DNA from: Candidatus Zambryskibacteria bacterium RIFCSPHIGHO2_01_FULL_46_25
GTDB taxonomy: Bacteria; Patescibacteriota; Minisyncoccia; Phycocordibacterales; Zambryskibacteraceae
Length of the DNA stretch: 64,000 nucleotides
Assembly (NCBI GenBank): GCA_001825155.1
Contig: MHVH01000005.1
Location: 168,501 to 232,500, forward strand
Direction: 5' to 3'
Under the pieces are notes generated by a model. That model saw only the letters and a list, made by a program, of their open reading frames with translations, searched no databases and was not told the DNA's origin. The translations under genes were made by a program, and so were the position numbers. Shown here piece after piece: positions 1 through 64,000 of this stretch; within the stretch, counting starts at the first letter, position 1; each line of letters opens with the position of its first letter.

Positions 1-338
1 ATTAGTTTATATGTTTTTTTTATATATTCAGAAATATCACGAATTTCCGGAGAGTCTGAACCAGCGCAAGTTATTTTGAAAGTTTTAAACTCATCCTCGT
101 TACCTGCAATGACTGCCTCAATAAGACAGCCCAAAATAGACTTGTGATTTGAAATATAAAGTGGATTGTATTTGGTATCTTGTGACACAACATAGGCACG
201 AGCTACGCTCCTCAACTCCCTAACCTCATCCAAATTTGATACATAGTCTAAATAGATAGAATCTCCAACTTCTCTTCGTACGTGAAAAACTTTCTTTTTA
301 TTAATCTCATTTAGAACAATACTACGTAAACCCGTCAC
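1..338 (-). CDS. partial ORF (3' part; GTG start near 336-338; runs off the window start), hypothetical, possibly glycosyltransferase-related
   Basis: Open frame on the minus strand from the GTG at 336-338 to the window edge, with no stop; manual translation VTGLRSIVLNEINKKK...ITCAGSDSPEIRDIS. Confidence 0.3.
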   Translation of the reverse strand, partial: MTGLRSIVLNEINKKKVFHVRREVGDSIYLDYVSNLDEVRELRSVARAYVVSQDTKYNPLYISNHKSILGCLIEAVIAGNEDEFKTFKITCAGSDSPEIRDISEYIKKTYKL

Positions 339-348
339 GTAGGATAGT

Positions 349-2061
349 TTAATTTCTAGATTTAATTCTTTCATACCCATTCTTAATTTGATCAAAGGCA
401 TCAGAAACTCGTATTCTGTCCATGCAAAATTCTTCACAGCACGTAATCTCCTCTTGCCTTGAACTATGTTTGCACAATTTATGCCTATCTTTGTCATATA
501 ATGGTACCATGTATTCTGAAGTATGTAAATATTTAGGGTCAGTCGCACCGAATATAACAAATGAGCTCTTATTGAAGCTCTGGGCAATTACTGCTGGCCC
601 AGAGTCATTTCCGATAATAAATTTACAATGTTTAATAAGCGACATCATTTCGCTGAATGAGTAAGACTTCTCAAGTATTATGCATTTAACTTTAAACTCT
701 TTTTCAAGCAATTTTGCTAACTGAAGAAACTTATCGTAACCCCAATTTCTCTTTTTCTCCTCCCACCAACTGGTAGAAGGGGCAATGAGAATATACTCGT
801 CCTTAATAATTCTATTCCACTCATCATTCAAGGTTGGAATATCATTCATCTCAATGTCACCAAAACCAACTGATTCCATGTATCCTTGAATATATGTCTT
901 ATGGTTGTCACTTAACTCGTGTACCAGCCTGATGAAAGCATCACACTTTATCTGGTTCGAAATTAAGTCATTGTAATCGTATATATGGGTATAAGTGCCT
1001 AGTAGTTGCCCGGCGTCTGTAATCTTGGTTGCCAAGGAAATGGTATCGCTAAATTTTAATAGAAATTTAGCAACAGGCTCTGTCATTATCACATCACCCA
1101 GATGTCCACTCCTGACAAGGCAAATTGACTTAATCTGTCCCTTTTCAATCTTTCTCCTCAGATACTGACTGTGCCATTTGACCAATTTAGTATCGTAGAT
1201 AAATCTATCCTCTGGTATAAGAGTTCCCCAAAATGTTCTGTGTTCCGAAAACCATCTTTTTCTTATCTCGTCCACATTATTTTTAAATTCATCAACATAT
1301 TTTCTAATGGTTTCTATTCTCTCCATCCATGGTGCGTCCGAATCAGAGGTTGAGTCATTTTCGAATTCAGCAAGCTTCTTCCACTTTTTATATATTTCCT
1401 CCGGTTTTCCGCGAAATTCAAAATGTAAAAGCTTAGCCTCACTTGCGGGCACAATAAAAGGGTTCCAGTGATAATTACCAAAAAAATCTTTGTTGTTCTC
1501 AGTTCTTACATAATGGCCTCCCACCACGATTTCCATACGATCATGATTTTTAACAATAGCTTTTCTAAAATGACCGTATTCCTGCCATGGTTTTTCTGGC
1601 CACGGATAATAGTATTTTGTTGTATCTATTGGATTTACTGGTGAGCATGTAAAATCATTAAAAGTGTAATCAAATAAGGCGTTTGCCCACCCAATTGTTG
1701 CATAAGGAATTTTCTTGTCCTCTAGGCGATCTATAAAATCGTGTATATCTTTTTCTTTGATTGAAAAAAACTCGTCGACATCCAGAAATATAAACCAGTC
1801 TATCTCGTAGTTATCTTTTGCATACTTTAAGAGCTTATTAGCAATTCTTGCATGATCAAATACGGGATTCTCCTCATTGATGATTACTACCCGAGAATTA
1901 TTTTTATATTTGTCGAAAATCTCTTTGGTTCCATCTGTAGAGCAGTGATCAGCAATAAAAATGTAATCAAACCCGAGGTCTAGATGATAGGAAATATTTA
2001 AATCAGCATATAACTCCTCATTTCGTACCGACATCAGTATCGCAACACTGCTTCTTCTCAT
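349..2061 (-). CDS. two-domain glycosyltransferase: N-terminal GT2-like (nucleotide-diphospho-sugar transferase) plus C-terminal GT9/heptosyltransferase-like
   Basis: 570-aa ORF; N-terminus DHCSTDGTKEIFDKY...FLDVDEFF is GT2-like; C-terminus GHLGDVIMTEPV...GNDSGPAVIAQSF is heptosyltransferase-like. Confidence 0.6.
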   Translation of the reverse strand: MRRSSVAILMSVRNEELYADLNISYHLDLGFDYIFIADHCSTDGTKEIFDKYKNNSRVVIINEENPVFDHARIANKLLKYAKDNYEIDWFIFLDVDEFFSIKEKDIHDFIDRLEDKKIPYATIGWANALFDYTFNDFTCSPVNPIDTTKYYYPWPEKPWQEYGHFRKAIVKNHDRMEIVVGGHYVRTENNKDFFGNYHWNPFIVPASEAKLLHFEFRGKPEEIYKKWKKLAEFENDSTSDSDAPWMERIETIRKYVDEFKNNVDEIRKRWFSEHRTFWGTLIPEDRFIYDTKLVKWHSQYLRRKIEKGQIKSICLVRSGHLGDVIMTEPVAKFLLKFSDTISLATKITDAGQLLGTYTHIYDYNDLISNQIKCDAFIRLVHELSDNHKTYIQGYMESVGFGDIEMNDIPTLNDEWNRIIKDEYILIAPSTSWWEEKKRNWGYDKFLQLAKLLEKEFKVKCIILEKSYSFSEMMSLIKHCKFIIGNDSGPAVIAQSFNKSSFVIFGATDPKYLHTSEYMVPLYDKDRHKLCKHSSRQEEITCCEEFCMDRIRVSDAFDQIKNGYERIKSRN

Positions 2062-2100
2062 TGCCTAACTATATCATTTATGGTCGAATTTTAATACTGG

Positions 2101-2847
2101 CTACTTCAAAAGGTCATCGAGGTAATGTTTGAATTTATAAAATGCCGGATGATCAGGGTAGACAGCATGGAACATTGTAACTTCATCCAAATCTTCGATA
2201 TCAGCATTTTCGTTTGGACCAATTAACATATATTTTTCTTTCGGGAAAATATATAATTCGCCATTTATCGAATACCTAGTCAGAGCAATTGCTAGTGCTC
2301 CCTGCTCATCATGGTGGGTTTGATTATCTTTAGATATGTTCTTTTTCCACCAATTTAATTCTTCTGACAAATCTTGAGAAATGTTATAACCTGCTTTTTG
2401 TATAAAGAGACCAGCATTTACAAAGGGAGTTTGTTTGTCAGCTTTTTGCTGCATAGCCCCATACTGCCACAGCTGACCGAAAAACTCATCCATAATACCG
2501 AACTTTGATTTCGAGTCCTTGATGAAATCGTCAATTTCTTTTGGGTATCTCAATAAAAATACATCCGAGTCAATATAGACCTCCGTTTCATTTACATCTA
2601 TTCTCGGGCTTGGACACCACTTTTTCCATGTAGCAACAGAATCAATATCATACTCACTAACGATGTTGGTAAAATCTAGCACTTCAGCAATTCCGTTGAA
2701 TTTGTTCATCCAGTCACTTGGTGAATCTGTATAGATGACATATCTGTGTTTATTACCAAATTGCTTTTTGAAAGACAAAATACTATACCTAAGTAAATCT
2801 AGGTTTTTTTCTTTATATTGACCCCATATACTCCATCTAAATATCAT
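2101..2847 (-). CDS. hypothetical protein in glycosyltransferase cluster
   Basis: 248-aa ORF, same strand, tightly packed with neighbours. Confidence 0.35.
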   Translation of the reverse strand: MIFRWSIWGQYKEKNLDLLRYSILSFKKQFGNKHRYVIYTDSPSDWMNKFNGIAEVLDFTNIVSEYDIDSVATWKKWCPSPRIDVNETEVYIDSDVFLLRYPKEIDDFIKDSKSKFGIMDEFFGQLWQYGAMQQKADKQTPFVNAGLFIQKAGYNISQDLSEELNWWKKNISKDNQTHHDEQGALAIALTRYSINGELYIFPKEKYMLIGPNENADIEDLDEVTMFHAVYPDHPAFYKFKHYLDDLLK

Positions 2848-3590
2848 TTTATTTTAGGAAAATGTTTAGGTTTCCACTGCTTTCTTTTAGTATTATTATA
2901 TTTTGAATACATTTCGAATATCTTTCTTTGATCTGGTCTTTCAATAAGCCATTTATCAATATTGGTGTAATATCCATGAAAACCAAATTGATCTTTATAG
3001 TTATCATCGCCGCCCTCGAATGCAAATCTTCTTGCTAATTCTACATCAGCGAATTCTATTCCTCTTTTTATAAAAAGATCTCTGTACCATACACTGAACG
3101 CTATGTCTTCTGGATGAAAATATGGAATCTCACTTGATTTAAATAATTCTGCCGATACTTCTAAGAATTTCCTGCTCCTTATACAAAAACCTCCATTACC
3201 AACCACTCTTCTCCCTCTCCAGTTTTCAGGAAACCCAAAATCATTAATTGACCAATCTTTTACAACCCATGGTGCACCAATATAATCATAATTTAGAAAC
3301 TCATTGGTCCAACTATTTGGGTTTAAGATGAATCCATCCCATTGAACCAGTAAAACAAATTCTGTATCAACGTAGTCTTTTAAGTCACTTAAACAGAACT
3401 GCGAATATTGCTCATGAGAAGCAATCTCTTTTATTTTAATTAATCTATGATCTTCAACATCCTTTGAAGTAAGCAGCTTGGATTTTGCAAAAGTAATTTT
3501 TTCTTCGCACAAATTCATTACTTCCTGTAGCTTAGCTGGGTCGACACAATCAATCCCTAGCAAAGTAACTTTATCTAACTTTAATTTCAT
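2844..3590 (-). CDS. hypothetical protein in glycosyltransferase cluster
   Basis: 248-aa ORF overlapping the downstream gene by 4 nt (operon-like). Confidence 0.35.
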   Translation of the reverse strand: MKLKLDKVTLLGIDCVDPAKLQEVMNLCEEKITFAKSKLLTSKDVEDHRLIKIKEIASHEQYSQFCLSDLKDYVDTEFVLLVQWDGFILNPNSWTNEFLNYDYIGAPWVVKDWSINDFGFPENWRGRRVVGNGGFCIRSRKFLEVSAELFKSSEIPYFHPEDIAFSVWYRDLFIKRGIEFADVELARRFAFEGGDDNYKDQFGFHGYYTNIDKWLIERPDQRKIFEMYSKYNNTKRKQWKPKHFPKIK

Positions 3591-3610
3591 ATAATCGGAG
3601 TGCGTATAAT

Positions 3611-4891
3611 CTATTTGAGATTCTTCACAAGAAAATCCCTCATAATTACCGGAAAATCAAATCTGCCAATCGTGTTTGTGTTTTTATCAATAATTTCTCT
3701 CTTTGTGTTCTGATCCAATTTGGCTGTGGTGATTATTTTTTGTGAAAACAGTTCGATATCATTTGGATCAACGTATACAGACTCATCCTCACTAAATGCA
3801 TCAACTGCGCCATCAACCTCACTAATTATAGTTACAAAATTCATATCTCTTGAAAACAACTTGGCCTCAATTGAGGTGTGTGGGAATGGATCCATTATTG
3901 ATGGTATACATACAATATCTGTATTTTCATTTCTTAATACGGTTTTCCATATATCTGGATTGAAATCATCAATGATGATAGATCTAGGTGTATCTGAAAG
4001 AATGCTTCGGACTTCGGAGAAGTAATTCGATTCACCAGAATTATTTGGCATTTGTAAAATAAGATAGTGATTTGGCAACTGTTGAGCCGACATTTTCCAT
4101 GCCTGAGCAAGCTCTCTGAAACCTTTAGCGACCGAGCACCTTCCCCAAGAAAAAATAATCTTTGCATCTCGTTCGATATTTATATCAAATTTTTCTAAAT
4201 CAGAGTTTGTAAATTTCCTGCTAAGATAGTTGTCGTATCTACTAAAAAATAATCCATTTTGAAGAAAATCATCTTTTGAGAAAAATAATCCATAATCATT
4301 ATGCATTCTCTCAGCGAACTTTTTTCCTAAAGAAATGACCTTCGAGTCTTTATCTTTGAAGGCTAGGTCAAAACACTCTTGCTCAACCCTAATTCTATTT
4401 TCTCTCCAAACCTGATCTCCAAAAGCATGATTTTTGCCAGTACTTAATGGGAAATAAAAATACTTAACTTTTTTGCTGTTAACCAAATCTTTATATTTAG
4501 CAAAGAATAAAAAGGGAGTGTCATTTAAAATGATATAACTCTCCTCATCAGGGTTTAGAATAATATTTAGAGCAGTAACAAGGGAGGAGCATGTGTAATT
4601 CCATTCATTAAAACTTCTCCACATATCCCACTCACTTTCTCCTTTGGTCGAATTACATAGTGGCAACATGGCGCCTCCAGTTTCTGAAGTAAGTTTATTT
4701 GCCTTATCAAAACACTCTTTGTTAAACACTTTTGAACCCTGGTCTACATTGATATAAGCAATACTTACCTTCAAATCGAACTCATCAGCAAGTTCACCTA
4801 AAGCATCCACAAAATTTTTTGCAATTGTTCCAACTCCAGAATAATGCGTACCTATGCCGTCATATGTAGCTATAATTAGATGTTTCTTCAT
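3611..4891 (-). CDS. putative glycosyltransferase (GT1/GT4-like) / hypothetical
   Basis: 426-aa ORF; N-terminus IIATYDGIGTHYSGVGTIAKNF resembles the Rossmann-like start of GT-B enzymes. Confidence 0.4.
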   Translation of the reverse strand: MKKHLIIATYDGIGTHYSGVGTIAKNFVDALGELADEFDLKVSIAYINVDQGSKVFNKECFDKANKLTSETGGAMLPLCNSTKGESEWDMWRSFNEWNYTCSSLVTALNIILNPDEESYIILNDTPFLFFAKYKDLVNSKKVKYFYFPLSTGKNHAFGDQVWRENRIRVEQECFDLAFKDKDSKVISLGKKFAERMHNDYGLFFSKDDFLQNGLFFSRYDNYLSRKFTNSDLEKFDINIERDAKIIFSWGRCSVAKGFRELAQAWKMSAQQLPNHYLILQMPNNSGESNYFSEVRSILSDTPRSIIIDDFNPDIWKTVLRNENTDIVCIPSIMDPFPHTSIEAKLFSRDMNFVTIISEVDGAVDAFSEDESVYVDPNDIELFSQKIITTAKLDQNTKREIIDKNTNTIGRFDFPVIMRDFLVKNLK

Positions 4892-4959
4892 ATATTTCAG
4901 CTGGACTTAATTTCTAATAGAAGTGGCGAGTGATCTGATATCGGCTCATTAGTGATATT

Positions 4960-5330
4960 TAAAATACCACTCTTTTCAGAGTTTAGGAAGTACTGTGCCG
5001 ATGCTCTTCGGTCATCGTGTACAAGGTGGCTGGTTGGCAAGGTAGAGAAACTGTTCTCTTTTGCCCTAACGGCTCAGCAAGCTGAGCCGTTGGAAAACTA
5101 GACTTTCCGCTCATTCCATTCAAAAAAGTCTTATCACCGCCAACACTGAAAGTATGATAGCGGAAAGGCTGAGGAAGCGCTGTGCGCTTCCGAAGGGCCT
5201 TGAGCACCGAAGGTGCGAAAGGTGTACGGCGTCTGTAAGACGAGAGGCACGAGCACGCCCGCAGGGCGTGCGAGTTAGTTAGAATCAAGAATTTTTGATA
5301 AAGTAGGTTCGAGCAGACTCGTATAGAGCC
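4960..5330 (+). other. structured non-coding region of unknown family; ends in a tRNA-3'-like GGTTCGA...AGAGCCACCA
   Basis: About 370 nt without a credible ORF and dense in hairpins (GCACCttcgGTGC, GCACGCCCgcaGGGCGTGC, AACGGCTCAGCaagcTGAGCCGTT); its 3' end resembles the 3' half of tRNA-Leu; strand uncertain. Confidence 0.2.
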
Positions 5331-5422
5331 ACCATAGATGGGATAAAGCCCAATTCGGATAATTCGGATTTGGCTTGGCTGATGAAAACCCAAGGAATTT
5401 CGGGCACGGCGCGCGCTTCGCG
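5331..5422. repeat. left copy of a perfect 92-bp inverted repeat (partner 8581-8672); diverged similarity continues to about 5480
   Basis: Manual reverse-complement alignment gives 92/92 identity; begins with ACCA immediately after the tRNA-like 3' end. Confidence 0.9.
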
Positions 5423-5827
5423 CGAGTGGAGGTGTAGGTTCATAAAATTCAAAGCCAAAATATTTTCTGGAGGTTGATTTTAATACAAGGGTTCTGGGAG
5501 GTCGTACTTTTTAGTATGTGCTTGCCCCACCCGCCCGTGCGCGCACAAATTCTGCTCCCCTTAATGACATTCTCCATTTTACAACACTGATTATTCCTCC
5601 TGTCTTCTTGAAAAATCCTTATTTTATGATAGTTTATCGTCAGTGGCGATTCGTTCGCCACCAGAGTGCTCAACGGGAGAAGTTTGTTTACTCAAATTAC
5701 TCACAATGACGCACTCGCAACATTCAAGTAAGAAAGAAAGTTTTACTTTCCTTCCGAAAGGTGTTATCCTTAGTAGCGAGGCTGACCCAGCGTCGGCCTC
5801 GACTCCTAAGGGTACCGGTCCAAGTGG

Positions 5828-7084
5828 TTGTATGTTGGTTCGACTCCAACGGGATCGTCTATTGAAAAACATCTCAATTTACATTCAGTTTTCTCCTATT
5901 CAGAGTTTGGAAAAGCTTTTAACAAGCTAAAGAAAAAGAACAAATATAGGCAGACATCTGCAGATTTTAATTTAAAAGACCGATATTCCGACAAAAGAAT
6001 TCTAAACGCCCTAGGGAAATTCATACAGAAACATTCGAGCGATCAGGCAAGAGGATTGTATAGAGAAGTAGAAATCTACTCTCTTAGGCCATATAGGGGA
6101 ATTTCGATTTTAAAAAAGAGCGGGAAATATCGCCCACTTCTTGTTCCCTCTCCTTTGGATAGATTGGTATTTTTAACTGCGCTTCCAAGAATAAAAGGGT
6201 TGATTTATAAGAGACTTTTGAAATTTTCTGCTTTAGGGGTAGGCGTTAAGAGTGAGGAGGGATTAAAAATTACCATTGTATCTAATAAAATATTTGAAAA
6301 GGTTAAGCAGAAGAAAACGAGATATGTCCTTGCCTTAGATTTCCAGGACTTTTTCTCAACTATTCACAGAGATAAGCTGCACAGAAAACTTAAAACTATT
6401 TTTTCAAAAGCTGAAGAAAAAGAACTTTTGAAACTTTTAGTCTTGTCGATAAATAATCCTATAGAATCAGATGATCTTTTTAAAGCAAAATTTAAGAATC
6501 TTAATCTCGAGACAAGCGGAATTCCTCAAGGACTAGCGTACTCTCCATTACTAGCTAGTTTCTTTGCTACAAGTCTGGACGCCTTAGTGAGAAGAAACAA
6601 GTCAGTAATCTCGTACCGTTATTTAGATGATATGGTAATCATAGGGCCAAACAAAAGAAATCTTATAAAAATCTATAGAAAAATAAAAAGTTTTTCAGCT
6701 AAATTGGGTCTGAAGCTCCACGACCTTGGCGGAAAGACAAAAATATTACCAGTTATAAATCCCGATGATTCTTTCGATTTTCTCGGCATCTCTTTTTCTA
6801 AATCAGGTAAGCATATTACCAATCAAGCTATTAAGAAGTTTTTAGAAACCATAAAGACAGAAATCCTTACTGGGCGAGGATTAAGAACTTCTCCAGATAA
6901 TATCAAGAGGGTTTTTAAAGAATATGTCACTGGATGGAAACAATACTACTCGGCCATCTGCCCAGAGCACTATAAGGAAATAGCCCCAATTTTAGCAAAT
7001 GAAGTTCGTACTTATATGCTGAAAAAGAAAGCTTGGAAAAGGATATACCTAAGTGATGAAAATTTGTTTAACTTGAAGGAGTGA
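5828..7084 (+). CDS. reverse transcriptase (group II intron/retron-like prokaryotic RT; no intron RNA domains recognised)
   Basis: RT motifs RPLLVPSPLDRLV (RT2), LDFQDFFSTI (RT3), GIPQGLAYSPLLAS (RT4), YRYLDDMVII (RT5, YxDD), and thumb motif YVTGWKQYY; ORF opens with TTG, true start uncertain. Confidence 0.75.
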   Translation: MYVGSTPTGSSIEKHLNLHSVFSYSEFGKAFNKLKKKNKYRQTSADFNLKDRYSDKRILNALGKFIQKHSSDQARGLYREVEIYSLRPYRGISILKKSGKYRPLLVPSPLDRLVFLTALPRIKGLIYKRLLKFSALGVGVKSEEGLKITIVSNKIFEKVKQKKTRYVLALDFQDFFSTIHRDKLHRKLKTIFSKAEEKELLKLLVLSINNPIESDDLFKAKFKNLNLETSGIPQGLAYSPLLASFFATSLDALVRRNKSVISYRYLDDMVIIGPNKRNLIKIYRKIKSFSAKLGLKLHDLGGKTKILPVINPDDSFDFLGISFSKSGKHITNQAIKKFLETIKTEILTGRGLRTSPDNIKRVFKEYVTGWKQYYSAICPEHYKEIAPILANEVRTYMLKKKAWKRIYLSDENLFNLKE

Positions 7085-7191
7085 TATAATAAACTCGCAC
7101 TCAACCGATAATAAGTTGTCTTTTTAAATGGCCGTCTCGGGTCAGCTTAAGGCAACTTAGGTTGAGTGCACCGGGGCGGCCATTTAAGTTT

Positions 7192-8721
7192 ATGAAATAC
7201 TTTTTATACGTTAGAAAATCCACCGATGTTGAAGACAAGCAAGTGCTTTCTATTGAAGCGCAGCTTTCGGAATTGAGAACTATTGCTAAACATGATGAGC
7301 TAGAAATCGTAGAGGAGTTTATAGAAAAGCGAAGTGCAAAAGTTCCAGGCAGATCAATTTTTGAAGAAATGCTCCGCCGGATTGAAAAGGACGAAGCCGA
7401 AGGAATTATTTGCTGGAAAGTAGATAGACTTTCCAGAAATCCTGTAGACAGCGGACGTATCAGTTGGATGCTTCAGCAAAACATCATTCAAAAAGTTATC
7501 ACACACGATAGAGTTTATCTCCCGCAAGACAATGTGCTTATTATGTCTGTAGAGTTCGGGATGGCTAATCAATACATCAGAGATTTGAGTGTAAATACCA
7601 AACGAGGTTTAAGAGCCAAAGCCAGACAAGGTATTTACCCCAGTGTTGCGCCCCTAGGATATTTAAATGATGTAAGGAGTAAGACGATAGTTATAGATAG
7701 GAAGAAAAGCCTTATAGTCCGTAAAGCATTTGAGATGTATGCGGAAAATAAATATAACCAAGAAGATATAGCCAACTTTCTTTTCAAGAATGGTATTCAA
7801 AGCAGATTAATAAGAAGACCAGACGCAACTGGCGGTAAGCCCTTGAAGAGAGACCAGATTAAGTGGATCTTAGAAAGCCCTTTTTATTATGGAAACTTCT
7901 ACTATGCTGGCGAAGTTTGGGAAGGAAAACACAAACCCTTAATTTCAAAAAAGCTCTGGGATAAAGTCCAAGAAGTTTTGAAATTAAGAGGAAGGGTAAA
8001 GAAAGTTAAGACAGAACCTAAAGCATTTTCCGGACTTCTTTATTGTGGAGAATGTGGCTGTTCTATTACTGCCGAAAGACAAAAGGGACATATTTATTAT
8101 CGTTGCACCAAAAAGAAAGGTAAATGCTCACAGCCCTTTACTAGAGAGGAAGTTTTAGACTCCCAACTTTCGGCAATACTAACTTCCTTAGTATTGCCGA
8201 GTGAATGGGCTAAAGAATTAAATAAGATGTTGGATAAAGACGAAGCGGACATCACTCAATCCGCGACGGCGTCCGTCCAAGCTCTGCGGTCAGATGCGAT
8301 GGAGATAAACTCCAAGCTTGCCCGCATTACAGACCTCTTTGTGGAACAAGACATTGAGCGTGGAGAATACCTGGATAGGAAGAAAGCTCTAATGTCTCAA
8401 AAGAAGTCTGTAGAGGAACAAATCCTCTTACTTGAACGAGACGCTGCTAGATGGCTCGAACCGATGCGAGAATGGCTAAAGGTGGCTTCTAGCCTAGCTG
8501 AAGCCGCGCAATCGAACGACCTCCCCTCCAGAAAATCATACCTCCAGAAAATCTTTGGCTCGAACCTCACACTCCACTCACGCGAAGCGCGCGCCGTGCC
8601 CGAAATTCCTTGGGTTTTCATCAGCCAAGCCAAATCCGAATTATCCGAATTGGGCTTTATCCCATCTATGGTGGGTCAGGTGGGAATCGAACCCACATCC
8701 GCAGAGCGGACAACATTTTAA
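7192..8721 (+). CDS. large serine recombinase (resolvase/invertase N-domain, recombinase domain, zinc ribbon); ORF reads through the inverted repeat into tRNA-Leu
   Basis: MKYFLYVRKSTDVEDKQVLSIEAQ with catalytic-Ser context; zinc ribbon CGECGCS...YYRCTKKKGKC; ORF track starts at TTG 7162, ATG at 7192 is preferred; last ~50 aa are encoded by the inverted repeat and tRNA. Confidence 0.8.
   Translation: MKYFLYVRKSTDVEDKQVLSIEAQLSELRTIAKHDELEIVEEFIEKRSAKVPGRSIFEEMLRRIEKDEAEGIICWKVDRLSRNPVDSGRISWMLQQNIIQKVITHDRVYLPQDNVLIMSVEFGMANQYIRDLSVNTKRGLRAKARQGIYPSVAPLGYLNDVRSKTIVIDRKKSLIVRKAFEMYAENKYNQEDIANFLFKNGIQSRLIRRPDATGGKPLKRDQIKWILESPFYYGNFYYAGEVWEGKHKPLISKKLWDKVQEVLKLRGRVKKVKTEPKAFSGLLYCGECGCSITAERQKGHIYYRCTKKKGKCSQPFTREEVLDSQLSAILTSLVLPSEWAKELNKMLDKDEADITQSATASVQALRSDAMEINSKLARITDLFVEQDIERGEYLDRKKALMSQKKSVEEQILLLERDAARWLEPMREWLKVASSLAEAAQSNDLPSRKSYLQKIFGSNLTLHSREARAVPEIPWVFISQAKSELSELGFIPSMVGQVGIEPTSAERTTF
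8581..8672. repeat. right copy of the perfect 92-bp inverted repeat (partner 5331-5422); extended similarity to about 8490
   Basis: Exact reverse complement of 5331-5422; lies within the recombinase 3' coding region and ends at the CCA of tRNA-Leu. Confidence 0.9.
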
Positions 8722-8754
8722 GTGTTGCGCGTATACCTATTCCGCCACTGACCC
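8669..8754 (-). tRNA. tRNA-Leu (anticodon TAA), CCA encoded
   Basis: Manual cloverleaf: acceptor GGGTCAG/CTGACCC, anticodon arm CAACA-CTTAAAA-TGTTG, long variable arm, T-arm GGGTTCGATTCCC. Confidence 0.85.
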
Positions 8755-8756
8755 AG

Positions 8757-8829
8757 AGGCGTAGAGGGGAATCGAACCCCTGCAATAACAGTTTTGCAGA
8801 CTGTCGCGTTACCACTTCGCCACTACGCC
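8757..8829 (-). tRNA. tRNA-Cys (anticodon GCA)
   Basis: Acceptor GGCGTAG/CTACGCC, anticodon loop CTGCAAA, T-arm GGGGTTCGATTCCCC. Confidence 0.8.
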
Positions 8830-8900
8830 AAAACCACTATTACCATACCATAAAATGTTGAAAAACGGTTCGATTAATGAGATACTATGCTTTGTTTGTT

Positions 8901-8973
8901 GCGCCCATAGCTCAGCTGGTAGAGCAGATCCCTCTTAAGGATAAGGTCCAAGGTTCGATCCCTTGTGGGCGCA
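8901..8973 (+). tRNA. tRNA-Lys (anticodon CTT)
   Basis: Acceptor GCGCCCA/TGGGCGC, D-arm GCTCAGCTGGTAGAGC, anticodon loop CTCTTAA, T-arm CAAGGTTCGATCCCTTG. Confidence 0.8.
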
Positions 8974-8977
8974 CAAT

Positions 8978-9059
8978 GCCGAGGTGGCGAAATTGGCAGA
9001 CGCGCCAGCTTTAGGAGCTGGTACCGCAAGGTGTGGAGGTTCAAGTCCTCTCCTCGGCA
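8978..9059 (+). tRNA. tRNA-Leu (anticodon TAG)
   Basis: Acceptor GCCGAGG/CCTCGGC, anticodon arm CCAGC-TTTAGGA-GCTGG, long variable arm, T-arm GGAGGTTCAAGTCCTCT. Confidence 0.85.
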
Positions 9060-9089
9060 CACTGCATTTATGAAGAAAGAAAAATAAAC

Positions 9090-10973
9090 ATGCTAGAAGG
9101 AACAATACGCGTAACCGGCAAGGGTGTCGGCTATTTTGAGGACCCGCAAGGCGGAGACGACTTCGAAATACAGCCGGAGAATCTTAAGGCCGCCTTAAAC
9201 CGCGATACCGTAATCGTCGAACCTACCGGCAAAGAAATTTATGGTCGGAAACAGGCCAAAGTGGTCGAGATTCTCGAGCGCCACAAGACGGAATTCGTCG
9301 GCACTTTCGATGATGGCTTCATGATTCCGGATGATAAGCGGATGTACCGAGACATCTTTGTCGAGGATCCTAAGGGAGCAAAAAATGGCGACAAGATACA
9401 AGTCCATCTCACGTCCTGGGAAGACCCTTCCAAAAGCCCCAAGGGCGAGATACTCCGCGTCATTGGGCGCGCCGGCGAGCACAATGCCGAGATGGTCGGC
9501 ATTGTTTTGGAAAGTGGATTCGAAATCGACTTCCCTCCCGAAGTGGAAAGCGAAGCCGAGGCTTGGAAGGAAAGATATGAAAAGGAGGATAAGCTCAAGA
9601 ATCGGCGTGACTTTAGTGAAGTCACGACCTTCACCATCGACCCGGCGGACGCCAAGGACTTCGACGACGCTATTTCTTTGAAAAAACTTGAGAACGGTGA
9701 TTATGAAATCGGCGTGCATATCGCCGACGTATCCCACTTCGTTACTCCCGGCACAGCGCTTGACAAAGAAGCGGTAAAAAGAGGCACGTCCATCTACCTC
9801 GTCGACCGCACCATTCCCATGCTTCCGGAAGTGCTTAGTAACGACCTTTGCTCGCTTAATCCCAACGAACCCAAATATGCCTTCTCCGCCGTCTTCGTCA
9901 TGGATAAGAATGCGAAGGTGAAGGACCGCTGGTTCGGCAAAACTCTTATCGAGTCGGATAAAAGATTTACCTACGAAGAAGCGCAGGAAATATTGGATAA
10001 AAAGTCCGGAACATATTACGAAGAATTGAAAACCTTAAACGACCTGGCCTACAAACTTCGCGAAGAGAAGTTCAGGAAGGGCGCCATTGAATTCGAAACC
10101 GAGGAAGTGAAGTTCGAGCTCGACGAGCTCGGCAAGCCCATACGCGTATACAAGAAGGAACGCAAGGACACGCACAAACTGGTGGAAGATTTCATGCTCC
10201 TCGCAAATCGAGAGGTGGCGACACACATGCATACGGCATACAAAAGCAATGCGCGCGCCGCTTTTGTCTATCGCATACACGACGCTCCGGACAGAGAAAA
10301 AATCGTGAATCTTGCCACGTTTGTAAAAGCACTTGGCTTCGAACTCAAGAACAGGGACGGCGAGACTACGGCGGAAGATATTACAAAGATGCTCAAGTCA
10401 GTCGAAGGCACTCCGACAGAAATGTTGGTAAAAACTGCCGCCATCCGCTCCATGAGCAAGGCCATTTACTCAACCAGTAATATCGGCCACTTCGGTCTGG
10501 CATTTGAATATTATACTCACTTCACCTCCCCCATCCGCCGATATCCCGACCTTATGGTGCATCGTCTACTTCAGCGCTTCATCGAGCAGGGGCAAATTGA
10601 GCAGGACGAGATTATCAAATACCAGAGACTCTGCGACGACTCTTCTGAGCGCGAGATGGAAGCGGCCGAGGCGGAGCGCGCATCTATCAAGTACAAGCAA
10701 GTAGAGTACATGCAGGAGCACGTGGGCGAAGAATTCGACGCTATCATCTCCGGCGTCTCGGAGTGGGGCATTTATGTAGAAGAAGTGAATACCAAGGCTG
10801 AAGGTATGGTCAAGCTCCGTGATATGAAAGACGATTTTTATGAATTAAATGAGAAGCTCTACGCCATCGTCGGTCAGAAATCCGGCAAGAAATACTCCCT
10901 CGGCGATAAAGTCCGCGTCAAACTCATCGCCTCAGATCCAGAGAGAAAGACTCTTGACTTTGCATTTGTTTAG
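9090..10973 (+). CDS. rnr: ribonuclease R (VacB/RNase II family 3'-5' exoribonuclease)
   Basis: RNB-domain motifs HFGLAFEYYTHFTSPIRRYPDLMVHR, C-terminal S1-like domain; start moved to ATG 9090 to avoid overlap with tRNA-Leu. Confidence 0.85.
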   Translation: MLEGTIRVTGKGVGYFEDPQGGDDFEIQPENLKAALNRDTVIVEPTGKEIYGRKQAKVVEILERHKTEFVGTFDDGFMIPDDKRMYRDIFVEDPKGAKNGDKIQVHLTSWEDPSKSPKGEILRVIGRAGEHNAEMVGIVLESGFEIDFPPEVESEAEAWKERYEKEDKLKNRRDFSEVTTFTIDPADAKDFDDAISLKKLENGDYEIGVHIADVSHFVTPGTALDKEAVKRGTSIYLVDRTIPMLPEVLSNDLCSLNPNEPKYAFSAVFVMDKNAKVKDRWFGKTLIESDKRFTYEEAQEILDKKSGTYYEELKTLNDLAYKLREEKFRKGAIEFETEEVKFELDELGKPIRVYKKERKDTHKLVEDFMLLANREVATHMHTAYKSNARAAFVYRIHDAPDREKIVNLATFVKALGFELKNRDGETTAEDITKMLKSVEGTPTEMLVKTAAIRSMSKAIYSTSNIGHFGLAFEYYTHFTSPIRRYPDLMVHRLLQRFIEQGQIEQDEIIKYQRLCDDSSEREMEAAEAERASIKYKQVEYMQEHVGEEFDAIISGVSEWGIYVEEVNTKAEGMVKLRDMKDDFYELNEKLYAIVGQKSGKKYSLGDKVRVKLIASDPERKTLDFAFV

Positions 10974-10998
10974 TTATATGATTTAAGAGGAGGGGTTC

Positions 10999-11208
10999 AT
11001 GAAAAAGCAGTTGACGAGCATCTTTGCGCTGTCTCTCTTCTCCCTGACCTTTCCTCTCGTGTTGATTTGCGCATTTTTCTACGGCGCAATGTGGGGGAAT
11101 TTCACGTTCAACTACGACGAGGAGAGGGGGCGAGAAGCGATCCAGAATCTGTTTCTCAACCCTTGCGGGAAGATCATTTCCTGGGGTTGGGATAAGGTCG
11201 CAGCGTAA
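10999..11208 (+). CDS. small hydrophobic hypothetical protein
   Basis: 69-aa ORF with strong RBS AGAGGAGGGG 6 nt upstream; N-terminal hydrophobic segment. Confidence 0.4.
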   Translation: MKKQLTSIFALSLFSLTFPLVLICAFFYGAMWGNFTFNYDEERGREAIQNLFLNPCGKIISWGWDKVAA

Positions 11209-11230
11209 TCCATTGCTCCGCCAATCTCAC

Positions 11231-11260
11231 CGCCGGCGCGCACGCGCCGGCGGCTTTCAT
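11231..11260 (+). terminator. GC-rich hairpin, probable rho-independent terminator
   Basis: CGCCGGCGCG-cac-GCGCCGGCGG followed by CTTTCATT. Confidence 0.4.
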
Positions 11261-11303
11261 TACAAATTTTAACAAACCTTCCACTCTAACTGAACCTCTC
11301 CCC

Positions 11304-11337
11304 CCATTATTTTCCAGCTATAGCGTAGAAATAATGG
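11304..11337. repeat. quasi-palindromic ~34-bp repeat, copy 1 (partner 11908-11941), just downstream of the PaaX-like gene
   Basis: CCATTATTTTCCAGCTATAGCGTAGAAATAATGG versus CCATTATTTTCTAGCTATAGCTTAATTATAATGG; direct repeats, each with palindromic ends CCATTAT/ATAATGG and core AGCTATAGC. Confidence 0.85.
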
Positions 11338-11344
11338 GGATGAC

Positions 11345-11911
11345 TTATATAAGGTCGAAATCCATTCTTAAATATTTATCATTCTCTATTTGATCAGCGA
11401 TGATGTAGAGCATATTCTTCCCTATCCCATAATTGGTCTTGAGGAGTCCGATGACATCTTCGCAATCATAAGGATAAACCCAGACGCTGTCCTGTAGTCT
11501 TAAAAAACCCGACGATTTGAGTATCTCCCTCACCTCGTCTCTCACTTTCTTCATCTTTTCCGGAATATCGAAAATTATGATCCTCCATTTTCTATCCCAT
11601 CTTTTTGGCTTAGGAATTCTATAATCATCCATTTCCCATTGGCGAAGAACCTTTTCTCCATCCGTTGTGAGAAAATATTTCCCACTTTTAAATTCCACCA
11701 ATCCTTTCCTTCTCAGGCGCGAAACCGCGGAGTATATAATATCTTTCTTTCTAGAAGATATTGGAATATCCAGATCAAGAAAATAATTCAGAACACTCGG
11801 CAAAAGGTCCGAGGAGCCCCTTCTGCCTCCAGAAGCTATCGAGACAAGAATCGCCTCCTGAACTTTCGATTTATTTATGGACTTCCTGGCTTTTCTTTCT
11901 AGCTCTCCCAT
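11345..11911 (-). CDS. PaaX-family regulator-like protein (N-terminal wHTH plus C-terminal Cas2-like/PaaX_C domain), paralog 1
   Basis: WRIIIFDIPEKMKKVRDEVREILKSSGFLRLQDSVWVYP matches the PaaX C-domain / Cas2-like pattern; 60-70% identical in the C-terminal half to ORF 22404-22976. Confidence 0.7.
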   Translation of the reverse strand: MGELERKARKSINKSKVQEAILVSIASGGRRGSSDLLPSVLNYFLDLDIPISSRKKDIIYSAVSRLRRKGLVEFKSGKYFLTTDGEKVLRQWEMDDYRIPKPKRWDRKWRIIIFDIPEKMKKVRDEVREILKSSGFLRLQDSVWVYPYDCEDVIGLLKTNYGIGKNMLYIIADQIENDKYLRMDFDLI

Positions 11912-11941
11912 TATTTTCTAGCTATAGCTTAATTATAATGG
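11908..11941. repeat. quasi-palindromic repeat, copy 2, overlapping the start codon and promoter region of the PaaX-like gene
   Basis: See 11304-11337. Confidence 0.85.
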
Positions 11942-11990
11942 AAATATGATATTTTGAAAATTTAGGAAAGAAAGACACTTGACTTCCAGT

Positions 11991-14171
11991 TTATTTCGCC
12001 ACTTCCACCGCCTCATCGAATGATATGGAAAGGAGTTTGGAGATGCCATTGCCGGACATGGTGACGCCGTAGATAACGCCAGCGCGGCTCATAGTCTCGC
12101 GGTTGTGGGTTATGAGAATTAGTTGCGACTTCTCGCTAAGCAACTCCACCAAATCGCCGTACTTCTTGGAATTGGACTCATCGAGAGCGGCATCGGTCTC
12201 ATCGAGAATGATAAAAGGCGGTGGATTGACTTGCGAGATGGCAAAGATTAAGGCGATTGAAGTAAGCGCTCTTTCACCACCAGAGAGCATCATGAGATTG
12301 CGAATCTTCTTCTTCGGCAAGGAAACTTTTATATCCAACCCCTCTTCAACTTTTTCACCTTCCTCACCTTCTTCAACTGGCAACTCGTTCTTCACAAGAG
12401 TGAGATGCGCTTCCCCGCCGCCGAACATGGAGGTAAAGAGTTTGTCGAATTTCTCATTGATATTTTGGAGCCCGGTTTTGAATTCTGTCGCGAGTCTGTC
12501 TTCCAAGTCTTTTATCAAGCCGTTGAGAGATTCGGCCGACTTCTCAAGGTCGAGAAGCTCGCGCGCCAAGAAAGCGTCTCGCTCGGAAGTTTCGAGATGT
12601 TCCTTCTTCACCTCCTCAGCGCCAGCTATACTTGAGTCCTCTAGTCGTATCTTCAATCTCCCCAAAGTTCGCTTCCTCTCTTCTTGATTTACCCTGCCCT
12701 CTTCCTTGGAGAATTCCAAACCTCCATACTTCAAAACATCTCCGCCCGCCAGATGTCCAATTTCCGTAAGCTCGCGCTTGAATTCGGTTTCTTCAAGACC
12801 CACCTTCTCCTCACGCGCCTTGAGCAGACTGAGTTTCGAGCGAATACTGTTCTCCTCCGACATAATGCGGAAGACTGCTATCTGGGCAGAGCTGTCAGAA
12901 TCCTTGGCTCGCTCAACCTCCTTCTTGAGCGTCTCGTAATCTGCTTGGAGTTTCTTCTCCTTCTCTTCGGCATCCTTCTGCTTCCGCTCTACCCCCAATT
13001 TCTCTTCTCTCAGTTCTTCAATATACTTCTTGGCTTCTTCGATAATATTCGAAGCAACTGTTTCCCGTCTTTCCTTCAAGAAATTTAGAAACTTGGCTTT
13101 GATTCTCTCTAGAATCCCGGGTGCGTCCTTCTCAATCTCGATTTCTTTATAAAGCGCCTCAACATCTTTGAGCGGGATAACTTTGTGCTCATTGGAAGCG
13201 GCAAGCTCTTGCTGTTTTCTCACAATGCTCGACTGAGCATCCATCAAGCCCTCCACCCTGCCAAGCTCCCTGCTGGAAGCATCTTTGATAGCGCGAGATG
13301 CCGATAGTTCTTTCTCCAACTCGAGGATGAGATACTCCTTCTTCTCCTGCGAGCCTTGCTCCGCAAGAACTTCTTTCGCCTCCGCCAATTCTTTCTCCAA
13401 CTTCGCAAGCGAAGCACTGAGTGGCTTGCGTTCCTCTTCTATCTCTTTCTTCGCCGACGTGATATAGGAATCCTCCCGTTTGAAGTACTCAAGAGCGAGC
13501 TTCACAAGGTCTTCTCGCAGACCCTCTGTCTTGGCAAGCTTCTCCACTTGCTTCTCGAGGAAGCGCAAGTGCGGCGCAATCTCTTTTCGCAGAGCCTTAA
13601 CTTGTGCCACGTTTTCGAAAGTTTTCTTGAGCTTACGCTCACTCTCAGCTTTCTTGTATTGATAGAGCTTGAGGCCCAAAGCATCCTCGACCATTGCTTT
13701 TCTATCCTTGGGATTGGCACTCACTACCTTGTCCGCTTCGCCCTGTGAAATGATGTGGTGACCAGAAGCACCTATGTGAGCACCCGCTAGAAGCTCGATA
13801 ATATCCTTCAATCTCATCTGTGAACCGTTGATGAGATATTCGTTGAGCCCATCGCGATGCACAACACGCTCTATGGAAACTTCCGGAAAATCTATGTCGA
13901 AAATTTTTCTGGAATTGTCGAAGGTTACTTTGACCGAAGCCCTGTTCGCTCTTGGTTCGGAAGTGGCACCATTCCAGATAAGGTCCTCACCCTTCTTGCC
14001 ACGCATGCTCTTGATAGACTGCTCACCCAAAACGAAGCGGAAGGCCTCCGCCACATTGCTCTTGCCTGAGCCGTTAGGCCCCACAATGGAGGAAATAGGG
14101 GTATTGAATTCAAAAACATTCTTTTTCGCAAAAGATTTAAACCCCGATAGTTCTATCGATTTTAGATACAT
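11991..14171 (-). CDS. smc: SMC-family chromosome segregation ATPase (short form)
   Basis: Walker A GPNGSGKSN, long coiled coil, signature LSGGERALTSIAL, Walker B FIILDETDAALD. Confidence 0.75.
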   Translation of the reverse strand: MYLKSIELSGFKSFAKKNVFEFNTPISSIVGPNGSGKSNVAEAFRFVLGEQSIKSMRGKKGEDLIWNGATSEPRANRASVKVTFDNSRKIFDIDFPEVSIERVVHRDGLNEYLINGSQMRLKDIIELLAGAHIGASGHHIISQGEADKVVSANPKDRKAMVEDALGLKLYQYKKAESERKLKKTFENVAQVKALRKEIAPHLRFLEKQVEKLAKTEGLREDLVKLALEYFKREDSYITSAKKEIEEERKPLSASLAKLEKELAEAKEVLAEQGSQEKKEYLILELEKELSASRAIKDASSRELGRVEGLMDAQSSIVRKQQELAASNEHKVIPLKDVEALYKEIEIEKDAPGILERIKAKFLNFLKERRETVASNIIEEAKKYIEELREEKLGVERKQKDAEEKEKKLQADYETLKKEVERAKDSDSSAQIAVFRIMSEENSIRSKLSLLKAREEKVGLEETEFKRELTEIGHLAGGDVLKYGGLEFSKEEGRVNQEERKRTLGRLKIRLEDSSIAGAEEVKKEHLETSERDAFLARELLDLEKSAESLNGLIKDLEDRLATEFKTGLQNINEKFDKLFTSMFGGGEAHLTLVKNELPVEEGEEGEKVEEGLDIKVSLPKKKIRNLMMLSGGERALTSIALIFAISQVNPPPFIILDETDAALDESNSKKYGDLVELLSEKSQLILITHNRETMSRAGVIYGVTMSGNGISKLLSISFDEAVEVAK

Positions 14172-14189
14172 CTAGTACAGTTTATCAAA

Positions 14190-14891
14190 TTATTTCCAGC
14201 CTTTCTTTTCTAGAGCATCACGAGCGGCCTCTTGTTCTGCATCTTGCTTCGACTTCCCTTCTCCCTCGCCGTAAACCTCTCTACCGACGGAGACAGAGAC
14301 GGTGAAATGCTTGTCATGGTCTGGTCCGGATTCCCTGACTGTTTTATATGCAGGAGTTAATCCCATTAACTCCTGTGCCTTCTCTTGAAAAAGAGATTTT
14401 GCGTCTATCCAAGTACCGTCTGAGACAATTTCTTCCATAAGCGGAGCAATGTGTTTGAGTATAAAATCTTTTGCCGCTTCGTAATCTCGGTCTATGTAAA
14501 TCGCGCCAATGAGCGCCTCAAGCGTATTCGCCAGAATATAGGTACGGGCGCGACCGATATCTTTGCCTTCCCCCCGGGAAAGCAAAAGGAAATCATTTAC
14601 CCCCAGCGCTTGCGCCACCTTCGCGCAAGTCTCCGCATTGACGAGAGCGGAACGAAGAGCGGTCATCTCCCCTTCGCTAGCCTCTTTCATCCTGCCGAAG
14701 AGATAGTTGGTAATAACAAGCTCAAGGACCGCATCGCCGAGGAACTCCAGGCGCTCATTATGAGCAAGGCCGGATCCGCCAGCTGGCGGACGGTTCTCGT
14801 TTATATATGAGCGGTGAGTGAAGGCCTGTTTGAGCAGGCTTTTGTCCTTGAACATGATTCCCGCTGTTTCTTCAAATTTGTTGAAATCCAT
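14190..14891 (-). CDS. rnc: ribonuclease III
   Basis: RNase III signature ERLEFLGDAVLELVI; C-terminal dsRBD; conserved rnc-smc neighbourhood. Confidence 0.9.
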   Translation of the reverse strand: MDFNKFEETAGIMFKDKSLLKQAFTHRSYINENRPPAGGSGLAHNERLEFLGDAVLELVITNYLFGRMKEASEGEMTALRSALVNAETCAKVAQALGVNDFLLLSRGEGKDIGRARTYILANTLEALIGAIYIDRDYEAAKDFILKHIAPLMEEIVSDGTWIDAKSLFQEKAQELMGLTPAYKTVRESGPDHDKHFTVSVSVGREVYGEGEGKSKQDAEQEAARDALEKKGWK

Positions 14892-14892
14892 T

Positions 14893-15804
14893 TTACTTGC
14901 CCTCAGCGAGCTTCGTTATCGCCTTGGTCACGATAGGCAGAATATCATCATAAAAGTTTAGGTCAAGGATGTCCGCCAGTTTGAACCATCTCACGTCATC
15001 GAGTCCGCCCTTCTCCTCCTTCTTCTCGAGAGTCAATTCCATAAACGGCGCTTCGGCCATATAGTAATTAATTTCTTTCATCATCTTGCCTTTTTCCGGA
15101 TGGAAGGTGGAGTAGGAGTTGCTGCCAATATTTTCCTTGACCTCAATCGGGACACCTAGTTCTAATGGCACCTTGCGGCGTAAACATTCAACATCGCTTT
15201 CACCTTCATTTAGACGACCTTTCGTAAGTGTCCAGTGACCGAACACATCATGCACAAGCGCCACATAAACTTCCCCTTCATGCCTGGCAAATACAGCCGC
15301 GCCGGCAAGTTTCTCTACGGGCAACTGGTCTAGAGGCACGTTGCCGAATTTTTTCTTTGGCTTCGGCTGGTCGTTTTTCCCCGGTTCGCCCATCTCCTTG
15401 TATACCGCGCCGAGAACACCGTTAATGAATCTGCCGGAAGTCTCTCCGCCGAACTGCTTGGCAAGCTCTATAGCCTCGTTGATAGCCACCTTGGGCGGAA
15501 CTTCTTTTCTATCGGCGAAAAGAAGTTCCGCCAGCCCTATCCTCAAAATATTCCTATCGACCGGCGCGATCTTCTCCAGAGGCCAGTCCGGAGCCGCTTT
15601 GGCTATGAGATTGTCGAGGTCCTTCTGCTTATCTAAAACAAGATTAAGAAGCCGTTCCATGAAAGGCCGGTCGTTACTGCCCGGCGCGAACTCGGTAATA
15701 TTTTTCTCAAAAATCGTCCTAATCTCCTCGATGCTGCGTTTCTCAAAATCCCACTCAAAAAGTGTTTGCAAAACTATCGAACGAGACAGATGTCGTTGTG
15801 ACAT
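14893..15804 (-). CDS. nusB: NusB antitermination factor fused to a C-terminal Nudix-like hydrolase domain
   Basis: N-terminal NusB motifs (RNILRIGLAELLF, GETSGRFINGVLG); C-terminal GHWTLTKGRLNEGESDVECLRRKVPLELG is a Nudix-box-like motif. Confidence 0.7.
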   Translation of the reverse strand: MSQRHLSRSIVLQTLFEWDFEKRSIEEIRTIFEKNITEFAPGSNDRPFMERLLNLVLDKQKDLDNLIAKAAPDWPLEKIAPVDRNILRIGLAELLFADRKEVPPKVAINEAIELAKQFGGETSGRFINGVLGAVYKEMGEPGKNDQPKPKKKFGNVPLDQLPVEKLAGAAVFARHEGEVYVALVHDVFGHWTLTKGRLNEGESDVECLRRKVPLELGVPIEVKENIGSNSYSTFHPEKGKMMKEINYYMAEAPFMELTLEKKEEKGGLDDVRWFKLADILDLNFYDDILPIVTKAITKLAEGK

Positions 15805-15835
15805 AAAGAACTAAAGAGCTTATGTTTATATAAAT

Positions 15836-16057
15836 TTAACGCGCGTTTTCCGCTTCCTTCGTCTTCTTGGCTCGCTTCTCGATCTTGGCGGAGAGATTGA
15901 CCACCTTCCTGCCGCGATACGTGCCGGTAGCCGGAGACATCCTGTGGCGCAAGTGCGTATTGCCCTGCTCGTCTTTCGACAAAGCCGGGTTCTTGAGCCT
16001 ATGGTGAGAGCGCCGACTGTTCGTCTGCGACCTCGTATGTCTCATTCGGACTACCAT
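15836..16057 (-). CDS. rpmF: 50S ribosomal protein L32
   Basis: MRHTRSQTNSRRSHHRLK...HLRHR...YRGRKV is typical of bL32. Confidence 0.75.
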   Translation of the reverse strand: MVVRMRHTRSQTNSRRSHHRLKNPALSKDEQGNTHLRHRMSPATGTYRGRKVVNLSAKIEKRAKKTKEAENAR

Positions 16058-16144
16058 GACTCTACATTAGCATAAATATGGCAAAAAGAAAGGACCCGGC
16101 AGCTACAGCCGCCGGGCCACTCATGAGACTGTGGTTCGAGAGTT

Positions 16145-16603
16145 TTATACTGTCACTCCCCGTGCTCGAAGGGTCTCTACCGCCGCACGATATGCCCAGA
16201 ACTGAACTGGGGCGATCATGCTGCGCAGACGTCTTACCGACACCCAACGTGGCGCCGACATCTCGTCCCCTTGAGCCTCTAGTGGTCTCGTATGCAATTC
16301 GCCGAGACAGTCGCTCAAAGATATGAGGAAGGCGTACTTGATGTGGTGGGTTCCCTTCTTCGCAATCTCTTCCGTGTCGACTGCCAGAAGCCCTGTTTCT
16401 TCCTGGAGCTTCCGGACACTCGTCTCTTCACTCGATTCCCCGAACTCACCGGACCCGCTGGTGCCGGTCGGGAATCGAACTTCCCACCTGCTTTTTTTGC
16501 CTGTGTCAGGATCCGTTGAACGATAATCATGAACGAGCATCTCGAGCTCGTTATCAGAATTAACGCGCCAGACCACATTACAGGCAGAGTGTGTCATGAG
16601 CAT
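16145..16603 (-). CDS. Nudix hydrolase
   Basis: Nudix box GSGEFGESSEETSVRKLQEETGL; locally GC-rich, with spurious overlapping ORFs on the other strand. Confidence 0.55.
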   Translation of the reverse strand: MLMTHSACNVVWRVNSDNELEMLVHDYRSTDPDTGKKSRWEVRFPTGTSGSGEFGESSEETSVRKLQEETGLLAVDTEEIAKKGTHHIKYAFLISLSDCLGELHTRPLEAQGDEMSAPRWVSVRRLRSMIAPVQFWAYRAAVETLRARGVTV

Positions 16604-16642
16604 CGCTCCACCCTATTCCTTTCTACTTCTTACTATACTACC

Positions 16643-17233
16643 TTACGGTGTAAATGTCAATCTCTTTGTAAAGCTCCTCCTATGTAGCTCTGTTAAGCCA
16701 TATTTTTTGATAGCTTTCCGATGAACCAACGTGCCGTAACCTTTATGCAAATCGAAGCGGTATTTGGGATATTTTTTAGAAAATTTGACCATCTTTCTAT
16801 CGCGAATCACCTTGGCGCAAATTGAAGCGAGGGAAATTATGGGAATTTTCTCATCCCCTCTTATGACCGTGAGCTGGTGCTTGAATTCCGGCGGAGCCTT
16901 GAGTGCACCGTCGAGGAATATCTGAGAATCTTGAGTAATTCCCAAACCCTTCAAAACTCTTTTGATACCGAGGCGAATGGCGTAAGCGATGCCATGCTTG
17001 TCTATAATCTTTTCCGAAATGAGAGAGACGTGGAAATCGAGTTCACCCCTCTTTCTTGCTTCTTGCGCTAAAGCAAACCACAGTTCCCTTTCTTCCGCTG
17101 TAAGCTGTTTGGAATCTTTTATTCCCTTGAAAAATTTTTTATTAAACTTTTCCGGAATCCTTACCGCCCCGACTGCCACCGGCCCGGCCAAGGGTCCCCT
17201 CCCCGCTTCATCTATGCCTACGATATGACTCAT
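16643..17233 (-). CDS. rnhB: ribonuclease HII
   Basis: MSHIVGIDEAGRGPLAGPVAVGAV is the canonical RNase HII N-terminus. Confidence 0.9.
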   Translation of the reverse strand: MSHIVGIDEAGRGPLAGPVAVGAVRIPEKFNKKFFKGIKDSKQLTAEERELWFALAQEARKRGELDFHVSLISEKIIDKHGIAYAIRLGIKRVLKGLGITQDSQIFLDGALKAPPEFKHQLTVIRGDEKIPIISLASICAKVIRDRKMVKFSKKYPKYRFDLHKGYGTLVHRKAIKKYGLTELHRRSFTKRLTFTP

Positions 17234-17252
17234 TCGTTCTCTGTATTATACT

Positions 17253-20200
17253 ATGCCCATCACGATGTCGAAATCTTCCCCTTTCACCCATTTACACACC
17301 CACTCCCATTACTCCCTTTTGGAAGCATTGCCTAAGATTCCGGACCTGGTCAAGAAGGCGAAGAAATGCGGCATGGAATCACTCGCGCTCACCGATTCCG
17401 GCAATCTCTATGGCGCTATCGAGTTCTACAAAGAATGCAAAGAGAATGGCATTAAGCCCATTATCGGCGTCGATTTCTATGTCGCTCTCCGCACCCGCCA
17501 TGATAAAGAAGCTCGTATAGACAACCAGAGAAGCCGCTTGGTACTCTTGGCCGAGAACGAAACGGGTTATAAAAATCTTTTGAAACTCGTGTCAGCTTCA
17601 TACCTCGAAGGCTTCTACTACAAGCCGAGAATCGACCGAGAATTGCTCGAGAGATACAATGAAGGGCTCATCGCCATAGCGAAGGAAGACCTGCCTGCCG
17701 GCAGGCAGGGAAATAATTATAAAGAAATATTTAAAAATAATTTTTTCTTGGAAAGCGAGCTTGCCATATACGACGTTTATTATCTTGAGCCGGAAGACCG
17801 CCCGGCGTTCGAAACGGTAAAGTCGATCCAGGAATTCATAAACCGCGGCAGTTTCGGCGAGGAGGAAGACCTGCACTTTCGAACCCGAGACGAAACCAAG
17901 AAGGATTACAAAACAAACCCGGAAAAACTTTCCAAGACTGTAGAAATCGCCGAGAGATGCAACCTGATTCTGGAGCTGGGCAAGTGGGTATTCCCGAATT
18001 ATGTGACAAAACCGGGCAAATCTTATGACGAGGAACTGCGCGACCTTGTATATGAGGGGTTGAAGAAAAAAAGCATTGAGGAAACGCCGGCGATAGTCGA
18101 GCGCATAGAGTACGAATTGAAGGTCATAAGAAGCAAGGGTTATTCGCCATACTTCCTCGTTACCGCGGACCTCTTGCGCTACGCGCACGGTCACAAAATA
18201 CTCACCAATACCAGAGGCTCGGCGGCAGGCTCGATGGTTACCTATCTTGCCGGCATTACGACTGTTGACCCTATAAAATTCGCCTTGCCCTTCGAGCGAT
18301 TTCTGAACCCAGACCGCCCCTCTCCTCCAGATATAGACCTCGACATAGCGGACAATCGCCGCGACGAGCTCATCCAGTACGCAAGAGACAAATACGGCGT
18401 CAACCATGTAGCGCAGATCGGCACCTTCGGCACCATGATGGCGCGCGGCGCGGTACGCGACGTGACCAGAGCTATGGGATTGCCTTACAGTCTGGGCGAC
18501 CAGATTGCCAAGCTGATACCTCTCGGCGCGCAAGGCTTCCCTATGACTATAGACCGCGCCATGAAGGAAAATCCCGACCTCAGAAAACTCTACGAAGAGG
18601 GCGGCGAAGCAAAAACCGTTATGGATATGGCCAGAAAGATTGAGGGCAATGCCCGGCACATCTCGGTTCACGCTGCGGGCGTCGTTATCGCCCCCTCCGA
18701 CCTCACCGACTACACCGCGCTCCAGTACGATACTAAGGGTGAGCAGAAAATTATCACTCAGTACGACATGTATTCCATCGAGGAAGCGGGGCTTCTCAAG
18801 TTCGACTTCCTCGGCATCAGAAATCTTGCCACCATCGCGGAAACCTTCGTGCGCTTGGAGAAAATCGAGGGAAAGATTATCAAGCTCGAAGACATCCCAA
18901 TCGATGACAAGAAGACCTACGAGATGCTCGCCCGAGGCGAGACCGAAGGCACTTTTCAGCTCAACGGCTCAGGTATGACCAAAGCTCTCATGGATTTGAA
19001 GCCGACGGTTATCCACGACATTAATGTCATGGTAGCCCTCTACCGCCCCGGTCCAATGGACAACATTCAGGAATATATAGCGAGGAAAAACGGCAAGAAG
19101 CCGATTACATATCTCCATCCGAAGATGAAGACCTTCCTCGACACGACCTACGGCGTGCTGGTCTATCAAGACGATCTTCTCATGACCGCAATAGAAGTGG
19201 CCGGATACACTTGGGGCGAAGTGGACAAGTTCCGCAAGGCTGTCGGCAAGAAGATCCCGGAGGAGATGAAGAAGCAACACGTCATGTTCGTCGAGGGCTG
19301 CCAGAAGCACGGCGGTATGACGGAAGAGAAAGCCGAGGCGCTCTGGCAACTCTTTGTGCCATTCCAGGGATACGGCTTCAACAAGGCGCACGCAGCGAGC
19401 TACGGACATATCGCCTACGTGACGGCGTATCTCAAGGCGAACTTCCCGGAAATTTATATGAGCGCCGTACTCACGGCGGAATCCGGCGATGTGGATACTA
19501 TTGGCGTCATGGTGAACGAATGCAAACGCATGGGCATAGATGTCTTACCGCCTTCGATAAACGAGAGTTTCTCGCAGTTTTCGGTAATCAAAGCCGACAT
19601 AGGCCTTGCCTATGGGTCTCCACAGGCAAGGCCTATGTACAAAATTCGCTTTGGTCTCACGACCATCAAGAACTTCGGACAAGGCATTTCTTCAAGTATT
19701 ACCGCCGAGCGAAAGGTGAATGGCAAATTCAAAAGCCTGGCCGACTTCCTCGACCGAGTGAAGGACAAGAATTTGAACAAAAAATCGCTTGAGGCTCTCA
19801 TCAAGTCTGGCGCTCTCGATGAGTTCGGCGAGAGAGGAGAACTCTTCGCGAATCTAGAAAACTTACTCGCCTATCATAAGGAGCAGCTGAATTCTTCTGA
19901 TAATCAAAATTCGCTTTTCGGACTTATGGAAGACTCTACGAGTCTTCCATCACTTCGACTTCGCCCGGGGCAACCGGTTTCTCAGAAAGAGAAACTCTTT
20001 TGGGAGAAAGACCTTCTGGGGCTCTACATCTCCGGCCATCCTCTGGAAGAGCACCGCCAGAAATTAGTTGATAAAAAGATGGATATATCGAAGCTTGTCG
20101 ACGCTCCAGAAGGAGCCGAGAAAGTCATCGCCGGCATGGTTGAGGAGGCGCGTGACGTCCTGACGAAAAATAACGAGCGCATGGTATTCATGAAGCTCTC

Positions 20201-20357
20201 TGATTTTACCGGCTCGATAGAGGTGGCGGTTTTCCCGCGAGTGCTGACCGAATTTCGCCAGTTCGTAGAGCCGGAAGCTTGCATCGCCATCAAGGGCAGA
20301 ATCTCGAAGCGCAACGGCATCACCTCCTTCGTTGCCGACAAGATTAAAGCCTTGTAG
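17253..20357 (+). CDS. dnaE: DNA polymerase III alpha subunit
   Basis: PHP domain HLHTHSHYSLLEA; polymerase core; 1034 aa. Confidence 0.9.
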   Translation: MPITMSKSSPFTHLHTHSHYSLLEALPKIPDLVKKAKKCGMESLALTDSGNLYGAIEFYKECKENGIKPIIGVDFYVALRTRHDKEARIDNQRSRLVLLAENETGYKNLLKLVSASYLEGFYYKPRIDRELLERYNEGLIAIAKEDLPAGRQGNNYKEIFKNNFFLESELAIYDVYYLEPEDRPAFETVKSIQEFINRGSFGEEEDLHFRTRDETKKDYKTNPEKLSKTVEIAERCNLILELGKWVFPNYVTKPGKSYDEELRDLVYEGLKKKSIEETPAIVERIEYELKVIRSKGYSPYFLVTADLLRYAHGHKILTNTRGSAAGSMVTYLAGITTVDPIKFALPFERFLNPDRPSPPDIDLDIADNRRDELIQYARDKYGVNHVAQIGTFGTMMARGAVRDVTRAMGLPYSLGDQIAKLIPLGAQGFPMTIDRAMKENPDLRKLYEEGGEAKTVMDMARKIEGNARHISVHAAGVVIAPSDLTDYTALQYDTKGEQKIITQYDMYSIEEAGLLKFDFLGIRNLATIAETFVRLEKIEGKIIKLEDIPIDDKKTYEMLARGETEGTFQLNGSGMTKALMDLKPTVIHDINVMVALYRPGPMDNIQEYIARKNGKKPITYLHPKMKTFLDTTYGVLVYQDDLLMTAIEVAGYTWGEVDKFRKAVGKKIPEEMKKQHVMFVEGCQKHGGMTEEKAEALWQLFVPFQGYGFNKAHAASYGHIAYVTAYLKANFPEIYMSAVLTAESGDVDTIGVMVNECKRMGIDVLPPSINESFSQFSVIKADIGLAYGSPQARPMYKIRFGLTTIKNFGQGISSSITAERKVNGKFKSLADFLDRVKDKNLNKKSLEALIKSGALDEFGERGELFANLENLLAYHKEQLNSSDNQNSLFGLMEDSTSLPSLRLRPGQPVSQKEKLFWEKDLLGLYISGHPLEEHRQKLVDKKMDISKLVDAPEGAEKVIAGMVEEARDVLTKNNERMVFMKLSDFTGSIEVAVFPRVLTEFRQFVEPEACIAIKGRISKRNGITSFVADKIKAL

Positions 20358-20366
20358 GATGTAGTT

Positions 20367-22088
20367 ATGAGTAAAATTGAGGAAAAAAGGCATTCTCTCG
20401 CCCATCTTCTGGCGGCGGCGGTTTTGGAACTATACCCCGGGACCAAGAACACTATTGGCCCGTCTATAGACAACGGCTTCTATTACGATTTCGAATTCCC
20501 CTCTCCTATAAGTGACACAAACCTCAAGGAAATTGAGAAGAAGATGAAGAAACTTTCGAATTCCTGGAAGAGTTTTGAGAAAAAGGATGTTTCCGCAGAG
20601 GAAGCTCGAGAACATTTCAAAGATAATCCATACAAGCTCGAACTAATCGGGGAAATTATTTCTAAGGGAGAACCTCTGACTCTATACACTTCAGGCAGCT
20701 TCACCGATCTTTGTCGTGGCGGGCACGTCGAAGATATGCGGGAAGTGGACAACGACGCTTGGAAGCTTTCCCACATTGCCGGTGCCTACTGGCGCGGCAA
20801 TGAGAAGAACAAAATGCTCACCCGCATTTATGGCTTGGCTTTCGATACGAAAGAAGAATTGGATACGTATGAGAAAATGATTGAAGAAGCCAAAAGGAGA
20901 GATCATAGAAAACTGGGGGCGGAACTCAACCTGTTTTCAGTAGATGACCGTCTAGGTCAAGGTCTTATATTATGGCACCCGAAGGGCGGCATCATCCGTA
21001 AAGAAATCGAGGATTATGAGAGAGAGCTTGTCTTGAAACATGGATATGATTTAGTCTATACACCACACATTGCTAGCGAGAAACTCTTCATTGAATCTGG
21101 ACATTTGGAAAATTACATCGACAGCATGTACGGCTCAATAGAGATTGAAGGGGAAAAATATCGACTCAAGCCAATGAATTGCCCTGGGCATATTTGCATT
21201 TACCAGGCACGGGTGCATTCCTATCGTGATTTGCCATTGCGCTTCGCTGAATTCGGTACGGTTTACCGCTATGAACTAAGCGGTACGCTCCAAGGCCTCT
21301 TGCGTGTACGCGGATTTACACAAGATGATGCTCACATCTTCTGCACACCGGAACAAGTAGAAAATGAGGTTAAGGAACTGCTCTCTTTGGTTGACGAAAT
21401 GCTCAAGACTTTTCGCTACCCTTACTCTATCGAGCTTTCAACAAAGCCTGAAAAGGCCATGGGTTCAAAAGAAACCTGGGACAAAGCGGAACAGTTACTC
21501 AAATCAGTTTTGGAAAAGGAGGGCAAGGAATACACCGTCGACGCTGGAGGAGGTGCTTTCTACGGGCCAAAATTGGACTTCAAGCTCATTGATTCTCTCG
21601 GACGAAAATGGCAGGGTCCAACTGTCCAACTTGATTTCAACTTGCCGGAAAGATTTAAGATGGAATATATCGGATCGGATGGAAAAGCTCATAGGCCAGT
21701 AATGCTACACCGAGTATTAGTAGGCTCAATGGAGCGATTCTTCGGTGGTCTTATCGAGCACTACGCCGGTGCATTCCCTCTCTGGCTCTCCCCGGTACAG
21801 GTTAAGGTTTTACCTATCGGCGAGGGACACTTCGCTTACGCGACAGAAGTTCTGGACAAGATGAAAACCGCTGGCATTCGCGCCGAACTCGACGTCTCCG
21901 ACGAAACTCTGGGCAAGAAGATTCGCAACGTGAAGACCGAAAAAATTCCTTACGCTCTGGTCATCGGCGACAAAGAGGTGGCGGACAAAAAAGTGACTGT
22001 CGAGAGCCGCGACCGAGACAATGAAGGAGTACAAGAAGTCGAAACGCTGATTGAAAAGTTGAAAACAGAAATCAAAGAGAAAAAATAA
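20367..22088 (+). CDS. thrS: threonine--tRNA ligase
   Basis: Class II core (HRKLGAELNLF, FRYELSGTLQGLLRVRGFTQDDAHIF), anticodon-binding C-terminus. Confidence 0.9.
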   Translation: MSKIEEKRHSLAHLLAAAVLELYPGTKNTIGPSIDNGFYYDFEFPSPISDTNLKEIEKKMKKLSNSWKSFEKKDVSAEEAREHFKDNPYKLELIGEIISKGEPLTLYTSGSFTDLCRGGHVEDMREVDNDAWKLSHIAGAYWRGNEKNKMLTRIYGLAFDTKEELDTYEKMIEEAKRRDHRKLGAELNLFSVDDRLGQGLILWHPKGGIIRKEIEDYERELVLKHGYDLVYTPHIASEKLFIESGHLENYIDSMYGSIEIEGEKYRLKPMNCPGHICIYQARVHSYRDLPLRFAEFGTVYRYELSGTLQGLLRVRGFTQDDAHIFCTPEQVENEVKELLSLVDEMLKTFRYPYSIELSTKPEKAMGSKETWDKAEQLLKSVLEKEGKEYTVDAGGGAFYGPKLDFKLIDSLGRKWQGPTVQLDFNLPERFKMEYIGSDGKAHRPVMLHRVLVGSMERFFGGLIEHYAGAFPLWLSPVQVKVLPIGEGHFAYATEVLDKMKTAGIRAELDVSDETLGKKIRNVKTEKIPYALVIGDKEVADKKVTVESRDRDNEGVQEVETLIEKLKTEIKEKK

Positions 22089-22096
22089 AACGATGA

Positions 22097-22130
22097 GGGC
22101 GGTCCGGCTACTAAGCCGGACCGCCCTTTG
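22097..22130. terminator. bidirectional rho-independent terminator
   Basis: GGGCGGTCCGGCTactaAGCCGGACCGCCC followed by TTTG; preceded by an A-run on the other side. Confidence 0.6.
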
Positions 22131-22137
22131 CGCTGCT

Positions 22138-22335
22138 TTACATGTGAAGAATCCTCTCGACGACGCTCGAGACGTCGAAGCCCGTGCCCGGGCTCAGAAA
22201 TTCGACCACGAGTAACGCCACGACCGCCCCCAGAAATCCCACGGCGGTGTAAGCTGCGATATCTTCCGCCCTATCCCAAACCATATGCTGCCTCCAATCC
22301 TCTTTAACTATACACCCAAATTTATAAAAAGTCAA
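22138..22335 (-). CDS. small hypothetical membrane protein
   Basis: 65-aa ORF with one hydrophobic helix; weak support. Confidence 0.25.
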   Translation of the reverse strand: MTFYKFGCIVKEDWRQHMVWDRAEDIAAYTAVGFLGAVVALLVVEFLSPGTGFDVSSVVERILHM

Positions 22336-22346
22336 GTTGTTCTCTT

Positions 22347-22380
22347 ACACAATAACCCTACGACCGTTTGCTTATTGTGT
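22347..22380. repeat. quasi-palindromic repeat upstream of PaaX-like paralog 2 (partner 22976-23012)
   Basis: ACACAATAACCCTACGACCGTTTGCTTATTGTGT versus ACACATAATAAGCTTACGACCGTTGGCTTATTATGTG; direct repeats with inverted ends. Confidence 0.8.
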
Positions 22381-22403
22381 AGTAAGATGTAAATTAAAGA
22401 AAA

Positions 22404-22976
22404 ATGGGAAAGCTAGAAGAAATCAGTAAGAAAAATACCCGAAAGACGAGAATCCACGAAACTCTCCTTCTTGCGCTAGTCTCGGGCGGAAGAAGGGGTG
22501 GAGATATACTGATAAGGCAAGTGGTTGATTCACTTCTTAAAACCGACTTCTCCCTCACTTCCCCACGCATAAGCGACACAGTGAAGTCTGCTGCGCAACG
22601 CTTGAGCCGGAGAGGTTTAATAGCATTCGAGGACGGACATTACTCACCCACCGTAAGCGGGAAGAAACTATTGGCAAAATGGCAGAGAACAAATTATAAA
22701 ATCAAAATCCCGAAAAAATGGGACAAGAAGTGGCGGGTGATCATTTTTGACATACCTGAGAAGAAACGGAAAATCCGCGATCACATCAGAGAAATACTTA
22801 TTGCCACCGGGTTCATTCGGTTACAGGACAGCGTATGGGTATACCCATATGACTGTGAGGATGTAATCGGGCTTATAAAAACAGAACTGCGAATCGGTCG
22901 GTATCTTTTGTATATGATCGTCGACCAGATCGAGGACGACCGGTTCCTACGAATGGATTTCGACCTCATTCGCTAA
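22404..22976 (+). CDS. PaaX-family regulator-like protein (wHTH plus Cas2-like C-domain), paralog 2
   Basis: WRVIIFDIPEKKRKIRDHIREILIATGFIRLQDSVWVYPYDCEDVIGL; paralog of 11345-11911. Confidence 0.7.
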   Translation: MGKLEEISKKNTRKTRIHETLLLALVSGGRRGGDILIRQVVDSLLKTDFSLTSPRISDTVKSAAQRLSRRGLIAFEDGHYSPTVSGKKLLAKWQRTNYKIKIPKKWDKKWRVIIFDIPEKKRKIRDHIREILIATGFIRLQDSVWVYPYDCEDVIGLIKTELRIGRYLLYMIVDQIEDDRFLRMDFDLIR

Positions 22977-23012
22977 CACATAATAAGCTTACGACCGTTG
23001 GCTTATTATGTG
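22976..23012. repeat. quasi-palindromic repeat immediately downstream of the PaaX-like paralog 2 stop codon
   Basis: See 22347-22380. Confidence 0.8.
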
Positions 23013-23063
23013 GATGAGGTTTAAAAAATAATTACATATATAATTACGTAATTAAATATGTGG

Positions 23064-23104
23064 AAAGGGCGAAGCCACCGAAGTGACTCCGCCCTTTTGT
23101 CTTG
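23064..23104. terminator. hairpin plus T-tract, probable bidirectional terminator
   Basis: AAAGGGCGaagccaccgaagtgactcCGCCCTTTTGTCTTGTT. Confidence 0.5.
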
Positions 23105-23116
23105 TTGCCGACGCCA

Positions 23117-23482
23117 TCAGCGGTCGGCGGGAACGATCTTGATGGGAACGCCCCTCGCCGTGACGACACCCGCCTTGATCTCGCTGGAGCATCCTCGCTC
23201 CGAGCTCACGTTCCCCGCTGAGGTCGTGTAGCAAGGATTGAGCGCGCGTTCCAAGTGCTCGGGTTTGAGTCCAGGAACATCAAGTTCATACCAGCTGCGG
23301 GCGTTAACGGCAACCCACCCCGCTTCCTGCCACTGGGCAACCTCGACCTTGAGCGCGACGTTCTCCTGCTTGAGTGCCTTACTCTCAGTCTCCGCTTGAT
23401 CAGCCTTGTACGCTGCCCAGGAAGCGGTTACACACACGACCAGGAACACGACCAACAACGTATTGAATTCGTTTTTTCTCAT
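23117..23482 (-). CDS. hypothetical secreted/membrane-anchored protein with coiled-coil segment
   Basis: N-terminal hydrophobic anchor LLVVFLVVCVTASWAAY, then a coiled-coil-like KALKQENVALKVEVAQWQ. Confidence 0.45.
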   Translation of the reverse strand: MRKNEFNTLLVVFLVVCVTASWAAYKADQAETESKALKQENVALKVEVAQWQEAGWVAVNARSWYELDVPGLKPEHLERALNPCYTTSAGNVSSERGCSSEIKAGVVTARGVPIKIVPADR

Positions 23483-23554
23483 CGTTCATCTCCCGTTGAG
23501 TTAACTCAGCAGAATCTCAGTCTTTTTTTATTATACAGTCAGATAGTATAGAAG

Positions 23555-24913
23555 TCAAGACTTCGGTTTAAGAGTCGGGAAGAGAATCACTTCTTTGATA
23601 TTTTTTACATCCGTGAGAATCATGACCATGCGGTCAATGCCAATGCCGATACCGCCGTTCGGAGGCATGCCGTATTCCATGGCTTCCAGATATTCGAGGT
23701 CGGATGGCGAGATATTCTTCTCTCCCTTCGCTCCCTTCTTGTCTTCTTCTAAATAACGTTCTTTCTGGTCCACTGGATTATTGAGTTCCGAAAACGCATT
23801 CACCAGTTCGACGCCCGCAATCACAAGCTGGAAGCGGTCAATCAGTTCCGGGTTATCTTCTTTGCGCTTCGCGAAAGGATTGAAAGATACCGGATAATCA
23901 ATAATAAAAGTTGGCTGGATGAGAGAGGGGCGAATTTCCTTTTTGTATACTTCATCAGTCAAACCCTCCGGCCATACCATAACCTTGAAATCCGGCTCCA
24001 TGTCTATCGTCTGCCCTTGATACTCGAATTGCATCTTGCCGAAAAGATTCTTGACCACGTATTTAAACAATTTCTCGATAAATTCTCTCTGACCCTTGGC
24101 GTCAGTGTAAGCTTCGTTTGATTCGAGCATCGTAAATTCCGGATTGTGAGATGTGTCTATACCTTCGTTTCTAAATCGTTTGCCTATCTCAAAAACCTTA
24201 TCGAATCCTCCCCCCAAAAGCATCTTGAGATAAAGCTCCTGCGCGATAGGCAGGTAGAAATCCATGTCGAGCGCGTTGTGATGCGTCGTGAAGGGCTCCG
24301 CGGTGGCACCGCCCGCCAAGGGCTGGAGATTCGGCAGGTCAACTTCTATATAACCGTTATCGATATAAAATTTTCGTATAAGTTCTACGATTTTCGAACG
24401 CTTGATGAATCTTTCTTTCACCTCCGGATTGGAGAGTAGGTCCAGATAACGTTTGCGAAACCGTTCTTCCACATCTTGAAGTCCATGCCACTTTTCGGGC
24501 AGTGGCAGGAGTGACTTGGAGAGCATCTTCACCTCCTCCGCGAGGATGGTCTTCTCGTTCTGCTTGGTGAGGAAGAGCGTGCCGCGAATTTCCGCGAAAT
24601 CGCCAATGTCAAAAGCTTTCTCGAAGAGTTCGAAATTCTTTTCCGGTATCGGGTCATCTTTCTTCAGGAGTGCCTGGAAGCGGCTTGTGCCGTCGTCGAA
24701 ATCGAAGAAGGCGATCTTCCCTTGCGCACGCAAAGACACGATGCGTCCGGCAAGCGTCACCGCCTCGCCGTCTGTAAGCTCGTCGAACTTCGCCTTGGCT
24801 TCGGAGTTGGTGTGTGTGCGACCGGTGGAAACCGGGTACGGGTTAATACCCTTCGAGATAAGAGAGTTTAGTTTCTCGAGTCTTGCGGCCCGGATTTCAT
24901 CTAATGAAGCCAT
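23555..24913 (-). CDS. lysS: lysine--tRNA ligase (class II)
   Basis: OB-fold N-domain; class II motifs FRNEGIDTSHNPEFTMLE and GGIGIGIDRMVMIL. Confidence 0.9.
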   Translation of the reverse strand: MASLDEIRAARLEKLNSLISKGINPYPVSTGRTHTNSEAKAKFDELTDGEAVTLAGRIVSLRAQGKIAFFDFDDGTSRFQALLKKDDPIPEKNFELFEKAFDIGDFAEIRGTLFLTKQNEKTILAEEVKMLSKSLLPLPEKWHGLQDVEERFRKRYLDLLSNPEVKERFIKRSKIVELIRKFYIDNGYIEVDLPNLQPLAGGATAEPFTTHHNALDMDFYLPIAQELYLKMLLGGGFDKVFEIGKRFRNEGIDTSHNPEFTMLESNEAYTDAKGQREFIEKLFKYVVKNLFGKMQFEYQGQTIDMEPDFKVMVWPEGLTDEVYKKEIRPSLIQPTFIIDYPVSFNPFAKRKEDNPELIDRFQLVIAGVELVNAFSELNNPVDQKERYLEEDKKGAKGEKNISPSDLEYLEAMEYGMPPNGGIGIGIDRMVMILTDVKNIKEVILFPTLKPKS

Positions 24914-24925
24914 GAAGCTATGAAG

Positions 24926-25393
24926 CTATTTAATGTCGATAATCTTATACGACATTGTACCACTTGGCGTTTCGAATGAGAACGTGTCCCCCTTCTTCTT
25001 ACCGAGAGCGGCTTGGCCCAAGGGAGAACGCGTCGAGATAAGGCCCTTGGCGGCATCGGCCTCTTCCGAACCCACGATGGTAAGAGATTTATTGGTTTTA
25101 TCCGACTCACGCTCGACGATGATGGCCGACCCGACGCTCACCAGGTTGGTATTCTGCGTCGAGACAATGGAAGCAGTTTTCAGAATTTTCTCGAGCCTGT
25201 TGATTCTGTCCTCGAGCACCGCCTGGCTGTCGCGAGCCTCTTGATACTCATGATTCTCCGAGAGGTCGCCAAGAGATTTGGCATATTCGAGCGCGTCCGC
25301 AATTTCCTTGCGCTTGACGGTTTTCAAATGATTCAGCTCTTTTTCCAGCTCGGCGAACTTGTCTTTTGTCAGATATTCTTGGCTTACCTCCAT
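24926..25393 (-). CDS. greA: transcription elongation factor GreA
   Basis: N-terminal coiled coil plus C-terminal FKBP-like fold; sequence typical of GreA. Confidence 0.85.
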   Translation of the reverse strand: MEVSQEYLTKDKFAELEKELNHLKTVKRKEIADALEYAKSLGDLSENHEYQEARDSQAVLEDRINRLEKILKTASIVSTQNTNLVSVGSAIIVERESDKTNKSLTIVGSEEADAAKGLISTRSPLGQAALGKKKGDTFSFETPSGTMSYKIIDIK

Positions 25394-25456
25394 GTTTCTA
25401 TAACTATTAATATAATGGCAAGTAATGATACACCCAATCCTTTTAAAAGCAATGCA

Positions 25457-27181
25457 CTACTGTTGAAAATATTCCGACGCGTAAATGGATATCCAGTCGA
25501 AAACCTGACGCATAACGGAGGTGGCACCCATGGTATTCGTCGCCGGTCCTCTCTCCATGATGACAGCCCAGGCGTAGCGGGGATTATCGTATGGGAAGAA
25601 GCCTACGGACCATGAGTGGACATATTTCTTGCCGGCTCCTATCTCGGCCGTGCCGGTTTTTGCCGCCGCTTCGACATAGGGCACATTGAGGCCTATTGAG
25701 GTACCGTAGGTTACGCTCTGACGCAAGCCCTCATGCACGACACGCCAATCGGCGCCAGCAAACGGGACAGTCCTCACAACCGGCTCAGGCGCTCCGCCGG
25801 AGAGGAGCGAGGGCTTAAGCACCTTTCCCTTGTTGGCAATGGCGGCCATGAAGCGGACAGCCGAAAGGGGCGTTATCTGGGTGCCGTATTGACCGATAGA
25901 GGTGATGAGGGTATCGCCCAAACGCCAGATATCGCCGTCGAATTTCTCCGCCTTCCATTCTGGGGTAGGGATAAGCCCCGCAACTTCCCCCGGTAATTCC
26001 AAACCGGTCGGCTCTTCAAGCGCAAACATTTCGAAATATTTGTCGATAAGCCCAATTCCCAATCCTTTCTGCCCGCCGAATCCCCCACCGATAGAATAGA
26101 AGTAGGTGTCGGAAGACACTGCCAAAGCTTCTCTCATGGCCGTCCAGCCATGCACCTTCCAATCGCCGAAGATTGTAGGCTTCGACGGGTCATAAGGATT
26201 CGGCACCGTGATTGAACCTGTGCTTAAAATTTCCTTATCCGGGGAAATGATTTTTTCGTTTAACGCGGCTAGAGCGAGAATCGGTTTGACTATGGACCCG
26301 GGGGTGTAAAGGCCGCCAATGGCGCGATTGAGGAATGGCTTGGCAGGATTATTTATAAGCGTGGCAAAAGTGTTCTGGTCAACGCCTTGGGTAAGCGCGT
26401 TCTGGTCATACTCCGGATAACTCGTGAGCGCGAGGATCTCTCCAGTCGTAACATTCATGATGACGCCGGCGCCACCGACAAAGCCGCCCGACCTGGCAAG
26501 CGCCTTGATTGCTTTGTACATCGCCTCCGTAATCCCGGAGTCGATAGAGAGAACAAGTGTTTCGCCATCCACGGGCTTTTCGACAATGCTCTCGGAGGTA
26601 ATTCCCCCCATGACATCCGTCTCGACAAGCCTCTCGCCATTTTTGCCCTTAAGCACGCCGTCGAAGGCGCGCTCCGCTCCATCACGCGGTCTGTATTCGG
26701 TTTCGTAATAAATTCCCGAACTGTCTCTCATGGGGTACTTAACATAGCCGACCGTGTGAGCAAGACCTTCTATCGGCGCATAGCGCCGACCAGCAAAATC
26801 GCTCTCGGAGCTTTTGATATCGTTGGTAGCAAGCTCCGTGCCGTTTCTGTCAGTGATAATGCCCCTGTTGGCAAAAATGAATGTCTCTTCAAGCCTGTTT
26901 TGATCTGATATTTGCGCGTAGATCTCTCCGTCCTTAACTCCCAAAAACCAAAGCTTGCCCGCGAGTATTACTATCAAGAGAATTAACGTCATTTTCACGA
27001 TAGTGAAAGTGACGTTCCCCATCGGACGCTCGATTCTCCCCTCCAACGCGTACTCGTCGAAGCCTGGAAGATTGGTTGAATCAAGAAATATATCTTCGGG
27101 ATTGATATCGCGGTATTTCTTGCCGACAGGAGAACGGATATGCAGGCCCTTTTTGATATTTTTCCAGATGCGTCTATGCAT
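25457..27181 (-). CDS. mrdA: penicillin-binding protein 2 (peptidoglycan D,D-transpeptidase)
   Basis: N-terminal TM segment; transpeptidase motifs SIVKP (SxxK) and KTGTA; lies next to mreBCD. Confidence 0.85.
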   Translation of the reverse strand: MHRRIWKNIKKGLHIRSPVGKKYRDINPEDIFLDSTNLPGFDEYALEGRIERPMGNVTFTIVKMTLILLIVILAGKLWFLGVKDGEIYAQISDQNRLEETFIFANRGIITDRNGTELATNDIKSSESDFAGRRYAPIEGLAHTVGYVKYPMRDSSGIYYETEYRPRDGAERAFDGVLKGKNGERLVETDVMGGITSESIVEKPVDGETLVLSIDSGITEAMYKAIKALARSGGFVGGAGVIMNVTTGEILALTSYPEYDQNALTQGVDQNTFATLINNPAKPFLNRAIGGLYTPGSIVKPILALAALNEKIISPDKEILSTGSITVPNPYDPSKPTIFGDWKVHGWTAMREALAVSSDTYFYSIGGGFGGQKGLGIGLIDKYFEMFALEEPTGLELPGEVAGLIPTPEWKAEKFDGDIWRLGDTLITSIGQYGTQITPLSAVRFMAAIANKGKVLKPSLLSGGAPEPVVRTVPFAGADWRVVHEGLRQSVTYGTSIGLNVPYVEAAAKTGTAEIGAGKKYVHSWSVGFFPYDNPRYAWAVIMERGPATNTMGATSVMRQVFDWISIYASEYFQQ

Positions 27182-27443
27182 ATGCTCTTATGCGGCGGCG
27201 AATCGGTAATATGATAACCGCCAAAGATAAGCTAAAAAAAGCGAAGGTGGAAAAAATCGAAAAGAAGGAATGTATCTCCGAGCCGTATAAGGCATCGATG
27301 AGAAAACCGGCAAATACGCCCTCCCAAAAGAAGGGAAAAACAACTATGACCACAGCGAGAAACGGAATATAAACATAATAAGGTAGAAAAATGATGGCGA
27401 GAATCAGAGCGGCAAGAGTTATATAGCGACGCTTATTTATCAT
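27174..27443 (-). CDS. mreD: putative rod shape-determining protein MreD (short)
   Basis: 89-aa polytopic hydrophobic protein between mreC and mrdA. Confidence 0.45.
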   Translation of the reverse strand: MINKRRYITLAALILAIIFLPYYVYIPFLAVVIVVFPFFWEGVFAGFLIDALYGSEIHSFFSIFSTFAFFSLSLAVIILPIRRRIRAYA

Positions 27444-28237
27444 GGTTTTATCAATACAAAATGAATGCCGAAGATGTTGACCGGGCTTATGGCAAGCACT
27501 TCCTTGAACGAATCAGTTGGCTTCATTACCACATCCCCAACTACCGCGAGAAGACGTGACGAGATGTCGGCAGAAAGAATTCTATCTCCCGCCTCAACCT
27601 CGGTTTCTCTGGGCAGAACGAGTTTGAAATTACCTCCGCCGGCTCCTTCGAGTGTCACGGATATGCCGTGACGCTCAAGCATCGCGGCAGTCTTTACTTC
27701 TGAAGCGGAATAAAGCCTGACTTTCGCCGAGCTTCCAAAAACTTGTTCAACCGTGCCAAGTCCTGGTCCTTCAGACATTAACACGCCGGAGCCCTCCTTC
27801 ACACCATCATTCGAGCCTGCATCTATTATGAACGTATCATAAGGCGTCTGTGGTGGCCGGGCGAGGACGGTTGCGATAATTCCACCTGTTTCGACGCGAC
27901 GAGCAAACATTTCTTCCATCGCGCCACCGCTCCCCATTTCGGGAAAGCGTGCCGCCTTCTCAAGTTCTAAGAAAGCGATGCGCTCTTTCAGTGTTGCATT
28001 CTCGGTCGCTAAAAAATTTTTGGAATGGAAGAAGTTGCCTATGACACCAAGCTTCGTGGCAACAATATTCTCCCCCTTCCATAATGGAGAAGCGATCGAA
28101 ATAATAGCTCCATCAAACAAGAAGAGAAGGAAGACCACGACCACAAATACACCAAGAAGAACCAAAACGGGCTTCATAAACGGGCTTCTTGCCCTATTTC
28201 TTGGGAGGTAATTCATCTTCATTGACAATAAGCACAT
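27440..28237 (-). CDS. mreC: rod shape-determining protein MreC
   Basis: N-terminal TM segment, coiled coil (LKERIAFLELEKA), beta-rich C-domain; position after mreB. Confidence 0.75.
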   Translation of the reverse strand: MCLLSMKMNYLPRNRARSPFMKPVLVLLGVFVVVVFLLFLFDGAIISIASPLWKGENIVATKLGVIGNFFHSKNFLATENATLKERIAFLELEKAARFPEMGSGGAMEEMFARRVETGGIIATVLARPPQTPYDTFIIDAGSNDGVKEGSGVLMSEGPGLGTVEQVFGSSAKVRLYSASEVKTAAMLERHGISVTLEGAGGGNFKLVLPRETEVEAGDRILSADISSRLLAVVGDVVMKPTDSFKEVLAISPVNIFGIHFVLIKP

Positions 28238-29267
28238 CCTTAAATCTCTCTAAATCTTCGAGAATAATGCCACAGCCCCTAGCCACAGCCGTAAGTGGGT
28301 CCGCCGGAACATGCACGGGAATGTTTATTTCATTCTCGATAAGTTCGGCGAGACCTTTGATCAATGCTCCTCCGCCCGACAGATGAAGGCCTCGCTGCAT
28401 AATATCGGAGAGAATTTCCGGCGGAGTGGATTCCAGCACTTCGCGCACCGCCTCTATAAGGGTTTCGACCGATTGAGAGAGGGCTTCCCTGATATCCGTG
28501 TCGGTAAGAATCACTTCCTTCGGAAGGCCCGTCACCAGATCTCTGCCTTTAATCGGCGCTTCAAATGGAGCGTGGGTCGGCATGACAGACCCGATTGTCA
28601 TCTTCACCGCTTCCGCCGTTTTTTCCCCAATCAATATTTTGAACTGGTTTCGAACATACGCGATTATGTCGGAATTAAACCGGTCTCCGGCGATGCGAAG
28701 ATTTTTCGACCGGACAACCCCGCCCAAAGATATGACTGCGATGTCGGAAGTGCCGCCGCCGATGTCTATGACCATATTGCCCACTGGCTCATGAATGGGC
28801 AATCTCATGCCAATGGCTGAAGCCATGGGCTCTTCCACTATGTGCACTTCTCCGGCACCGGCGTTTCTTGTAGCATCGCGGACGGCTCTTATCTCGACGT
28901 TTGTTATGTTGGAAGGAACGCCGACGACAACCCTTGGCGACAACAATTTGTTTGAACCTGCGGTAGCTCGGCTCAAGAGATACGCCACCATCTCTTCCGT
29001 CGTTTCGAAGTCCGATATGACACCGTCAACGAGAGGCTTGATGGCGAGAATATGCTCGGGCGTTCTGCCAAGCATTAACTTGGCTTCGGTGCCGATGGCG
29101 ACAATCTGACCGGTTTTCTGGTTTACCGCCACGACCGAGGGCTCATTGATGACAATGCCCCTGCCACGCATGTAAACAAGCGTATTGGCGGTGCCAAGGT
29201 CTATGCCAATGTCGTGGGAAAAGAGTCTGCGCCACTTTTTATTGTAATTCAGAAGCTTTTTTATCAT
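28194..29267 (-). CDS. mreB: rod shape-determining protein MreB (actin homolog)
   Basis: DIGIDLGTANTLVYMRGRGIVINEPSVVAV phosphate-1 motif; full actin-like fold length. Confidence 0.9.
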   Translation of the reverse strand: MIKKLLNYNKKWRRLFSHDIGIDLGTANTLVYMRGRGIVINEPSVVAVNQKTGQIVAIGTEAKLMLGRTPEHILAIKPLVDGVISDFETTEEMVAYLLSRATAGSNKLLSPRVVVGVPSNITNVEIRAVRDATRNAGAGEVHIVEEPMASAIGMRLPIHEPVGNMVIDIGGGTSDIAVISLGGVVRSKNLRIAGDRFNSDIIAYVRNQFKILIGEKTAEAVKMTIGSVMPTHAPFEAPIKGRDLVTGLPKEVILTDTDIREALSQSVETLIEAVREVLESTPPEILSDIMQRGLHLSGGGALIKGLAELIENEINIPVHVPADPLTAVARGCGIILEDLERFKDVLIVNEDELPPKK

Positions 29268-30472
29268 TTCTTAAGTTCCGCGATTAAGTTTTCTATAGTC
29301 ATATACTTAACTTCCTCTGACGTGCGTTCTTTGACCTCAAGTGTTTTGGATTCGAGCGACTTTTCCCCGATAACAACTCTTGTGGGAATACCTATTAGGT
29401 CCGCGTCGGCAAACTTCTCGCCGGCGCGCGCGTCGCGGTCGTCGTAGAGCGTCTCAATCCCTTTCGCTTCCAATGTTTTATACGCTTCATCAGCAAGTTC
29501 TTTGACGTCGCCGAGCGCAATAAGATGCACCCTGAACGGCGCCACCTCCTTGGGCCAGACAATACCCTTATCGTCTGATAAGGCTTCTACGATAGTGCCC
29601 ATGAGCCTCGCAGGACCAATGCCATAAGAACCCATGAAAACAGGAACCTCTTTACCCTCCTCATTTTTGAACTTGAGATACGGGTCAGAAAATCGTGTAC
29701 CAAGTGTAAAGATATTTCCAACCTCGACCGCCTTGTGGGCTTCACCCACTCCATCCCCGAGTTCTTTGTTGACAGCCTCTTTCTTGCCTCCGTCGGTGAT
29801 GTGGATGATATCCTCTCCGGCTTCACAAAGAGTCTGGAATTCGTGAGAAAACTTAGAGAATGAGCCTCCAGAAGCACGAGTCATGTAGGTAAGATGTCCG
29901 ATGCCAGTACGGTCAAAGACGTTCCTATACGCTTGTGCCACTCGATTATAGAACTTCTCATGCTGTGCCACGTCTGTCGAGAAAGAATAGAGGTCCTTCA
30001 TGATGAATTCTCTTGTGCGCATGATACCAGACTTCGCCCGTGTTTCATTCCGGAACTTGTTTTGGAATTGATAGACTGAAAACGGAAGATCTTTGTATGA
30101 AGAGACAAATTGCTCGAGCATATTGGAGATGGGCTCTTCGTGAGTGAAGCCGAGCCCGAGCTCTCCGCCGTCTTTCAAATTGGTTTTGAACCAAGTGTCG
30201 ACACTCTTGTCATCCCATCTGTCTGTCCTCTGCCACAACTCTTTCCTTTGCAAAGAGCTCATGAAGATTTCGTGCGCACCGAGCGCATTCATTTCTTCGC
30301 GAATGATACTAATGATCTTGTTTAAAGTGCGCAGACCGAGTGGTAGGAAGTCGTAGACGCCCGCCATCTCCTTGTTGATAAATCCAGCCCGCGTGAGCAG
30401 AATGGCGTTTTTTGAAATCTCGTCCGCTGGCGCTTCACGGCGCGTTTTTGTAAATAAAGTGCTTTGCTTCAT
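29264..30472 (-). CDS. proS: proline--tRNA ligase (short form lacking editing insertion)
   Basis: Class II motifs; N-terminus MKQSTLFTKTRREAPADEISKNAILLTRAGF is typical of ProRS. Confidence 0.85.
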   Translation of the reverse strand: MKQSTLFTKTRREAPADEISKNAILLTRAGFINKEMAGVYDFLPLGLRTLNKIISIIREEMNALGAHEIFMSSLQRKELWQRTDRWDDKSVDTWFKTNLKDGGELGLGFTHEEPISNMLEQFVSSYKDLPFSVYQFQNKFRNETRAKSGIMRTREFIMKDLYSFSTDVAQHEKFYNRVAQAYRNVFDRTGIGHLTYMTRASGGSFSKFSHEFQTLCEAGEDIIHITDGGKKEAVNKELGDGVGEAHKAVEVGNIFTLGTRFSDPYLKFKNEEGKEVPVFMGSYGIGPARLMGTIVEALSDDKGIVWPKEVAPFRVHLIALGDVKELADEAYKTLEAKGIETLYDDRDARAGEKFADADLIGIPTRVVIGEKSLESKTLEVKERTSEEVKYMTIENLIAELKK

Positions 30473-30603
30473 GGCGCTATTATAGAGAAAAGATTGTATT
30501 AATGAAACAGACTATATGCTTTACAATCTCATATTTGTGTGATAAATTAAAAATGTAGTGACGTCAGATTGCGCCGCGTAGATGGAATCACTCCTTCTTG
30601 CTC

Positions 30604-30652
30604 GACCTCACCCGGTCTTACGACCACCCTCTCCTAGACGCAAGGAGAGGGT
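30604..30652 (+). repeat. palindromic mini-repeat (GACCTCACCC...CCCTCTCCT-loop-AGGAGAGGG), copy 1, overlapping the 3' end of the DUF559 gene
   Basis: Identified by eye; four copies in the window share GACCTCACCC plus the hairpin CCCTCTCCT/AGGAGAGGG. Confidence 0.85.
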
Positions 30653-30985
30653 TTGCTTAATTATCCCAATTACTTTATTCAAATTTTTGGTAATTTCATA
30701 ATTTTTTATACGAAGAGTTTGATATCCTAAGTTTTTAAAAAACTTATCACGATTAGAATCATATTCTTTTTGAAATTCATGCGATTTACCATCAATTTCA
30801 ACAATCAACCTGGCTTTAAAACAGTAGAAATCGAGTATGTATCCTCCCATGCTGTGTTGTCTTCTAAATCTGCACCCGAGTTTATTATTTCTAAGTTTTT
30901 GCCACAACATCTCTTCTTCTGGAGTTGATGATTCCCTGAGATTCCGTCTTCGTTCAATAAATTTTCGTTGATTATGTATTTTCAT
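30608..30985 (-). CDS. DUF559 endonuclease-domain protein (Vsr/restriction-endonuclease-like fold)
   Basis: YILDFYCFKARLIVEIDGKSHEF...RDKFFKNLGYQTLRI is the DUF559 pattern. Confidence 0.65.
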   Translation of the reverse strand: MKIHNQRKFIERRRNLRESSTPEEEMLWQKLRNNKLGCRFRRQHSMGGYILDFYCFKARLIVEIDGKSHEFQKEYDSNRDKFFKNLGYQTLRIKNYEITKNLNKVIGIIKQTLSLRLGEGGRKTG

Positions 30986-30990
30986 GCTTG

Positions 30991-31032
30991 CCCCCTCTCC
31001 TTACGTTCTAGGAGAGGGGTTGGGGGTGAGGT
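30991..31032 (-). repeat. palindromic mini-repeat copy 2 (inverted relative to copy 1), between the DUF559 start and the rseP stop
   Basis: CCCCCTCTCCTtacgttctAGGAGAGGGGttgGGGGTGAGGTT. Confidence 0.85.
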
Positions 31033-32117
31033 TAGAAAATATTCCTAACGTCCCTTATGGTAATAAGTATCATCAGGAAGATTAGCAGGGCGAAACCGGC
31101 GGCATTCACGGCGTTGAAAAATCTGACGGGAATCTTCCTCCTGGTAATCGATTCCATGCCTACGAAGAGTAGCCTGCCTCCGTCAAGGGCCGGGAACGGC
31201 AGAAGATTGATTATCGAGAGATTTATAGAAAGAAGTGCGGTGAAGGTGACGAGATAGCCCCAGCCGAGATTGCGTATATCCCCCACCATACCGACAATTC
31301 CCACCGGTCCGGTTACGGACGCTAGGTCCGCCTTACCGACAAACGCCCGACCTATTAATCCGACAATCGCTTTGGCCGTAAGAGTGGTGAGAGAAGCTGT
31401 GGTCTTAAGCCCTTCCCATACAGCCCGATGCGCCGGCAACTTCACCGTCCCGATAGTTTCCATGGATATGCCGACTGCTTTCTGTCCCGGCAAAATGCCT
31501 TCCTTTGGAGTTACTGTCTTCTGCGAAATGTCCTTGCCCCTCTGAATTTCAAAGGCAATGGACCCTGAAGAATTTTTTATATACCTTGTCGCCTCTTCCG
31601 GAGTAAGGTTCAGAATCACATCTCCTGCCTTGAGGCCCGACAAAGCAGCCGGGGATTCCGGCACTACGAGCGTTATCACGGTGCGCGGATTCTCAACGGG
31701 TAAGGAAGTGCTCGCGGGCGATGGTATACCTGTGATAAAACCGAGAGAGATGAGCAACCAAGCGAAAAGGAAATTGAAGAAGACGCCCGCCGCGAGCACG
31801 GTAGCCTGTATGCCACGATTTTTGGATTGAAAATTATCTGGATCAAGACCTCTCCCCTTCCCCTCTCCTAAATTAGGAGAGGGCTGGGTGAGGTCGGTCT
31901 CTGAATTCTCCCCAAAAATTTTTACAAAGCCGCCGAAAGGCAGCCAGTTGAGCGTGAAATCAGCTCCCTTCCATTTAAAAATCTTTTTGGCGCGAGGCGG
32001 GTAGCCCAGGCCGAATTCGTCCACGCGTATGCCAAAAAACCTTGCCGCGAGAAAATGCCCAAGCTCATGCACTACGATAAGCGCGCTTAAAATTATTAAG
32101 AAGATTATTATTGACAT
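31032..32117 (-). CDS. rseP: RIP metalloprotease RseP (site-2 protease, M50 family)
   Basis: HELGHFLAARFFGIRV zinc motif, PDZ domain, C-terminal TM helices; contains an in-frame palindromic repeat insert. Confidence 0.85.
   Translation of the reverse strand: MSIIIFLIILSALIVVHELGHFLAARFFGIRVDEFGLGYPPRAKKIFKWKGADFTLNWLPFGGFVKIFGENSETDLTQPSPNLGEGKGRGLDPDNFQSKNRGIQATVLAAGVFFNFLFAWLLISLGFITGIPSPASTSLPVENPRTVITLVVPESPAALSGLKAGDVILNLTPEEATRYIKNSSGSIAFEIQRGKDISQKTVTPKEGILPGQKAVGISMETIGTVKLPAHRAVWEGLKTTASLTTLTAKAIVGLIGRAFVGKADLASVTGPVGIVGMVGDIRNLGWGYLVTFTALLSINLSIINLLPFPALDGGRLLFVGMESITRRKIPVRFFNAVNAAGFALLIFLMILITIRDVRNIF
31855..31896 (-). repeat. palindromic mini-repeat copy 3, inserted in frame inside rseP
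   Basis: CCCTCTCCTaaattAGGAGAGGGctgGGTGAGGTC; encodes ...DLTQPSPNLGEGKGRG... in RseP. Confidence 0.85.
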
Positions 32118-32668
32118 TATTCCGAAATTTCTTTTGTCTTCTTCTCGTAGAGCTCTTCGAGTTTCTGATTCGTTTCATCAACCATCTTCTGCAAATCTTG
32201 CTTGGCGCGGAAAACGTCATCCTTGCCAATAGAGCCTTCCTTCTCTTGCCTATCGGCATCAGAATGGACTTTCTCTCTCTCATTCCTTACCCGCACGCGG
32301 GCCTCCTCAAGCTTCTGTTTGGCAAGTTTGGCCAAGGCCTGCCGCCTGTCGTCCGTAAGCTCTGGGAAAGCCACCCTCAAGCCCTGGTCGTCCACGGAGA
32401 CGGATACACCCAGATTCGCTTCCCGTATCGCGGAGTCAATCATCTTTACCGCGGACTTGTCCCACGGCGTGATGCGCAAACTCCTCGCACTCTCGCCGAG
32501 CACCGAAGCGACCTGATTAATCGGCATCTTGGAACCATACATATCGACTCTTACGGAATCGAGAATGCCGGGATTAGCCTGGTTACTCCTTATGCCCAAA
32601 TATTCCTTCTTGAGCCACTCGATAGTGCCATCGGCACCCTGCTTAAATTGGGAAAAGTTGTATGACAT
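32117..32668 (-). CDS. frr: ribosome recycling factor
   Basis: 183 aa; RRF motifs (VRVDMYG, ITPWDKS, coiled C-terminus). Confidence 0.9.
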   Translation of the reverse strand: MSYNFSQFKQGADGTIEWLKKEYLGIRSNQANPGILDSVRVDMYGSKMPINQVASVLGESARSLRITPWDKSAVKMIDSAIREANLGVSVSVDDQGLRVAFPELTDDRRQALAKLAKQKLEEARVRVRNEREKVHSDADRQEKEGSIGKDDVFRAKQDLQKMVDETNQKLEELYEKKTKEISE

Positions 32669-32675
32669 GAGTTGA

Positions 32676-33257
32676 TTATAGCACTACAGCCAAGTGCTCC
32701 AGAATGAGCCTCGGTGAAGCGGCGCGGTCGTCGCTGTAGAGACGCATCTTGTAAACTTCCTTCGACTTCGTGGCGCGAAGTAACTCATCGAGGAAGATGG
32801 AGAGATTCTTTTCTTTATCGGCAAACTTGGCGGCAAAAGTGAGACGGTCTCTGGGAGAAAGATTCAAGAAATTCCGAGCTTCGTTAGCTTCGTTAGCTTC
32901 GTTAGCGAGGCGCAGAATCTCCATACGTGAGCGCAGAGTCGGGATAATCAACTCTTCCTCGCGAACAACGAGGAAGAAGTGCGTATCGGGAACAGGGTCT
33001 TCGAAAGTCTTGAGAAGAGCGTTCTGGGCCTCAAGTGTAATTTTCTCCGGCGAGAGAAGAAAGATTTTCCTCTCGCCGAAAGCCTTGAGGCAAGCCGCTT
33101 CGCCAAGACGGCGGGCCTCATCAATGCCGAATAGCGGCTCGTTGAATACGAAAAAATCCGGCGAACCCAAGAGCTTCACTCCTCTTTCCGTCCAGAAAGA
33201 ATGCAGGCGCTCTTCGGCCAAATTTCTTTCTCCGATGAGAAGATACGCATGATGCAT
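32676..33257 (-). CDS. holB: DNA polymerase III delta' subunit-like (short)
   Basis: HAYLLIG...NALLKTFEDPVPDTHFFLV...IIPTLRSRM matches clamp-loader delta'; contains an in-frame EANEANEA repeat. Confidence 0.65.
   Translation of the reverse strand: MHHAYLLIGERNLAEERLHSFWTERGVKLLGSPDFFVFNEPLFGIDEARRLGEAACLKAFGERKIFLLSPEKITLEAQNALLKTFEDPVPDTHFFLVVREEELIIPTLRSRMEILRLANEANEANEARNFLNLSPRDRLTFAAKFADKEKNLSIFLDELLRATKSKEVYKMRLYSDDRAASPRLILEHLAVVL
32881..32906. repeat. 9-bp tandem repeat (TTCGTTAGC)x3, equivalent to GCTAACGAA, in frame in holB
   Basis: Read directly; related string GAAGCTAACCAAGCTAACGAAGCTA at 45856-45880 in the rpsA-like N-terminus. Confidence 0.8.
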
Positions 33258-33713
33258 TTATTTTTCTACCTTCAGGAGCTCGACTTCGAAAACCAAGGTC
33301 GAATTCGCTGGAATTGGACCAACTGCCTGGTTGCCATACGCGTAGTCGGAAGCGATGACGAGAGTTCTCTTGCCACCCGCGCGCATGCCCTGAATACCTT
33401 CGTCCCAGCCACGAATCACCTGTCCGGCTCCGAGAGTAAAGGTGTATGGAGAATTGGAATCGCGCGAGCTATCGAAAACTTGTCCGTTCGGCAAAGTGCC
33501 AACGTAATGCACGGTGAGCTTGTCCCCCGGCTCAGCCAGTTCGCCCTGTCCGGCAACCACTTCCTCTACTTTGTATCCTGTTTCTGGCATTTGATTATTT
33601 TGATTTTGAGAACTGGTGCTAAAGAAACTCATAAGCGGCCCGGAAAAGAAAAGATACCCCATGAGTCCCAGTCCCGCGGCAACTGCAATATATTGATTCC
33701 TGCTGTTTTTCAT
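33258..33713 (-). CDS. FKBP-type peptidyl-prolyl cis-trans isomerase (membrane-anchored/secreted)
   Basis: GDKLTVHYVGTLPNGQVFDSS...FTLGAGQVIRGWDEG...LVFEVELLKV. Confidence 0.8.
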   Translation of the reverse strand: MKNSRNQYIAVAAGLGLMGYLFFSGPLMSFFSTSSQNQNNQMPETGYKVEEVVAGQGELAEPGDKLTVHYVGTLPNGQVFDSSRDSNSPYTFTLGAGQVIRGWDEGIQGMRAGGKRTLVIASDYAYGNQAVGPIPANSTLVFEVELLKVEK

Positions 33714-33752
33714 TTATCTAGTATTTAGATTAATAAGACTTATGCGACCTAT

Positions 33753-34502
33753 ATGTCATATGTTATTATAAGTCCCATGGATGACGCAACCAAGCAGAAG
33801 CTCATGAATGACCTCACGCTCTCGCGTGGCGAGATGGAAAAGATTGCCAAAAACCGTGTGGCGGAGATTGCGAAGGAATTCACGGAAGGCTTCAAATTCC
33901 TCGAAGATTATCCGAAATCAGTCACCTTCTTCGGCTCCAACCAATGCAAGGAAAATGACCAGTATTACGAGAGTGCCCGTACTCTCTCCGGTAGACTCGT
34001 CAAGGAGCTCAGCTTTTCCGTGGTCTCCGGTGGCGGTCCGGGCATCATGGAAGCGGCCGACCGTGGAGCCATGGAGGCCGGCGGCAACTCTCTCGGCCTT
34101 CTTATCAGACTCCCCAACGAACAGCCGGTGAATCCGTATATATCGAAGAGTATCAGCTTCTACTACTTCTTCGCCCGCAAGGTCTGCCTCACCTTCGGGG
34201 CGGAAGTTTTCATCTTCTACCCGGGCGGTTTCGGCACTCTCGACGAATTCTTCGAAATTATTACTCTCATCCAGACGAAAAAAATTGGCAATGTGCCTCT
34301 AATCTGCGTCGGAAGCGATTACTGGAACAAACTCAAAACATTTATGCAAGAGGAGATGCTCAAGCGTGGCGCGATAGAGGCTAAGCATCTCGACCTTTTT
34401 ACCATTACCGACAGCCACGACGAGATAATCGATATTATAAAGAAAGTTCCCGTGAAGATTAGCGTCCCCTTCTCCGGCGTTGACCAGAAGATTACTGCGT
34501 GA
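33753..34502 (+). CDS. LOG-family (TIGR00730) nucleotide-binding protein
   Basis: VTFFGS...SGGGPGIMEAADRGAMEAGG...PGGFGTLDEFFEI is typical of LOG. Confidence 0.75.
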   Translation: MSYVIISPMDDATKQKLMNDLTLSRGEMEKIAKNRVAEIAKEFTEGFKFLEDYPKSVTFFGSNQCKENDQYYESARTLSGRLVKELSFSVVSGGGPGIMEAADRGAMEAGGNSLGLLIRLPNEQPVNPYISKSISFYYFFARKVCLTFGAEVFIFYPGGFGTLDEFFEIITLIQTKKIGNVPLICVGSDYWNKLKTFMQEEMLKRGAIEAKHLDLFTITDSHDEIIDIIKKVPVKISVPFSGVDQKITA

Positions 34503-34545
34503 TATAATATAGGTAGACAGAACACCTCTTTCCTAGGAGTTTCTC

Positions 34546-35616
34546 ATGGAAATCGTGATTGCGCTTTTGGGCGCCGTGCTGGTAATGATCGCGGTCTACG
34601 GTCTTCTTCAATTTGGGCTGCCGTGGATCATCGTCAAGCTCGGCAACATCGATGCCTGGTGGAGCCCGTACCGTACCTTGCCACCCCCCGGCGAGATGTA
34701 CATCATGGTAAGCGGCGACCCGGACGGCCCATTCGACAAAATCATCGAATCGGTAGAGGGTTACCGATACGATGAGGAGGAGCAGCAATTTGTTACTGAT
34801 CCCATGCCAAGAAAAAAGGGCTACCTCGAGAATCTTGGCGTGGCGAAAATCGGCTTCTGGAAGTACTTCCTCTGGCGGGAAGTCCGCTACGACAAGTGGG
34901 AGAAGAAGCCGGATCCTTCAACGGAGTACGGTCTGGTCTCAAAGACCCGGGGGAAAAAGAAAGAAGGAGAACTGCCCTCAATCTTCTTCCGCTACAACAT
35001 GGCCACCGAGGTCAAGGCAGCGGAGACAAAAGATAATTTCCCCGTCGACGCGATACTGGTTTTCACAACTCAGATCGAACGGCCGGTGAAGGCGTTCTTC
35101 TTCGCCGGCGGCTGGGAAGTGCAGGTCAACGCCGCGGTGCAAGGGCTTTTCCGCCAGTACGTGAGCGATCGCACAATCGAGGTGCTGCGGGAAGAAAAAT
35201 CCAAGGGCGACAACACTCTTGTTGACCAGATCAAGGAACTGAGCAACGGCTCGGAACTGGAGGGTGGACTTCTCGAACTCTACGGCGTGAAAATCATCGA
35301 TGCTCGTTTCGTCATCTTCGACCTCGTCAAAGGCGAAGCCGAGATGGCGGAAGCACTACGAGCCATCGGTGTGGCCGAGAGAAAAGCCCAGGCCCGTGTA
35401 AAAGAAGCCGAGGGCAAACGGGAAGCGATGATCGTCGAAGCCGACGGCGAGAAGGAAGCGAGAATCAGAAAGGCCGTTGGGATTCGAGAGGAAGTCGCCG
35501 CATGGGGCAGTCACCCCGTCGGCAAGACCGTCGTTATCGGCGAAGCCATCAAGGAAGCCAAGCCGAAGGCAATCGGCGGTGACATCTTCGCCAACATCAA
35601 CGTCGAGGATAAATAG
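34546..35616 (+). CDS. membrane protein, possibly SPFH/band-7-like
   Basis: N-terminal TM segment; C-terminal A/E/K-rich coiled coil (AERKAQARVKEAEGKREAMIVEADGEKEARIRKA); tentative. Confidence 0.35.
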   Translation: MEIVIALLGAVLVMIAVYGLLQFGLPWIIVKLGNIDAWWSPYRTLPPPGEMYIMVSGDPDGPFDKIIESVEGYRYDEEEQQFVTDPMPRKKGYLENLGVAKIGFWKYFLWREVRYDKWEKKPDPSTEYGLVSKTRGKKKEGELPSIFFRYNMATEVKAAETKDNFPVDAILVFTTQIERPVKAFFFAGGWEVQVNAAVQGLFRQYVSDRTIEVLREEKSKGDNTLVDQIKELSNGSELEGGLLELYGVKIIDARFVIFDLVKGEAEMAEALRAIGVAERKAQARVKEAEGKREAMIVEADGEKEARIRKAVGIREEVAAWGSHPVGKTVVIGEAIKEAKPKAIGGDIFANINVEDK

Positions 35617-35629
35617 AAAGAGGTGGAGC

Positions 35630-35662
35630 GGGCCGGACGACAAGTCGTCCGGCCCTTTTGTA
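35630..35662 (+). terminator. rho-independent terminator
   Basis: GGGCCGGACGAcaagTCGTCCGGCCC followed by TTTTGTATTT. Confidence 0.6.
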
Positions 35663-35731
35663 TTTGACATTTTACTTGTTTAGTGTATAATCAAAAGCAG
35701 ACTAACCTGTTCTATACTAGATAGAGGGAGG

Positions 35732-36541
35732 ATGGACATGAATGCAGTACTCTGGACCGCCATCATCATCGCGGGCCTCGCCATCGTGGCGGTACTCGTG
35801 GTGTGGGCGGTGAAGAAAAGCTTCGTCCCCTGGCTCGTCAGGACGCTGATCAAAGAGGGTCTCGTCGCAGGCGTTGAAAGCTGGCGGAAGAGGAGATTGG
35901 CTGCCGCCCAGCCTATCGCGAGACCAACACCGGTGGCTTCCCCAGCCGTCACTACTACCACAACAACAAGAAAAAGGACTCTGGCTTCCAGGACTGGAAC
36001 CATTTCTCTCCTCGTCGGAATCGTCACGTTCGTGCTTCTCCTGGTCTGGATGCGGCAATCGCCGGGCATGATGGCAGCTATTAGCCAGACCGGATGGTGG
36101 CTCGGCACTGGAGCTCTCGCTCTGGCTCTGCTCGCCGGCCTCGCCTATCTGCTCTACAAAGCGGCACAAGCGAAGAAGTGGGGCTTGATCGTTACGGTAG
36201 TCATCGCAGTGATAGTAATCTACGGCTACAACAACTGGTGGACAACGAGCCCATCTTCCGGCACAACGCTGGTTCCAATCGCTCCTATTCGAACCGAAGA
36301 GGTTCTCGCGACTAGGGAGTGGTCAGAGGTCGTCGAGGTACCCATGTGCTATCGGGCAAAGTGGCAAAGGCAAAGTCCAGTAGCATACGAGATAATGACG
36401 CAAACTGGTGAGGTGATCGACTACCCACGAGACCTTGTCGGGACAAAAAAAGTGCGTGGGAAACTCGAAAGCCTCCGGTTCCGTGTCACGGATCCGGAAC
36501 AAGAAGCTGTTGTTATCAAGATCAGCTTCTCCCCTCTTTGA
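35732..36541 (+). CDS. hypothetical polytopic membrane protein (paralog of 36674-37504 in the C-domain)
   Basis: Multiple TM helices; C-terminus ...EWSEVVEVP...VAYEIMT...RFRVTDPEQEAVVIKISFSPL resembles the C-terminus of the next gene. Confidence 0.45.
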   Translation: MDMNAVLWTAIIIAGLAIVAVLVVWAVKKSFVPWLVRTLIKEGLVAGVESWRKRRLAAAQPIARPTPVASPAVTTTTTTRKRTLASRTGTISLLVGIVTFVLLLVWMRQSPGMMAAISQTGWWLGTGALALALLAGLAYLLYKAAQAKKWGLIVTVVIAVIVIYGYNNWWTTSPSSGTTLVPIAPIRTEEVLATREWSEVVEVPMCYRAKWQRQSPVAYEIMTQTGEVIDYPRDLVGTKKVRGKLESLRFRVTDPEQEAVVIKISFSPL

Positions 36542-36563
36542 GGTTTAAGGGAGAAGTATTCAC

Positions 36564-36595
36564 GGGCGCCGCGTTCACGCGGCGCCCTTTTTGAT
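36564..36595 (+). terminator. rho-independent terminator
   Basis: GGGCGCCGCGttcaCGCGGCGCCC followed by TTTTTGATTT. Confidence 0.65.
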
Positions 36596-36673
36596 TTAAA
36601 TTTAAATTGACAATTGTAACGTTAACATGGCATAATTCTCATCGGAAAGTTCTCTCCACTATGTGAGGTTAAC

Positions 36674-37504
36674 ATGAACTGGAATGCTTTCGGGAACGCG
36701 CTCAGGAAGTCGGGCAAATTCGCTCTCAAGCTTGCGGGCATCGGATTGGGCATCTGGATCAGCCTCGTTCTGGCTGACATTCTCACCTTCTACTATGCCT
36801 ACGTGAGCAGCCACAGCGTGCTGTTGGATCGCGGGATGAGTGAGTATGGCTCGAAGATTGTCGCAATAGTATTCGCGGCAATCTTCATGCTCACGGTCCA
36901 TCGCTCCGTGTGGTACATGATTAAGAGAGACCACCAGCGCTGGGTTCTGCTGGTGACGGGCGGAATTCTTGCCTGGTTTGTGATCATGTACGTCGTCTCA
37001 TCGCCGTACTCGAATTCCTCCTTCAACCCGTTCTCTGGCGAACCCCAGGCGAAGTACTACCGCGACGGCGGAGGACAAATCGTCAAGATGCCTCTGGGTG
37101 CCAAGACAGGACCGGAAGGCCAACCACTTCAACTCATCGATCGCAAAACGGCAGAGGAATACAAGGCGCAAGCTGCACTTGTGACACCGGCGCAGAAATC
37201 CGAGACGGTAAAGTCTGTTCGATCCTCCAACCTTACTCTCCTTCGGACAATAGAAATCCTCGTAACAAACGAGTGGTCCGAGAGGGTTCCGATACCACCG
37301 GGTCAAAGGATGAGAACGGACAGACTCGACCCAAATGTTGCCTACGAGGGAAGAGGTCCAAACACTTCGATGCCTATCTCTGTTCCTGTCGGGCTCGAAG
37401 CCAGCGGCAAACGGATACAAATACCCGATGGTGATTGGATCCAGTACCGCGTTACTGACGAGGGTAAACAGGTTAAGCTTCGCATCAACTTCTTCCCCTA
37501 CTAA
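36674..37504 (+). CDS. hypothetical polytopic membrane protein (paralog of 35732-36541)
   Basis: TM-rich N-half; C-terminus ...NEWSERVPIP...VAYEGRG...YRVTDEGKQVKLRINFFPY. Confidence 0.45.
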   Translation: MNWNAFGNALRKSGKFALKLAGIGLGIWISLVLADILTFYYAYVSSHSVLLDRGMSEYGSKIVAIVFAAIFMLTVHRSVWYMIKRDHQRWVLLVTGGILAWFVIMYVVSSPYSNSSFNPFSGEPQAKYYRDGGGQIVKMPLGAKTGPEGQPLQLIDRKTAEEYKAQAALVTPAQKSETVKSVRSSNLTLLRTIEILVTNEWSERVPIPPGQRMRTDRLDPNVAYEGRGPNTSMPISVPVGLEASGKRIQIPDGDWIQYRVTDEGKQVKLRINFFPY

Positions 37505-37516
37505 CAACCAGCACAA

Positions 37517-37555
37517 AGGCGCCTCGCTTCCGCGAGGCGCCCTCTTCTTTTTCTT
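37517..37555. terminator. bidirectional hairpin terminator
   Basis: AGGCGCCTCGCttccGCGAGGCGCCCT followed by CTTCTTTTTCTT. Confidence 0.55.
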
Positions 37556-37567
37556 ATCGTTTCTTTC

Positions 37568-37840
37568 TTACAGAAGTCCCGGATAATTCGGCTTGTCGAT
37601 GCCGAACGTGCCTAAGATGAGATTGATGATGCCGTAGGCGGATATCATGATAAGCATACCCACTAGCCCCCACAAGATTTTTTTCTTGCCGTCTTCGCGC
37701 TTGGTATCGGTAGTTTCGGAATTGATGAACTGGACTATGCCCCAGAAGAAGTATAGTGTCGCCACGGCGAAAAGCAGTATGATAATCGGATTCAGGATGA
37801 ACTGATTGACCTTGTTGAGAAGCTCGATAATCATCGCCAC
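37568..37840 (-). CDS. small two-TM pilin-like protein (VirB2/TrbC-like, T4SS-pilin-type), array member 1
   Basis: 90 aa; two hydrophobic helices separated by a K/D/E loop; conserved LLFxxxxLYFFWGIVQFI ... ILWGLVGMLIMI. Confidence 0.45.
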   Translation of the reverse strand: MAMIIELLNKVNQFILNPIIILLFAVATLYFFWGIVQFINSETTDTKREDGKKKILWGLVGMLIMISAYGIINLILGTFGIDKPNYPGLL

Positions 37841-37846
37841 CCAATA

Positions 37847-38194
37847 CTAGAGACCGGGAACCGTCGGTACGGCTTGAGGAGTAGACTCCGGATTGACGCC
37901 GACGGCATTGCCGATGAAGCGGACAAGACCCCAGACAGCAACCATTACGAAGAGGGCTACAAGGCCCCAGATCATGAGACGCTGGCCTTCCTTATGAGCA
38001 TCTTCGCCAGAAGCGGAGAAGATGAATCGAACCAAGCCCCAGAAGAAGACGAGGAGTGCGACCGCCACCACGATAGGAAGGGCGATACCCACCAGTCTGC
38101 CGATGGAGCGCAGAAGCGTCTCGAGATTGCCGAGATTCTGAGCGAAAGCGACTGCCGGAAAAGTTGCTAAAGCGATTAATGCGAATTTTTTCAT
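37847..38194 (-). CDS. pilin-like two-TM protein with signal peptide, array member 2
   Basis: Signal peptide MKKFALIALATFPAVAFAQ; LLVFFWGLVRFI ... MIWGLVALFVMVAVWGLVRFI. Confidence 0.5.
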   Translation of the reverse strand: MKKFALIALATFPAVAFAQNLGNLETLLRSIGRLVGIALPIVVAVALLVFFWGLVRFIFSASGEDAHKEGQRLMIWGLVALFVMVAVWGLVRFIGNAVGVNPESTPQAVPTVPGL

Positions 38195-38304
38195 TTAATT
38201 AACTATTTACTATCTAATATCTACTAATAACTTACGTATTTAATGATACGTCAATAGCGGGAAATCGCAACCGATCAATCCCCACCCCATGGGGATTGAT
38301 CTCC

Positions 38305-38661
38305 CTAGGGTCTTGGGATTTGTGGCAAGTCCACGGTGTAGCCGGAGATATTCAATTCCTTCTGTATAAATCTCACAAGTCCCCAGACCGTTATCATCAC
38401 GAAAAGAGCCACAAGACCCCAGACCATAAGGCCCTTACTCTTCTTCACTTCCGCTTCATCCCCGGCCTTCGAAATAAACTTGACTAGGCCCCAGAAGAAA
38501 ACAAGCAAGGCGGCAGCTACAACGATAGGAATAATGTTTTGTATCAGGTCGCCTATGCGATCGATCCATCTACCTGTGGTCCCGAATGTCGTTTGCGCGC
38601 TCGCTATTGCCGGAAAAACCGACAAGGTAATCACCAATAATTTCATTAATTTATTTTTCAT
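38305..38661 (-). CDS. pilin-like two-TM protein with signal peptide, array member 3
   Basis: Signal peptide ...FPAIASAQ; LLVFFWGLVKFI ... MVWGLVALFVMITVWGLVRFI. Confidence 0.5.
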   Translation of the reverse strand: MKNKLMKLLVITLSVFPAIASAQTTFGTTGRWIDRIGDLIQNIIPIVVAAALLVFFWGLVKFISKAGDEAEVKKSKGLMVWGLVALFVMITVWGLVRFIQKELNISGYTVDLPQIPRP

Positions 38662-38684
38662 ACTTTAATTATAACTTGATTATT

Positions 38685-38957
38685 TTAACGCCTCAAGGGT
38701 ATTGAGGACCCCTGGCCTATGTTAAGTTCCTTGCCTATGAACTTCACAAGCCCCCAGACACTTATCATAACAAAGAGGCTTATGAGCCCCCAAACCATGA
38801 AATTTTTGCCTTCTTCCACAGCCTTCTCATCCCCGCCTACGCGGGCAATGAATTTTACCAAGCCCCAGAAGAAGACAAGCATGGCGGCAATAATCAGCAC
38901 TCCGACAATATCCGCCACCAGTCCGCCCGCCCCTTTAATTAAGACTTGCAAGTTCAT
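38685..38957 (-). CDS. pilin-like two-TM protein, array member 4
   Basis: MLVFFWGLVKFIARVGGDEKAVEEGKNFMVWGLISLFVMISVWGLVKFI. Confidence 0.5.
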   Translation of the reverse strand: MNLQVLIKGAGGLVADIVGVLIIAAMLVFFWGLVKFIARVGGDEKAVEEGKNFMVWGLISLFVMISVWGLVKFIGKELNIGQGSSIPLRR

Positions 38958-38960
38958 GGA

Positions 38961-39236
38961 TTATTTATTGGTAGGCAGAGTTGGCACGGCGAAATTTCTG
39001 AATCCAAGCTCGCCGAACGCAAACCGGAGAATACCGAAAATCGATACCATCACGAATATGCCTATGAGCCCCCATATCATGAGACTGCGCCCTTCGGCAT
39101 GAGTCTTGGCATCGCCCGACTTGGCTATGAAGCCGACCAAACCCTTGAAGAAGACGAGGAGTGCCAGCGCCACCATAATGGTAATAAGCGGATTGATGAG
39201 GTTTATGAATTTTCCCACTAGTTCTGTGAAATTCAT
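38961..39236 (-). CDS. pilin-like two-TM protein, array member 5
   Basis: LLVFFKGLVGFIAKSGDAKTHAEGRSLMIWGLIGIFVMVSIFGILRF. Confidence 0.5.
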   Translation of the reverse strand: MNFTELVGKFINLINPLITIMVALALLVFFKGLVGFIAKSGDAKTHAEGRSLMIWGLIGIFVMVSIFGILRFAFGELGFRNFAVPTLPTNK

Positions 39237-39237
39237 T

Positions 39238-39657
39238 TTAGATAGGACATGTGCCGCCTGTTACCTGGGCTATGGTCTTGCACACTACGGTAGCAAGCAT
39301 CCACGAACCCAGGAGCACGCCTGTGCCTACTGCTGTATATAGAAGCGCTTTGTGAGCTTTCTCAAGTTCTGCCGGCTTGCCCTGGGCCATGACATATTTG
39401 AAGCCGACGAAGATGAAGGCCATCACGGCGAGAACGGCTCCGATAGGCAGAAGAATGTCATTGATGATGGTCTTTAATAAAACAAAGAGGTTGTCTGTGC
39501 CACTCTTTAAAGGATTGGGGAGAGAAGTGCAGTTTGAATTTTGACCCTCTCCTTCGCACGTATTGTCACCTTCACCTTGAGCGTAAACAGTTGCTACCCC
39601 AAAAGATAGAATTATTAAGAATGAGAAAGCTGAAGCAAGAATTGTCTTTTTCATCAT
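39238..39657 (-). CDS. pilin-like secreted two-TM protein (Cys-rich N-region), array member 6
   Basis: Signal peptide then GEGDNTCEGEGQNSNC...; two C-terminal TM helices of the VirB2/TrbC-like type. Confidence 0.45.
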   Translation of the reverse strand: MMKKTILASAFSFLIILSFGVATVYAQGEGDNTCEGEGQNSNCTSLPNPLKSGTDNLFVLLKTIINDILLPIGAVLAVMAFIFVGFKYVMAQGKPAELEKAHKALLYTAVGTGVLLGSWMLATVVCKTIAQVTGGTCPI

Positions 39658-39980
39658 TTAAGAATTATGAAATTCGATTTAAGCAAAACCGTACTTATAG
39701 TATAGACCACAAGCCAGGCGGCCAGTATCCACACATAGCCCCACGCGACCTTGCTAAGCATGGTAACGGCATTCTTGTACTCCGTCTCGCTTCCTCGAGA
39801 CATGACCATCTTGAAGCCGGCGTAGGCGAAGGCCGCCACGGCGATAAGGGTGGAGAGTATAAACAGGTCGTTTATAAGCACTCTGGCCAGAGTTATTAAG
39901 CTTGCGTAACCGCATTCCGGAAGTTCGGTCGTCTTCACCCCATCGCAGACTATTAAACTTTGCCAGCCTGGCATAGCCAT
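39654..39980 (-). CDS. small two-TM membrane protein, array member 7
   Basis: 108 aa with two hydrophobic helices; overlaps the previous gene by 4 nt. Confidence 0.4.
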   Translation of the reverse strand: MAMPGWQSLIVCDGVKTTELPECGYASLITLARVLINDLFILSTLIAVAAFAYAGFKMVMSRGSETEYKNAVTMLSKVAWGYVWILAAWLVVYTISTVLLKSNFIILK

Positions 39981-39989
39981 ATTTGTAAA

Positions 39990-41273
39990 TTATTTTATTA
40001 AGTTATCCAAGCTTCTGCTCGCGGCGCCGAGAGCTTCCGAAGTTCTCGCCCGTCCACTCGTGACGGCATTTACCATCTCGCCGAAAATGTTTCCGGTGGA
40101 AACATTTTCGGGGTCAAGCCAGCCACGAGCCTGCAAGGCCGATTCGTAGAAGACCGAGAGCGCGGAATCGCTCTGCCGCCCCGAGAGAATATCGCGGCGG
40201 GCCGGCGGCAGGCCGAGACTCTTCGACAACGGCTCACTTATGTCCCTAGACACAAGTATAAGCGCTGCCCTGAGCGCGGCGGAAGCATTCCTCGTGCCGC
40301 GGGTAATAGAGACCGCGTAGAGTCGACCAAAGGTAAGTTTCTTGCCCGACACTCTCGACTGCGGCACTGGTGCGATGCCAAGATTCAAATTCGGGTTCTT
40401 GTTCCGGAGAGCGGAGAGCTCGCTCGCGAAACCCAGATAGTAGACCGCATCCCCGCTCGCGAAGTGTGTTTCTGCGGAAGGCAGAATCCTGTTCCAACTG
40501 TAATACGCTTTCGCCGGATTCGAGAATTGGGTGTAGAAATCGAGCGCCGATTCGCCGGGCGCGACCGGCAACCCGTAATTATTTGAGAGAGCGGAGCGCA
40601 GATTCGCGTTGATGGACTCCGTCACTGGCGTCCCGGCCTGGAGAAGAAGGAGGGAAAGAATTTCTTTGAAGTTCGGAATGTTTCTGGTCTCGCCGAGAGC
40701 TATAACCGACTGCGCCAGATTACCAGCCGGGTCTTTCTTCGTGAGTTTGAGAGCCATGGGATATACCTCATCCCAGTAAGCGATAGGTCTTGCCTCGCCC
40801 GCCGCCGAGAGCAAATCGCGGTTGTAATAGAGAACCAGCGGGTCTACCGCGAGCGGTAAGCCGTATACACCCTCTTTCGTCAGAAAAAGTTCTCCTTCTT
40901 CCACAAACGAGTTCCCGAAATCGCGCTCACCCACGCTGTCGTAAGGAATATAGATGAGCTTAGGTTTATTCTTGAGAAATCGCTCCTGGGTAACGACGAG
41001 AAGGTCGGGACCGGCGCCGGAGGCAAGCGCCTCGGTAAATTCCTGGTCGATAGAATCCGCGGACTTCTCCACGTAGCGAATAGTGAGCGACTTGTCGATA
41101 TTCGGGACGGCGGTGTCAATAATTTGCGAGATTGCTTCGGAAGGCAAGTCCCCCCAGACCGTAACCGTCGCTTCCTGGCTCGACGACCCTCCGCGATAGA
41201 GGGCAAAGACCATGACCGCCAATAGTATGAAGAGTCCGAAAACCGACAGGAGTATTATTTGAAACTTGGACAT
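39990..41273 (-). CDS. extracellular solute-binding protein (ABC-transporter SBP family 1-like), membrane-anchored
   Basis: N-terminal TM anchor then a periplasmic-binding-protein-like fold; start preferred at MSKFQ (ATG 41271-41273) over the track's 41321. Confidence 0.6.
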   Translation of the reverse strand: MSKFQIILLSVFGLFILLAVMVFALYRGGSSSQEATVTVWGDLPSEAISQIIDTAVPNIDKSLTIRYVEKSADSIDQEFTEALASGAGPDLLVVTQERFLKNKPKLIYIPYDSVGERDFGNSFVEEGELFLTKEGVYGLPLAVDPLVLYYNRDLLSAAGEARPIAYWDEVYPMALKLTKKDPAGNLAQSVIALGETRNIPNFKEILSLLLLQAGTPVTESINANLRSALSNNYGLPVAPGESALDFYTQFSNPAKAYYSWNRILPSAETHFASGDAVYYLGFASELSALRNKNPNLNLGIAPVPQSRVSGKKLTFGRLYAVSITRGTRNASAALRAALILVSRDISEPLSKSLGLPPARRDILSGRQSDSALSVFYESALQARGWLDPENVSTGNIFGEMVNAVTSGRARTSEALGAASRSLDNLIK

Positions 41274-41297
41274 AGACCTATTGTAGAACACAATAGG

Positions 41298-41332
41298 CAA
41301 TTTACAATTCACAATTTCCAATTTTCAATCAA
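41298..41332. repeat. AT-rich CAATTT-type tandem repeat block (family shared with 51195-51228)
   Basis: CAATTTACAATTCACAATTTCCAATTTTCAATCAA versus GAATTTTCAATTTTCAATTTGCAATTTTCAATCAA. Confidence 0.8.
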
Positions 41333-41606
41333 TAGCTGGTTGCGAAGATTTCAGCATTCTCAGCCAGTGCTTGGTCTCTTGTATCTCCTTCTTGCAGATG
41401 AATATCTTATTGATGAAATCTTTCCGTGAGCTTGCGCCGTTCGCTTCCATATAATTCGCACCCACGCTCGTCGCTGCCCGGACAAGCTGATTTACAATCG
41501 GAGAAATAATATTGTCCTGCCTTACCTTCCGGCATAAAACTATGACTGATTCACCAAATTTCGCCGTTCTTTCTTCCAAGTCGTACTTCTTTCCCGTTTG
41601 AGTCAT
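41325..41606 (-). CDS. four-helix-bundle protein (TIGR02436; 23S rRNA IVS-protein family)
   Basis: ...RAATSVGANYMEANGASSRKDFINKIFICKKEIQETKHWLRM matches the family consensus. Confidence 0.65.
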   Translation of the reverse strand: MTQTGKKYDLEERTAKFGESVIVLCRKVRQDNIISPIVNQLVRAATSVGANYMEANGASSRKDFINKIFICKKEIQETKHWLRMLKSSQPAID

Positions 41607-41658
41607 TTGAAAATTAGAAATTTATTGAAAATTCTAAATTAAAAATTGAAAATTTCAC
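41607..41658. repeat. GAAAATT-type tandem repeat block (reverse complement of the AATTTTC family) upstream of the four-helix-bundle gene
   Basis: TTGAAAATTAGAAATTTATTGAAAATTCTAAATTAAAAATTGAAAATTTCAC. Confidence 0.75.
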
Positions 41659-41666
41659 TAATTTGC

Positions 41667-44135
41667 TTACAGGCAAATTAGCGAAGCTATCGAGTCGCCT
41701 TCGCGGAGTTTCATGATGCGGACGCCTTGGGTTTGGCGGCCGAGGATGGGAACCTCTTTGAGGTCGACACGTACCACCTGGCTCTTCTTGGAGATAGCTA
41801 TAACCTCCTCTTCCGCGTCGGAGACAATCTGCGAGGTAATGACGGGACCTGTTTTCGGCGTGACTTTCGACGTGAGGATACCGGAGCCGCCTCTGCCTTG
41901 CGCCTTATACTCGGCGAGCTTTGTCCTCTTACCGTAGCCGTTGCCGGAGATGACCAGGAGATGTCCGGAAGCAGAATTCTTCGTTATCACGTGCGCTCCC
42001 ACAACCGCGTCATTCTTCTCGAGCTTGATGCCTCGCACTCCGCCAGCCGCGCGCCCCATCTCTCGGAGCGCCGAATCCTTGAAGCGGATGGACTGCCCTT
42101 TTCTCGTGACTATGGAAATATCGTCCCCGCTCTCCACAAGTTCCGCCGATACGAGCCTGTCTCCCGGTGCGAGACGGATGGCGATAATGCCGGATGAGCG
42201 GACATCGGTAAAAGATTTTGCCGAAACTTTCTTCACCGTGCCCATCTCGGTCACCATGAGAAGCGAGCCGGAACTTTTTGCATCCTTCGTACGCAAATCT
42301 TTCGGCATCGGCAGAATCGAAGTCACCTTCTCTTCGGCGGAAAGCGCAATGAAGTTCATTATTGACTTGCCGCGAGTGGCGCGCTTGCCTTCCGGCAGGT
42401 CATACATCTTAATCTGATAAGCCTTGCCCTTGTCGGTGAAGAAAAGAAGGTCGTCATGGGTTGATGCCGTGAGAAAATTGGTCACAAAATCCTCTTCCTT
42501 GGTATCCAGGTCAACGACGCCTATGCCTCCCCTCTTCTGCCTCTTGTATTCGTCCGGATTGGTGCGCTTGATATAGCCACCGGAAGTAAGAACCAGAGCA
42601 TTGTCTTCTTCCGCGACCAAGTCCTCGACGGAAAGGTTCTTTACCGCGCCCTTGACCACGCGGGTCCTGCGTTCGTCGCCAAACTTCTCTCGTACGGCGA
42701 TAAGTTCAGACTTGATCACTTTTAGGATTTTTGCTGGCGATGCCAGCAACTCCTTCATCTCCTGGATGAAAGCCTGCACCTCGGTGAGCTCGTCCTCAAT
42801 CTTCTTTCTCTCGAGACCGGCGAGCTTCTGCAAACGCATTTCGAGAATGGCGTTGGCCTGGATTTCCGAGAACTTAAAACGCTTGATGAGATTCTCCCGC
42901 GCATCATCTATGGTCTTCGAAGCGCGGATAATCTTTATCACCTCTTCTATATGGTCGAGCGCCTTGGATAGGCCGAGCAGAACGTGTTCACGCTCCTCCG
43001 CTTTGACAAGGTCGAAGAGTGCTCGACGCCTGACCACCATCTCTCTGTGCTTAAGGAACTCGACCAGCATGCTCTTGAGCGAGAGCGTTTGTGGCACGCC
43101 GTCCACAAGTGCCACGATGTTGAAGTGGAACGTATCCTCAAGTTGAGTGTGTTTGTAGAGAGCGTTTAAAACCTTCTGTGGCTGAGAACCGGCCTTCAAA
43201 TCGACGACAATGCGAATGTCCTTGGCGGACTCGTCGCGCATACCCTTAATACCCTCAATCTTCTTCTCTCGGTGCAGGTCGGCAATCTTCTCTATAAGAT
43301 CGGCCTTATTGACTCGATAAGGAATTTCGGTAATGACAATCTGATAATTCCCTGCCTTGTTCTCGGTAATGTCCGCAACACCTCGAGCAACCACGCCGCC
43401 GCGGCCGGTGGCGTACGCGTGGTGAATGTCTTTCTCATTGAAAATGATTCCCCCCGTCGGGAAATCCGGCCCCTTCACGAATTCCAAAAGGTCTTCCGTT
43501 GCCGCGTCCGGATTGTCGGCGAGATGCATGACGGCATCGACCACCTCAGTCAGATTGTGTGGTGGGATGTTCGTGGCCATGCCAACAGCGATGCCCAAGG
43601 TGCCGTTCAAAAGCAGGTTCGGCACGACAGTCGGCAGGACAACCGGCTCAGATTTTGTGCCGTCATAATTCGGCTTGAAGTCAACCGTCTCCTTCTCGAT
43701 ATCTCGAAGCATTTCTCCGGCGACACGACTCATCTTCGCCTCGGTATATCGATAAGCCGCCGCACTGTCACCATCGATACTGCCGAAATTTCCTTGACCT
43801 ATGACAAGCGGATAACGCATGGAGAAGTCCTGCGCCATCTTGACCATCGCTTCGTAGACAGATGAGTCACCGTGCGGGTGATACTTGCCGAGCACATCTC
43901 CAACGATAGTAGCGGACTTTCTGGTCTTTGCGGTGGCGGAGAGACCGATCTCATTCATGGCGTAGAGGATGCGGCGATGCACCGGCTTCAGCCCGTCACG
44001 TACGTCGGGCAGAGCGCGGTCGGTAATGACAGACATCGCGTAGTCGATGAAGCTCTCCTTCATCTCACTCGTAATGGCGCGGGAAACTATTCTGCTTGCC
44101 CCGAGCTCTGTCGAGGGGTCTTTTTTATTGTCCAT
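41667..44135 (-). CDS. gyrA: DNA gyrase subunit A
   Basis: [28 protein letters not shown] active-site Tyr region; C-terminal beta-pinwheel repeats; 822 aa. Confidence 0.9.
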
Positions 44136-44460
44136 AGGTATTTAAAGTATTGTCGCGCATTTCCTCGAAGCCCGATTCGAGCTCGATTGACTCGATGCCC
44201 TCCTTCAAGCCACCGAAGCTATCCTTCAAACCCTCGAAACTCGACTCAATGCCACGGAGAAAGGAGCCGAAGGGGTTGGCCGATTCAACGGATTTGTTGA
44301 CGCTCGCTGCTTGCCCTGAGCTTGTCGAAGGGTTACCACCAAAATTGACAGTAGCCCACACAGCGAAAATAAGAAGAGTGAATCCGCCCGAAGCAAGAAA
44401 GGCGAAACGCTTCTTGTGACTTGGAGACCTTTTATGCAGAGTTGAGAGATATGTTCTCAT
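44125..44460 (-). CDS. hypothetical small membrane protein (overlaps the gyrA start)
   Basis: 111-aa ORF with one TM helix; translationally coupled to gyrA. Confidence 0.35.
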
Positions 44461-44550
44461 GTTGCGATACTAATCTACTAATTCATGCGAATTATACTAA
44501 TGGTATTCCTATTCGTTTCATTCGTATACATTCGCATATTGGTATCGCTG

Positions 44551-45102
44551 TCATTCTTCTTTAAGCACCACTATCTCCCCTTCTTTGCCTTCCAAGTCCT
44601 TCTTCTTCACTACGAATTTGTCGATGGGCACCGCTTTGGTCCCGCCTTCTTTCACAAACTGGTCGAGCTCCGCTTTATTGTAATGCATCGGGATGACAAC
44701 GGAAGGTTCGAGTGATACGGCAAGCTTATAGGCCTTCGCCGGGTCGAGCGTGCCGACAGGTATAAATAGGATATCAATATCTTCAAGCGCTTCAAGCGTC
44801 TCAGCCTTGAGCTCCGCATTGGCAAGCGCGCCAAGGAAACAGAGCTTCATGCCCTCGAACGTGATGAGATAAATAGTATTAATCCTATCTTTCGCCTCAG
44901 AGAGAAATCCTTTTATAAAAATATCTTTGATCTCGTACTCGCCCGGACCGTCGATGATAAAACCAGACTTCTCGGCGGTTTCGCTCCGTCCGGTGCTGAA
45001 AAGAGTGATATCCGCGCTCGTTTTCGCCTGCGGATTGAGAGCAATGGTCAGATTGCCTTGGGAAATCTTGAAACTATCCACCCCTTGGTAGCTGATAATC
45101 AT
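44551..45102 (-). CDS. MBL-fold metallo-hydrolase (Lactamase_B_3-like)
   Basis: 183 aa; ...LFIPVGTLD...VVIPMHY... resembles UlaG/YtnP-like beta-lactamase-fold proteins. Confidence 0.55.
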   Translation of the reverse strand: MIISYQGVDSFKISQGNLTIALNPQAKTSADITLFSTGRSETAEKSGFIIDGPGEYEIKDIFIKGFLSEAKDRINTIYLITFEGMKLCFLGALANAELKAETLEALEDIDILFIPVGTLDPAKAYKLAVSLEPSVVIPMHYNKAELDQFVKEGGTKAVPIDKFVVKKKDLEGKEGEIVVLKEE

Positions 45103-45251
45103 AGTGAATATTCTAGCACAAAAGAGCCTTTTCCGCCATAGTCTTAGCCCTTAAATTTCATCTCCAAAAACACTTGACAAAAAGACTGAAGTATGCTAAG
45201 CTTAATACAGATAGGCACACGACCGTGCTGAGTCGGTTCCAGGAGGAACAG

Positions 45252-45551
45252 ATGGAAAAACAGACGAAGAAGATGGCGGCGACACAGGTGGAGATCGATG
45301 CGAAGAAGGCCGAGCACGATGAGGTCCTTTTGTGCATCGACCAGGTCGCGAAATTCAAGCCGCAGAGCGCACCGTCCAAGCAGAAGCAGGACGAAATTCT
45401 CAGCCAGCTGCAGAACAAGTGCGGCACGATCGGCAAGAATTTCGACGAGCTTCGAACCCGCCTCGAGCTCGAAACGCTCGACATGCTCGCGGGCGCCGAC
45501 ACTGACTTCGTCGAGGAAACGCCGGCGGACGCCCTCCGCAACGCCAGCTAG
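45252..45551 (+). CDS. hypothetical protein in a locally GC-rich segment
   Basis: RBS AGGAGG 8 nt upstream of ATG 45252; followed by a clean terminator; overlapping ORFs on both strands look like GC-rich artefacts. Confidence 0.35.
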   Translation: MEKQTKKMAATQVEIDAKKAEHDEVLLCIDQVAKFKPQSAPSKQKQDEILSQLQNKCGTIGKNFDELRTRLELETLDMLAGADTDFVEETPADALRNAS

Positions 45552-45584
45552 GCACCGCACCCGGCGGCTCCGGGTAACGACTCA

Positions 45585-45614
45585 GGGCGGGCTCTCACGA
45601 GCCCGCCCTTTTAC
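45585..45614 (+). terminator. rho-independent terminator
   Basis: GGGCGGGCTCtcacGAGCCCGCCC followed by TTTTAC. Confidence 0.6.
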
Positions 45615-45726
45615 ATTCCTCCACTTTGTGTTATCTTAATACGGTTCTTTATTAGTCCCGTTTCTGTTATCCCTGCCCTTACGGCAATCACTCAACAGAG
45701 GGCAGGACCGGAGGCGGCATCATCTA

Positions 45727-46929
45727 ATGTCATTATTTTCATTTGGTAAAAAAGCCCCGACGCTCGAAGAGGTCGGGGTCCCGACCCAGCCTGAAGCTGG
45801 CGTCGGGAAAGAGATTAAAAAAGTAAAAAGGGTTAAAAAAACCAAGGAAGCTCCTGAAGCTAACCAAGCTAACGAAGCTATTTCAAGCTACCTTGAGAAG
45901 ATTCCCACTCCCCCGGCGATAGACGACCTCGTCGAAGGGTCGGTCATCTCTATAGACAAGGGCGCGGTCTACGTGGACCTGCCGCCCTTTGGCACCGGTA
46001 TTATCTACGGGCGCGAATTCCAGAATGCCAGAGACATCATCAAGAAGATTAATGTCGGCGACATTGTCGCGGGCAAGGTCGTGGGTGTGGGTGGCAAAGA
46101 GGGTTATATCGAAATTTCGCTCAAGGAAGCTCGCCAGGCCATCATATGGAACGAAGCCGAGGACGCTATTCGCGAGAAGCGCACATTCGAACTCCCTATC
46201 ACAGATGCCAACAAGGGCGGGCTCATCATAAACTGGCAGGGCATTACCGGATTCCTCCCCGCTTCCCAACTCAAGCCCGAGCATTATCCTCGCATCTCCG
46301 ACGGCGACAAAGACAAGATTCTCGATGAATTGAAGAAGCTCGTGGGCGAGAAGCTCTCCGTCACCATCATCGGCGTCAATCCGAAGGAGGGTAAACTTAT
46401 CTTCTCCGAGAAATCGCCGGAAACCAAAGATAAGGAAAATATTGTTTCCCGCTACGCGCTGGGTGACGAGCTTACCGGCGAAGTGACCGGTCTTGTGGAC
46501 TTCGGAGTGTTTGTGAAGATTGAGGAAGGACTCGAGGGCTTGGTCCACATTTCCGAAATTGATTGGGGCCTCGTTGAGAATCCGAAAACTATGTTCAAGA
46601 TCGGCGAGAAGGTGAAGGTGAAAGTCATCGAGATAAAGGATGGCAAAATTTCCCTCTCCATCAAGGCCTTGAAAGAGAATCCTTGGCGTGAAGCGGAGAA
46701 GAAATACAAGAAGGATGACGTCGTCGAAGGTGTCATCATCAAGTTCAACAAGCACGGCGCTCTCGCCTCTATCGAGGAAGGTGTTGCCGGTCTCATTCAC
46801 ATCTCAGAATTCGGCTCCGAGGAGAAACTGCGTGAGAAACTCGAAATGGGCAAGGTGTATTCCTTCAAGATTACCCTCTTCGACCCCAAGGAACAGAAGA
46901 TGGCGCTCTCATACGTAGAGAAGAAATAA
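45727..46929 (+). CDS. rpsA: S1 RNA-binding domain protein (ribosomal protein S1-like, about 4 S1 repeats)
   Basis: Repeated S1 motifs (GSVISIDKGAVYVDL..., GEVTGLVDFGVFVKIEEGLEGLVHISE..., VEGVIIKFNKHGALASIEEGVAGLIHISE). Confidence 0.7.
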   Translation: MSLFSFGKKAPTLEEVGVPTQPEAGVGKEIKKVKRVKKTKEAPEANQANEAISSYLEKIPTPPAIDDLVEGSVISIDKGAVYVDLPPFGTGIIYGREFQNARDIIKKINVGDIVAGKVVGVGGKEGYIEISLKEARQAIIWNEAEDAIREKRTFELPITDANKGGLIINWQGITGFLPASQLKPEHYPRISDGDKDKILDELKKLVGEKLSVTIIGVNPKEGKLIFSEKSPETKDKENIVSRYALGDELTGEVTGLVDFGVFVKIEEGLEGLVHISEIDWGLVENPKTMFKIGEKVKVKVIEIKDGKISLSIKALKENPWREAEKKYKKDDVVEGVIIKFNKHGALASIEEGVAGLIHISEFGSEEKLREKLEMGKVYSFKITLFDPKEQKMALSYVEKK

Positions 46930-46954
46930 ATTCGAAGTTAGGATTTAGGATTTT

Positions 46955-46974
46955 CACTATGATATATCATAGTG
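46955..46974. repeat. perfect 20-bp palindrome CACTATGATATATCATAGTG (second copy in trxB at 54666-54685)
   Basis: Read directly; preceded by TTAGGATTTAGGATTTT, related to the tsaD TTAGGATT repeats. Confidence 0.9.
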
Positions 46975-47063
46975 CCTTCATACATCGATTTTCTGCTATA
47001 GCCTGAGATAGATGTATACGTTATCTTTTCGCTGCAGCGAAATTATAACGTATGTGCAAATTT

Positions 47064-47621
47064 TTAGGTATTGTTTTTTAATTCCAGCTGATAAATTTGG
47101 GTATCGTAACCGCGGAGTTCTTCGTCGGCGCGGGAGAGACCCAGCATTTCGAGTTCTTTGAACAATTCTTCGCGAACTTTTTCCGGATTGGCGTCGTCCG
47201 GGCAAAGCTTCTCAAGTTCGACGTAAGTGCCGAGTTTTTCCACGTCATCAAGACAGATTTCATAAATGCCGAGCTTGCCCTTGCGGCGAATTTTCCTCAC
47301 CTCGATCATCGGCACCCAGCCTAAAGTTTCCAAAATTTTGCTGGTTTCTTCCGCATCATCAATTTCGGTTTCGTATTCAAGATTATCTCCCTCATTTGAG
47401 CGCTGTTGCTTGAGATTCAACTGAATTTTATCCTTCATTCTTCTAATACGCATAATAATGTCACCCTCTTTAGCCTGACTAAACTCATTGGCAGAGCCCT
47501 TGAGCGCGTAAATAACGTCATGTTGACTTATCGGCTTAGACAGTTCGCGTCCCTTCTCTCCGAGCTTTCGCTCAAGCTCTGTGAAATTACCCGCTTTCAG
47601 TTTTATTTCTATTTCTCTCAT
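47064..47621 (-). CDS. CYTH-domain protein (class IV adenylate cyclase / triphosphatase family)
   Basis: MREIEIKLK...start with ExExK and later acidic motifs typical of CYTH. Confidence 0.55.
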   Translation of the reverse strand: MREIEIKLKAGNFTELERKLGEKGRELSKPISQHDVIYALKGSANEFSQAKEGDIIMRIRRMKDKIQLNLKQQRSNEGDNLEYETEIDDAEETSKILETLGWVPMIEVRKIRRKGKLGIYEICLDDVEKLGTYVELEKLCPDDANPEKVREELFKELEMLGLSRADEELRGYDTQIYQLELKNNT

Positions 47622-47622
47622 C

Positions 47623-48168
47623 TCATTTATTAAACTCCGTCATGGCGGTGCTTAGGCCGGAGTCTTTGATAGTTTCGACTGCGGTTACGACACTTTTGAA
47701 AACTTTTTTGAGTTTTTCCATTTCCGGCTTTTTGAAGTCAGACAAAATATGTTTCTCGACTGCTTTCTCCCCCTTCGGCTTCTTGAGTTTGCCGCTCGGA
47801 GTAGCGGGCGAAGTGCCTATACGTATGCGAATAAATGCCTCGGTTTTGAGCGCCTTTATAATCGACTCCAGTCCGCGGTGTCCGCCCGAACCGCGGTTGT
47901 AAGAAATTTTCATCACTCCTAGAGGCAAATCGAGGTCATCATAAATCACAATAAGTTTCTCCGCAGTTTTCTTGTTCTTCACAACCTTCGCCACAGCCTT
48001 GCCTGTGACATTCATAAAGGTGCTCGGGGTAAAAATTCGGAAGCCCGGCTTCTTTTGTGGAAGCCGAGCTTCCACAGTTTGCAAAAAATCCGCCGCCATG
48101 CGTCCCGTGTTGTGCCGAGTGCGCGCGTATTCGTCTCCAGGATTTCCCAAGCCTATAACAATATACAT
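47623..48168 (-). CDS. pth: peptidyl-tRNA hydrolase
   Basis: MYIVIGLGNPGDEYARTRHNTG is the canonical Pth N-terminus. Confidence 0.9.
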   Translation of the reverse strand: MYIVIGLGNPGDEYARTRHNTGRMAADFLQTVEARLPQKKPGFRIFTPSTFMNVTGKAVAKVVKNKKTAEKLIVIYDDLDLPLGVMKISYNRGSGGHRGLESIIKALKTEAFIRIRIGTSPATPSGKLKKPKGEKAVEKHILSDFKKPEMEKLKKVFKSVVTAVETIKDSGLSTAMTEFNK

Positions 48169-48215
48169 ACTGCTATTGTGTCAAATAAGAATAGATAATA
48201 CAATCTCTGCAAACA

Positions 48216-48824
48216 ATGCCTCCTGAGAATTTACAACCCGCCCTTCGACAAGCTCAGGGCAAGCCAACCGAAAATTTCTGGAAAGAACTTTTCAAGCTCG
48301 TTTTGCTCGCGGTCGTCATAGTTATCCCCTTCCGACTTTATGTCGCTCAGCCCTTCATCGTCGATGGGCTTTCCATGTATCCGACCTTCGACAACGGACA
48401 CTATCTCATCATTGACGAAGTCTCGTATCGCTTCCGAGAGCCAGCGCGCGGCGATGTACTTGTTTTTAAGGCACCACCAAACCCAGAAAAGTATTACATC
48501 AAGCGCCTCATAGGCTTTCCCGGCGAGACGATAATGATAAACGATGGTCAAGTAACGATAACCAATAAAGAAAATCCGGACGGATTCAAATTGGCCGAGC
48601 CTTATGTCAAATTTCCCAAGGACGAGGTCCTGACCATAATTCTCGAAGAGAACGAGTACTTCGTCATGGGTGACAACCGCGCTTCGAGCTCGGATTCCCG
48701 CGTCTGGGGGCCGTTGCCGAAGGAAAATATTATAGGCCGTCCGGTCATGCGATTCTTTCCTCCGGCGCTATTCCCCGGAGACATCTCGCACTTTGAGGCA
48801 AGGCTTAACGCAAACGACGAGTGA
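48216..48824 (+). CDS. lepB: signal peptidase I
   Basis: Catalytic Ser GLSMYPTF, Lys box YIKRLIG, GDNRASSSDSRVWG. Confidence 0.85.
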   Translation: MPPENLQPALRQAQGKPTENFWKELFKLVLLAVVIVIPFRLYVAQPFIVDGLSMYPTFDNGHYLIIDEVSYRFREPARGDVLVFKAPPNPEKYYIKRLIGFPGETIMINDGQVTITNKENPDGFKLAEPYVKFPKDEVLTIILEENEYFVMGDNRASSSDSRVWGPLPKENIIGRPVMRFFPPALFPGDISHFEARLNANDE

Positions 48825-49960
48825 TGCTCAAAGAAGCGCGAAAACCTGTTTGGAGCTTAAACGAATTCGACAAGCAGATTATCACCGCGACATATTTCGG
48901 CTTCATGCCCATCACCGCCCCGAGAATCACGGAGGAAGACATCGCCGCGTCCAAGCACTGCGCGGCACTGCCGTATTATGACGCCGCGGAGAAATCGGCT
49001 CTCATCCGAAGCTACATAAACAACAACTTCGCTTCGCTCCCGCACCCGCTCGCGCTGGTGTATAAGAAAAAGAAGCCCGAAAGCTATTCTCTCCACTTCA
49101 TAGGAGCCCAGGGCGGCATAGCGGAGGCAACACTCATCCGCGCCGCCCTCTCCATGCTTGCGGAAGAAGGCTACAAGAACCTCTCCGTCCACATAAATTC
49201 CATCGGCGACAAAGATTCCATATGTGTTTATGAGCGAGAACTCGCAAGCTACGCGAGGAAATTCGGTAGCTCTCTCAGCGCGCCTCTCAAGGAAAGTTTG
49301 AGAGAGGACATCTGGAACCTTTTCCGGCGCGATGAGGAAGAGATGATACAGCTGCGCGCCGCCGCTCCATCATCTGTCGCCTTCCTCTCCTCGCAAAGCC
49401 GGCTCCATTTCAAAGAAGTGCTTGAGTATCTTGAATCTCTTGCCATAGATTTCCGCCTCGCTCCGGAGCTTGTGGGCGAAAAGAATCATTGCTCGCACGC
49501 CATCTTCGCTATCAAAAATTTGGTCGACGAAGTGGAGACGACTCTTGCCGTGGGCTACCGCTATTCCCGCCTGGCAAAAAGATTGGGGCTTCGCAAAGAA
49601 ATTCCCATGGCCGGAGTAACCATCTTCTCCGCCGCCAAGAATGCCGCGAAAAAAATCTACAAGCAACTGCCCAAGCCGAAATTCTATCTCGTCCAACTAG
49701 GGCAAGTGGCAAAGATGAAAACTCTTTCGCTTATTGAGCTTTTACGCTTGCACCATATCCCCGTTCACCATTTCCTCGGCAAGGATAAACTCGCCGCCCA
49801 GCTCTCGAGCGCCGAATCTCTGCAAGTCTCTTACCTCATCATCATCGGGCACAAAGAGGCTCTCGACGGCACCGCCACCATTAGGAATGTTGCCACCCGC
49901 GCCCAGGATACCATCCCTCTCGAATTGCTCCCGCAGTATTTGAAGAAGATTAGCCTTTAA
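48821..49960 (+). CDS. HisRS/HisZ-like class II aaRS paralog (catalytic motifs degenerate)
   Basis: Class II HisRS-like fold with C-terminal anticodon-binding-like domain (YLVQLG...YLIIIGHKEALDGTATIRN); motif 2/3 are not clearly conserved. Confidence 0.4.
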   Translation: MMLKEARKPVWSLNEFDKQIITATYFGFMPITAPRITEEDIAASKHCAALPYYDAAEKSALIRSYINNNFASLPHPLALVYKKKKPESYSLHFIGAQGGIAEATLIRAALSMLAEEGYKNLSVHINSIGDKDSICVYERELASYARKFGSSLSAPLKESLREDIWNLFRRDEEEMIQLRAAAPSSVAFLSSQSRLHFKEVLEYLESLAIDFRLAPELVGEKNHCSHAIFAIKNLVDEVETTLAVGYRYSRLAKRLGLRKEIPMAGVTIFSAAKNAAKKIYKQLPKPKFYLVQLGQVAKMKTLSLIELLRLHHIPVHHFLGKDKLAAQLSSAESLQVSYLIIIGHKEALDGTATIRNVATRAQDTIPLELLPQYLKKISL

Positions 49961-50139
49961 CTTTAAGGGAAATGCCGACGATTTTGTTTGACAATAATAA
50001 CAATATTTGTTATTATTCGGTTGGGCTGAGAGCCAGTTCCAGCAGAGGCGCGCCACTTCAAACTGCTGTCACGTCGAGCAGGCTCTCGCCCACTTGCAAG
50101 TATGGGAACCTTGCACGCTTGGGTGCCGCATGGCGAGTG

Positions 50140-50900
50140 GCACCTTTTTTGTTTGCTTGTGTTCTGCAACACCGAGTGTTGCAAACAATTATAAAGTATC
50201 AATATATTCCAGTTCTTCTTTAAGGAGTTTTGCTGGACTAGTCTTCACGAATTGATGATATTCTTCTTTATCTTTAAATCTATCGGTAAGAATAGCGGGA
50301 AGTAGTAAATTACCCCACCGATTTTCATTTACCATATCTTGATAGCTAGACCAGTAATAGTGATTTTCTTTACTCAGCCATTTTGTAATTTCTCTGGGAT
50401 TTCTGTGAATATAGGTAGATAGGTGAAGAAGTTGCCTATCGTCTCCGACATGTACTGCTTTGTAAGGACCCTGAAATACGTGTCCAGACTTATCGTATTT
50501 GGTGTTGTAGTATTTGCTATAAGCATTCAACACTCTTTGCATGTAATTTGAAATTCCACCTTCTTTCAATTCCTTGATTATCAGATGGAAATGATTTGGC
50601 ATTATGCAAAAAGCAATCAATTCGATTGTGCGCGTATCAATCACCTCTTGAACATAATCCTGCAACACCGAGTGTTGCATAAAATCTCCCATAAGTTTGC
50701 TAATATTCTTAATAATGGTCGGGGATTGGAGATACAAGATTAAGAAAAGGAATCTGTAATAATCTCGGGTGTCATGAAAGATTATTTGTTTGTTAATTCC
50801 CCTATTGAAAAGATGGTAATGTTCTCCAGGCGCAATAATGATATTTCTCATAGAGCCTATTATACATGCAACACTCGGTGTTGCAGGTTGTAGACAATTT
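50140..50900. mobile_element. IS200/IS605-like RAYT (REP-associated tyrosine transposase) unit with flanking REP hairpins
   Basis: Hairpin TGCAACACCGAGTGTTGCA at 50158-50186 and 50866-50890, with a third copy inside the ORF at 50649-50676. Confidence 0.7.
50189..50851 (-). CDS. tnpA: Y1 HUH transposase (RAYT / IS200-like TnpA)
   Basis: HYHLFNRG...; HUH motif MPNHFHLII; catalytic Tyr region NAYSKYYN. Confidence 0.75.
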   Translation of the reverse strand: MRNIIIAPGEHYHLFNRGINKQIIFHDTRDYYRFLFLILYLQSPTIIKNISKLMGDFMQHSVLQDYVQEVIDTRTIELIAFCIMPNHFHLIIKELKEGGISNYMQRVLNAYSKYYNTKYDKSGHVFQGPYKAVHVGDDRQLLHLSTYIHRNPREITKWLSKENHYYWSSYQDMVNENRWGNLLLPAILTDRFKDKEEYHQFVKTSPAKLLKEELEYIDTL

Positions 50901-50928
50901 ATATGGCTTGTGTTAAATTAACGCCCTA

Positions 50929-51189
50929 ATGCAATCAATGGTAAATATAGAGGTGGAGAAAGGTCCGAACGAGAACAACCTCGGCGTTTTGAGGCGCTTC
51001 ACCAAGAGAGTCCAGGCCGCGGGCATCCTACCCCGCGTACGAAGCAAGCGCTACTCCGAGCGCCACAAGTCCGAAAATGTCAAACGCGCCAAGACCTTGG
51101 AATATTTGAAGAAGAAGGAAGTTACGGCGGAACTGGTAAAGCAAGGCAAGATCGTCGAGGTTTCCAAGTTTGCTCGAAAGCGAAGATAG
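50929..51189 (+). CDS. rpsU: 30S ribosomal protein S21
   Basis: VEKGPNENNLGVLRRFTKRVQAAGILPRVRSKRYSE...KRAK is the bS21 pattern. Confidence 0.8.
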   Translation: MQSMVNIEVEKGPNENNLGVLRRFTKRVQAAGILPRVRSKRYSERHKSENVKRAKTLEYLKKKEVTAELVKQGKIVEVSKFARKRR

Positions 51190-51194
51190 AACAG

Positions 51195-51228
51195 GAATTT
51201 TCAATTTTCAATTTGCAATTTTCAATCA
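51195..51228. repeat. AATTTTC tandem repeat block between rpsU and ybeY (same family as 41298-41332)
   Basis: GAATTTTCAATTTTCAATTTGCAATTTTCAATCAA. Confidence 0.8.
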
Positions 51229-51569
51229 AGAATCAGACACGCAAGCGGACTCCCAGGGAAGATTTTGAAATTTTGAAGGGTAGAATACTCGGCAAAAAGT
51301 ACGAGCTCTCGCTTGTTTTCTGTGGAGACATGCTCTCGCGCCGCCTCAATCGCGCTTATCGCGGTAAAGACAAACCAACCAACGTTCTGAGTTTCCCTCT
51401 GTCGGAAAATTCCGGAGAAATTTTCATCAACCTTTCGAGAATGGAACCTTTTGGAGCGCGAAAACTCTTTATCCACGGTCTTTTGCATTTGAATGGAATG
51501 GAACATGGGGCTAGAATGAAGCAAGCTGAAAAAAAATGGCTCGTCAAATCACAGTCGGCATCGACATAG
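51213..51569 (+). CDS. ybeY: endoribonuclease YbeY
   Basis: HGLLHLNGMEH zinc-binding motif; the annotated start lies inside the repeat block, so the true start may be downstream. Confidence 0.75.
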   Translation: MQFSIKNQTRKRTPREDFEILKGRILGKKYELSLVFCGDMLSRRLNRAYRGKDKPTNVLSFPLSENSGEIFINLSRMEPFGARKLFIHGLLHLNGMEHGARMKQAEKKWLVKSQSAST

Positions 51570-52738
51570 GAACATCCCAAGTCAAGGCAATCATTGCCGA
51601 AGGCGCTCTTGAGCAAGGACACTTCTCCCCCCGCATCATCGGCGCCGCAACCGCAGAATCGAAAGGTCTTGAGCGCGGCTATATCCTGAACGCGGAGGAA
51701 GCGGCCGAGAGCGTTCGCTTGGCCGTCAACCGCGCGGAAAAAACGGCCGGAGTAAGGGTCAGAAGGGCTTACGTCTCTTTCGGTGGCATCGGCCTCGGAA
51801 GCATCAAGGCGGAAGGCTCTGTCGCTATCTCACGCGCCGATATGGAGATAACAGAGAGGGACTTGGCGCAGGTACTTGAAGCGGCGGAGCAATCAATCCC
51901 CGCCGCAAGCATTCTCAATAAGCGCATCATCAATACCATCCCCATCGAATACAAGATAGACGGCAAACCCGTCTGGGGCGACGCACTGGGTCTCAAGGCG
52001 CAGAAACTCGAGGTCAAGGCTCTTTTCATAACCTGTCTTGAACACCACTTGGCGGAACTTATAAAGACGGTGGAAACCGCGGGACTCGAGGTAGTGGATG
52101 TCGTAGCCGCGCCGGTGGCGGCAAGCTTCGTAACCGTCTCCAAGAAGGAACGCCGCGTCGGATGCCTGCTCGCGGACATTGGCGCGGAAACTCTTTCTCT
52201 CATCGTCTTTGAAAACAACAACCCAACCTCTCTTGAAGTCTTTCCCATCGGCGGCAATGATATTACCAATGACATCGCTCTTGGACTCAAGCTTCCGCTC
52301 GAGGACGCCGAGAATGTGAAGCAAGGAGGCATCGCCCGCACCCCTTATTCGAAGAAGAAGCTCGAAGAAATCGTTTTAGCGCGCCTCGGCGACTGCTTCG
52401 ATCTCGTCGAAACCCATTTGAAAAAGATTGGCAGAGACTCGCTCCTCCCTGCTGGAGTACTACTTACTGGCGGTAGCGCATCCGTTTCCAGTGTCAAGAC
52501 CTTTGCGGAAGAATTCTTAGGCCTACCCTCCCGCATTGCCGAAATTCATTTCGGCACGAATGAGAAGAATCGCATGAGAGACAATGTTTGGGCAACAGCG
52601 TGCGGCTTGGCACTCTTGGGCTTCAACGCAGGAGAGAAAAACGGATTCTCCGGTTCGAGCAGAAGCGGACTTTTGCCCGGAAGTGGCAGAGGCTTGGCGC
52701 AAAAAATTTCCCGCCTCATTTCTCAAATCCTGCCGTAA
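51536..52738 (+). CDS. ftsA: cell division protein FtsA
   Basis: MARQITVGIDIGTSQVKAII actin-fold N-terminus; lies immediately upstream of ftsZ. Confidence 0.85.
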   Translation: MARQITVGIDIGTSQVKAIIAEGALEQGHFSPRIIGAATAESKGLERGYILNAEEAAESVRLAVNRAEKTAGVRVRRAYVSFGGIGLGSIKAEGSVAISRADMEITERDLAQVLEAAEQSIPAASILNKRIINTIPIEYKIDGKPVWGDALGLKAQKLEVKALFITCLEHHLAELIKTVETAGLEVVDVVAAPVAASFVTVSKKERRVGCLLADIGAETLSLIVFENNNPTSLEVFPIGGNDITNDIALGLKLPLEDAENVKQGGIARTPYSKKKLEEIVLARLGDCFDLVETHLKKIGRDSLLPAGVLLTGGSASVSSVKTFAEEFLGLPSRIAEIHFGTNEKNRMRDNVWATACGLALLGFNAGEKNGFSGSSRSGLLPGSGRGLAQKISRLISQILP

Positions 52739-52824
52739 ATCACAACATATTTATAGTATTTTGTCCATTGCTTCCCAAATCCCCCGCCTTTGGGTAAGAT
52801 AGGCGCATCCATAAATTTAAACGC

Positions 52825-53994
52825 ATGCCACAAATCAAACCAGAAGTGGAATCTTTCGCCAGAATCAAGGTTATCGGTATAGGAGGCTCCGGCAAGAATA
52901 CGGTTAATCACATGATTAATTCTAAGGTCAAGGGGGTCGAATTTATCTGTATAAACACCGACGCGCAAGACCTCCATAATTCGCTCGCCAAGAAGAGGAT
53001 ACACATAGGTAAGAACCTTACCCGAGGTCTCGGCACCGGCATGAATCCGGAGCTCGGCAAGCGAGCCGTTGAAGAAACCAAGGAAGAGGTCCAGGAATCC
53101 ATCAAGGGTGGTGACATGGTCTTCATCACCGGTGGCATGGGCGGTGGCACTGCCTCTGGAGCAGCGCCAGTCGTCGCTCGTACGGCCAAGGAGAATGGCT
53201 GTCTTACAGTCGCTGTCGTCACCAAGCCATTCTTCTTCGAAGGTCAGCAGAGGATGAAGATTGCGGAAGTGGCAATAGACGACCTCAAACAGTCCGTTGA
53301 CGCGCTTATCGTTATCCCAAACGACCGCCTACTCCAAACCGTGGAGAAGAACATCACCGCCAAGAACGCCTTCGCCATCTGCGACAATATCCTCAAGGAA
53401 GCCGTCGAGGGCATCTCGGACCTCATCACCACCCCGGGCATTATCAATATAGACTTCGCTGACATACGCTCGGTGCTCGAGAATTCCGGCGCGGCGCTCA
53501 TGGGTATCGGCTCAGCCTCAGGCGAGAATCGAGCCATTGAGGCCGCGAAAGCCGCCATTTCTTCGCCTCTGCTTGAAATCTCCATCAATGGCGCGAAGGG
53601 CGTGCTCTTCTCCATCGCCGGCGGCGACGACTTGACTATGTTTGAAATTCAGGACGCAGCCAAGGTTATCACCGAGTCCGTGGACCCGAACGCGAAGATT
53701 ATCTTCGGTACCGTCCGAGACGAGAAGTTGAAAAAAGGCGAACTCAAGATTACCGTCATCGCTTCTAACTTCCCAGAGAACAACGTAAGGAAGGCCGGCT
53801 CCCTTTTCCAGAACTTCGGCACCGATGAAGAGCGAGGCAAGGGTAAGATATTCAACGCCATGCCGATACAGGAGAAATCTGCCAACAAGGAACAGGACAT
53901 AAAGAAGCCAGCTCCCCCCATTTCCGCTGCCGAAAACAATGACGACGACTGGAGCGCCGTACCGGCATTCCTGCGACGCAGCAAACTCAAATAA
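52825..53994 (+). CDS. ftsZ: cell division protein FtsZ
   Basis: GIGGSGKN and GGGTASGAAPVVA tubulin signature. Confidence 0.9.
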   Translation: MPQIKPEVESFARIKVIGIGGSGKNTVNHMINSKVKGVEFICINTDAQDLHNSLAKKRIHIGKNLTRGLGTGMNPELGKRAVEETKEEVQESIKGGDMVFITGGMGGGTASGAAPVVARTAKENGCLTVAVVTKPFFFEGQQRMKIAEVAIDDLKQSVDALIVIPNDRLLQTVEKNITAKNAFAICDNILKEAVEGISDLITTPGIINIDFADIRSVLENSGAALMGIGSASGENRAIEAAKAAISSPLLEISINGAKGVLFSIAGGDDLTMFEIQDAAKVITESVDPNAKIIFGTVRDEKLKKGELKITVIASNFPENNVRKAGSLFQNFGTDEERGKGKIFNAMPIQEKSANKEQDIKKPAPPISAAENNDDDWSAVPAFLRRSKLK

Positions 53995-54030
53995 GCGACT
54001 CGGGAAGATTTCTGATAGAATTTCTTTTGT

Positions 54031-54945
54031 ATGCATGATTTAACAATCATCGGCGGAGGGCCGGCTGGCGTTGCCGCGGGTGTTTATGCGGCACGTAAGC
54101 GCCTTAAAACAATTTTAATAACAGAATCTTTCGGCGGGCAGTCCACCGAGTCTGCCGGCATAGAGAATTGGATTGGCACGGTCAATATTCTCGGGCCTGA
54201 TTTCGGCAAGATGCTTGAGGACCATCTCCGCTCCGTAGCCGGCGAGTTTGTTGAGATAAAGTTGAATAAGGTTAATAAATTGAATAAGTCGGATAAGGGA
54301 TTTGAGATTGGTACGGAAGACGGGCAATCTTATCTATCGAAAACCGTTCTCATTACCACTGGCTCGACGAGAAGGAGGCTTGATATTCCCGGCGCCAAGG
54401 AATTCGAGAACAAGGGCATCTCCTACTGCGCCTCCTGCGACGGTCCTATCTTCGCCGGGAGCCACGTGGCAGTTATAGGTGGCGGCAATGCCGGATTCGA
54501 GACGGCGGCCCAGCTTCTAAATTATGCCGCCTCCGTTACCCTCATCAACAGAAGCGACACCTTCAAGGCCGATGAGATGACAGTTGAGAAAGTGCTTTCG
54601 CACCCCAATATGAGAGTAATCAAGAACGCGGTGCCCAAGGAGATTAAGGGAGATAAGTTTGTAAGCACTATGATATATCATAGTGGCAATACAGATCACG
54701 AGCTTAAGGTTACCGGCATATTCGTCGAGATAGGCCTCGTACCCACCACAAGCTTCGCCAAAGAACTTCTGCCTCTGAATAAAATTGGACAAATAGAAAT
54801 CGACCCCAAGACGCAGAGAACCGCCGTAGCCGGAGTGTGGGCGGCTGGAGATTCGACAGACGGTCTCTACCATCAGAACAACATTGCCGCCGGCGACGCG
54901 GTAAAAGCGCTCGAGGACATCTACCTCCATTTGCACGCGAAATAA
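54031..54945 (+). CDS. trxB: thioredoxin-disulfide reductase
   Basis: FAD motif IIGGGPAG, redox-active CASCDG, NADPH motif GGGNAG; carries two in-frame repeat inserts. Confidence 0.85.
   Translation: MHDLTIIGGGPAGVAAGVYAARKRLKTILITESFGGQSTESAGIENWIGTVNILGPDFGKMLEDHLRSVAGEFVEIKLNKVNKLNKSDKGFEIGTEDGQSYLSKTVLITTGSTRRRLDIPGAKEFENKGISYCASCDGPIFAGSHVAVIGGGNAGFETAAQLLNYAASVTLINRSDTFKADEMTVEKVLSHPNMRVIKNAVPKEIKGDKFVSTMIYHSGNTDHELKVTGIFVEIGLVPTTSFAKELLPLNKIGQIEIDPKTQRTAVAGVWAAGDSTDGLYHQNNIAAGDAVKALEDIYLHLHAK
54253..54298. repeat. GATAAGTY-type octamer tandem repeat inserted in frame in trxB (shared 14-mer ATAAGTCGGATAAG with the valS 3' region)
   Basis: GAGATAAAGTTGAATAAGGTTAATAAATTGAATAAGTCGGATAAGGG encodes EIKLNKVNKLNKSDKG. 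Confidence 0.8.
54666..54685. repeat. perfect 20-bp palindrome CACTATGATATATCATAGTG inserted in frame in trxB (encodes STMIYHSG)
   Basis: Identical to 46955-46974. Confidence 0.9.
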
Positions 54946-54965
54946 ACGGGTATAACTTACGTTTG

Positions 54966-55041
54966 TGGTGCGCGGTGCAGAACTCGAATCTGCGACCCTC
55001 CCCACGTCAAGGGGATGCTCTACCAACTGAGCTAACCGCGC
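54966..55041 (-). tRNA. tRNA-Val (anticodon GAC), CCA encoded
   Basis: GCGCGGTTAGCTCAGTTGGTAGAGCATCCCCTTGACGTGGGGAGGGTCGCAGATTCGAGTTCTGCACCGCGCACCA. Confidence 0.85.

Positions 55042-64000: not shown

Follow-up and report, generated by a model that had tools for sequence, protein, structure and literature searches.

A patescibacterial one-gene cassette: an effector-less PaaX-type protein with a Cas2-like domain, flanked by its putative cognate palindromes

Introduction

RAYT genes are single, vertically inherited genes bracketed by co-evolving REP palindromes (REPINs), and the RAYT protein contains a small ferredoxin-like domain of catalytic type. Xer-dependent dif/pdif modules and integron cassettes are likewise small gene units, bounded by short palindromic sites that bear a core. 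The closest described protein is PaaX, which binds the operator TGATTC-N27-GAATCA and autorepresses its promoter Px through steric hindrance (PMC9493321). Here, we describe a locus with features of all three, located in a 64,000-nucleotide stretch of DNA (hereafter the window, or 64-kb window), in which a short PaaX-like gene lies between two copies of a quasi-palindrome and a paralogous gene lies between two copies of another. The host of ORF 22404-22976 is a groundwater Patescibacteria (Zambryskibacteria) genome. An earlier note had drawn attention to the two genes and their repeats, and its claims are considered below together with the results that bear on them.

Results

The focal gene, its domains and its paralog were assigned to the following positions of the window.

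22404..22976, plus strand: mini-PaaX gene (190 aa), with an N-terminal winged helix, a C-terminal Cas2-like (PaaX_M) domain and no effector domain
22566..22610, plus strand: predicted recognition helix of the wHTH (codons 55-69); residues 55, 58, 59 and 62 covary with outer-box bases family-wide
22713..22973, plus strand: Cas2-like domain (codons 104-190), beta-alpha-beta-beta-alpha-beta, with Asp116 invariant in FDIPE and an LQDSVW motif
11345..11911, minus strand: paralogous gene (188 aa), 53% identical, with the architecture of 22404-22976

The earlier note had called the two ORFs paralogs of the same two-domain architecture, and this was confirmed: they align end to end (53% identity, E 9e-78), and both match PaaX_M (PF20803, Pfam; cutoff 24), with 73.5 bits for ORF 22404-22976 and 74.1 bits for ORF 11345-11911, the match in the 190-aa protein spanning residues 104-174. 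Winged-helix families were matched weakly by both window proteins in Pfam, the PaaX C-terminal domain was matched by neither, and the focal protein stops at residue 190. A tblastn search of the 64-kb window returned no third paralog. The AF2 model of the focal protein (pLDDT 83.8) consists of a wHTH, with helices at 3-28, 33-47 and 56-69 and a beta-hairpin (73-82) as the wing, followed by a ferredoxin-like domain. The best PDB fold matches of the model were E. coli PaaX 8a39, with an alignment of 185 columns, and Rv0674, and next in rank came Cas2 proteins, matching the C-domain; VapD HP0315 was also among the fold matches of the Cas2-like domain. Sequence searches of the PDB gave only a chance match with the full-length protein and nothing with the C-domain alone, whereas the family profile, unlike these single-sequence searches, reached both PaaX 8a39 and Rv0674. 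The C-domain retains the Cas2 Asp and Q-SV motifs, which the aligned E. coli PaaX and PaaX-like Rv0674 lack, and this retention hints at a role beyond dimerization.

Two established identities could be set aside. A standard PaaX regulator next to a catabolic operon, the outcome that the earlier note had named as counting against its view, was not what we found: no paa operon or other aromatic-catabolic genes lie nearby, the effector domain is absent, and the focal protein scores 38.3 bits against the full-length PaaX model TIGR02277, far under the cutoff of 264.55. The second identity is that of a genuine CRISPR-associated Cas2. Public records name many homologs 'CRISPR-associated endonuclease Cas2' or 'PaaX', and the focal protein exceeds the cutoff of TIGR01573 cas2 (30.5 vs 24.5 bits), but with an alignment confined to model positions 3-39 of 96. 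Being such a Cas2 is nevertheless next to impossible in our judgment, given that the Pfam CRISPR_Cas2 score of 22.3 bits is under the 23.8 cutoff and far below the 73.5 bits of PaaX_M, that the domain shares its polypeptide with a winged helix, and that genomes carry several copies, every one between flanking sites of its own. Moreover, no CRISPR-like array or array-like tandem repeat is present in the 64-kb window, and neither cas1 nor any other conserved or recurrent neighbor gene was found across 80 loci, so that CRISPR Cas2 identity is effectively refuted by genomic context. The fold prediction of the earlier note, a Cas2-like domain outside CRISPR, is therefore upheld by the AF2 model and the PDB fold matches in a setting with no array or cas1.

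The sites associated with the two genes, together with a further pair, were mapped as follows; no strand is assigned to any of them.

22346..22381: 5' cognate site of the focal gene, TACACAATAACCCTACGA/CCGTTTGCTTATTGTGTA, with outer boxes, a loose spacer and a CGA/CCG core, ending 22 nt before the ATG
22977..23012: 3' cognate site of the focal gene, CACATAATAAGCTTACGA/CCGTTGGCTTATTATGTG, abutting the stop codon
11907..11942: 5' site of the paralog, overlapping the ATG and including TATAAT, the -10 element of the predicted promoter
11303..11338: 3' site of the paralog
46981..47052: pair of abutting orphan sites of family type, belonging to the TACATCGAT... and TACGTTATC... classes, between the convergent rpsA and CYTH gene

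When delimited as 34-nt repeats (22347-22380 and 22978-23011), the focal copies share 85% identity in direct orientation, and both are quasi-palindromic; with these boundaries the 5' copy stops 23 nt ahead of the ATG and the 3' copy begins 1 nt past the TAA. The repeats of the paralog (11303-11337 and 11907-11941) are 86% identical to each other, and their 5' copy overlaps the start codon. A degenerate pattern for each repeat, allowing 3 mismatches, had no match in 64 kb other than its own two copies, where shuffles expect 0, in agreement with the claim that each paralog has a different cognate repeat pair. The window contains 6 family-type sites, of which 4 flank the two genes. The orphan pair at 46981-47052 is accompanied by no family gene, is fixed in the population, and probably represents either relics of the solo-site kind or sites targeted by paralogs that lie elsewhere; the pair was followed through homologs of the adjacent CYTH gene, but synteny is not kept in relatives and no origin was traced.

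Orphan sites are what would be expected if the protein were an ordinary trans-acting transcription factor, with the flanking sites as autoregulatory operators and the orphan sites marking its true targets. Apart from the pair in the window, extra cognate sites located 1.5-3 kb off bracket other genes at loci L010, L014, L018 and L079, and the strong purifying selection on the gene (described below) also speaks for such a regulator. We consider this explanation improbable, however, since orphan sites are scarce (16 in 594 kb, several being false positives), the orphan pair of the window lies between convergent gene ends and not at a promoter, no functional theme or conserved neighbor is apparent, and the systematic presence of a 3' site right after the stop codon is left unexplained.

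The arrangement seen in the window recurs throughout a large family. A 5'/3' palindrome pair surrounds the homologous gene at approximately 70 of 80 loci in Parcubacteria-type genomes, and the flank repeat score had an observed median of 24, compared to 19.5 for the 99th percentile of mismatched flanks. At 50% identity and E<=1e-10 the family forms more than 1,500 clusters, and genomes carry several copies with mutually orthogonal specificities; the two copies in the window belong to a family of thousands of members, whereas the earlier note had named the existence of these two alone as part of what would speak against its view. The literature that we covered, which does not include all journals, holds no description of this family among PaaX-like/Cas2-like winged-helix proteins in Patescibacteria, and these site-gene-site, one-gene cassettes are apparently a very large undescribed family.

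In the site logo, the outer boxes are 82-99% complementary while the spacer reaches just 54-74%, and a C occupies position -3 of the core in all 280 of 280 half-sites. Outer boxes, a loose spacer and an invariant core C constitute, judged by sequence, the pattern of a protein-binding site. Palindromes may also function as nucleic-acid hairpins, whether as terminators, RNA-processing signals or single-stranded DNA hairpins as in IS200/REP. Of the four window sites, three outdo shuffled controls when folded as ssDNA (z -3.0, -6.2 and -4.1; -1.5 for the fourth), palindromy is slightly stronger at 3' than at 5' sites (40 loci vs 17, p 0.048), and the invariant C/G would suit the closing pair of a tetraloop. 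Against hairpins stand the drop in complementarity across the spacer, the weak energies (-5 to -10 kcal/mol), the presence of a T-rich tail at only 11 of 70 3' sites, the lack of a clear preference for G:T over A:C mismatches, and the lack of any Rfam match (E<=0.1) within window positions 11000-23400. The recognition-helix residues moreover covary with the outer boxes, and with this we regard the hairpin explanation as very improbable.

By per-column mutual information, the top covarying protein positions were 59, 58, 62 and 55, all on helix 56-69. Wherever Tyr59 occurs (23 of 23 cases), the base at -15 is G, and the C-domain tree places at least 6 changes. Because residues 55, 58, 59 and 62 covary with outer-box bases, the family proteins and their flanking sites are interpreted as cognate pairs, and the proposal that covariation of protein and repeat reflects specific protein-DNA pairs gains support across the family. 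This covariation is partly confounded by phylogeny, as the N- and C-domains correlate alike with site distance in Mantel tests (r 0.46 and 0.47, respectively); since both domains correlate equally, the Mantel test is uninformative on N-domain specificity and per-column mutual information was used instead. Within a locus, the 5' and 3' sites have a spacer identity of 0.70, compared to 0.40 for unrelated pairs, and this shared spacer sequence suggests exchange between the two, by recombination or gene conversion, and not mere co-selection.

The position of the 5' site relative to the promoter bears on its function. For the paralog, the predicted promoter is TTTTCA-17-TATAAT and its -10 falls within the 5' site; upstream of ORF 22404-22976 no consensus sigma-70 promoter was found. 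Family-wide, the 5' site logo shows TTATAAT at -14..-8, and the site center lies 17 nt ahead of the ATG in 39 of 70 loci. Because the 5' site overlaps a -10-like hexamer and, in the majority of the family, also the ATG, autorepression is the likeliest mechanism. The explanation that we favor, with a confidence somewhat better than even, is that of an effector-less PaaX-type protein acting on its two flanking palindromes, autorepressing, and encoded by an accessory cassette. The product of ORF 22404-22976 would most likely act as a dimer, and its only evident targets would be the two 36-bp palindromes around its own gene. Each recognition helix (~55-66) would read one variable outer box (-18..-11 and +11..+18), while the Cas2-like domains would dimerize and be placed over the conserved core, C-K-R/Y-M-G. 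Like PaaX at Px, a protein bound to the 5' site would silence the promoter of its own gene, and the 3' site by the stop codon may provide a second operator, engaged in a loop or posing a roadblock. With two operators, the gene would be insulated from the adjacent housekeeping operons and its expression kept low and constant. The site-gene-site unit would be a self-contained accessory cassette that inserts mostly at gene 3' ends, is passed on vertically for long times while purifying selection acts on it, and disappears via site-site recombination, leaving a solo site. This model misses an output, because a protein targeting only its own flanks brings the cell no obvious benefit, yet it is strongly conserved.

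The block between the two outward-facing paralogs contains smc, rnc, nusB-NUDIX, rpmF, NUDIX, rnhB, dnaE and thrS, and the neighbors of the focal cassette region are thrS, a class II aaRS, greA, smc and RNase R. The earlier note had described the paralogs as bracketing the smc-thrS block. This layout is correct, but a meaning for the bracketing of the 10.5-kb block is unsupported, as relatives without the thrS-side cassette exist and family-gene pairs in other genomes differ in spacing and orientation from the pair in the window. Inversion or deletion, which the note had suggested looking for in population data, was not seen: all 24 contigs with an identical aaRS carry the focal cassette, the copies in five assemblies are 100% identical, and the cassette is fixed in its own population.

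Across related genomes, cassettes are located mostly at the 3' ends of housekeeping genes, and the focal slot occurs in empty, solo-site and full-cassette states. Locus L179 differs from L081/L082 by a precise site-to-site indel with flanks 96-98% identical, and L098 contains a truncated cassette relic. Locus L086 was considered as a different cassette in the same slot and rejected, its adjacent ORF not being a family member. These data indicate that site-gene-site cassettes are gained and lost as units. The family gene is under strong purifying selection (dN 0.091, compared to 0.144 for greA and 0.218 for PBP, with dS saturated). The earlier note had considered regulation, addiction and mobilization as roles; overall, autoregulation and unit-wise gain and loss of the cassette are the supported parts of our interpretation.

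Precise gain and loss is also what a minimal mobile element would produce. Under this alternative, which we rate as fairly unlikely, the Cas2-like domain would be a metal-dependent nuclease or strand-transferase that is positioned on the palindromes by the wHTH and acts at the core; the gene would be excised leaving a solo site and re-inserted at cognate or other sites, and autorepression may coexist. Consistent with catalysis, Asp116 is invariant and FDIPE...R...LQDSVW is kept, while it is absent from aligned PaaX-type proteins, and TIGR01573 cas2 is matched above its cutoff. However, Pfam, NCBIfam and PADLOC returned only PaaX_M, Cas2 and wHTH matches for the focal protein and no known transposase or recombinase domain, Y1_Tnp included (Pfam). 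The site-to-site indel between near-identical strains fits excision, but deletion between 36-bp direct repeats requires no dedicated enzyme. Outer direct repeats surround the cassette at 10 of 68 loci (17-35 nt, and 144 nt in L034) and include a duplicated thrS 3' end and tRNA-Leu sequence; both their length and their distance to the sites are variable, unlike a transposase footprint. Also in favor of mobility, the central dinucleotide AC/GT is flipped between both sites in 7 of 23 asymmetric cases, gene GC is lower than flank GC in 74 of 81 loci, and multiple copies occur per genome. In contrast, no genome holds two near-identical copies (the window paralogs are only 53% identical), identical proteins are never found in more than one genomic context (P0070 in 23 contigs, the focal locus in 24), and orthologs stay syntenic down to 70% protein identity. 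A viral origin was rejected, since no relative turned up when IMG/VR viral contigs were scanned with the family alignment. The stronger statement, that the cassettes are an unrecognized class of selfish or mobile elements in Patescibacteria, each with a single gene that it excises and re-inserts by cutting or joining at the core, is in our view plainly unlikely.

The cassettes lie in 3' intergenic regions and are acquired and eroded in the manner of chromosomal toxin-antitoxin (TA) loci, which raises an addiction or defense module as another alternative. In this scheme, a latent RNase or DNase toxin would reside in the Cas2/VapD-like domain, held in check by tight autorepression and/or sequestration on the sites, and freed by loss of the cassette or by disturbance during infection. 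The resemblance of the C-domain to Cas2 and VapD (the HP0315 fold match) would agree with this, and the patchy, multi-copy distribution with orthogonal specificities within a genome would suit such modules. Nevertheless, the single ORF between the sites has neither a partner antitoxin nor a conserved neighbor, PADLOC returns generic Cas2 matches only, and clean loss to a solo site persists in a natural strain; an addiction or defense role is accordingly quite unlikely.

Discussion

One consequence of these findings concerns annotation: many family members from Parcubacteria-type genomes are named Cas2 or PaaX, being neither, and CRISPR counts in CPR genomes are inflated as a result. The family also represents a very large natural set of matched protein-DNA pairs, in which a recognition helix is encoded beside its 36-bp site; its clusters suit the derivation of a winged-helix recognition code, of which the Tyr59/G-15 rule is already visible. 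In organisms with tiny genomes and few regulators, a strongly conserved protein that has no evident targets beyond the sites around its own gene, and that is gained and lost precisely there, would represent either a selfish cassette of a new type or an insulator of the chromosome or of transcription. If the cassettes were indeed a mobile-element class, a readily re-programmable winged helix would aim a Cas2-like catalytic domain at ~36-bp palindromic repeats. Such a repeat-recognizing, DNA-acting relative of Cas2 outside CRISPR would bear on the origin of the Cas2 adaptation subunit and could offer a compact, programmable scaffold for site-specific DNA binding or cutting.

Among known systems, PaaX (E. 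coli W, 8a39; Jannaschia, 3l09; Rv0674, 3kfw) has a winged helix followed by a Cas2-like dimerization domain, as in the focal protein. Its operator and the sites described here, with outer boxes ~29 bp apart, are both long, widely spaced inverted repeats, and its autorepression by occlusion of its own promoter (PMC9493321) resembles that proposed here. The focal protein differs from PaaX in lacking the ~100-aa C-terminal effector (phenylacetyl-CoA) domain, and no paa or other catabolic genes adjoin the cassette; the family is further set apart by its multiple copies with orthogonal specificities, by the second cognate site after the stop codon and, relative to E. coli PaaX and Rv0674, by its Cas2 Asp and Q-SV motifs. 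With Cas2 and VapD (structural matches to type II-A Cas2 and VapD HP0315), the family shares the ferredoxin-like beta-alpha-beta-beta-alpha-beta domain, and its motifs xxFDI...R...LQxSVW resemble YDI...R...vQxSVF of Cas2. Here, however, the domain is fused to a predicted specific DNA-binding domain and has no cas1, array or antitoxin, and the ~36-bp palindromic repeats flank a gene, not spacers as in CRISPR.

The likeness to RAYT/REP systems consists of a single gene inside co-evolving palindromic repeats and a small ferredoxin-like domain; in contrast to RAYT, the family has no HUH/Tyr Y1 transposase domain, and its cognate palindromes are two flanking copies and rare orphans, not tens to hundreds of dispersed ones. 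Compared from general knowledge with dif/pdif modules and integron cassettes, the units share precise gain and loss at sites with solo sites left behind. Unlike in those systems, no tyrosine recombinase is evident, the arrangement of outer boxes and a 6-bp core with a loose spacer differs from an 11-6-11 layout, and the sites are matched to the unit's own protein product instead of to a recombinase of the host.

Two paralogs with different flanking palindromes

The gene under study encodes a protein of 190 aa, and one paralog, 53% identical to it in a full-length alignment (E 9e-78), was found in the 64-kb window, with no third family member. As the earlier note had claimed, the two genes are paralogous and each is flanked by a different pair of repeats:

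22404-22976, + strand: gene under study (190 aa)
22347-22380: its 5' repeat, a 34-nt quasi-palindrome
22978-23011: its 3' repeat, a 34-nt quasi-palindrome
11345-11911, − strand: paralog (188 aa)
11303-11337 and 11907-11941: flanking repeats of the paralog, a different pair
46981-47052: orphan pair of abutting sites between convergent rpsA and CYTH genes

The repeats of the gene under study are 85% identical as direct repeats, and neither repeat type has further copies in the window beyond its own two (chance expectation, 0). Both proteins match Pfam PaaX_M ("PaaX central Cas2-like domain"; 73.5 bits, and 74.1 for the paralog; cutoff 24) and give weak winged-helix matches in their N-terminal halves, while the PaaX C-terminal domain was found by Pfam in neither. 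The NCBIfam PaaX equivalog scored 38 bits on the protein under study, below its threshold of 264.55, and the NCBIfam Cas2 model gave a partial match (30.5 bits, cutoff 24.5) covering only model positions 3-39 of 96. On the basis of identical neighbouring proteins the window is assigned to a groundwater MAG of Candidatus Zambryskibacteria (Parcubacteria/Patescibacteria), GCA_001823795.1 or GCA_001824055.1. The gene order is thrS (+), a 49-aa ORF (−), the cassette of site, gene and site (+), a 121-aa ORF (−), a class II aaRS (−), greA (−) and PBP (−), and the paralog has RNase R (+) on one side and smc (−) on the other. Among the genes and repeats of the window there are neither paa nor cas genes and no CRISPR-like array, which agrees with the earlier statement that neither gene adjoins a catabolic operon.

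Other features of the window were as follows:

22138-22335, − strand: 49-aa hydrophobic ORF (ATG at 22287, GGAGG Shine-Dalgarno, TTGACT-17-TATAGT promoter) located between thrS and the 5' site of the cassette, missing in the close relatives L081 and L179
50189-50851, − strand: 220-aa ORF in a low-GC stretch (GC 0.36-0.42), with a Pfam Y1_Tnp (IS200/RAYT-type transposase) counterpart in contigs of identical context
14893-15804, − strand: NusB with a C-terminal NUDIX fusion, a single 303-aa ORF
16145-16603: separate NUDIX gene
1-4800 and 56800-58400: extended low-GC regions (0.31-0.38 vs ~0.50 elsewhere), which may be foreign or accessory DNA

A large family with a site-gene-site layout

Searching 90%-identity clusters by word index gave 1,768 proteins, nearly all of ~190 aa and, where taxonomy was given, from Zambryskibacteria, Parcubacteria or Patescibacteria. 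Among 50%-identity representatives, an exhaustive HMMER scan detected 3,321 members at E<=1e-3 and, at the stricter E<=1e-10, 1,509; species-representative genomes hold at least 592 family loci. NCBI annotation names many members "CRISPR-associated endonuclease Cas2", and JGI calls others "DNA-binding transcriptional regulator PaaX"; each of these labels misleads.

In 80 fetched loci, the ORF was located and 110 nt on each side were compared for repeats. The median score of the best repeat shared by the 5' and 3' flanks was 24; mismatched locus pairs set a 99th percentile of 19.5, which was surpassed in 51 of 79 loci. When loci were centred on the best palindrome, the site-gene-site design was seen in ~70 of the 80. 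The 5' site centre lies exactly 17 nt upstream of the ATG in 39/70 loci, so that the site terminates ...ACGTATG, and the 3' centre falls 18-105 nt past the stop codon. Within an assembly, the outer boxes almost always differ from paralog to paralog (five distinct ones in one case). A third paralog, P0070 (L161, 3946-4617), 59% identical to the protein under study and probably from the same genome as the window, has sites of the form TACATAATAA..CGCTA|TAGCG... with outer boxes nearly equal to those of the gene under study, which raises the possibility of cross-talk.

The palindrome as a predicted protein-binding site

In a logo pooled from 280 half-sites, numbered from the palindrome centre, the outer box (-18 to -11) has the consensus T-A-C-R-T-T-A-W with arms 82-99% complementary, and the spacer (-10 to -5) holds little information and is only 54-74% complementary. 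In the core (-4 to -1), C occupies -3 in 280/280 half-sites, T or G stands at -2, and A (78%) or G (21%) at -1, around a central dinucleotide of AT, AC or GT. The loss of complementarity in the spacer, the weak ssDNA folding (-5 to -10 kcal/mol), the absence of a T-tail at 59/70 3' sites and the lack of a clear bias for G:T over A:C mismatches argue against selection of the sites as hairpins, and a hairpin function is very improbable. The anatomy argues instead for a predicted protein-binding site with three contact zones. The average sequence at -14 to -8 is TTATAAT, and the paralog has a TTTTCA-17-TATAAT promoter whose -10 falls within the 5' site; for the copy under study no consensus promoter was detected.

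Covariation of the recognition helix with the outer box

The AF2 model of the protein under study (pLDDT 83.8) contains three helices, the third at residues 56-69, and a beta-hairpin wing, followed by a beta-alpha-beta-beta-alpha-beta domain. The best Foldseek matches in the PDB were E. coli PaaX (8a39, E 1.8e-4, 185 columns) and Rv0674, with Cas2 proteins and VapD matching the C-domain at lower rank. When mutual information was calculated column by column between the protein alignment and the consensus half-site, the highest values fell on residues 59, 58, 62 and 55, all on one face of helix 56-69. All 23 instances of Tyr59 had G at -15. Where residue 59 is Ile, Val or Thr, the base at -15 is always A, and for Ser59 it is A in 10/12; Arg58 accompanies G at -16/-17 and Arg62 accompanies C at -14. 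The Tyr59 state changed at least six times on a crude C-domain-only tree with its association with G-15 unbroken. Mantel tests on whole domains did not separate the N-domain from the C-domain, so some phylogenetic confounding of the covariation remains. The pairing of protein and repeat proposed earlier thus extends across the family, and, judging from sequence covariation, protein and flanking site are a cognate pair.

Conservation was assessed over 112 members, in which D116, R125, Q141, S143 and P148 are invariant and W106, D107, W110, R111, F115, I117, E119, R129, C151, K159, Y170, E177 and D179 nearly so. Mean divergence was 58% of positions in the N-domain and 37% in the C-domain. The FDIPE and LQDSVW motifs, absent from E. 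coli PaaX and Rv0674 in a profile alignment to the PDB sequences, resemble YDI...R...vQxSVF of Cas2, where the putatively equivalent Asp is the metal-binding residue. By its motifs the C-domain is nearer Cas2 than PaaX, and because an invariant protein domain accompanies an invariant core base, we infer that a Cas2-like dimer may touch the site core.

Genomic context, additional sites and stability

Cassettes lie in housekeeping operons, e.g. rpsL-rpsG-fusA, gatB-obg, pgk and thrS. Flanking host genes in 74 loci were convergent in 33, co-directional in 36 and divergent in 5, with the upstream neighbour in the cassette's direction in 57/74. The GC content of cassette genes was below that of the flanks in 74/81 loci (0.394 vs 0.444), and no family copies were found on viral contigs. 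No recurrent partner gene emerged when neighbouring ORFs within 3 kb were clustered. A genuine CRISPR Cas2, with neither such a partner nor cas genes or an array in the window, was rejected as next to impossible.

A family-architecture scan of the window returned six sites (~0.05 expected), four of which flank the two genes. The orphan pair, two 36-bp palindromes with no PaaX-like ORF and fixed in the population (23 contigs), combines two arm classes, TACATCGAT... and TACGTTATC..., with TG after the latter to make GTATG. Some other loci have a third cognate site 1.5-3 kb off that encloses other genes: obg-gatB in the case of L010, and in L079 a pair of secreted or membrane proteins. Such sites could be read as targets of an ordinary regulator acting at a distance, which we consider quite improbable.

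Orthologs in L001-L005 (70-72% identity) occupy the same slot between dnaE-thrS and aaRS-greA-PBP. All 24 contigs with an identical aaRS carry the cassette; the five copies that were fetched match one another at 100% across 1,031 nt. In the comparison with the ortholog of L179, which is 85% identical, dS was saturated and dN was 0.091, and the neighbours had higher dN (greA, 0.144; PBP, 0.218). An identical P0070 protein is found on 23 contigs in a single context throughout. These single contexts and the kept synteny give no sign of active transposition. An addiction or defence toxin is an improbable reading for a family with no constant partner.

Gain, loss and scars

Turnover was examined in 80 metagenome loci anchored on the aaRS. 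In L083, L087 and L088 the aaRS abuts thrS with nothing between; in L081 and L082 the gene is missing and one cognate palindrome stands alone (a solo site); and L179-L181 have a full cassette with flanks 96-98% identical to those of L081/L082. The 37-nt solo site of L082 aligns with both the 5' and 3' site of L179, and hence what separates these strains is precisely the gene and a single site. When the window is compared with L081, homology on the aaRS side extends through the palindrome and then ends. Locus L098 (3372-3440) has a family-type 5' site, then ATGGGACAAAAA... and unrelated DNA, so it is a truncated relic. Its sequence past the 5' site reads ATGGGACAAAAAATT..., then unrelated GC-rich DNA.

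An extra direct-repeat pair lies 0-85 nt outside both sites in 10/68 loci (17-35 nt, 80-100% identical; 144 nt in L034), each scoring at least the maximum of 300 mismatched controls. In L003 it is the thrS 3' end that is repeated, in L065 part of a tRNA-Leu; in L012 and L040 the repeat includes terminator-like sequence. In L034 the 144-nt repeat (2860-3003 / 3667-3810, 95% identical) carries a 3'-site copy and brackets the 5' site and gene, making three cognate sites, and resembles a junction from a recent duplication or integration. In L065 the cassette has an intact tRNA-Leu(CAG) on one side and, on the other, a partial, degenerate copy of it (1177-1259 and ~2140-2220), with another cognate site beyond the tRNA (position 1021).

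Spacer identity between a cassette's two sites was 0.70 direct and 0.64 inverted, vs 0.40 for unrelated pairs; the core hexamer was common to both sites in 49/70 loci and reverse-complementary in 7/70, and core type differs among orthologs, indicating that the two sites evolve in concert. The main alternative, a Cas2-like domain catalytic at the core and driving excision and integration, would fit the exact one-site differences and is compatible with autorepression; given the stable contexts, we regard it as doubtful.

Proposed model and relation to known systems

The best-supported model, which we favour with moderate confidence, is an accessory cassette encoding an effector-less PaaX-type dimer that binds, and autorepresses at, its own sites. 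The dimer would bind both flanking palindromes, with the recognition helix on the outer boxes and the Cas2-like dimer probably on the core; occupancy of the 5' site would repress its own promoter, and the 3' site would be a second operator. The unit would insert at gene 3' ends, be long kept by selection and be lost through recombination between its two sites. Good support extends to the proposed binding and autoregulation but not to the 3' site's role or to any benefit for the cell.

In the searchable literature we found no description of the effector-domain loss, of the kept Cas2 motifs, of a systematic site-gene-site cassette with matched specificity, of multi-copy orthogonal paralogs, or of precise gain and loss at sites. 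That the cassettes form a wholly new category of mobile or selfish element, with a Cas2-like domain at its base, is unlikely. By fold and operator geometry the family belongs to the PaaX kind: E. coli PaaX recognizes the operator TGATTC-N27-GAATCA, and its repression of Px, which is its own promoter, works through steric hindrance (PMC9493321); and this N27 geometry is close to that of the family's outer boxes, about 29 bp apart.

What the first reader, a model, noticed from the sequence alone, without database searches (positions are those of the whole stretch)
30604..31896. RPE-like palindromic mini-repeat family inserted in frame into essential genes (rseP, tsaD)
Four copies of a ~40-bp unit GACCTCACCC-(N)-CCCTCTCCT-loop-AGGAGAGGG occur at 30604-30652, 30991-31032 (inverted), 31855-31896 (inside rseP) and 59727-59764 (inside tsaD). 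The intragenic copies keep the reading frame and add near-identical peptide inserts (LTQPSPNLGEGKG in RseP, LTQPSPSQGEGGA in TsaD). This mirrors the Rickettsia palindromic elements that colonise protein-coding genes, but occurs here in a CPR-like genome with a distinct sequence.
Basis: seen in the sequence. Interest (0 to 1): 0.75.

Follow-up and report, generated by a model that had tools for sequence, protein, structure and literature searches.

The report
Palindromic mini-elements partnered with DUF559 nuclease
The four small palindromic repeats are real, and two do sit in frame inside rseP and tsaD, but they are the ends and gene-less derivatives of a small cassette carrying a DUF559 (Vsr-like) nuclease gene, a pairing found across many bacterial phyla that suggests a role for a large protein family of unknown function.

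Summary
Observation confirmed: exactly four copies of (G/A)ACCTCACCC-N2-13-CCCTCTCCT-loop-AGGAGAGGG occur in the window (0 expected). Two are read in frame in rseP and tsaD, at loops where solved structures and the closest orthologs have no such residues.

The same cassette, with the same ends, sits in three unrelated genomic contexts in other CPR genomes and is absent from syntenic sites in close relatives.

The motif is not CPR-specific. Most copies are solo; about 10% are read through by long ORFs, several confirmed as housekeeping genes (Dus, TilS, GcvP).

Conversely, 89% of DUF559 genes (44-100% identity) have a family hairpin just upstream, against 5% of control windows. Deinococcus, Sinorhizobium and Pseudanabaena isolates show the same flanks.

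The logic resembles REPIN/RAYT, with a nuclease in place of a Y1 transposase. I found no description of this in Rfam or the searchable literature. The mechanism is inferred, not shown.

The parts
30604..31033 (-). Complete DUF559 cassette (~430 bp): box + hairpin, nuclease gene, hairpin + small hairpin + box, lying between rseP and proS, all on the minus strand
   Evidence: The same architecture occurs in L006, L009, L010 and L021. The cassette is absent from the syntenic rseP|proS spacers of L212, L213 and L215.
30608..30985 (-). DUF559 (Vsr-like PD-(D/E)xK) nuclease gene, 125 aa; its last ~12 codons (TLSLRLGEGGRKTG) and stop codon are encoded by repeat copy c1
   Evidence: Pfam PF04480 E=2e-34. 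PDB 3HRL E=5.6e-26. Fold matches to 3HRL and, weakly, to I-Bth0305I. Invariant E63, D65, H69, D76. Homologs end in TLSLRLGEG...RGEV.
31024..31033 (-). 5' outer box of the cassette (AACCTCACCC); overlaps the rseP stop codon TAA
30993..31018 (-). 5' main hairpin of the cassette (copy c2): CCCTCTCCT-loop-AGGAGAGGG. Its 3' arm supplies an AGGAG Shine-Dalgarno-like sequence just upstream of the DUF559 ATG
   Evidence: ssDNA fold -11.1 kcal/mol, z=-3.5.
30627..30651 (-). 3' main hairpin of the cassette (copy c1)
   Evidence: ssDNA fold z=-3.35.
30614..30625 (-). Small variable hairpin (GGTC-TTAC-GACC) between the 3' main hairpin and the outer box. In homologous cassettes the sequence differs but pairing is kept
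30604..30613 (-). 3' outer box of the cassette (GACCTCACCC on the + strand, GGGTGAGGTC on the gene strand); contains the DUF559 stop codon
31847..31895 (-). Solo element c3 inside rseP: box - hairpin - GAA - degenerate second box (GGGGAGAGGTC), read in frame as DLTQPSPNLGEGKGRGL. The canonical TGA of the second box is AGA here, which keeps the frame open
   Evidence: Nested ssDNA fold -17.4 kcal/mol, z=-5.1.
59727..59761 (+). Solo element c4 inside tsaD: box + hairpin (second box lost or degenerate), read in frame as DLTQPSPSQGEG
31032..32117 (-). rseP (M50 site-2 protease), host gene of c3
   Evidence: Pfam PF02163 E=1.6e-52; PDB matches
58956..60113 (+). tsaD (tRNA t6A transferase subunit), host gene of c4
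   Evidence: PDB matches E=1e-68; orthologs

Best explanation
The repeats belong to a widespread family of miniature nested-palindromic DNA elements whose dedicated protein partner is the DUF559 (Vsr-like) nuclease, with logic like that of REPIN/RAYT systems.

The full unit is a ~430-bp cassette: outer box (CCTCACCC), conserved hairpin (CCCTCTCCT/AGGAGAGGG), DUF559 gene, conserved hairpin, small variable hairpin, inverted outer box. Gene-less derivatives are far more numerous. They consist of the two ends fused around one hairpin, or around short non-coding cargo.

Proposed mechanism (inferred, not shown): the ends fold as single-stranded or cruciform DNA. DUF559, acting in trans, recognises and nicks or cuts this structure or its junctions. 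Host repair, recombination or replication then copies or re-inserts the element. Copies seen inside genes are the survivors of selection: they lie in tolerant surface loops and in frames without stop codons.

Shown here: the anatomy, the two-way statistical association, presence/absence polymorphism at orthologous sites, conservation of pairing with sequence change, in-frame read-through, and loop location.
Inferred: nuclease activity on the element, action in trans, and the copying mechanism.
For: Anatomy: identical cassette ends in four genomes and three unrelated contexts (rseP|proS, dprA|topA, pgk|HIT), plus Bacteroidota L021. There is a continuum of box-hairpin-[cargo 0-390 nt]-hairpin-box.

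DUF559 predicts the element: of 523 metagenomic relatives, the best 80 were examined. 57 of 64 (89%) have a perfect hairpin of at least 9 bp within 130 nt upstream, against 5% of 288 control windows. At least 32 of 149 family representatives carry translated element sequence in their termini. Finished sequences from isolates of Deinococcus, Sinorhizobium and Pseudanabaena show the same box+hairpin flanks.

The element rarely predicts DUF559: 1 of 120 genome loci and 0 of 68 viral loci, as expected for one master gene and many derivatives. No other protein family recurs beside the copies.

Mobility or polymorphism: the cassette is present in the window and L009 but absent from syntenic L212, L213 and L215. 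The solo inserts are absent from the closest RseP and TsaD orthologs. E. coli ycjD is present in 62% of complete genomes.

Folded strand: stems and boxes change by compensatory substitutions. Spacer mini-hairpins have stems of at least 5 bp in 35% against 2% of shuffles, with unrelated sequences. ssDNA fold z-scores run from -3.1 to -8.6.

Nuclease: Vsr-like fold, invariant E/D/H/D residues. A Vsr-fold homing endonuclease exists as precedent (PMC3239194).
Against: No biochemical activity is known for any DUF559 protein; the only solved relative, 3HRL, is uncharacterised. A Vsr-type nuclease has no known strand-transfer chemistry, so transposition proper is unexplained.

No target-site duplication or clean junction could be defined.

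The test for co-variation between a contig's DUF559-linked stem and its solo stems was inconclusive: 5 of 23 against 1.6 expected, with 4 of the 5 from one clade.

Whether every genome holding solos also encodes a DUF559 cassette was not testable. E. coli ycjD has a hairpin but no dispersed copies. N. gonorrhoeae and PCC 7002 show only weak flanking hairpins.

Much of the data comes from MAGs and a few groundwater sites and is partly redundant. Palindromic symmetry alone could also reflect a dimeric duplex-binding protein.
Confidence: 0.5

Rival explanations
1. DUF559 is a free-standing homing endonuclease gene that parasitises a pre-existing dispersed repeat. The palindromic element is its recognition and landing site, so the gene is always found embedded in or between copies. 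The repeats themselves spread or persist by some other, unknown means.
For: A Vsr-fold nuclease is a proven homing endonuclease (PMC3239194; weak fold match). Cassettes are presence/absence polymorphic at the same locus. In several loci the gene lies beside or between complete box-hairpin-box elements rather than half elements (L147, L152, L171). Solo copies outnumber cassettes by about 100:1. Multiple stem flavours coexist on one contig.
Against: No other mobilising gene is associated with the repeats. The protein is only ~110-125 aa and lacks the extra DNA-binding domains of I-Bth0305I. The cassette ends are full inverted copies rather than a split target. This model does not explain how solo copies entered the coding sequence of conserved genes.
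Confidence: 0.25
2. The elements are host-functional structured sequences (RNA hairpins acting in transcript stability, termination or translational control, or DNA structural sites). DUF559 would be a processing or regulatory enzyme acting on them, possibly at the RNA level. On this view their spread is old and they are no longer mobile.
For: The 3' arm of the upstream hairpin carries the Shine-Dalgarno-like AAGGAG of the DUF559 gene, so it could sequester it. Fold search also hits Vsr-like proteins of a mitochondrial ribosome, and Vsr-like RAP/FASTK proteins act on RNA (PMC11879112). Sequence conservation across phyla is very strong.
Against: No Rfam family matches. Copies occur in several frames and contexts, inside ORFs as well as between genes. 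Presence/absence differs between close relatives at orthologous sites. Internal cargo varies between copies. Copies also occur on viral contigs.
Confidence: 0.12
3. One reading: an orphan, lineage-specific RPE-like palindromic repeat of a CPR genome that colonises genes on its own.
For: In-frame inserts in rseP and tsaD are confirmed.
Against: Two of the four copies are the ends of the DUF559 cassette. The family spans many phyla. Size and architecture differ from RPEs (PMC10969869).
Confidence: 0.05
4. The dispersed copies are REPs/REPINs mobilised by a RAYT or an IS200/IS605-type Y1 transposase located elsewhere in each genome, and DUF559 merely hitch-hikes between them.
For: REPINs with RAYTs exist in Nostoc and many other bacteria, and RAYT genes are flanked by their REPs (PMC3116915). 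The architecture (hairpins, inverted doublets, cloverleaf folds) is similar.
Against: No transposase-like family recurs near the copies. 89% of DUF559 genes carry the element immediately upstream, which hitch-hiking does not predict. No GTAG/CGTC-type tag was evident. RAYT presence in these genomes was not tested.
Confidence: 0.08

Closest known systems
REPIN / RAYT systems (REP doublets with REP-associated tyrosine transposases; PMC3116915)
   Same: Short G+C-rich palindromes dispersed in many copies. Inverted doublets with variable spacers. Cloverleaf or hairpin folds. One dedicated protein gene per family that is itself flanked by the repeats and far rarer than them. Broad phylogenetic distribution.
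   Different: The partner protein is a Vsr-like PD-(D/E)xK nuclease (DUF559), not an HUH Y1 transposase. About 10% of copies lie inside ORFs rather than being strictly extragenic. The core sequence is nearly identical across phyla. The gene-carrying unit itself is found at different loci in related genomes.
Rickettsia palindromic elements (RPE; Ogata et al. 2000, as reviewed in PMC10969869)
   Same: Palindromic repeats inserted in frame into unrelated housekeeping genes, adding a conserved peptide at structurally tolerant positions.
   Different: RPEs are ~150 bp, restricted to Rickettsia, and have no known partner protein. These elements are 35-65 bp, span many phyla, and are tied to DUF559.
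MITEs (miniature inverted-repeat transposable elements; PMC10969869)
   Same: Terminal inverted repeats, small size, many gene-less copies compared with a rarer gene-carrying version, and variable internal cargo.
   Different: No parent insertion sequence with a recognised transposase. No target-site duplication found. The ends are themselves hairpins.
EDxHD / Vsr-like homing endonucleases such as I-Bth0305I (PMC3239194)
   Same: Vsr-type nuclease fold with a conserved acidic/His active-site set. The gene is presence/absence polymorphic at a fixed locus.
   Different: I-Bth0305I is intron-encoded, has N-terminal NUMOD/HTH DNA-binding modules, and targets one gene (recA). DUF559 here is a ~120-aa single domain, free-standing, and bracketed by structured palindromes.
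Vsr very-short-patch repair endonuclease
   Same: Same fold superfamily (clade 'VSR, DUF559, DUF2726' in PMC3424549).
   Different: Vsr is a housekeeping T:G mismatch nickase linked to Dcm. No methyltransferase partner or repeat association of that kind is seen here.

Membership tests
DUF559 (PF04480) protein family | Significant match to the Pfam model over its full length | tested here: met
   E=2e-34, profile positions 5-108 of 109; PDB 3HRL E=5.6e-26
DUF559 (PF04480) protein family | Vsr-like fold with conserved acidic/His catalytic residues | tested here: met
   AF2 model pLDDT 78.6. Foldseek top hit 3HRL, weak hit to I-Bth0305I. Invariant E63, D65, H69, D76.
Rickettsia palindromic elements (RPE) | In-frame insertion of a palindromic repeat into protein-coding genes | tested here: met
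   rseP and tsaD; Dus, TilS, FemAB, M16, GcvP in other genomes
Rickettsia palindromic elements (RPE) | Element length ~100-150 bp and restriction to Rickettsia | tested here: not met
   35-65 bp solo units; found in about eight bacterial phyla plus one archaeal MAG. RPE size taken from PMC10969869.
Rickettsia palindromic elements (RPE) | Sequence similarity to RPE-1 to RPE-10 consensus sequences | not tested
MITE | Terminal inverted repeats bracketing a short non-coding unit | tested here: met
   box+hairpin ends in inverted orientation, cargo 0-260 nt
MITE | Target-site duplication | tested here: inconclusive
   Filled and empty orthologous sites are too diverged to define junctions. Flanks of box-hairpin-box elements tend to A-rich on one side and T-rich on the other, with no clear direct repeat.
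MITE | Derivation from an IS encoding a recognised transposase | tested here: not met
   The only gene found between the ends is DUF559. No transposase family recurs nearby.
REP / REPIN-RAYT | Dispersed palindromes that also flank one dedicated protein gene | tested here: met
   89% of DUF559 genes against 5% of controls; 1 of 120 and 0 of 68 loci in the reverse direction
REP / REPIN-RAYT | The dedicated gene is a RAYT (HUH Y1 transposase) | tested here: not met
   The gene is PF04480 DUF559
REP / REPIN-RAYT | Extragenic location | tested here: not met
   About 10% of copies are read through by long ORFs, several confirmed by Pfam
Homing endonuclease gene (Vsr-like / EDxHD) | Presence/absence polymorphism of the gene at a fixed locus among relatives | tested here: met
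   rseP|proS spacer with the cassette (window, L009) and without it (L212, L213, L215); ycjD in 62% of E. coli genomes
Homing endonuclease gene (Vsr-like / EDxHD) | The nuclease cleaves the empty allele or target site | not testable with these tools
   Requires biochemistry
Homing endonuclease gene (Vsr-like / EDxHD) | Residence in a self-splicing intron or intein, or NUMOD-type DNA-binding modules | tested here: not met
   125-aa single-domain protein, free-standing between genes
Known structured RNA family (Rfam 15) | Match at gathering threshold | tested here: not met
   Only tRNAs were found in the window and in 12 element-bearing loci

The most novel reading that the evidence does not exclude
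DUF559 proteins (over 24,000 clusters at 50% identity) are the effectors of a previously unrecognised, pan-bacterial class of miniature structured-DNA mobile elements. These would propagate by nuclease action on a folded palindrome plus host repair, without a transposase. They would also continually seed short in-frame peptide inserts (PSPxxGEG, PLLxKERG and similar) into conserved proteins across phyla.
Probability: 0.4. Interest if true: 0.9.

Novelty: new variant of a known kind. Interest (0 to 1): 0.8.

Why it matters
If correct, this has four consequences.

1. It assigns a biological role to a very large domain-of-unknown-function family present in E. coli (ycjD), Neisseria, rhizobia, Deinococcus, cyanobacteria and CPR bacteria.

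2. It adds a second, mechanistically different example of the "one domesticated enzyme plus many miniature palindromes" lifestyle, known so far from REPIN/RAYT.

3. It explains a class of recurrent low-complexity peptides (…LTPxPSPxxGEG…, …PLLxKERGxGVR…) that appear in proteins and spurious ORFs in many phyla, which matters for annotation and alignment.

4. It shows that even the minimal genomes of CPR bacteria tolerate selfish DNA inside conserved housekeeping genes.

The near-identity of a ~35-bp DNA motif across phyla also raises the question of what constrains it.

Tried and rejected
- **Rfam** at gathering threshold on the window and 12 element-bearing loci: only tRNAs.
- **Literature**: searches for DUF559 plus palindromic, the literal stem sequences, small dispersed repeats in Nostoc, and rhizobial mosaic elements found no description of this pairing. 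The original RIME paper is not held, so identity with rhizobial RIME/REP repeats could not be checked.
- **First profile (A1)** was too diverse for the metagenome scan; the narrower A2 was used instead.
- **Formal pair counting** on a MAFFT alignment of hairpins was abandoned. Variable loops put the 3' arm out of register, and the hairpins had been selected for complementarity, which makes the count circular. It was replaced by a positional control and a shuffled-spacer control.
- **Co-variation** of solo stems with the DUF559-linked stem on the same contig: inconclusive.
- **Target-site duplication and junctions**: not definable.
- **Guilt-by-association** for other partner proteins: none found.
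- **Viral contigs**: solo copies only, no cassette.
- **E. coli ycjD hairpin**: not a dispersed repeat.
- **One strand folding input** (L218:2230-2300) missed the element, and its result should be ignored.
- **Chance or low complexity** as an explanation is rejected.
Full report
**1. The observation**

The window contains exactly four copies of the composite motif (G/A)ACCTCACCC – 2 to 13 nt – CCCTCTCCT – 5 to 8 nt loop – AGGAGAGGG:

| Copy | Coordinates | Strand |
|---|---|---|
| c1 | 30604-30651 | + |
| c2 | 30993-31033 | - |
| c3 | 31861-31895, with an outer arm to 31847 | - |
| c4 | 59727-59761 | + |

None is expected by chance: there were 0 matches in 100 dinucleotide-preserving shuffles. 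c3 lies in rseP (31032-32117, minus strand) and c4 in tsaD (58956-60113, plus strand). Both are in the same orientation relative to the host gene and in the same frame, giving DLTQPSPNLGEGKGRGL and DLTQPSPSQGEGGAL.

**2. They are inserts, and they sit in loops**

HMMER alignments to solved RseP structures (Aquifex 9J82, E. coli 7W6X) and TsaD structures (8IEY, 4WQ5) place gaps opposite these residues.

Among 120 RseP orthologs, the closest (P0097 at 81% identity, P0101 at 76%) are 348 aa against 361 and read GESPDEENANSPESFQ at the site. For TsaD, 86 of the 121 aligned sequences have the minimal loop, including the closest orthologs, P0217 and P0219 (KIRDLGKLNDEMKED).

An AlphaFold model of the window's TsaD (mean pLDDT 84.3) puts residues 258-273 in a coil between helices 246-260 and 274-302. 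The block pLDDT there is 60, against 91-97 on either side.

The same element occupies the same site and frame in some more distant orthologs: RseP P0137/L215 and P0159/L214, and TsaD P0248/L218, P0262 and P0304. So the sites are either recurrent targets or carry old insertions that were lost repeatedly. I could not resolve which.

In the rseP copy the second box reads GGGAGAGGTC. In that frame the canonical GGGTGAGGTC would contain an in-frame TGA stop, which suggests selection for an open reading frame.

**3.

c1 and c2 are inverted with respect to each other. They exactly bracket an ORF at 30608-30985 (minus strand) that is a DUF559 / Vsr-like nuclease (Pfam PF04480, E=2e-34).

Read on the gene strand, the unit is:

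AACCTCACCC-CCAAC-[CCCTCTCCT-loop-AGGAGAGGG]-GGCAAGC-ATG … DUF559 … [CCCTCTCCT-loop-AGGAGAGGG]-T-[GGTC-GTAA-GACC]-GGGTGAGGTC

This ~430-bp cassette (30604-31033) lies between rseP and proS. The rseP stop codon overlaps one box. The DUF559 C-terminus (TLSLRLGEGGRKTG) and its stop codon are encoded by the other end.

**4. The cassette is a unit that moves or is lost**

Homologs at 65-75% identity from other CPR genomes end in the same TLSLRLGEG…(RGEV). At DNA level they have the same two ends. They lie between dprA and topA (L006), between pgk and a HIT gene (L010), or, as in the window, between rseP and proS (L009). The small hairpin next to the 3' box differs in sequence but keeps its pairing: GGCCgaaaGGCC, GGCaaaGCC, GCTTCGAgtaaaTCGAgAAGC.

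Syntenic frr-rseP-proS loci of the window's closest relatives have no cassette (L212, L213; L215 has a 33-nt spacer). They nevertheless share the proS promoter-proximal sequence.

**5. The motif is pan-bacterial**

I scanned one genome per GTDB species for the exact pattern CCTCACCC-N1-28-CCCTCTCCT-N4-9-AGGAGAGGG (26 specified bases). They came from:
- Cyanobacteria: Nostoc, Rivularia, Scytonema, Calothrix NIES-267, Richelia, Brasilonema
- Bacteroidota: Fibrella, Emticicia, Spirosomataceae
- Ignavibacteria
- Chloroflexota / Dehalococcoidia
- Armatimonadota
- Verrucomicrobia
- Vampirovibrionales
- Many CPR lineages
- One Bathyarchaeia MAG

IMG/VR holds 68 further stretches.

Within those genome loci and the DUF559 homolog loci fetched earlier, I found 195 family hairpins: 72 with a box on the 5' side only, 71 on the 3' side only, 42 with both, and 10 with none.

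The two-box form is a nested structure. It has an outer stem (CCTCACCCC/GGGGTGAGG), an almost invariant main hairpin (CCCTCTCCTT-NNN-AAGGAGAGGG), and one or two small hairpins of variable sequence. There are also box-hairpin-…-hairpin-box pairs enclosing 14-260 nt of unrelated non-coding cargo. This forms a continuum that ends with the DUF559 cassette at ~340-390 nt of cargo.

As single-stranded DNA, the window copies fold with z-scores from -3.1 to -5.1. A full element (L027) folds into a cloverleaf at -31.6 kcal/mol, z=-8.6.

The spacer mini-hairpins are real. Stems of at least 5 bp occur in 35% against 2% of shuffled spacers, and stems of at least 6 bp in 23% against 0%. Because their sequences are unrelated, this favours selection on a folded single strand rather than on a symmetric duplex binding site.

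**6. In-frame residence in genes is general**

About 10% of copies (roughly 20 of 195) are read through by ORFs that extend at least 60 codons on both sides. Pfam confirms the following hosts:

| Host gene | Locus and lineage |
|---|---|
| Dus | L018, Nomurabacteria |
| TilS | L022, Dehalococcoidia |
| FemAB | L053, Moranbacteria |
| M16 peptidase | L095 |
| Elp3-like radical-SAM enzyme | L124 |
| GcvP | L125 |

Different spacings yield the peptide types LTxxPSPxxGEG, PLLxKERGxGEV/GVR and PLSxxGEG.

**7. The association with DUF559 is strong in one direction and weak in the other**

*From motif to gene.* Only 1 of 120 genome loci (L021, Bacteroidota) and 0 of 68 viral loci contain a DUF559 gene between or beside copies. 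No other protein family recurs next to the copies.

*From gene to motif.* A metagenome scan with a DUF559 profile found 523 relatives, of which the best 80 (44-100% identity) were kept. Nearly all have a family hairpin plus box directly 5' of the ATG, and about half have hairpin plus box 3' of the gene. Quantitatively, 57 of 64 (89%) have a perfect hairpin of at least 9 bp within 130 nt upstream, against 15 of 288 (5%) random windows from the same loci.

Stems differ between loci by compensatory changes:
- CCCCTCTCCTT / AAGGAGAGGGG
- CCCTTCTCCTT / AAGGAGAAGGG
- CCCTCCCCTT / AAGGGGAGGG
- CCCCTCACCTT / AAGGTGAGGGG
- TGCTTCCTCTT / AAGAGGAAGCA

The boxes change in the same way.

*Family-wide.* There are 24,221 representatives of 50%-identity clusters at E≤1e-3. 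At least 32 of the top 149 carry translated element sequence in their annotated termini, for example …PSPLQGEGRPSVKRSGVR and LSLTPSPSPGERG….

*Finished sequences from cultured organisms*:
- Deinococcus psychrotolerans: perfect terminal inverted repeats, with the cassette sitting between paaD and paaZ.
- Sinorhizobium meliloti: CCCTCACCCTAA-CCCTCTCCCCG-loop-CGGGGAGAGGG on both sides.
- Pseudanabaena: two nested pairs.
- Synechocystis and Azospirillum: partial versions.
- N. gonorrhoeae and PCC 7002: little.
- E. coli ycjD: preceded by a hairpin with a 19-bp stem and box-like outer arms. The gene is present in 62% of complete genomes and has no dispersed copies.

**8. The protein**

The only solved relative is 3HRL, an uncharacterised structural-genomics target from N. 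gonorrhoeae. The AlphaFold model (pLDDT 78.6) matches 3HRL. [quoted passage not shown]

E63, D65, H69 and D76 are invariant. This is consistent with the Asp/His/Asp active site described for Vsr and the EDxHD homing endonucleases (PMC3239194), and with the joint 'VSR, DUF559, DUF2726' clade of the PD-(D/E)XK survey (PMC3424549).

**9. Interpretation**

The logic is one rare, dedicated gene embedded in its own repeat, plus many gene-less derivatives. This is the logic of REPIN/RAYT systems (PMC3116915), but here the enzyme is a nuclease rather than a Y1 transposase. In-frame colonisation of housekeeping genes is what RPEs are known for (PMC10969869).

I therefore favour a DUF559-dependent miniature structured-DNA element (confidence 0.5). 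The main rival is that DUF559 is a homing-type parasite of a repeat that spreads by other means (0.25).

The mechanism is inferred. No DUF559 activity is known, no junctions or target-site duplications could be defined, and the test for co-evolution between gene-linked and solo stems was inconclusive.

**10. Novelty**

I found nothing in Rfam and no description of a DUF559-palindrome partnership in the searchable literature. That library is incomplete, and local repeat families with other names (rhizobial RIME/REP, cyanobacterial SDRs) may be members; I could not check this.

I class it as a new variant of a known kind (REPIN/MITE-like elements with a dedicated protein). It would be of high interest if the partnership is confirmed.

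Noticed in passing
window 59390-59416 (-), 59616-59642 (+), 46934-46946 (+): A second short repeat family, tandem GGATTTAGGATTT. Two inverted copies 187 nt apart lie inside tsaD and are read in frame (NPKSKILNPKLE and KSRFRIKDLGFKF). Both fall opposite gaps in solved TsaD structures, and the first (residues 146-154) is a low-pLDDT segment of the model. tsaD therefore carries inserts from at least two repeat families.
   Followed up: partly
window 5326-5441 and 8562-8677: A 116-nt inverted repeat, 95% complementary by the repeat finder and nearly identical over its core. The arms flank ~3.1 kb holding two long plus-strand ORFs (5828-7084, 7162-8721). One arm abuts the tRNA cluster at 8672-9059, and both arms begin next to a tRNA T-arm-like GGTTCGA.
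   Followed up: partly
RseP orthologs P0104, P0108, P0111, P0116, P0139; P0114, P0120, P0123, P0124 (same loop as window 31847-31895): The RseP loop after GGFVKIFGE is a general insertion hotspot in this lineage. Other orthologs carry different inserts there (PPLLKSSDIPSEYGQTLLKEARP; duplicated PSPWKDS units), and the length of the aligned stretch spanning the loop ranges from 33 to 58 residues.
   Followed up: no
L290 (Deinococcus psychrotolerans plasmid NZ_CP034185.1, 298037-299145): A DUF559 cassette with perfect box+hairpin terminal inverted repeats sits between paaD and paaZ, inside the phenylacetate degradation gene cluster of a cultured organism. This could serve as an experimental system.
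   Followed up: partly
L292 (E. coli; ycjD next to sapF): E. coli ycjD (DUF559) is preceded by a hairpin with a 19-bp stem (TCACCTCATTCTGACAAGA … TCTTGTCAGAATGAGGTGA) whose outer arms resemble the box. The gene is present in 3,378 of 5,426 complete genomes. The hairpin is not dispersed elsewhere in the genome.
   Followed up: yes
L221, L278 and other IMG/VR loci L219-L286: The exact motif occurs on 68 putative viral contigs, some with 5-6 copies. No DUF559 gene occurs in those stretches.
   Followed up: partly
L010 12845-14672: A gene set resembling a diversity-generating retroelement (bAvd, RVT_1 reverse transcriptase, RNase_H) lies ~5 kb from the DUF559 cassette in a Zambryskibacteria contig.
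   Followed up: no
L023, L058, L071, L074, L123, L130, L131 (cyanobacterial loci): In heterocystous cyanobacteria the box-hairpin-box element is itself nested inside a longer palindrome with arms like GTTGAGTCCAATACA … TGTATTGGACTCAAC. This suggests a larger composite element, or insertion into another repeat family.
   Followed up: no
L212 4048-4310 and L213 4048-4292 (rseP|proS spacers without cassette): The cassette-free spacers contain ~150 nt of G+C-rich sequence that could be structured, and which is absent from the window. It was not identified; it could be a leader or a small RNA upstream of proS.
   Followed up: no
window 37717-39184: Four to five direct repeats of 35-58 nt, spaced 279-452 nt apart (families D2 and D4), look like tandem paralogous small genes sharing a conserved segment.
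   Followed up: no

Follow-up and report, generated by a model that had tools for sequence, protein, structure and literature searches.

In the genome of a Candidatus Zambryskibacteria bacterium, a gene encoding a DUF559 protein lies between rseP and proS within a discrete 428-bp cassette (30605-31032, minus strand), which is made of a 5' repeat unit, the DUF559 ORF, and a 3' repeat unit. The cassette is accessory and compositionally foreign, it has sharp ends at its terminal tails, and it is found at different junctions in related genomes. DUF559 genes are paired with repeats of this kind across phyla. Our preferred interpretation, for which the evidence tips the balance without settling the matter, is that of a selfish-type cassette whose nuclease would act on the repeat units.

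A DUF559 gene between inverted repeat units

We use "window" for the whole stretch of DNA that was analysed (64 kb). Here, seven cassettes from different genomes and sites can be aligned to one another only between their terminal tails, which delimits the element at 30605..31032 (minus strand). In gene sense, it starts with a 5' terminal tail, ACCTCACCC (31024..31032, minus strand; GGGTGAGGT on the plus strand). Base 31032 opens this tail and at the same time closes the rseP stop codon. The 5' hairpin, H1a (30991..31019, minus strand), has a 10-bp stem and an 8-nt loop, reads CCCCCTCTCCT-TACGTTCT-AGGAGAGGGG on the plus strand, and folds with an energy of -11.1 kcal/mol (z -3.5). Its 3' arm, AAGGAGAGGGGG, is a Shine-Dalgarno-like sequence placed 5-11 nt ahead of the ATG, a layout also found in loci L001, L005, and L006. 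The sequence ahead of the ORF, in gene sense, is ACCTCACCC-CCAA-CCCCTCTCCT-AGAACGTA-AGGAGAGGGG-GCAAGC-ATG.

The ORF (30608..30985, minus strand) encodes 125 aa and is assigned to the DUF559 / Vsr-like PD-(D/E)xK nucleases on the basis of Pfam, PDB, and AlphaFold2/Foldseek comparisons, invariant residues, and dN/dS (see below). Its end is provided by the downstream unit (30605-30652), which encodes ...TLSLRLGEGGRKTG, the last 12 codons, and the 3' end of the gene reads ...ACC-CTC-TCC-TTG-CGT-CTA-GGA-GAG-GGT-GGT-CGT-AAG-ACC-GGG-TGA-GGT. The 3' hairpin, H1b (30626..30652, minus strand), lies within the ORF and encodes TLSLRLGEG. It is supported by folding and is near-invariant in the seven cassettes; on the plus strand it reads CCCTCTCCT-AGACGCA-AGGAGAGGG at 30627-30651. 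Between H1b and the tail there is a small second hairpin, H2 (30614..30625, minus strand; GGTC-GTAA-GACC in gene sense, GGTCTTACGACC on the plus strand), which is present in the downstream flank only and is supported by folding and by pairing kept across copies. The 3' terminal tail (30605..30613, minus strand), GGGTGAGGT in gene sense and ACCTCACCC on the plus strand, holds the DUF559 stop codon TGA at 30608-30610.

Both flanks have a matching GC hairpin H1 of 9-10 bp and an identical 9-nt tail. They are inverted copies, since their hairpin loops are reverse-complementary and their tails point outward. Hence, the cassette has terminal inverted repeats, consisting of the perfect 9-nt tails and the subterminal hairpins. 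The pattern CCTCTCC-N(4-20)-GGAGAGG has five matches at four sites of the 64-kb window, against 0.00 expected from 100 shuffles. Two of these sites flank the DUF559 ORF, one is in-frame in rseP, and one is in-frame in tsaD; all four units fold as single strands, with z between -3.5 and -4.5. The GC content of the gene is 0.31, against 0.47 for the rest of the window, and a second estimate gives 0.31-0.34, against approximately 0.47-0.5 for the surrounding DNA. A search of Rfam gave no match at the gathering score on the stretch tested from L006, and on the window, with an E-value threshold, it returned a single chance-level match (STnc630, E=0.62).

The first-pass annotation, made from the sequence alone, had described a 125-aa DUF559/Vsr-like ORF framed by oppositely oriented repeat copies, of which the downstream one supplies C-terminal codons and the upstream one sits between the ORF start and the rseP stop. 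All of this held: the family was confirmed with Pfam and the units are inverted, the downstream copy gives the last 12 codons with the stop in the tail, and the upstream tail even shares one base with the rseP stop. The coordinates that it gave, 30604-31032, were right to within one base.

We found no sigma-70-like promoter and no intrinsic terminator on the gene strand of the cassette, whose hairpins lack T-runs. The gene would thus have no promoter of its own and is probably transcribed by read-through from rseP. Ribosomes would bind at the 3' arm of H1a, a site that the stem probably masks, and such masking is expected to keep expression low. These three points are inferences.

The product is a predicted nuclease under purifying selection

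The ORF product is 100% identical to a protein attributed to Candidatus Zambryskibacteria, and it matches Pfam DUF559 (PF04480) with E=2e-34, over profile positions 5-108 of 109. Pfam matches are limited to this family and to MTES_1575, and the latter scored 28.7 bits, below its cut-off of 38.2 bits. The NCBIfam model PRK09767 scored 80.7 bits, under its curated cut-off of 218. When a profile of 38 homologues was searched against the PDB, the sole match was 3HRL (E=3e-29), an uncharacterised "endonuclease-like protein" from Neisseria. The same structure was the best Foldseek match of the AlphaFold2 model (pLDDT 86), followed by the catalytic domain of I-Bth0305I (3R3P; probability 1.0, TM 0.64/0.80) and, lower, by E. 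coli Vsr (1VSR). Residues D52, E63, D65, H69, D76, and R79 are invariant across the 38 homologues, and the repeat-encoded C-terminal peptide TLSLRLGEG is kept in homologues at 65-75% identity. We conclude that the product is, by prediction, a DUF559 nuclease with a Vsr/EDxHD-like PD-(D/E)xK fold, in line with previous works tying DUF559 to the EDxHD homing family (PMC9403480, PMC3424549). The activity itself is inferred.

Functional data on the family are scarce. In Caulobacter, deletion of a cytosine methyltransferase is followed by an SOS response that the DUF559 protein VsrA triggers (PMC12907096), and VsrA leads to DNA damage in vivo (PMC12907096), which is indirect evidence for nuclease activity. 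These are the only functional data on DUF559 that we found.

The protein is under strong purifying selection, with dN/dS of 0.05-0.13 in five pairs; other values are not available because dS was saturated in most pairs. The family as a whole is very large: a phmmer search (E<=0.001) gave 24,221 representatives of clusters at 50% identity.

The cassette is accessory and occupies several junctions

We selected the closest homologues of ProS and inspected their rseP|proS junctions. None of the four closest carries DUF559. The junction consists of a 42-nt spacer in L088 (ProS 86% identical), an unrelated 119-aa ORF on the opposite strand in L089 (80%), 417 nt of non-coding DNA in L090 (79%), and 115 nt with an unrelated palindrome in L091 (79%). 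The cassette is present at rseP|proS in the more distant L005/L009 (77%). This junction is thus polymorphic for presence or absence, the gene being missing from L088-L091 and present in the window and L005, and it is a variable hotspot whose content is unrelated from one relative to the next. An exact empty target could not be defined, as the intergenic sequences have diverged too far. Five samples of the species all carry the cassette, which is fixed at 100% identity with no polymorphism among them, so that there is no sign of recent activity.

Related cassettes lie at rseP|proS (window and L005/L009), at pgk|HIT in three genomes (L008, L010, and L006/L011), and at dprA|topA in one genome (L001/L012). 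Among the seven cassettes from different genomes or sites, the alignment begins exactly at ACCTCAYCCC and stops at GGGTGAGGT, and the sequence outside is unrelated. All seven have the DUF559 gene on the same strand as its upstream neighbour, with a start codon 5-11 nt past the purine-rich H1 arm (AAGGAG...). Target-site duplications were found neither in the seven cassettes nor in gene-less units, the flanking A and T being part of the repeat.

Hardly any position of H1 or of the tails varies among the seven cassettes. The stems of H2 vary between copies yet still pair (GGCC/GGCC, GGC/GCC, GCTTC../..GAAGC), and 58 distinct spacers have a minimum free energy of -2.9 kcal/mol, against -0.9 for shuffles (p=5e-7). 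Since the repeats are near-invariant despite saturated synonymous sites, they are either constrained or continually homogenised.

Some copies are mosaics. In assembly CAYFFP01, a cassette at rseP|proS coexists with a second one at pgk|HIT. The two share 98-100% identity over their first ~150 nt, 94% over the next 50 nt, and then mostly 72-76%, with one stretch at 96%. At the protein level, they do not differ in the tail, in H1, or in any of the 56 N-terminal codons. Hence, copies inside one genome recombine. The copy at rseP|proS in L009 is 80-88% identical to the pgk-site copies, against 72% to the copy of the window. Such mosaicism points to gene conversion or re-insertion and away from simple vertical descent by position. 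We also considered positional orthology of the two rseP|proS copies and rejected it because the L009 copy is nearer to the pgk-site copies.

Gene-less units are far more common than cassettes

The two other units of the window are gene-less. One (31847..31895, minus strand), made of the tail, H1, and a degenerate tail', is in-frame in rseP, where it encodes DLTQPSPNLGEGKGRG; it folds with -17.4 kcal/mol (z -4.5). The other (59728..59761, plus strand), made of the tail and H1, is in-frame in tsaD (Pfam TsaD, E=7e-76) and encodes DLTQPSPSQGEG. The unit in rseP is missing from the RseP of L090 and L005, and a decayed homologue occupies the same codons in L091, which indicates that this insertion is old. 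Its hairpin is perfect in the lineage of the window alone.

A scan of metagenome contigs with the exact pattern returned at least 120 loci. These contain 139 units, on contigs with a GC content of 0.32-0.68, and only five of the units adjoin DUF559. Around one third of the units are tailed on both sides (tail-H1-(H2)-tail'), which corresponds to a cassette minus the ORF, and we also observed gene-less doublets of two inverted units separated by 19-47 nt. Gene-less singles and doublets vastly outnumber gene-bearing copies. From such doublets and units tailed on both sides, it follows that the cassette is a REPIN-like doublet with a nuclease ORF in its spacer. S-type loci, which were 18-20 kb long, often contain no pair of copies besides the flanking one.

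These observations bear on the other claims of the first-pass annotation. The reading of a mobile or selfish cassette is supported, although movement itself was not observed. Two of the checks that it proposed turned out in its favour. The proS-rseP junction is polymorphic (gene-less in L088-L091, occupied in L005/L009), and other DUF559 genes have the same flanks, namely those of three genomes at pgk|HIT and of one genome at dprA|topA, with two copies in a single genome; DUF559 genes from many phyla have flanks of this kind. The target-site duplications that it proposed to look for were not found. An origin of the rseP and tsaD in-frame copies from the cassette is plausible, without being demonstrated, and the rseP copy is old. 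Its label of "MITE-like" has to be corrected. The cassette has the terminal inverted repeats of a MITE, but neither target-site duplications nor a non-coding, multi-copy nature, since it contains an intact ORF under selection. It is thus not itself a MITE, because it bears a gene, and the MITE- or REPIN-like forms are the gene-less single and double units.

DUF559 genes are paired with hairpin repeats across phyla

We drew 80 DUF559 loci from the genomes of GTDB species. In most of them, the gene is flanked by a lineage-specific form of the design seen in the window, which combines a C-rich tail with a hairpin of the CCCCTCC type and, in some cases, an H2. The hosts include Patescibacteria, Bacteroidota, Ignavibacteria, Cyanobacteria, Gammaproteobacteria, and Chloroflexota. 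To quantify the association, we aligned locally the upstream flank with the reverse-complemented downstream flank and used a threshold of >=30 on this flank score. It was reached by 53% of 73 DUF559 genes and by 3.5% of 749 control genes from the same loci, a 15-fold difference (p=1e-19). Perfect 8-bp GC hairpins occur at 4.0 per kb at the ends of DUF559 genes, against 0.19 elsewhere (21-fold). Such a hairpin is found on at least one side in 60 of 74 loci, leaving ~19% without a strict flanking hairpin. In 68 of 76 loci, the AT content of the gene exceeds that of the host. In an independent set, the contigs of IMG/VR, the flank score was >=30 in 27% of cases and in 0.5% of controls. The DUF559 relatives on viral contigs are only distant ones (<=46% identity), and the subfamily of the window is absent from them. 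These results show that the pairing is a feature of DUF559 genes across phyla.

The orientation of the units varies by subfamily, with tails pointing outward in the subfamily of the window, inward in L017/L019/L052, and in direct arrangement in L032/L033. Since orientation differs between subfamilies, these elements are a poor fit to a classical transposon with fixed end polarity. Protein identity is 0.53 within repeat types and 0.49 between types, and not one of 1000 permutations gave as much. The proteins therefore co-vary significantly with the type of repeat, but the effect is small and confounded by host phylogeny. A previous study found DUF559 to be 14-fold enriched among candidates for "programmed inversion" flanked by inverted repeats (PMC9881135), which we read as an echo of the flanks described here.

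A similar arrangement at ycjD in Escherichia coli

The 3' end of ycjD, a DUF559 gene of E. coli K-12, falls inside CCCTCTCCC-TGAAAGAGC-GAGGGGG. Its GTG start lies within a 16-bp hairpin beginning CACCTCAT, which is different from the repeat of the downstream side. Approximately 180 nt downstream of ycjD there is CCCCTCTGGGGAGAGGGTTAGGGTGAGGGG, which has the same design of a hairpin plus a GGGTGAGG tail. An 81-nt query taken around the CCCCTCTGGGGAGAGGGTTAGGGTGAGGGG repeat has a median of 15 places per genome and is found in all 5426 complete E. coli genomes. The ycjD flanks are present in 3378 of these 5426 genomes (62%); the gene is accessory. Since the repeats are present in every genome and ycjD in only 62%, the repeats persist without ycjD. 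We take the ycjD-adjacent repeat to be BoxC, a provisional name that rests on location and copy numbers, without confirmation by sequence. BoxC is present in 22-32 copies (PMC2267715), and it was reportedly first described beside envM/fabI. In the sapF-fabI region of O157, which lacks ycjD, another set of genes is in place; we therefore rejected clean excision of ycjD in O157 strains, as different genes replace it.

Interpretation and alternative explanations

Our preferred interpretation combines the above into a selfish-type cassette: the nuclease acts on the units, and repair copies the ORF and homogenises or spreads the units. We consider this more probable than its alternatives taken together, if not by much. 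The action of the nuclease on the repeats is inferred. In this model, the REP-like unit is the 9-nt tail ACCTCACCC with the GC hairpin H1, with or without H2, the doublet is two inverted units, and the DUF559 gene is nested in the spacer of a REPIN-like doublet. The nuclease may recognise the unit, as a duplex or as an extruded hairpin, and nick or cut it, for which there are no cleavage data. Repair from another copy could then carry the ORF into gene-less doublets, in a homing-like manner, and could spread or homogenise the units, in the manner of RAYT/REPIN.

Several points count against this interpretation. The link between nuclease and repeat is correlative, and neither cleavage nor movement has been observed. 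PD-(D/E)xK nucleases are not known to have strand-transfer activity. There is no target-site duplication, no recent movement within the species, and the orientation of the units is variable. The E. coli repeats persist without ycjD, ~19% of the loci lack a strict hairpin, and the co-variation is weak.

In a bolder version, DUF559 proteins would be the cognate enzymes for GC-hairpin repeats with a G-rich tail (GGGTGAGG / GGGGTGGT), and these repeats would together form a pan-bacterial superfamily. This superfamily would include the in-frame "PSP..GEG" insertions of Patescibacteria and probably BoxC of E. coli. Bacteria would then have, besides RAYT and independently of it, a second REP system, whose Vsr-fold nuclease would drive the homing of its own gene into doublets and maintain or spread the repeats. 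We put this forward tentatively, as the evidence falls a little short of favouring it.

The alternative that survives best, and which remains possible, is that DUF559 is a homing-type or mobile gene using REP-like doublets as a safe landing site, the units being spread by something else. It differs from our preferred interpretation solely in whether the nuclease also propagates the units. In its favour, gene-less doublets of the same geometry exist, gene-less units far outnumber gene-bearing ones and span contigs with a GC content of 0.32-0.68, BoxC-like repeats are retained in E. coli genomes that lack ycjD, and the second-closest solved fold is that of a homing endonuclease. There is also a precedent in the REP-targeting IS elements (PMC8450116), such as IS1397 and ISPpu9, which insert into REP/BIME. 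However, we saw no other candidate mobilising enzyme beside the repeats, the pair flanking DUF559 is often the only pair of copies in 20-kb loci, and repeat type and DUF559 similarity co-vary, if weakly.

It is unlikely that the gene encodes an ordinary Vsr-like nuclease of very-short-patch repair, next to hairpins that are REP-like regulatory, mRNA-stabilising, or attenuator elements accumulated by chance. Such a role would be consistent with the functional link between VsrA (DUF559) and a cytosine methyltransferase in Caulobacter (PMC12907096), with the probable, inferred masking of the Shine-Dalgarno-like sequence by the upstream hairpin, with fixation of the cassette within the species, and with a dN/dS of ~0.1. 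Against it stand the foreign composition of the gene, the exact end of homology at the repeat tails at unrelated sites, the empty sites in closer relatives, the mosaic paralogues, and inverted-repeat flanks 15-fold commoner than for control genes; moreover, no methyltransferase adjoins the gene in the loci with called genes. Finally, it is very unlikely that a programmed inversion switch flips DUF559 by recombination between the repeats. The arms are inverted and DUF559 is 14-fold enriched among predicted targets of such switches (PMC9881135). However, in 7/7 cassettes H2 occupies the 3' side and the gene runs in the direction of its upstream neighbour, no inverted isoform occurs in five samples of the species, there is no recombinase nearby, and the arms are merely ~25-45 nt. 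We rejected the switch because every cassette and sample shows a single orientation.

DUF559 is a very large family without assigned biology, and a partnership with repeats, if true, would give it a role. Short GC-rich hairpin repeats with G-rich tails are common in many genomes, where they create spurious "PSP..GEG" peptides. Their origin is, to our knowledge, not known. The partnership, if real, would explain the source of this widespread repeat family, provide a second and mechanistically different counterpart to RAYT/REPIN, and account for the in-frame inserts in essential proteins of the reduced genomes of Patescibacteria. Because ycjD of E. coli K-12 has a similarly built repeat beside it, this hypothesis may be open to tests in a model organism. 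The literature searched contains no description of an association between DUF559 and repeats. Hence, the pairing is new to that literature, while the kind of system, REP-associated or homing-type nuclease, is already known.

Comparison with known systems

At ycjD and its BoxC-like repeat, as in the window, an accessory DUF559 gene ends inside a motif (CCCTCTCCC...GAGGGGG in ycjD) and a repeat made of a hairpin plus tail lies nearby. In contrast with the cassette of the window, the upstream side of ycjD bears a different 16-bp hairpin, and the repeats survive without the gene. The Rickettsia palindromic elements (RPE) are similar in that they are in-frame palindromes in conserved genes that add a tolerated peptide, here DLTQPSP..GEG in RseP and TsaD. 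The cassette repeats belong to a different sequence family and a different host phylum (Patescibacteria), and RPEs are not known to have a partner gene.

The REP-targeting IS (IS1397, ISKpn1, ISPpu9/10) are mobile genes flanked by inverted REP units, a structure that results from their location at the centre of a REP doublet. Unlike the cassette, they carry DDE transposases, terminal repeats of their own, and target duplications. We found no transposase (DDE, HUH, Ser, or Tyr) in the cassette, of which DUF559 is the only ORF. Free-standing homing endonuclease genes (EDxHD, I-Bth0305I, 3R3P) are closer in several respects: they are small, AT-rich, patchily distributed nuclease genes with a matching fold, and the copies of the cassette show a mosaic resembling gene conversion. 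However, the cassette lies outside any intron or intein, and its presumed target, cleavage being inferred, is a dispersed repeat and not a unique conserved gene.

The closest parallel in organisation is with RAYT and REP/REPIN. In both cases a usually low-copy nuclease gene lies between inverted, short, GC-rich palindromic units with an asymmetric tag, there are many more dispersed gene-less singlets and inverted doublets, and inheritance is largely vertical, the gene being fixed within species. The differences are also clear. The tag of the cassette, ACCTCACCC/GGGTGAGGT, is neither GTAG nor CGTC, the classes of REP tags (PMC3733652), its gene overlaps the repeat, which gives it the ribosome-binding site, the C-terminus, and the stop codon, and units of the cassette type are also found in-frame inside essential genes. 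The predicted enzyme of the cassette is a Vsr/EDxHD-like PD-(D/E)xK nuclease, whereas RAYT is an HUH Y1 (IS200/IS605-like) transposase. As the cassette has no HUH Y1 transposase, we regard it as analogous to the RAYT-REP/REPIN systems and not as a member of them.

Sequence features of the repeat units

The repeat units consist of a 9-nt tail and a GC-rich hairpin (H1), with or without a smaller hairpin (H2). Every unit type has Shine-Dalgarno-like motifs on its G-rich strand, namely AAGGAG in H1 and GGTGA/GAGGT in the tail, as exemplified by positions 31010-31032 of the window (plus strand). The C-rich arm is similar to the anti-Shine-Dalgarno sequence of the 16S rRNA, CCTCCTTA. The hairpins are, in effect, Shine-Dalgarno/anti-Shine-Dalgarno palindromes, and could influence the translation of neighbouring genes.

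Genomic contexts of the cassettes and units

The junction between rseP and proS, where the cassette of the window (30605-31032, minus strand) is found, is a variable hotspot whose content differs in each relative lacking DUF559 at this place. It contains an unrelated 119-aa ORF, without a match in Pfam, and two GC hairpins in L089 (2430-3000), 417 nt of non-coding DNA in L090 (2584-3000), and the palindrome CCCCCACACCTAAAAT in L091 (1851-1965).

Among the relatives with a homologous cassette between pgk and the HIT gene, the one represented by L006 (4381-4825, equivalent to about 8126-8570 of L011) has some 390 nt of additional unannotated DNA, which is GC-rich and looks structured. This segment, missing in L008 and L010, is bounded by the 3' unit of the cassette and by a second, solitary 3' unit (H1-H2-tail) adjoining the HIT gene. 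It has no match in Rfam at the gathering score, nor does the ORF of 65 aa predicted within it match any Pfam family. It may represent further cargo delimited by the same repeat units.

Annotation of DUF559 genes

In public assemblies (L212-L216), gene callers begin the DUF559 ORF of the window only at the internal Met46 (MGGYILDF...), giving a product of 80 aa. Homologues are conserved from residue 1 onwards, which shows the true product to be that of 125 aa. In some JGI records, homologues that consist of DUF559 alone go by the name "leucyl-tRNA synthetase" (P0038, P0042, P0048). Certain cluster representatives of the family (P0216-P0218, P0220) contain the DUF559 stretch two or three times, or reach great lengths of up to 1214 aa, suggesting fusions, tandem copies or read-through annotations.

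Comparison with known systems

The DUF559 gene ycjD of Escherichia coli K-12 (locus L297, NC_000913.3 1351000-1351830) is carried by just 62% of the complete genomes of the species. Its 3' end overlaps with a motif resembling H1, and a hairpin of 16 bp is located at the GTG start. Around 180 nt downstream there is a BoxC-like repeat, of a multi-copy kind, with the tail GGGTGAGGGG.

Gene-less units are inserted in frame in two essential genes of the window, rseP (31847-31895) and tsaD (59728-59761), in the same orientation and frame. The two units have 22 identical nt in common (GACCTCACCCAGCCCTCTCCTA), and RseP and TsaD gain from them the peptide DLTQPSP..GEG. These insertions, here in Patescibacteria, behave similarly to the Rickettsia palindromic elements.

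Follow-up and report, generated by a model that had tools for sequence, protein, structure and literature searches.

Tandem arrays of genes for VirB2-like pilins of type IV secretion systems (T4SSs) have been described for Patescibacteria, where they comprise 2-11 genes. Known cases are SEML1_0006-0019 of Ca. Southlakia epibionticum ML1, the 'Sec-secreted array' of TM7x and the 441 arrays covered by PMC12102498. An array of VirB2-like pilins is essential in Ca. Southlakia (PMC10633639), and in Paceibacterales co-cultures the highly expressed genes include those for T4SS pilins (PMC10936435). Arrays of this kind are also covered by PMC12857230. No Patescibacterium has been observed to carry a pilus consisting of such proteins, which the literature itself treats as a possibility (PMC12857230).

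The window studied here, i.e., the whole 64 kb stretch of DNA that was analysed, carries an array of VirB2-like T4SS pilins of the kind previously published for Patescibacteria. The present work adds a fixed operon led by the gene for a solute-binding protein (SBP), positional classes of pilins, fusions of core pilins and a spacer promoter with a DnaA-box-like 9-mer. The terms 'solute', 'substrate-binding' and 'gyrA' are absent from the main text and available supplements of PMC12102498.

Genes of the operon and their family

Seven consecutive minus-strand genes for proteins of 90-139 aa had been predicted, and the corresponding ORFs were indeed found between positions 37568 and 39980, each encoding a two-helix membrane protein. 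Numbering from p1 to p7 follows the order of transcription.

39990-41273, minus strand: SBP of the MalE/oligosaccharide type, operon lead gene, 427 aa
39654-39980, minus strand: p1 pilin class, 108 aa, divergent, no signal peptide, N-terminal Cys-X10-Cys loop ('LIVCDG...C')
39238-39657, minus strand: p2 pilin class, 139 aa, signal peptide, most TrbC/VirB2-like member, Cys pairs at the N- and C-terminal ends, PF18895 34.3 bits
38961-39236, minus strand: p3 core pilin, 91 aa, no signal peptide, PF18895 24.1 bits
38685-38957, minus strand: p4 core pilin, 90 aa, no signal peptide, PF18895 34.7 bits
38305-38661, minus strand: p5 core pilin, 118 aa, signal peptide, PF18895 37.5 bits
37847-38194, minus strand: p6 pilin, 115 aa, signal peptide, first gene past the predicted internal promoter, PF18895 35.9 bits
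37568-37840, minus strand: p7 pilin, 90 aa, no signal peptide, last array gene, PF18895 32.4 bits, NF045849 31.9 bits
37518-37541, both strands: predicted bidirectional intrinsic terminator (terminator scan), GGCGCCTCGC-TTCC-GCGAGGCGCC

The genes are arranged in the order SBP-p1-p2-core pilins-spacer-p6-p7 and are separated by gaps of -4 to 23 nt, the exception being the p5-p6 spacer with 110 nt. p1 starts 9 nt past the SBP stop codon, and the p1 stop codon is overlapped by the ATG of p2 (ATGA). For p7, the ATG at 37834 may serve as an alternative start. The SBP had originally been described as a lone anchored protein encoded downstream of the array; its assignment as an SBP stands, but in terms of transcription its gene is the first of the operon. 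A terminator at 37518-37541 (fold of -31 kcal/mol, z = -4.4) is predicted to close both the pilin operon and two convergent genes for membrane proteins beyond it (35732-37504). These two proteins had been taken for paralogs, which is true for their C-terminal ~88 aa (38% identity, E 5e-8) but not for the remainder. The assignment of another neighbour as SPFH-like holds.

All seven pilins match the Pfam family PF18895 ('Type IV secretion system pilin', T4SS_pilin) with 24.1-37.5 bits, five of them above the gathering score of 26.6 and p1 (24.7 bits) slightly below it. Matches to NCBIfam NF045849 (Mycoplasma ICE pilin-like conjugal transfer protein) were obtained for all seven and stayed below the cutoff. 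Our own family HMM picked out precisely p1-p7 among the 346 ORFs of the 64 kb window and no further pilin, even at E<=10, with p6 as its top scorer. In profile-profile comparisons (hhalign), the positional classes described below proved mutually homologous with 97-100% probability (p1 versus the other classes: 97-99.6%). p2 and p1 were weakly linked to true VirB2, represented by a profile built from seven proteins annotated as VirB2/TrbC family members (72%, E 3e-5, and 62%, respectively), and the core, p6 and p7 classes showed no significant similarity to this profile. With the TrbC/VirB2 family PF04956, p2 reached 22.8 bits, which is below the gathering score of 27.9. PF18895, NF045849 and hhalign support the original prediction that the paralogs are pilin-like and of the VirB2/TrbC type, as is typical of episymbiotic CPR, and neither holins nor other unrelated small-membrane-protein families were matched in Pfam, PHROGs and PADLOC. 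The family is large, 13,820 cluster representatives being matched at E<=1e-3. Its nearest homologs, currently named 'pilin' by NCBI, stem from Zambryski-, Wolfe- and Minisyncoccia bacteria. Solved VirB2, TraA or TrbC sequences were not retrieved by the family profile, and a tblastn search of 72,556 plasmids with p2 returned no match.

The proposed architecture of signal peptide/TM1, charged loop and TM2 applies in part. Two hydrophobic helices with a charged loop between them, K+R at least equalling D+E, are present in each of p1-p7, but inspection of the translations revealed Sec-type signal peptides only for p2 (VYA-Q), p5 (ASA-Q) and p6 (AFA-Q). The lack of signal peptides in four of the seven, unlike canonical VirB2, counts against a reading as T4SS pilins. 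Similarly, the core 'LLVFFWGLV...WGL', thought to be common to all members, is present in p3-p7 but not in p1 and p2, a divergent pair with 23-33% identity to the rest. Identities within the array range from 23 to 61%, p4 and p5 being the closest pair (61%). The AlphaFold2 model of p5 is a helical hairpin (helices 29-64 and 69-102, pLDDT 79); the fold search was non-specific. A contig of a second assembly, GCA_001823915.1, matches the window with 99.9% identity; of the array it covers 37739-39980, again at 99.9%, and it contains an exact copy of p5.

Conservation of the operon and its spacer

At least 52 species-level genomes share the operon, its gene order and its gyrA neighbourhood. In 52 of the 52 related species genomes with sufficient flank, the SBP gene is directly followed by 2-7 pilin genes (mode 6), with gyrA upstream, and at least one pilin gene resides beside the SBP gene in all 73 loci with a flank of at least 400 bp. 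Since gyrA is just as syntenic as the SBP gene (73 of 80 related loci), adjacency alone is no proof of a functional link. The gyrA-SBP-pilins arrangement also occurs in eight loci with precomputed Pfam annotations, and in these neither an ABC permease nor VirB4 is encoded within 10 kb. The SPFH gene (7 of 80 loci) and the two membrane-protein genes (5 and 1 of 80) are not conserved (phmmer).

The SBP gene invariably comes first in the operon and is no bystander. Its product consists of an N-terminal transmembrane helix (residues 3-27) and a two-lobe SBP domain (Pfam SBP_bac_8 and SBP_bac_1). The ATG at 41273 is confirmed as the start by a database protein that likewise has 427 aa and shows 100% identity. 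Top PDB matches of the SBP (AlphaFold2 pLDDT 91.7) are sucrose/maltotriose-, mannotriose-, maltodextrin- and cellotetraose-binding proteins (E ~1e-22). The anchor helix is conserved equally with the domain, and F4, F12 and F23 are found in at least 95% of 85 sequences. That the SBP always precedes the array provides a testable lead to array function.

The best match of p1 is the first array gene in five of five compared genomes, and the p2 class is second without exception. The p6 class is penultimate in nearly all arrays (median identity to orthologs 48%, maximum 69%), and p7, the best-conserved class (median identity 53.5%), is the final gene in most. The middle is occupied by the core class ('FF(W/K)GLV...WGL'), which includes p3 and is present in 2 to 4 copies depending on the genome. 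Because every position has its own orthologs and the order is fixed while the SBPs are just 40-60% identical, sequence comparison argues for old, specialised positional classes (p1, p2, core, p6 and p7) and not for recent copies. Fusion of the three core pilins into one protein occurs in some genomes, with three pilin domains in a single ORF devoid of internal stops that occupies the core position of the same SBP-pilin operon. As the core units are a single polypeptide in these lineages, they are made together.

The spacer ahead of the last two pilin genes contains the following elements:

38273-38301, minus strand: perfect inverted repeat/RNA hairpin, GATCAATCCCCAUggGUGGGGAUUGAUC, 13-bp stem, 4 nt past the p5 stop codon
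38243-38284, minus strand: predicted internal promoter for p6-p7 (promoter scan)
38276-38284, minus strand: DnaA-box-like 9-mer TGGGGATTG, 5 nt from the -35 element
38265-38270, minus strand: -35 element TTGCGA, 16 nt from the -10 element
38243-38248, minus strand: -10 element TATCAT (promoter scan)

The strong hairpin expected at about 38270-38300 is real and sits in a conserved spacer of ~100 nt; the p5-p6 spacer, folded as a stretch of 116 nt, yielded -35.7 kcal/mol (z = -3.1). A strong hairpin is not conserved (13 of 53 homologous spacers at -10 kcal/mol or below), and its 3' arm is positionally equivalent to a conserved 9-mer box. The p6-class gene is preceded by the largest intergenic gap of the array in 52 of 58 arrays. 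The pattern TTGnnn-16/18-TAnnAT was found in 36 of 53 spacers, compared with a mean of 3.8 for shuffles. Spacers carrying a 9-mer with at most two mismatches to TTATCCACA number 26 of 53, and in 25 of these 26 it lies 5-6 nt ahead of the -35 element (mean for shuffles with a TTATCCACA-like 9-mer at this spacing: 0.2). The window's own 9-mer has three mismatches to TTATCCACA. The spacer thus carries a conserved predicted promoter of the sigma-70 type combined with a DnaA-box-like putative operator.

Possible functions of the operon

The original prediction had noted that no VirB4 or VirD4 ATPase is encoded nearby, and phmmer searches with pCF10 PrgJ (VirB4) and PcfC (VirD4) detected neither in the 64 kb window nor in 86 related loci. 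In scans of the window, all ORFs of at least 300 aa and most of at least 180 aa had other assignments or no family match. T4SS machinery was found neither in the window nor, in the relatives inspected, at a distance of up to 10 kb from the operon. This counts against a reading as T4SS pilins and makes dependence on a VirB4 encoded elsewhere putative. Of the 25 Zambryskibacteria assemblies in Table S1 of PMC12102498, 22 are scored VirB4-positive, one of the 22 being GCA_001824135.1, which matches by name a related locus that bears the SBP-pilin operon (L011). In Paceibacteria, virB4 has been reported to lie near dnaA.

It is likely that we are dealing with a chromosomal pilin operon of a Patescibacteria-type (monoderm, MPF-FATA-like) T4SS in a host related to Ca. 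Zambryskibacteria (class Paceibacteria). The pilins would insert into the membrane such that both termini face outward, three via Sec signal peptides and four with short N-tails, and a VirB4-family ATPase encoded elsewhere would pull them out of the membrane to build a short pilus or tube. Transcribed separately and more strongly, p6 would supply the bulk of the subunits, either alone or together with p7; promoter position and linkage make p6 a candidate major subunit. A minor complex of fixed stoichiometry, acting at the tip, at the base or at the start of assembly, would consist of p1, p2 and the core trio. The SBP, anchored by its conserved helix, may bind a glycan and, judging from linkage, act as an adhesin, sensor or cargo receptor for the apparatus and not as part of an ABC importer.

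Alternatively, the pilin-like proteins could stay in the membrane as pilin homologs that form no filament but a hetero-oligomeric complex with the anchored SBP. Such a complex might work as a channel, as a receptor platform or as an inner-membrane accessory of a T4SS, serving uptake or sensing of a host-derived glycan. The invariable SBP linkage, the conserved anchor helix, the absence of ATPase and other T4SS genes in or near the operon and the lack of any observed pilus for monoderm T4SSs (PMC12857230) are compatible with this proposal. Covalent fusion of three core units suits a fixed stoichiometry better than a homopolymeric fibre. However, other pilus systems, namely T2SS and type IV pili, combine minor-pilin complexes of fixed stoichiometry with fibres, and the separately promoted, well-conserved p6-p7 pair suits a high-copy structural subunit. 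The family is, moreover, related to conjugative pilin-like proteins and resides inside the virB4 cluster in Saccharibacteria and some Paceibacteria (RAAC4_OD1_1, Table S3, PMC12102498). We consider the membrane complex rather unlikely.

The authors of PMC12102498 put forward for Patescibacteria that the paralogs may be a variation cassette, each providing an alternative major pilin for evasion of host defence or matching of different host surfaces. The same has been proposed for the VirB2 paralogs of Bartonella, Anaplasma and Ehrlichia. Paralog divergence (23-61% identity) and core copy numbers differing between 2 and 4 among genomes would fit. For the operon studied here the idea is improbable, as positional orthologs and the p1-p2-...-p6-p7 order persist although the SBPs are only 40-60% identical, all genes form a single, translationally coupled operon, core units are fused and hence co-made in some lineages, and the array in the second assembly, which stems from the same population, shows 99.9% identity over 37739-39980. 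A mere resemblance to pilins, with the genes coding for unrelated small membrane proteins of a holin-like, bacteriocin-immunity or DUF-only type, would fit the small two-helix build, the non-specific fold search and the lack of sequence matches to solved pilins, but this reading is largely refuted and hardly credible, given that holin and phage families (PHROGs) and defence systems (PADLOC) were unmatched, the context is one of housekeeping genes without a prophage, and PF18895 and NF045849 assignments are consistent over all seven genes.

Comparison with known systems

With the T4SS pilin arrays of Patescibacteria, the array shares the PF18895 family and the phylum, the tandem organization of 2-11 sequence-divergent two-helix pilins and a chromosomal location without relaxase; the published mean paralog identity is ~25%, compared with 23-61% here. 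It differs in that it lies outside a virB4 cluster and adjoins gyrA, is invariably preceded by the lead gene for an anchored SBP of the sugar type and has fixed positional classes and a predicted internal promoter. Canonical VirB2/TrbC proteins (Agrobacterium T-pilin, RP4 TrbC, F TraA; PF04956) are likewise small helical hairpins with a charged loop, and signal peptides in three of seven members and the weak profile similarity of p2 and p1 add to the resemblance. In contrast, none of the seven reaches the PF04956 gathering score, four lack leader peptides, adjacent virB1, virB3 and virB4 are missing, the host is monoderm, and seven paralogs replace one gene.

The archaeal Ced/Ted DNA-import pili (Aeropyrum pernix, PDB 8dfu) also involve a VirB2-like pilin in an organism without outer membrane and possibly serve import rather than export. 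However, identity is only 13%, the fold match is non-specific, and the genes for Ced pilins accompany those for CedA and CedB in a system that has no SBP partner. Bartonella, Anaplasma and Ehrlichia, too, are obligately host-associated bacteria with several VirB2-like genes in tandem; there they are read as antigenic or host-range variants, whereas positional orthology and natural fusions suggest joint use of the paralogs here. Finally, the pheromone-binding SBPs PrgZ and TraC (pCF10 and enterococcal conjugative plasmids) are SBP-fold proteins genetically tied to a monoderm T4SS; they are signal receptors and no dedicated nutrient importers. Unlike these OppA-like peptide binders, the SBP described here is MalE-like and of the oligosaccharide type, is anchored by a transmembrane helix and is encoded by the first gene of a pilin operon.

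Pilin-family membership and topology of the array

Seven minus-strand open reading frames of 90-139 aa lie in a row at positions 37568-39980, just as read in the original prediction, and are numbered p1 to p7 in transcription order. Applied to the window, a family HMM derived from its array and related arrays retrieved exactly these seven from 346 ORFs of 50 aa or longer, even with the cut-off relaxed to E ≤ 10, and the cluster is thus not a chance grouping.

Genes of the pilin array
39654-39980, minus strand: p1, PF18895 24.7 bits, divergent, no signal peptide
39238-39657, minus strand: p2, PF18895 above the gathering score, PF04956 22.8 bits (sub-threshold), signal peptide VYA-Q
38961-39236, minus strand: p3, PF18895 24.1 bits, core class, no signal peptide
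38685-38957, minus strand: p4, PF18895 above the gathering score, core class, no signal peptide
38305-38661, minus strand: p5, PF18895 above the gathering score, core class, signal peptide ASA-Q
37847-38194, minus strand: p6, PF18895 above the gathering score, signal peptide AFA-Q, penultimate gene
37568-37840, minus strand: p7, PF18895 above the gathering score, no signal peptide, last gene

The seven proteins share 23-61% pairwise identity and are all alignable; alignment and hydropathy give each of them two strongly hydrophobic segments and a loop in which K+R equals or exceeds D+E. The AlphaFold2 model of p5, based on 108 homologs (mean pLDDT 79), is a helical hairpin with helices 29-64 and 69-102. 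The motif LLVFFWGLV.FI...WGL..LFVM..VWGLV.FI, originally ascribed to the entire array, is present in p3-p7 and does not extend to the divergent pair p1 and p2. Similarly, signal peptides had been claimed for all members; inspection of the translations by eye revealed Sec-type signals in p2, p5 and p6 (VYA-Q, ASA-Q and AFA-Q) and none in the other four.

All seven match Pfam PF18895, 'Type IV secretion system pilin', in the HMM comparison that had been proposed as a check. Five exceed its gathering score of 26.6 bits (32.4-37.5 bits). While p3 (24.1 bits) and p1 (24.7 bits) stay below it, they are homologous to the other members (97-100% in hhalign). Sub-cutoff matches to NCBIfam NF045849, a pilin-like conjugal transfer protein of Mycoplasma ICEs, were obtained for the complete set. 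The array also shows the traits of PF18895, i.e., small two-TM proteins with a short charged loop, encoded by tandem divergent paralogs in Patescibacteria. The nearest homologs, some of which carry the NCBI name 'pilin', stem from Ca. Zambryskibacteria, Ca. Wolfebacteria and 'Minisyncoccia'. With 13,820 representatives of 50%-identity clusters matching at E ≤ 1e-3, the family is very large. The hallmarks of T4P/T2SS pilins are a class III signal peptide (G/FTLIE) and one hydrophobic helix at the N-terminus. This identity was rejected for p1-p7, whose translations contain no class III motif, have two hydrophobic helices each and yield no T4P Pfam match. Among PDB chain sequences, no pilin was found with the family profile, the best matches being those expected by chance.

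A survey of 3,035 Patescibacteria genomes with PF04956 and PF18895 has described 441 VirB2 arrays of 2-11 pilin genes each in 383 assemblies, with a mean paralog identity of 25% (PMC12102498, Microbial Genomics 2025). The array in the window is therefore a further member of a described class, and the initial reading as VirB2/TrbC-type pilin-like proteins is backed by these published arrays as well as by the PF18895 matches. Details that are new here and can be tested are the linkage to a solute-binding protein (SBP), the fusion of core pilins and a DnaA-box-like element.

The SBP-led operon and its conservation

The gene for a membrane-anchored SBP (39990-41273, minus strand) precedes p1 by 9 nt. 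The genes p1 and p2 overlap by ATGA and, with the exception of one spacer, the other gaps measure 1-23 nt. We conclude that the SBP and pilin genes form one operon. SBP and p1 are in the same frame, with TAA and three codons between them (39978-39992, TAA-TTT-ACA-AAT-ATG), which together with the p1/p2 overlap suggests translational coupling along the operon as judged from gene spacing.

All six loci reached via pilin homologs share the order gyrA, an optional small gene, SBP and four to six pilin-family genes. For a wider survey, the six SBPs were aligned, one genome per species was scanned and the best 80 of 386 relatives were kept; these derive from Zambryski-, Campbell- and Wolfebacteria and from generic Paceibacterota. 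Within these best 80 of 386, the pilin HMM found two or more pilin genes directly after the SBP gene in every one of the 52 loci with 3.5 kb or more of downstream sequence, and at least one in all 73 with 400 bp or more. The comparison of copy number across genomes gave six pilin genes in 32 loci, five in eight, seven in eight, four in two and two in two. In the same best 80 of 386 loci, gyrA resides upstream in 73. As synteny is just as strong for gyrA, cooperation between SBP and pilins does not follow from adjacency alone; it is the tight packing and the invariance that argue for the SBP working with them.

With its 427 aa, the SBP matches SBP_bac_8 (48.1 bits) and SBP_bac_1 (46.8 bits). 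In the AlphaFold2 model (pLDDT 91.7), residues 3-27 form an N-terminal helix, followed by a classical two-lobe domain; Foldseek retrieved oligosaccharide-binding proteins with E values of about 1e-22 and TM-scores of 0.66-0.83. The best matches in sequence and structure bind sucrose/maltotriose, mannotriose, maltodextrin and cellodextrin, and both fold and HMM place the protein in the MalE-like carbohydrate class. The closest named homologs are from Zambryskibacteria (75-77% identity). A lipobox is absent from the protein, and no BPD_transp/ABC_tran genes were found in the window or, in eight relatives with Pfam annotation, within 10 kb. Conservation of the anchor helix equals that of the globular domain: across 85 sequences, three of its Phe residues are kept at 95% or more. 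Such constraint is atypical of a simple tether and suggests contacts inside the membrane. The SBP may serve the apparatus as glycan receptor, adhesin or sensor.

Contig MHVZ01000034.1 of GCA_001823915.1 is 99.9% identical to the window. In the corresponding locus of this assembly (L001), a break at 3322-3379 interrupts the SBP gene: about 56 nt stand in place of some 160 nt of the window (40640-40802). The SBP gene is uncalled at this break, and so the SBP-pilin linkage is hidden in the GCA_001823915.1 record.

Between gyrA and SBP, the window encodes a 93-aa 23S-rRNA-intervening-sequence protein (PF05635, 41325-41606), for which phmmer detected no homologs in the best 80 of 386 related loci. 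Several Pfam-annotated relatives have a small SAM-methyltransferase gene in its position. At the other end of the array lie genes for an SPFH-like protein and two membrane proteins, which were rejected as parts of the module, as phmmer recovered them at the sequence level in only 7, 5 and 1 of the best 80 of 386 loci. In some loci fast-evolving analogues of similar size are found downstream. The two membrane proteins (35732-36541 and 36674-37504), described as paralogs in the original prediction, are so in a C-terminal domain of about 88 aa (38% identity), and the paralogy does not hold for the remainder. Both are convergent to the operon and without family assignment, and a G+C-rich hairpin at 37518-37541 forms a bidirectional terminator between p7 and this pair (35732-37504). 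A gene for signal peptidase I (48216-48824) is situated 8 kb from the operon and likely provides the processing enzyme for p2, p5 and p6. Peptidase_S26 genes are also present upstream of gyrA in four related loci (L002, L003, L096 and L097).

Positional classes, core fusions and the promoter motif in the spacer

In comparisons between genomes, p1 invariably finds its best match in the first gene of the array and p2 in the second; p6 corresponds to the penultimate and p7 to the last one. The genes p3-p5 form an interchangeable core group with two to four copies per genome. All positional classes are homologous to each other (97-100% in hhalign). In terms of median best-hit identity, p7 (53.5%) and p6 (47.8%) are best conserved, and p1 and p2 (38-39%) least.

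A database search also returned single proteins with two or three pilin domains, whose homologs in Paceibacterota and Taylorbacteria are conserved at 42-65% identity. Three-domain ORFs with Gly/Pro-rich linkers are found in the related loci L096 (10001-11005) and L097 (10001-11089) and among database proteins (P0241-P0251 and P0384-P0395); two-domain versions exist as well (e.g., P0253). Two long contigs carry the three-domain gene, uninterrupted by stop codons, exactly at the core position, in the order gyrA, methyltransferase, SBP, p1, p2, fused triple, spacer, p6, p7. By the Rosetta-stone argument, these fusions are evidence that the core pilins are produced together and belong to one assembly of fixed stoichiometry.

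A strong hairpin between two members had been predicted, and it is real: it maps to 38273-38301, starts 4 nt past the p5 stop codon and has a perfect 13-bp stem. The fold of this spacer between p5 and p6 has a free energy of -35.7 kcal/mol (z = -3.1). Of the 58 arrays with at least five detected pilin genes, 52 have their widest intergenic gap directly before the p6-class gene. The spacer set comprised the 53 of 58 arrays in which that gap spans 70-200 nt, plus the window's own spacer. A conserved terminator hairpin was rejected, because a strong hairpin is present in just 13 of the 53 spacers, and the hairpin as such is therefore not the conserved feature.

What recurs is a promoter motif. 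TTGnnn-16/18-TAnnAT is present in 36 of the 53 spacers (shuffles: mean 3.8, maximum 10). A 9-mer with up to two mismatches to TTATCCACA, no more than 14 nt upstream of the -35 element, occurs in 26 of 53 (shuffles: mean 0.2, maximum 2) and ends 5-6 nt from the -35 element in 25 of these 26. With no more than one mismatch allowed, 20 of the 53 spacers contain the box, roughly tenfold above the background of the loci; in eight, the 9-mer is perfect, with L050, L052 and L065 among the loci that have such a perfect box. Its orientation depends on the clade: spacers of loci L008-L087 have TTATCCACA in one clade and GGGGATAAC/GTGGATAAC in the other. The window has the following counterpart:

38243-38284, minus strand: predicted promoter with the box TGGGGATTG (38276-38284, three mismatches), 5 nt, TTGCGA, 16 nt and TATCAT (38243-38248)

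Here, the hairpin has the box as its 3' arm and an inverted copy of it as its 5' arm. TTATCCACA is the consensus DnaA box, and we accordingly describe the 9-mer, on grounds of resemblance, as a DnaA-box-like putative operator. In Paceibacteria virB4 usually resides beside dnaA and dnaN (PMC12102498), which makes the resemblance worth testing. Two further candidates were rejected. The box is not a feature of the SBP promoter, where it occurs in 4 of 77 upstream regions, i.e., at background rate. Nor is the spacer a replication origin, as the window contains 15 DnaA-like boxes with 11.6 expected and the cumulative GC skew does not turn near 38 kb. The genes p6 and p7 are presumably transcribed from their own predicted promoter, and p6 is likely the bulk subunit.

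Many spacers of the Zambryski clade (those of loci L010, L016, L018, L021, L022, L025, L059 and others) contain the inverted repeat ATACC-N4-5-GGTAT immediately after the -10 element. In the window ACGTAT-cattaa-ATACGT is found instead (38232-38250), overlapping the -10 element. The repeat could be an operator or a 5'-UTR stem.

The proposed apparatus and its relation to known secretion systems

The core of a T4SS consists of VirB4, TrsD, VirB3/PrgI and VirB6. None of these genes was detected in the window or within 10 kb in the relatives. The lack of VirB4 and VirD4 nearby, remarked on at the outset, was borne out by a Pfam scan of all window ORFs of at least 300 aa and most of at least 180 aa, which likewise revealed neither VirB6 nor an ABC permease. 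A phmmer search of the window and 86 loci with pCF10 queries (PrgJ, PcfC, PrgH, PrgI, PrgL and PrgK) gave no VirB4 or VirD4, with the limit that a single distant query was used with no positive control and a divergent VirB4 may escape it; one weak match to PrgL appeared in related locus L042. A VirB4 encoded elsewhere has indirect support: 22 of the 25 Zambryskibacteria assemblies listed are scored VirB4-positive in Table S1 of PMC12102498, among them GCA_001824135.1, the namesake of the operon-bearing locus L011. GCA_001823915.1 is not included in that table. Pilin genes were near virB4 in only 1,135 of 1,948 assemblies (PMC12102498).

The neighbourhood of the operon is one of housekeeping genes (DnaE, ThrRS, SMC, RNase R, PBP2, MreBC, GyrA at 41667-44135, FtsA/FtsZ) with a few mobile elements. 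Scattered among them are an IS200-like Y1 transposase (50189-50851), an IS1595-family transposase (55957-56775) and a DUF559 endonuclease-like gene (30608-30985). Paralogs of about 190 aa with a PaaX_M/Cas2-like domain are encoded at 11345-11911 and 22404-22976; no CRISPR array was noted. A low-GC segment at 1-9060 (34-40% versus about 48-52% elsewhere) encodes glycosyltransferases (349-4891), a DUF5672 protein, a group II intron-type reverse transcriptase (5828-7084) and a large serine recombinase (7162-8721). The segment borders on four clustered tRNA genes (8669-9060) and is probably an integrated island.

We consider it probable that the array is the pilin operon of a chromosomal Patescibacteria T4SS with a VirB4-assembled pilus or tube and the SBP as glycan recogniser. 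Pilin subunits would insert into the membrane, and a VirB4 ATPase encoded elsewhere would extract them and build a short pilus or tube, composed of a heteromeric minor complex and a p6/p7 shaft. Glycan recognition would be supplied by the SBP. The analysis itself shows the family membership, topology, operon anatomy, conservation, positional orthology, fusions and promoter motif; formation of a fibre, the need for VirB4, the division into major and minor subunits and what the SBP does are inferred. In co-cultures of Paceibacterales, T4SS pilins belong to the highly expressed genes (PMC10936435), and Ca. Southlakia epibionticum cannot do without the pilin series inside its T4SS cluster (PMC10633639, Cell 2023). 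A 2025 review regards the pilus as an attractive but unproven possibility (PMC12857230), and a non-filamentous membrane complex with the SBP is the foremost alternative, though in our estimation an unlikely one. That the array is a variation cassette is very improbable, because the paralogs are old and ordered by position. Unrelated small membrane proteins can be dismissed almost entirely, given that neither phage-family (PHROGs) nor defence-system models (PADLOC) match the array; holins or other small phage proteins were rejected in view of no PHROGs match at E ≤ 0.01, no Pfam holin match and the housekeeping context, and the search thus led to PF18895 instead of the holin-like or otherwise unrelated family that the original prediction had named as its refutation.

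The VirB4-assembled pilus can be developed into a bolder proposal, which we advance tentatively and hold to be rather doubtful: the SBP would be the obligate glycan receptor or adhesin partner of Paceibacteria pilins, coupled to the pilus, and p6 output would be tied to the replication cycle. The conserved membrane helix would couple host recognition by the SBP to a heteromeric pilus, in which p1, p2 and the core trio form a tip or base complex and p6/p7 the shaft. Via the DnaA-box-like operator before p6, the bulk subunit would be produced in step with the replication cycle, in parallel to the dnaA-adjacent virB4 cluster. If this were true, the essential, unexplained T4SS of Patescibacteria would be a glycan-gated, cell-cycle-timed contact/uptake organelle and not a conjugation machine. 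Should the SBP prove to be a component of the apparatus, a role in host recognition or uptake would be favoured over conjugation.

In the only Patescibacterium known to be genetically tractable, the T4SS and its pilin array are essential for epibiotic life. The locus described here leaves the overall T4SS picture unchanged and offers handles for Paceibacteria, the largest class of Patescibacteria. These are an invariant lead gene with a predictable and assayable activity, i.e., oligosaccharide binding, clear conserved positional classes with natural three-unit fusions that argue for heteromeric assembly, and a conserved internal promoter with a DnaA-box-like site that can be tested.

The canonical TrbC/VirB2 pilin polymerizes with phospholipid into an extracellular conjugative pilus. 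Its genes adjoin virB3, virB4 and other mating-pair-formation genes, whereas the array in the window is accompanied by gyrA, SBP and unrelated membrane proteins. A tblastn search with p2 against 72,556 plasmids yielded no match. The canonical family PF04956 (gathering score 27.9 bits) is not reached here, the sole match being p2 with 22.8 bits (E = 1e-4). In hhalign against a VirB2/TrbC profile of seven annotated family proteins from alphaproteobacterial plasmids (relatives of Ti-plasmid VirB2), p2 scored 72% and p1 62%, compared with 1-3% for the core, p6 and p7. As p1 and p2 alone resemble this profile, they may bridge the canonical family and the 'WGL' core.
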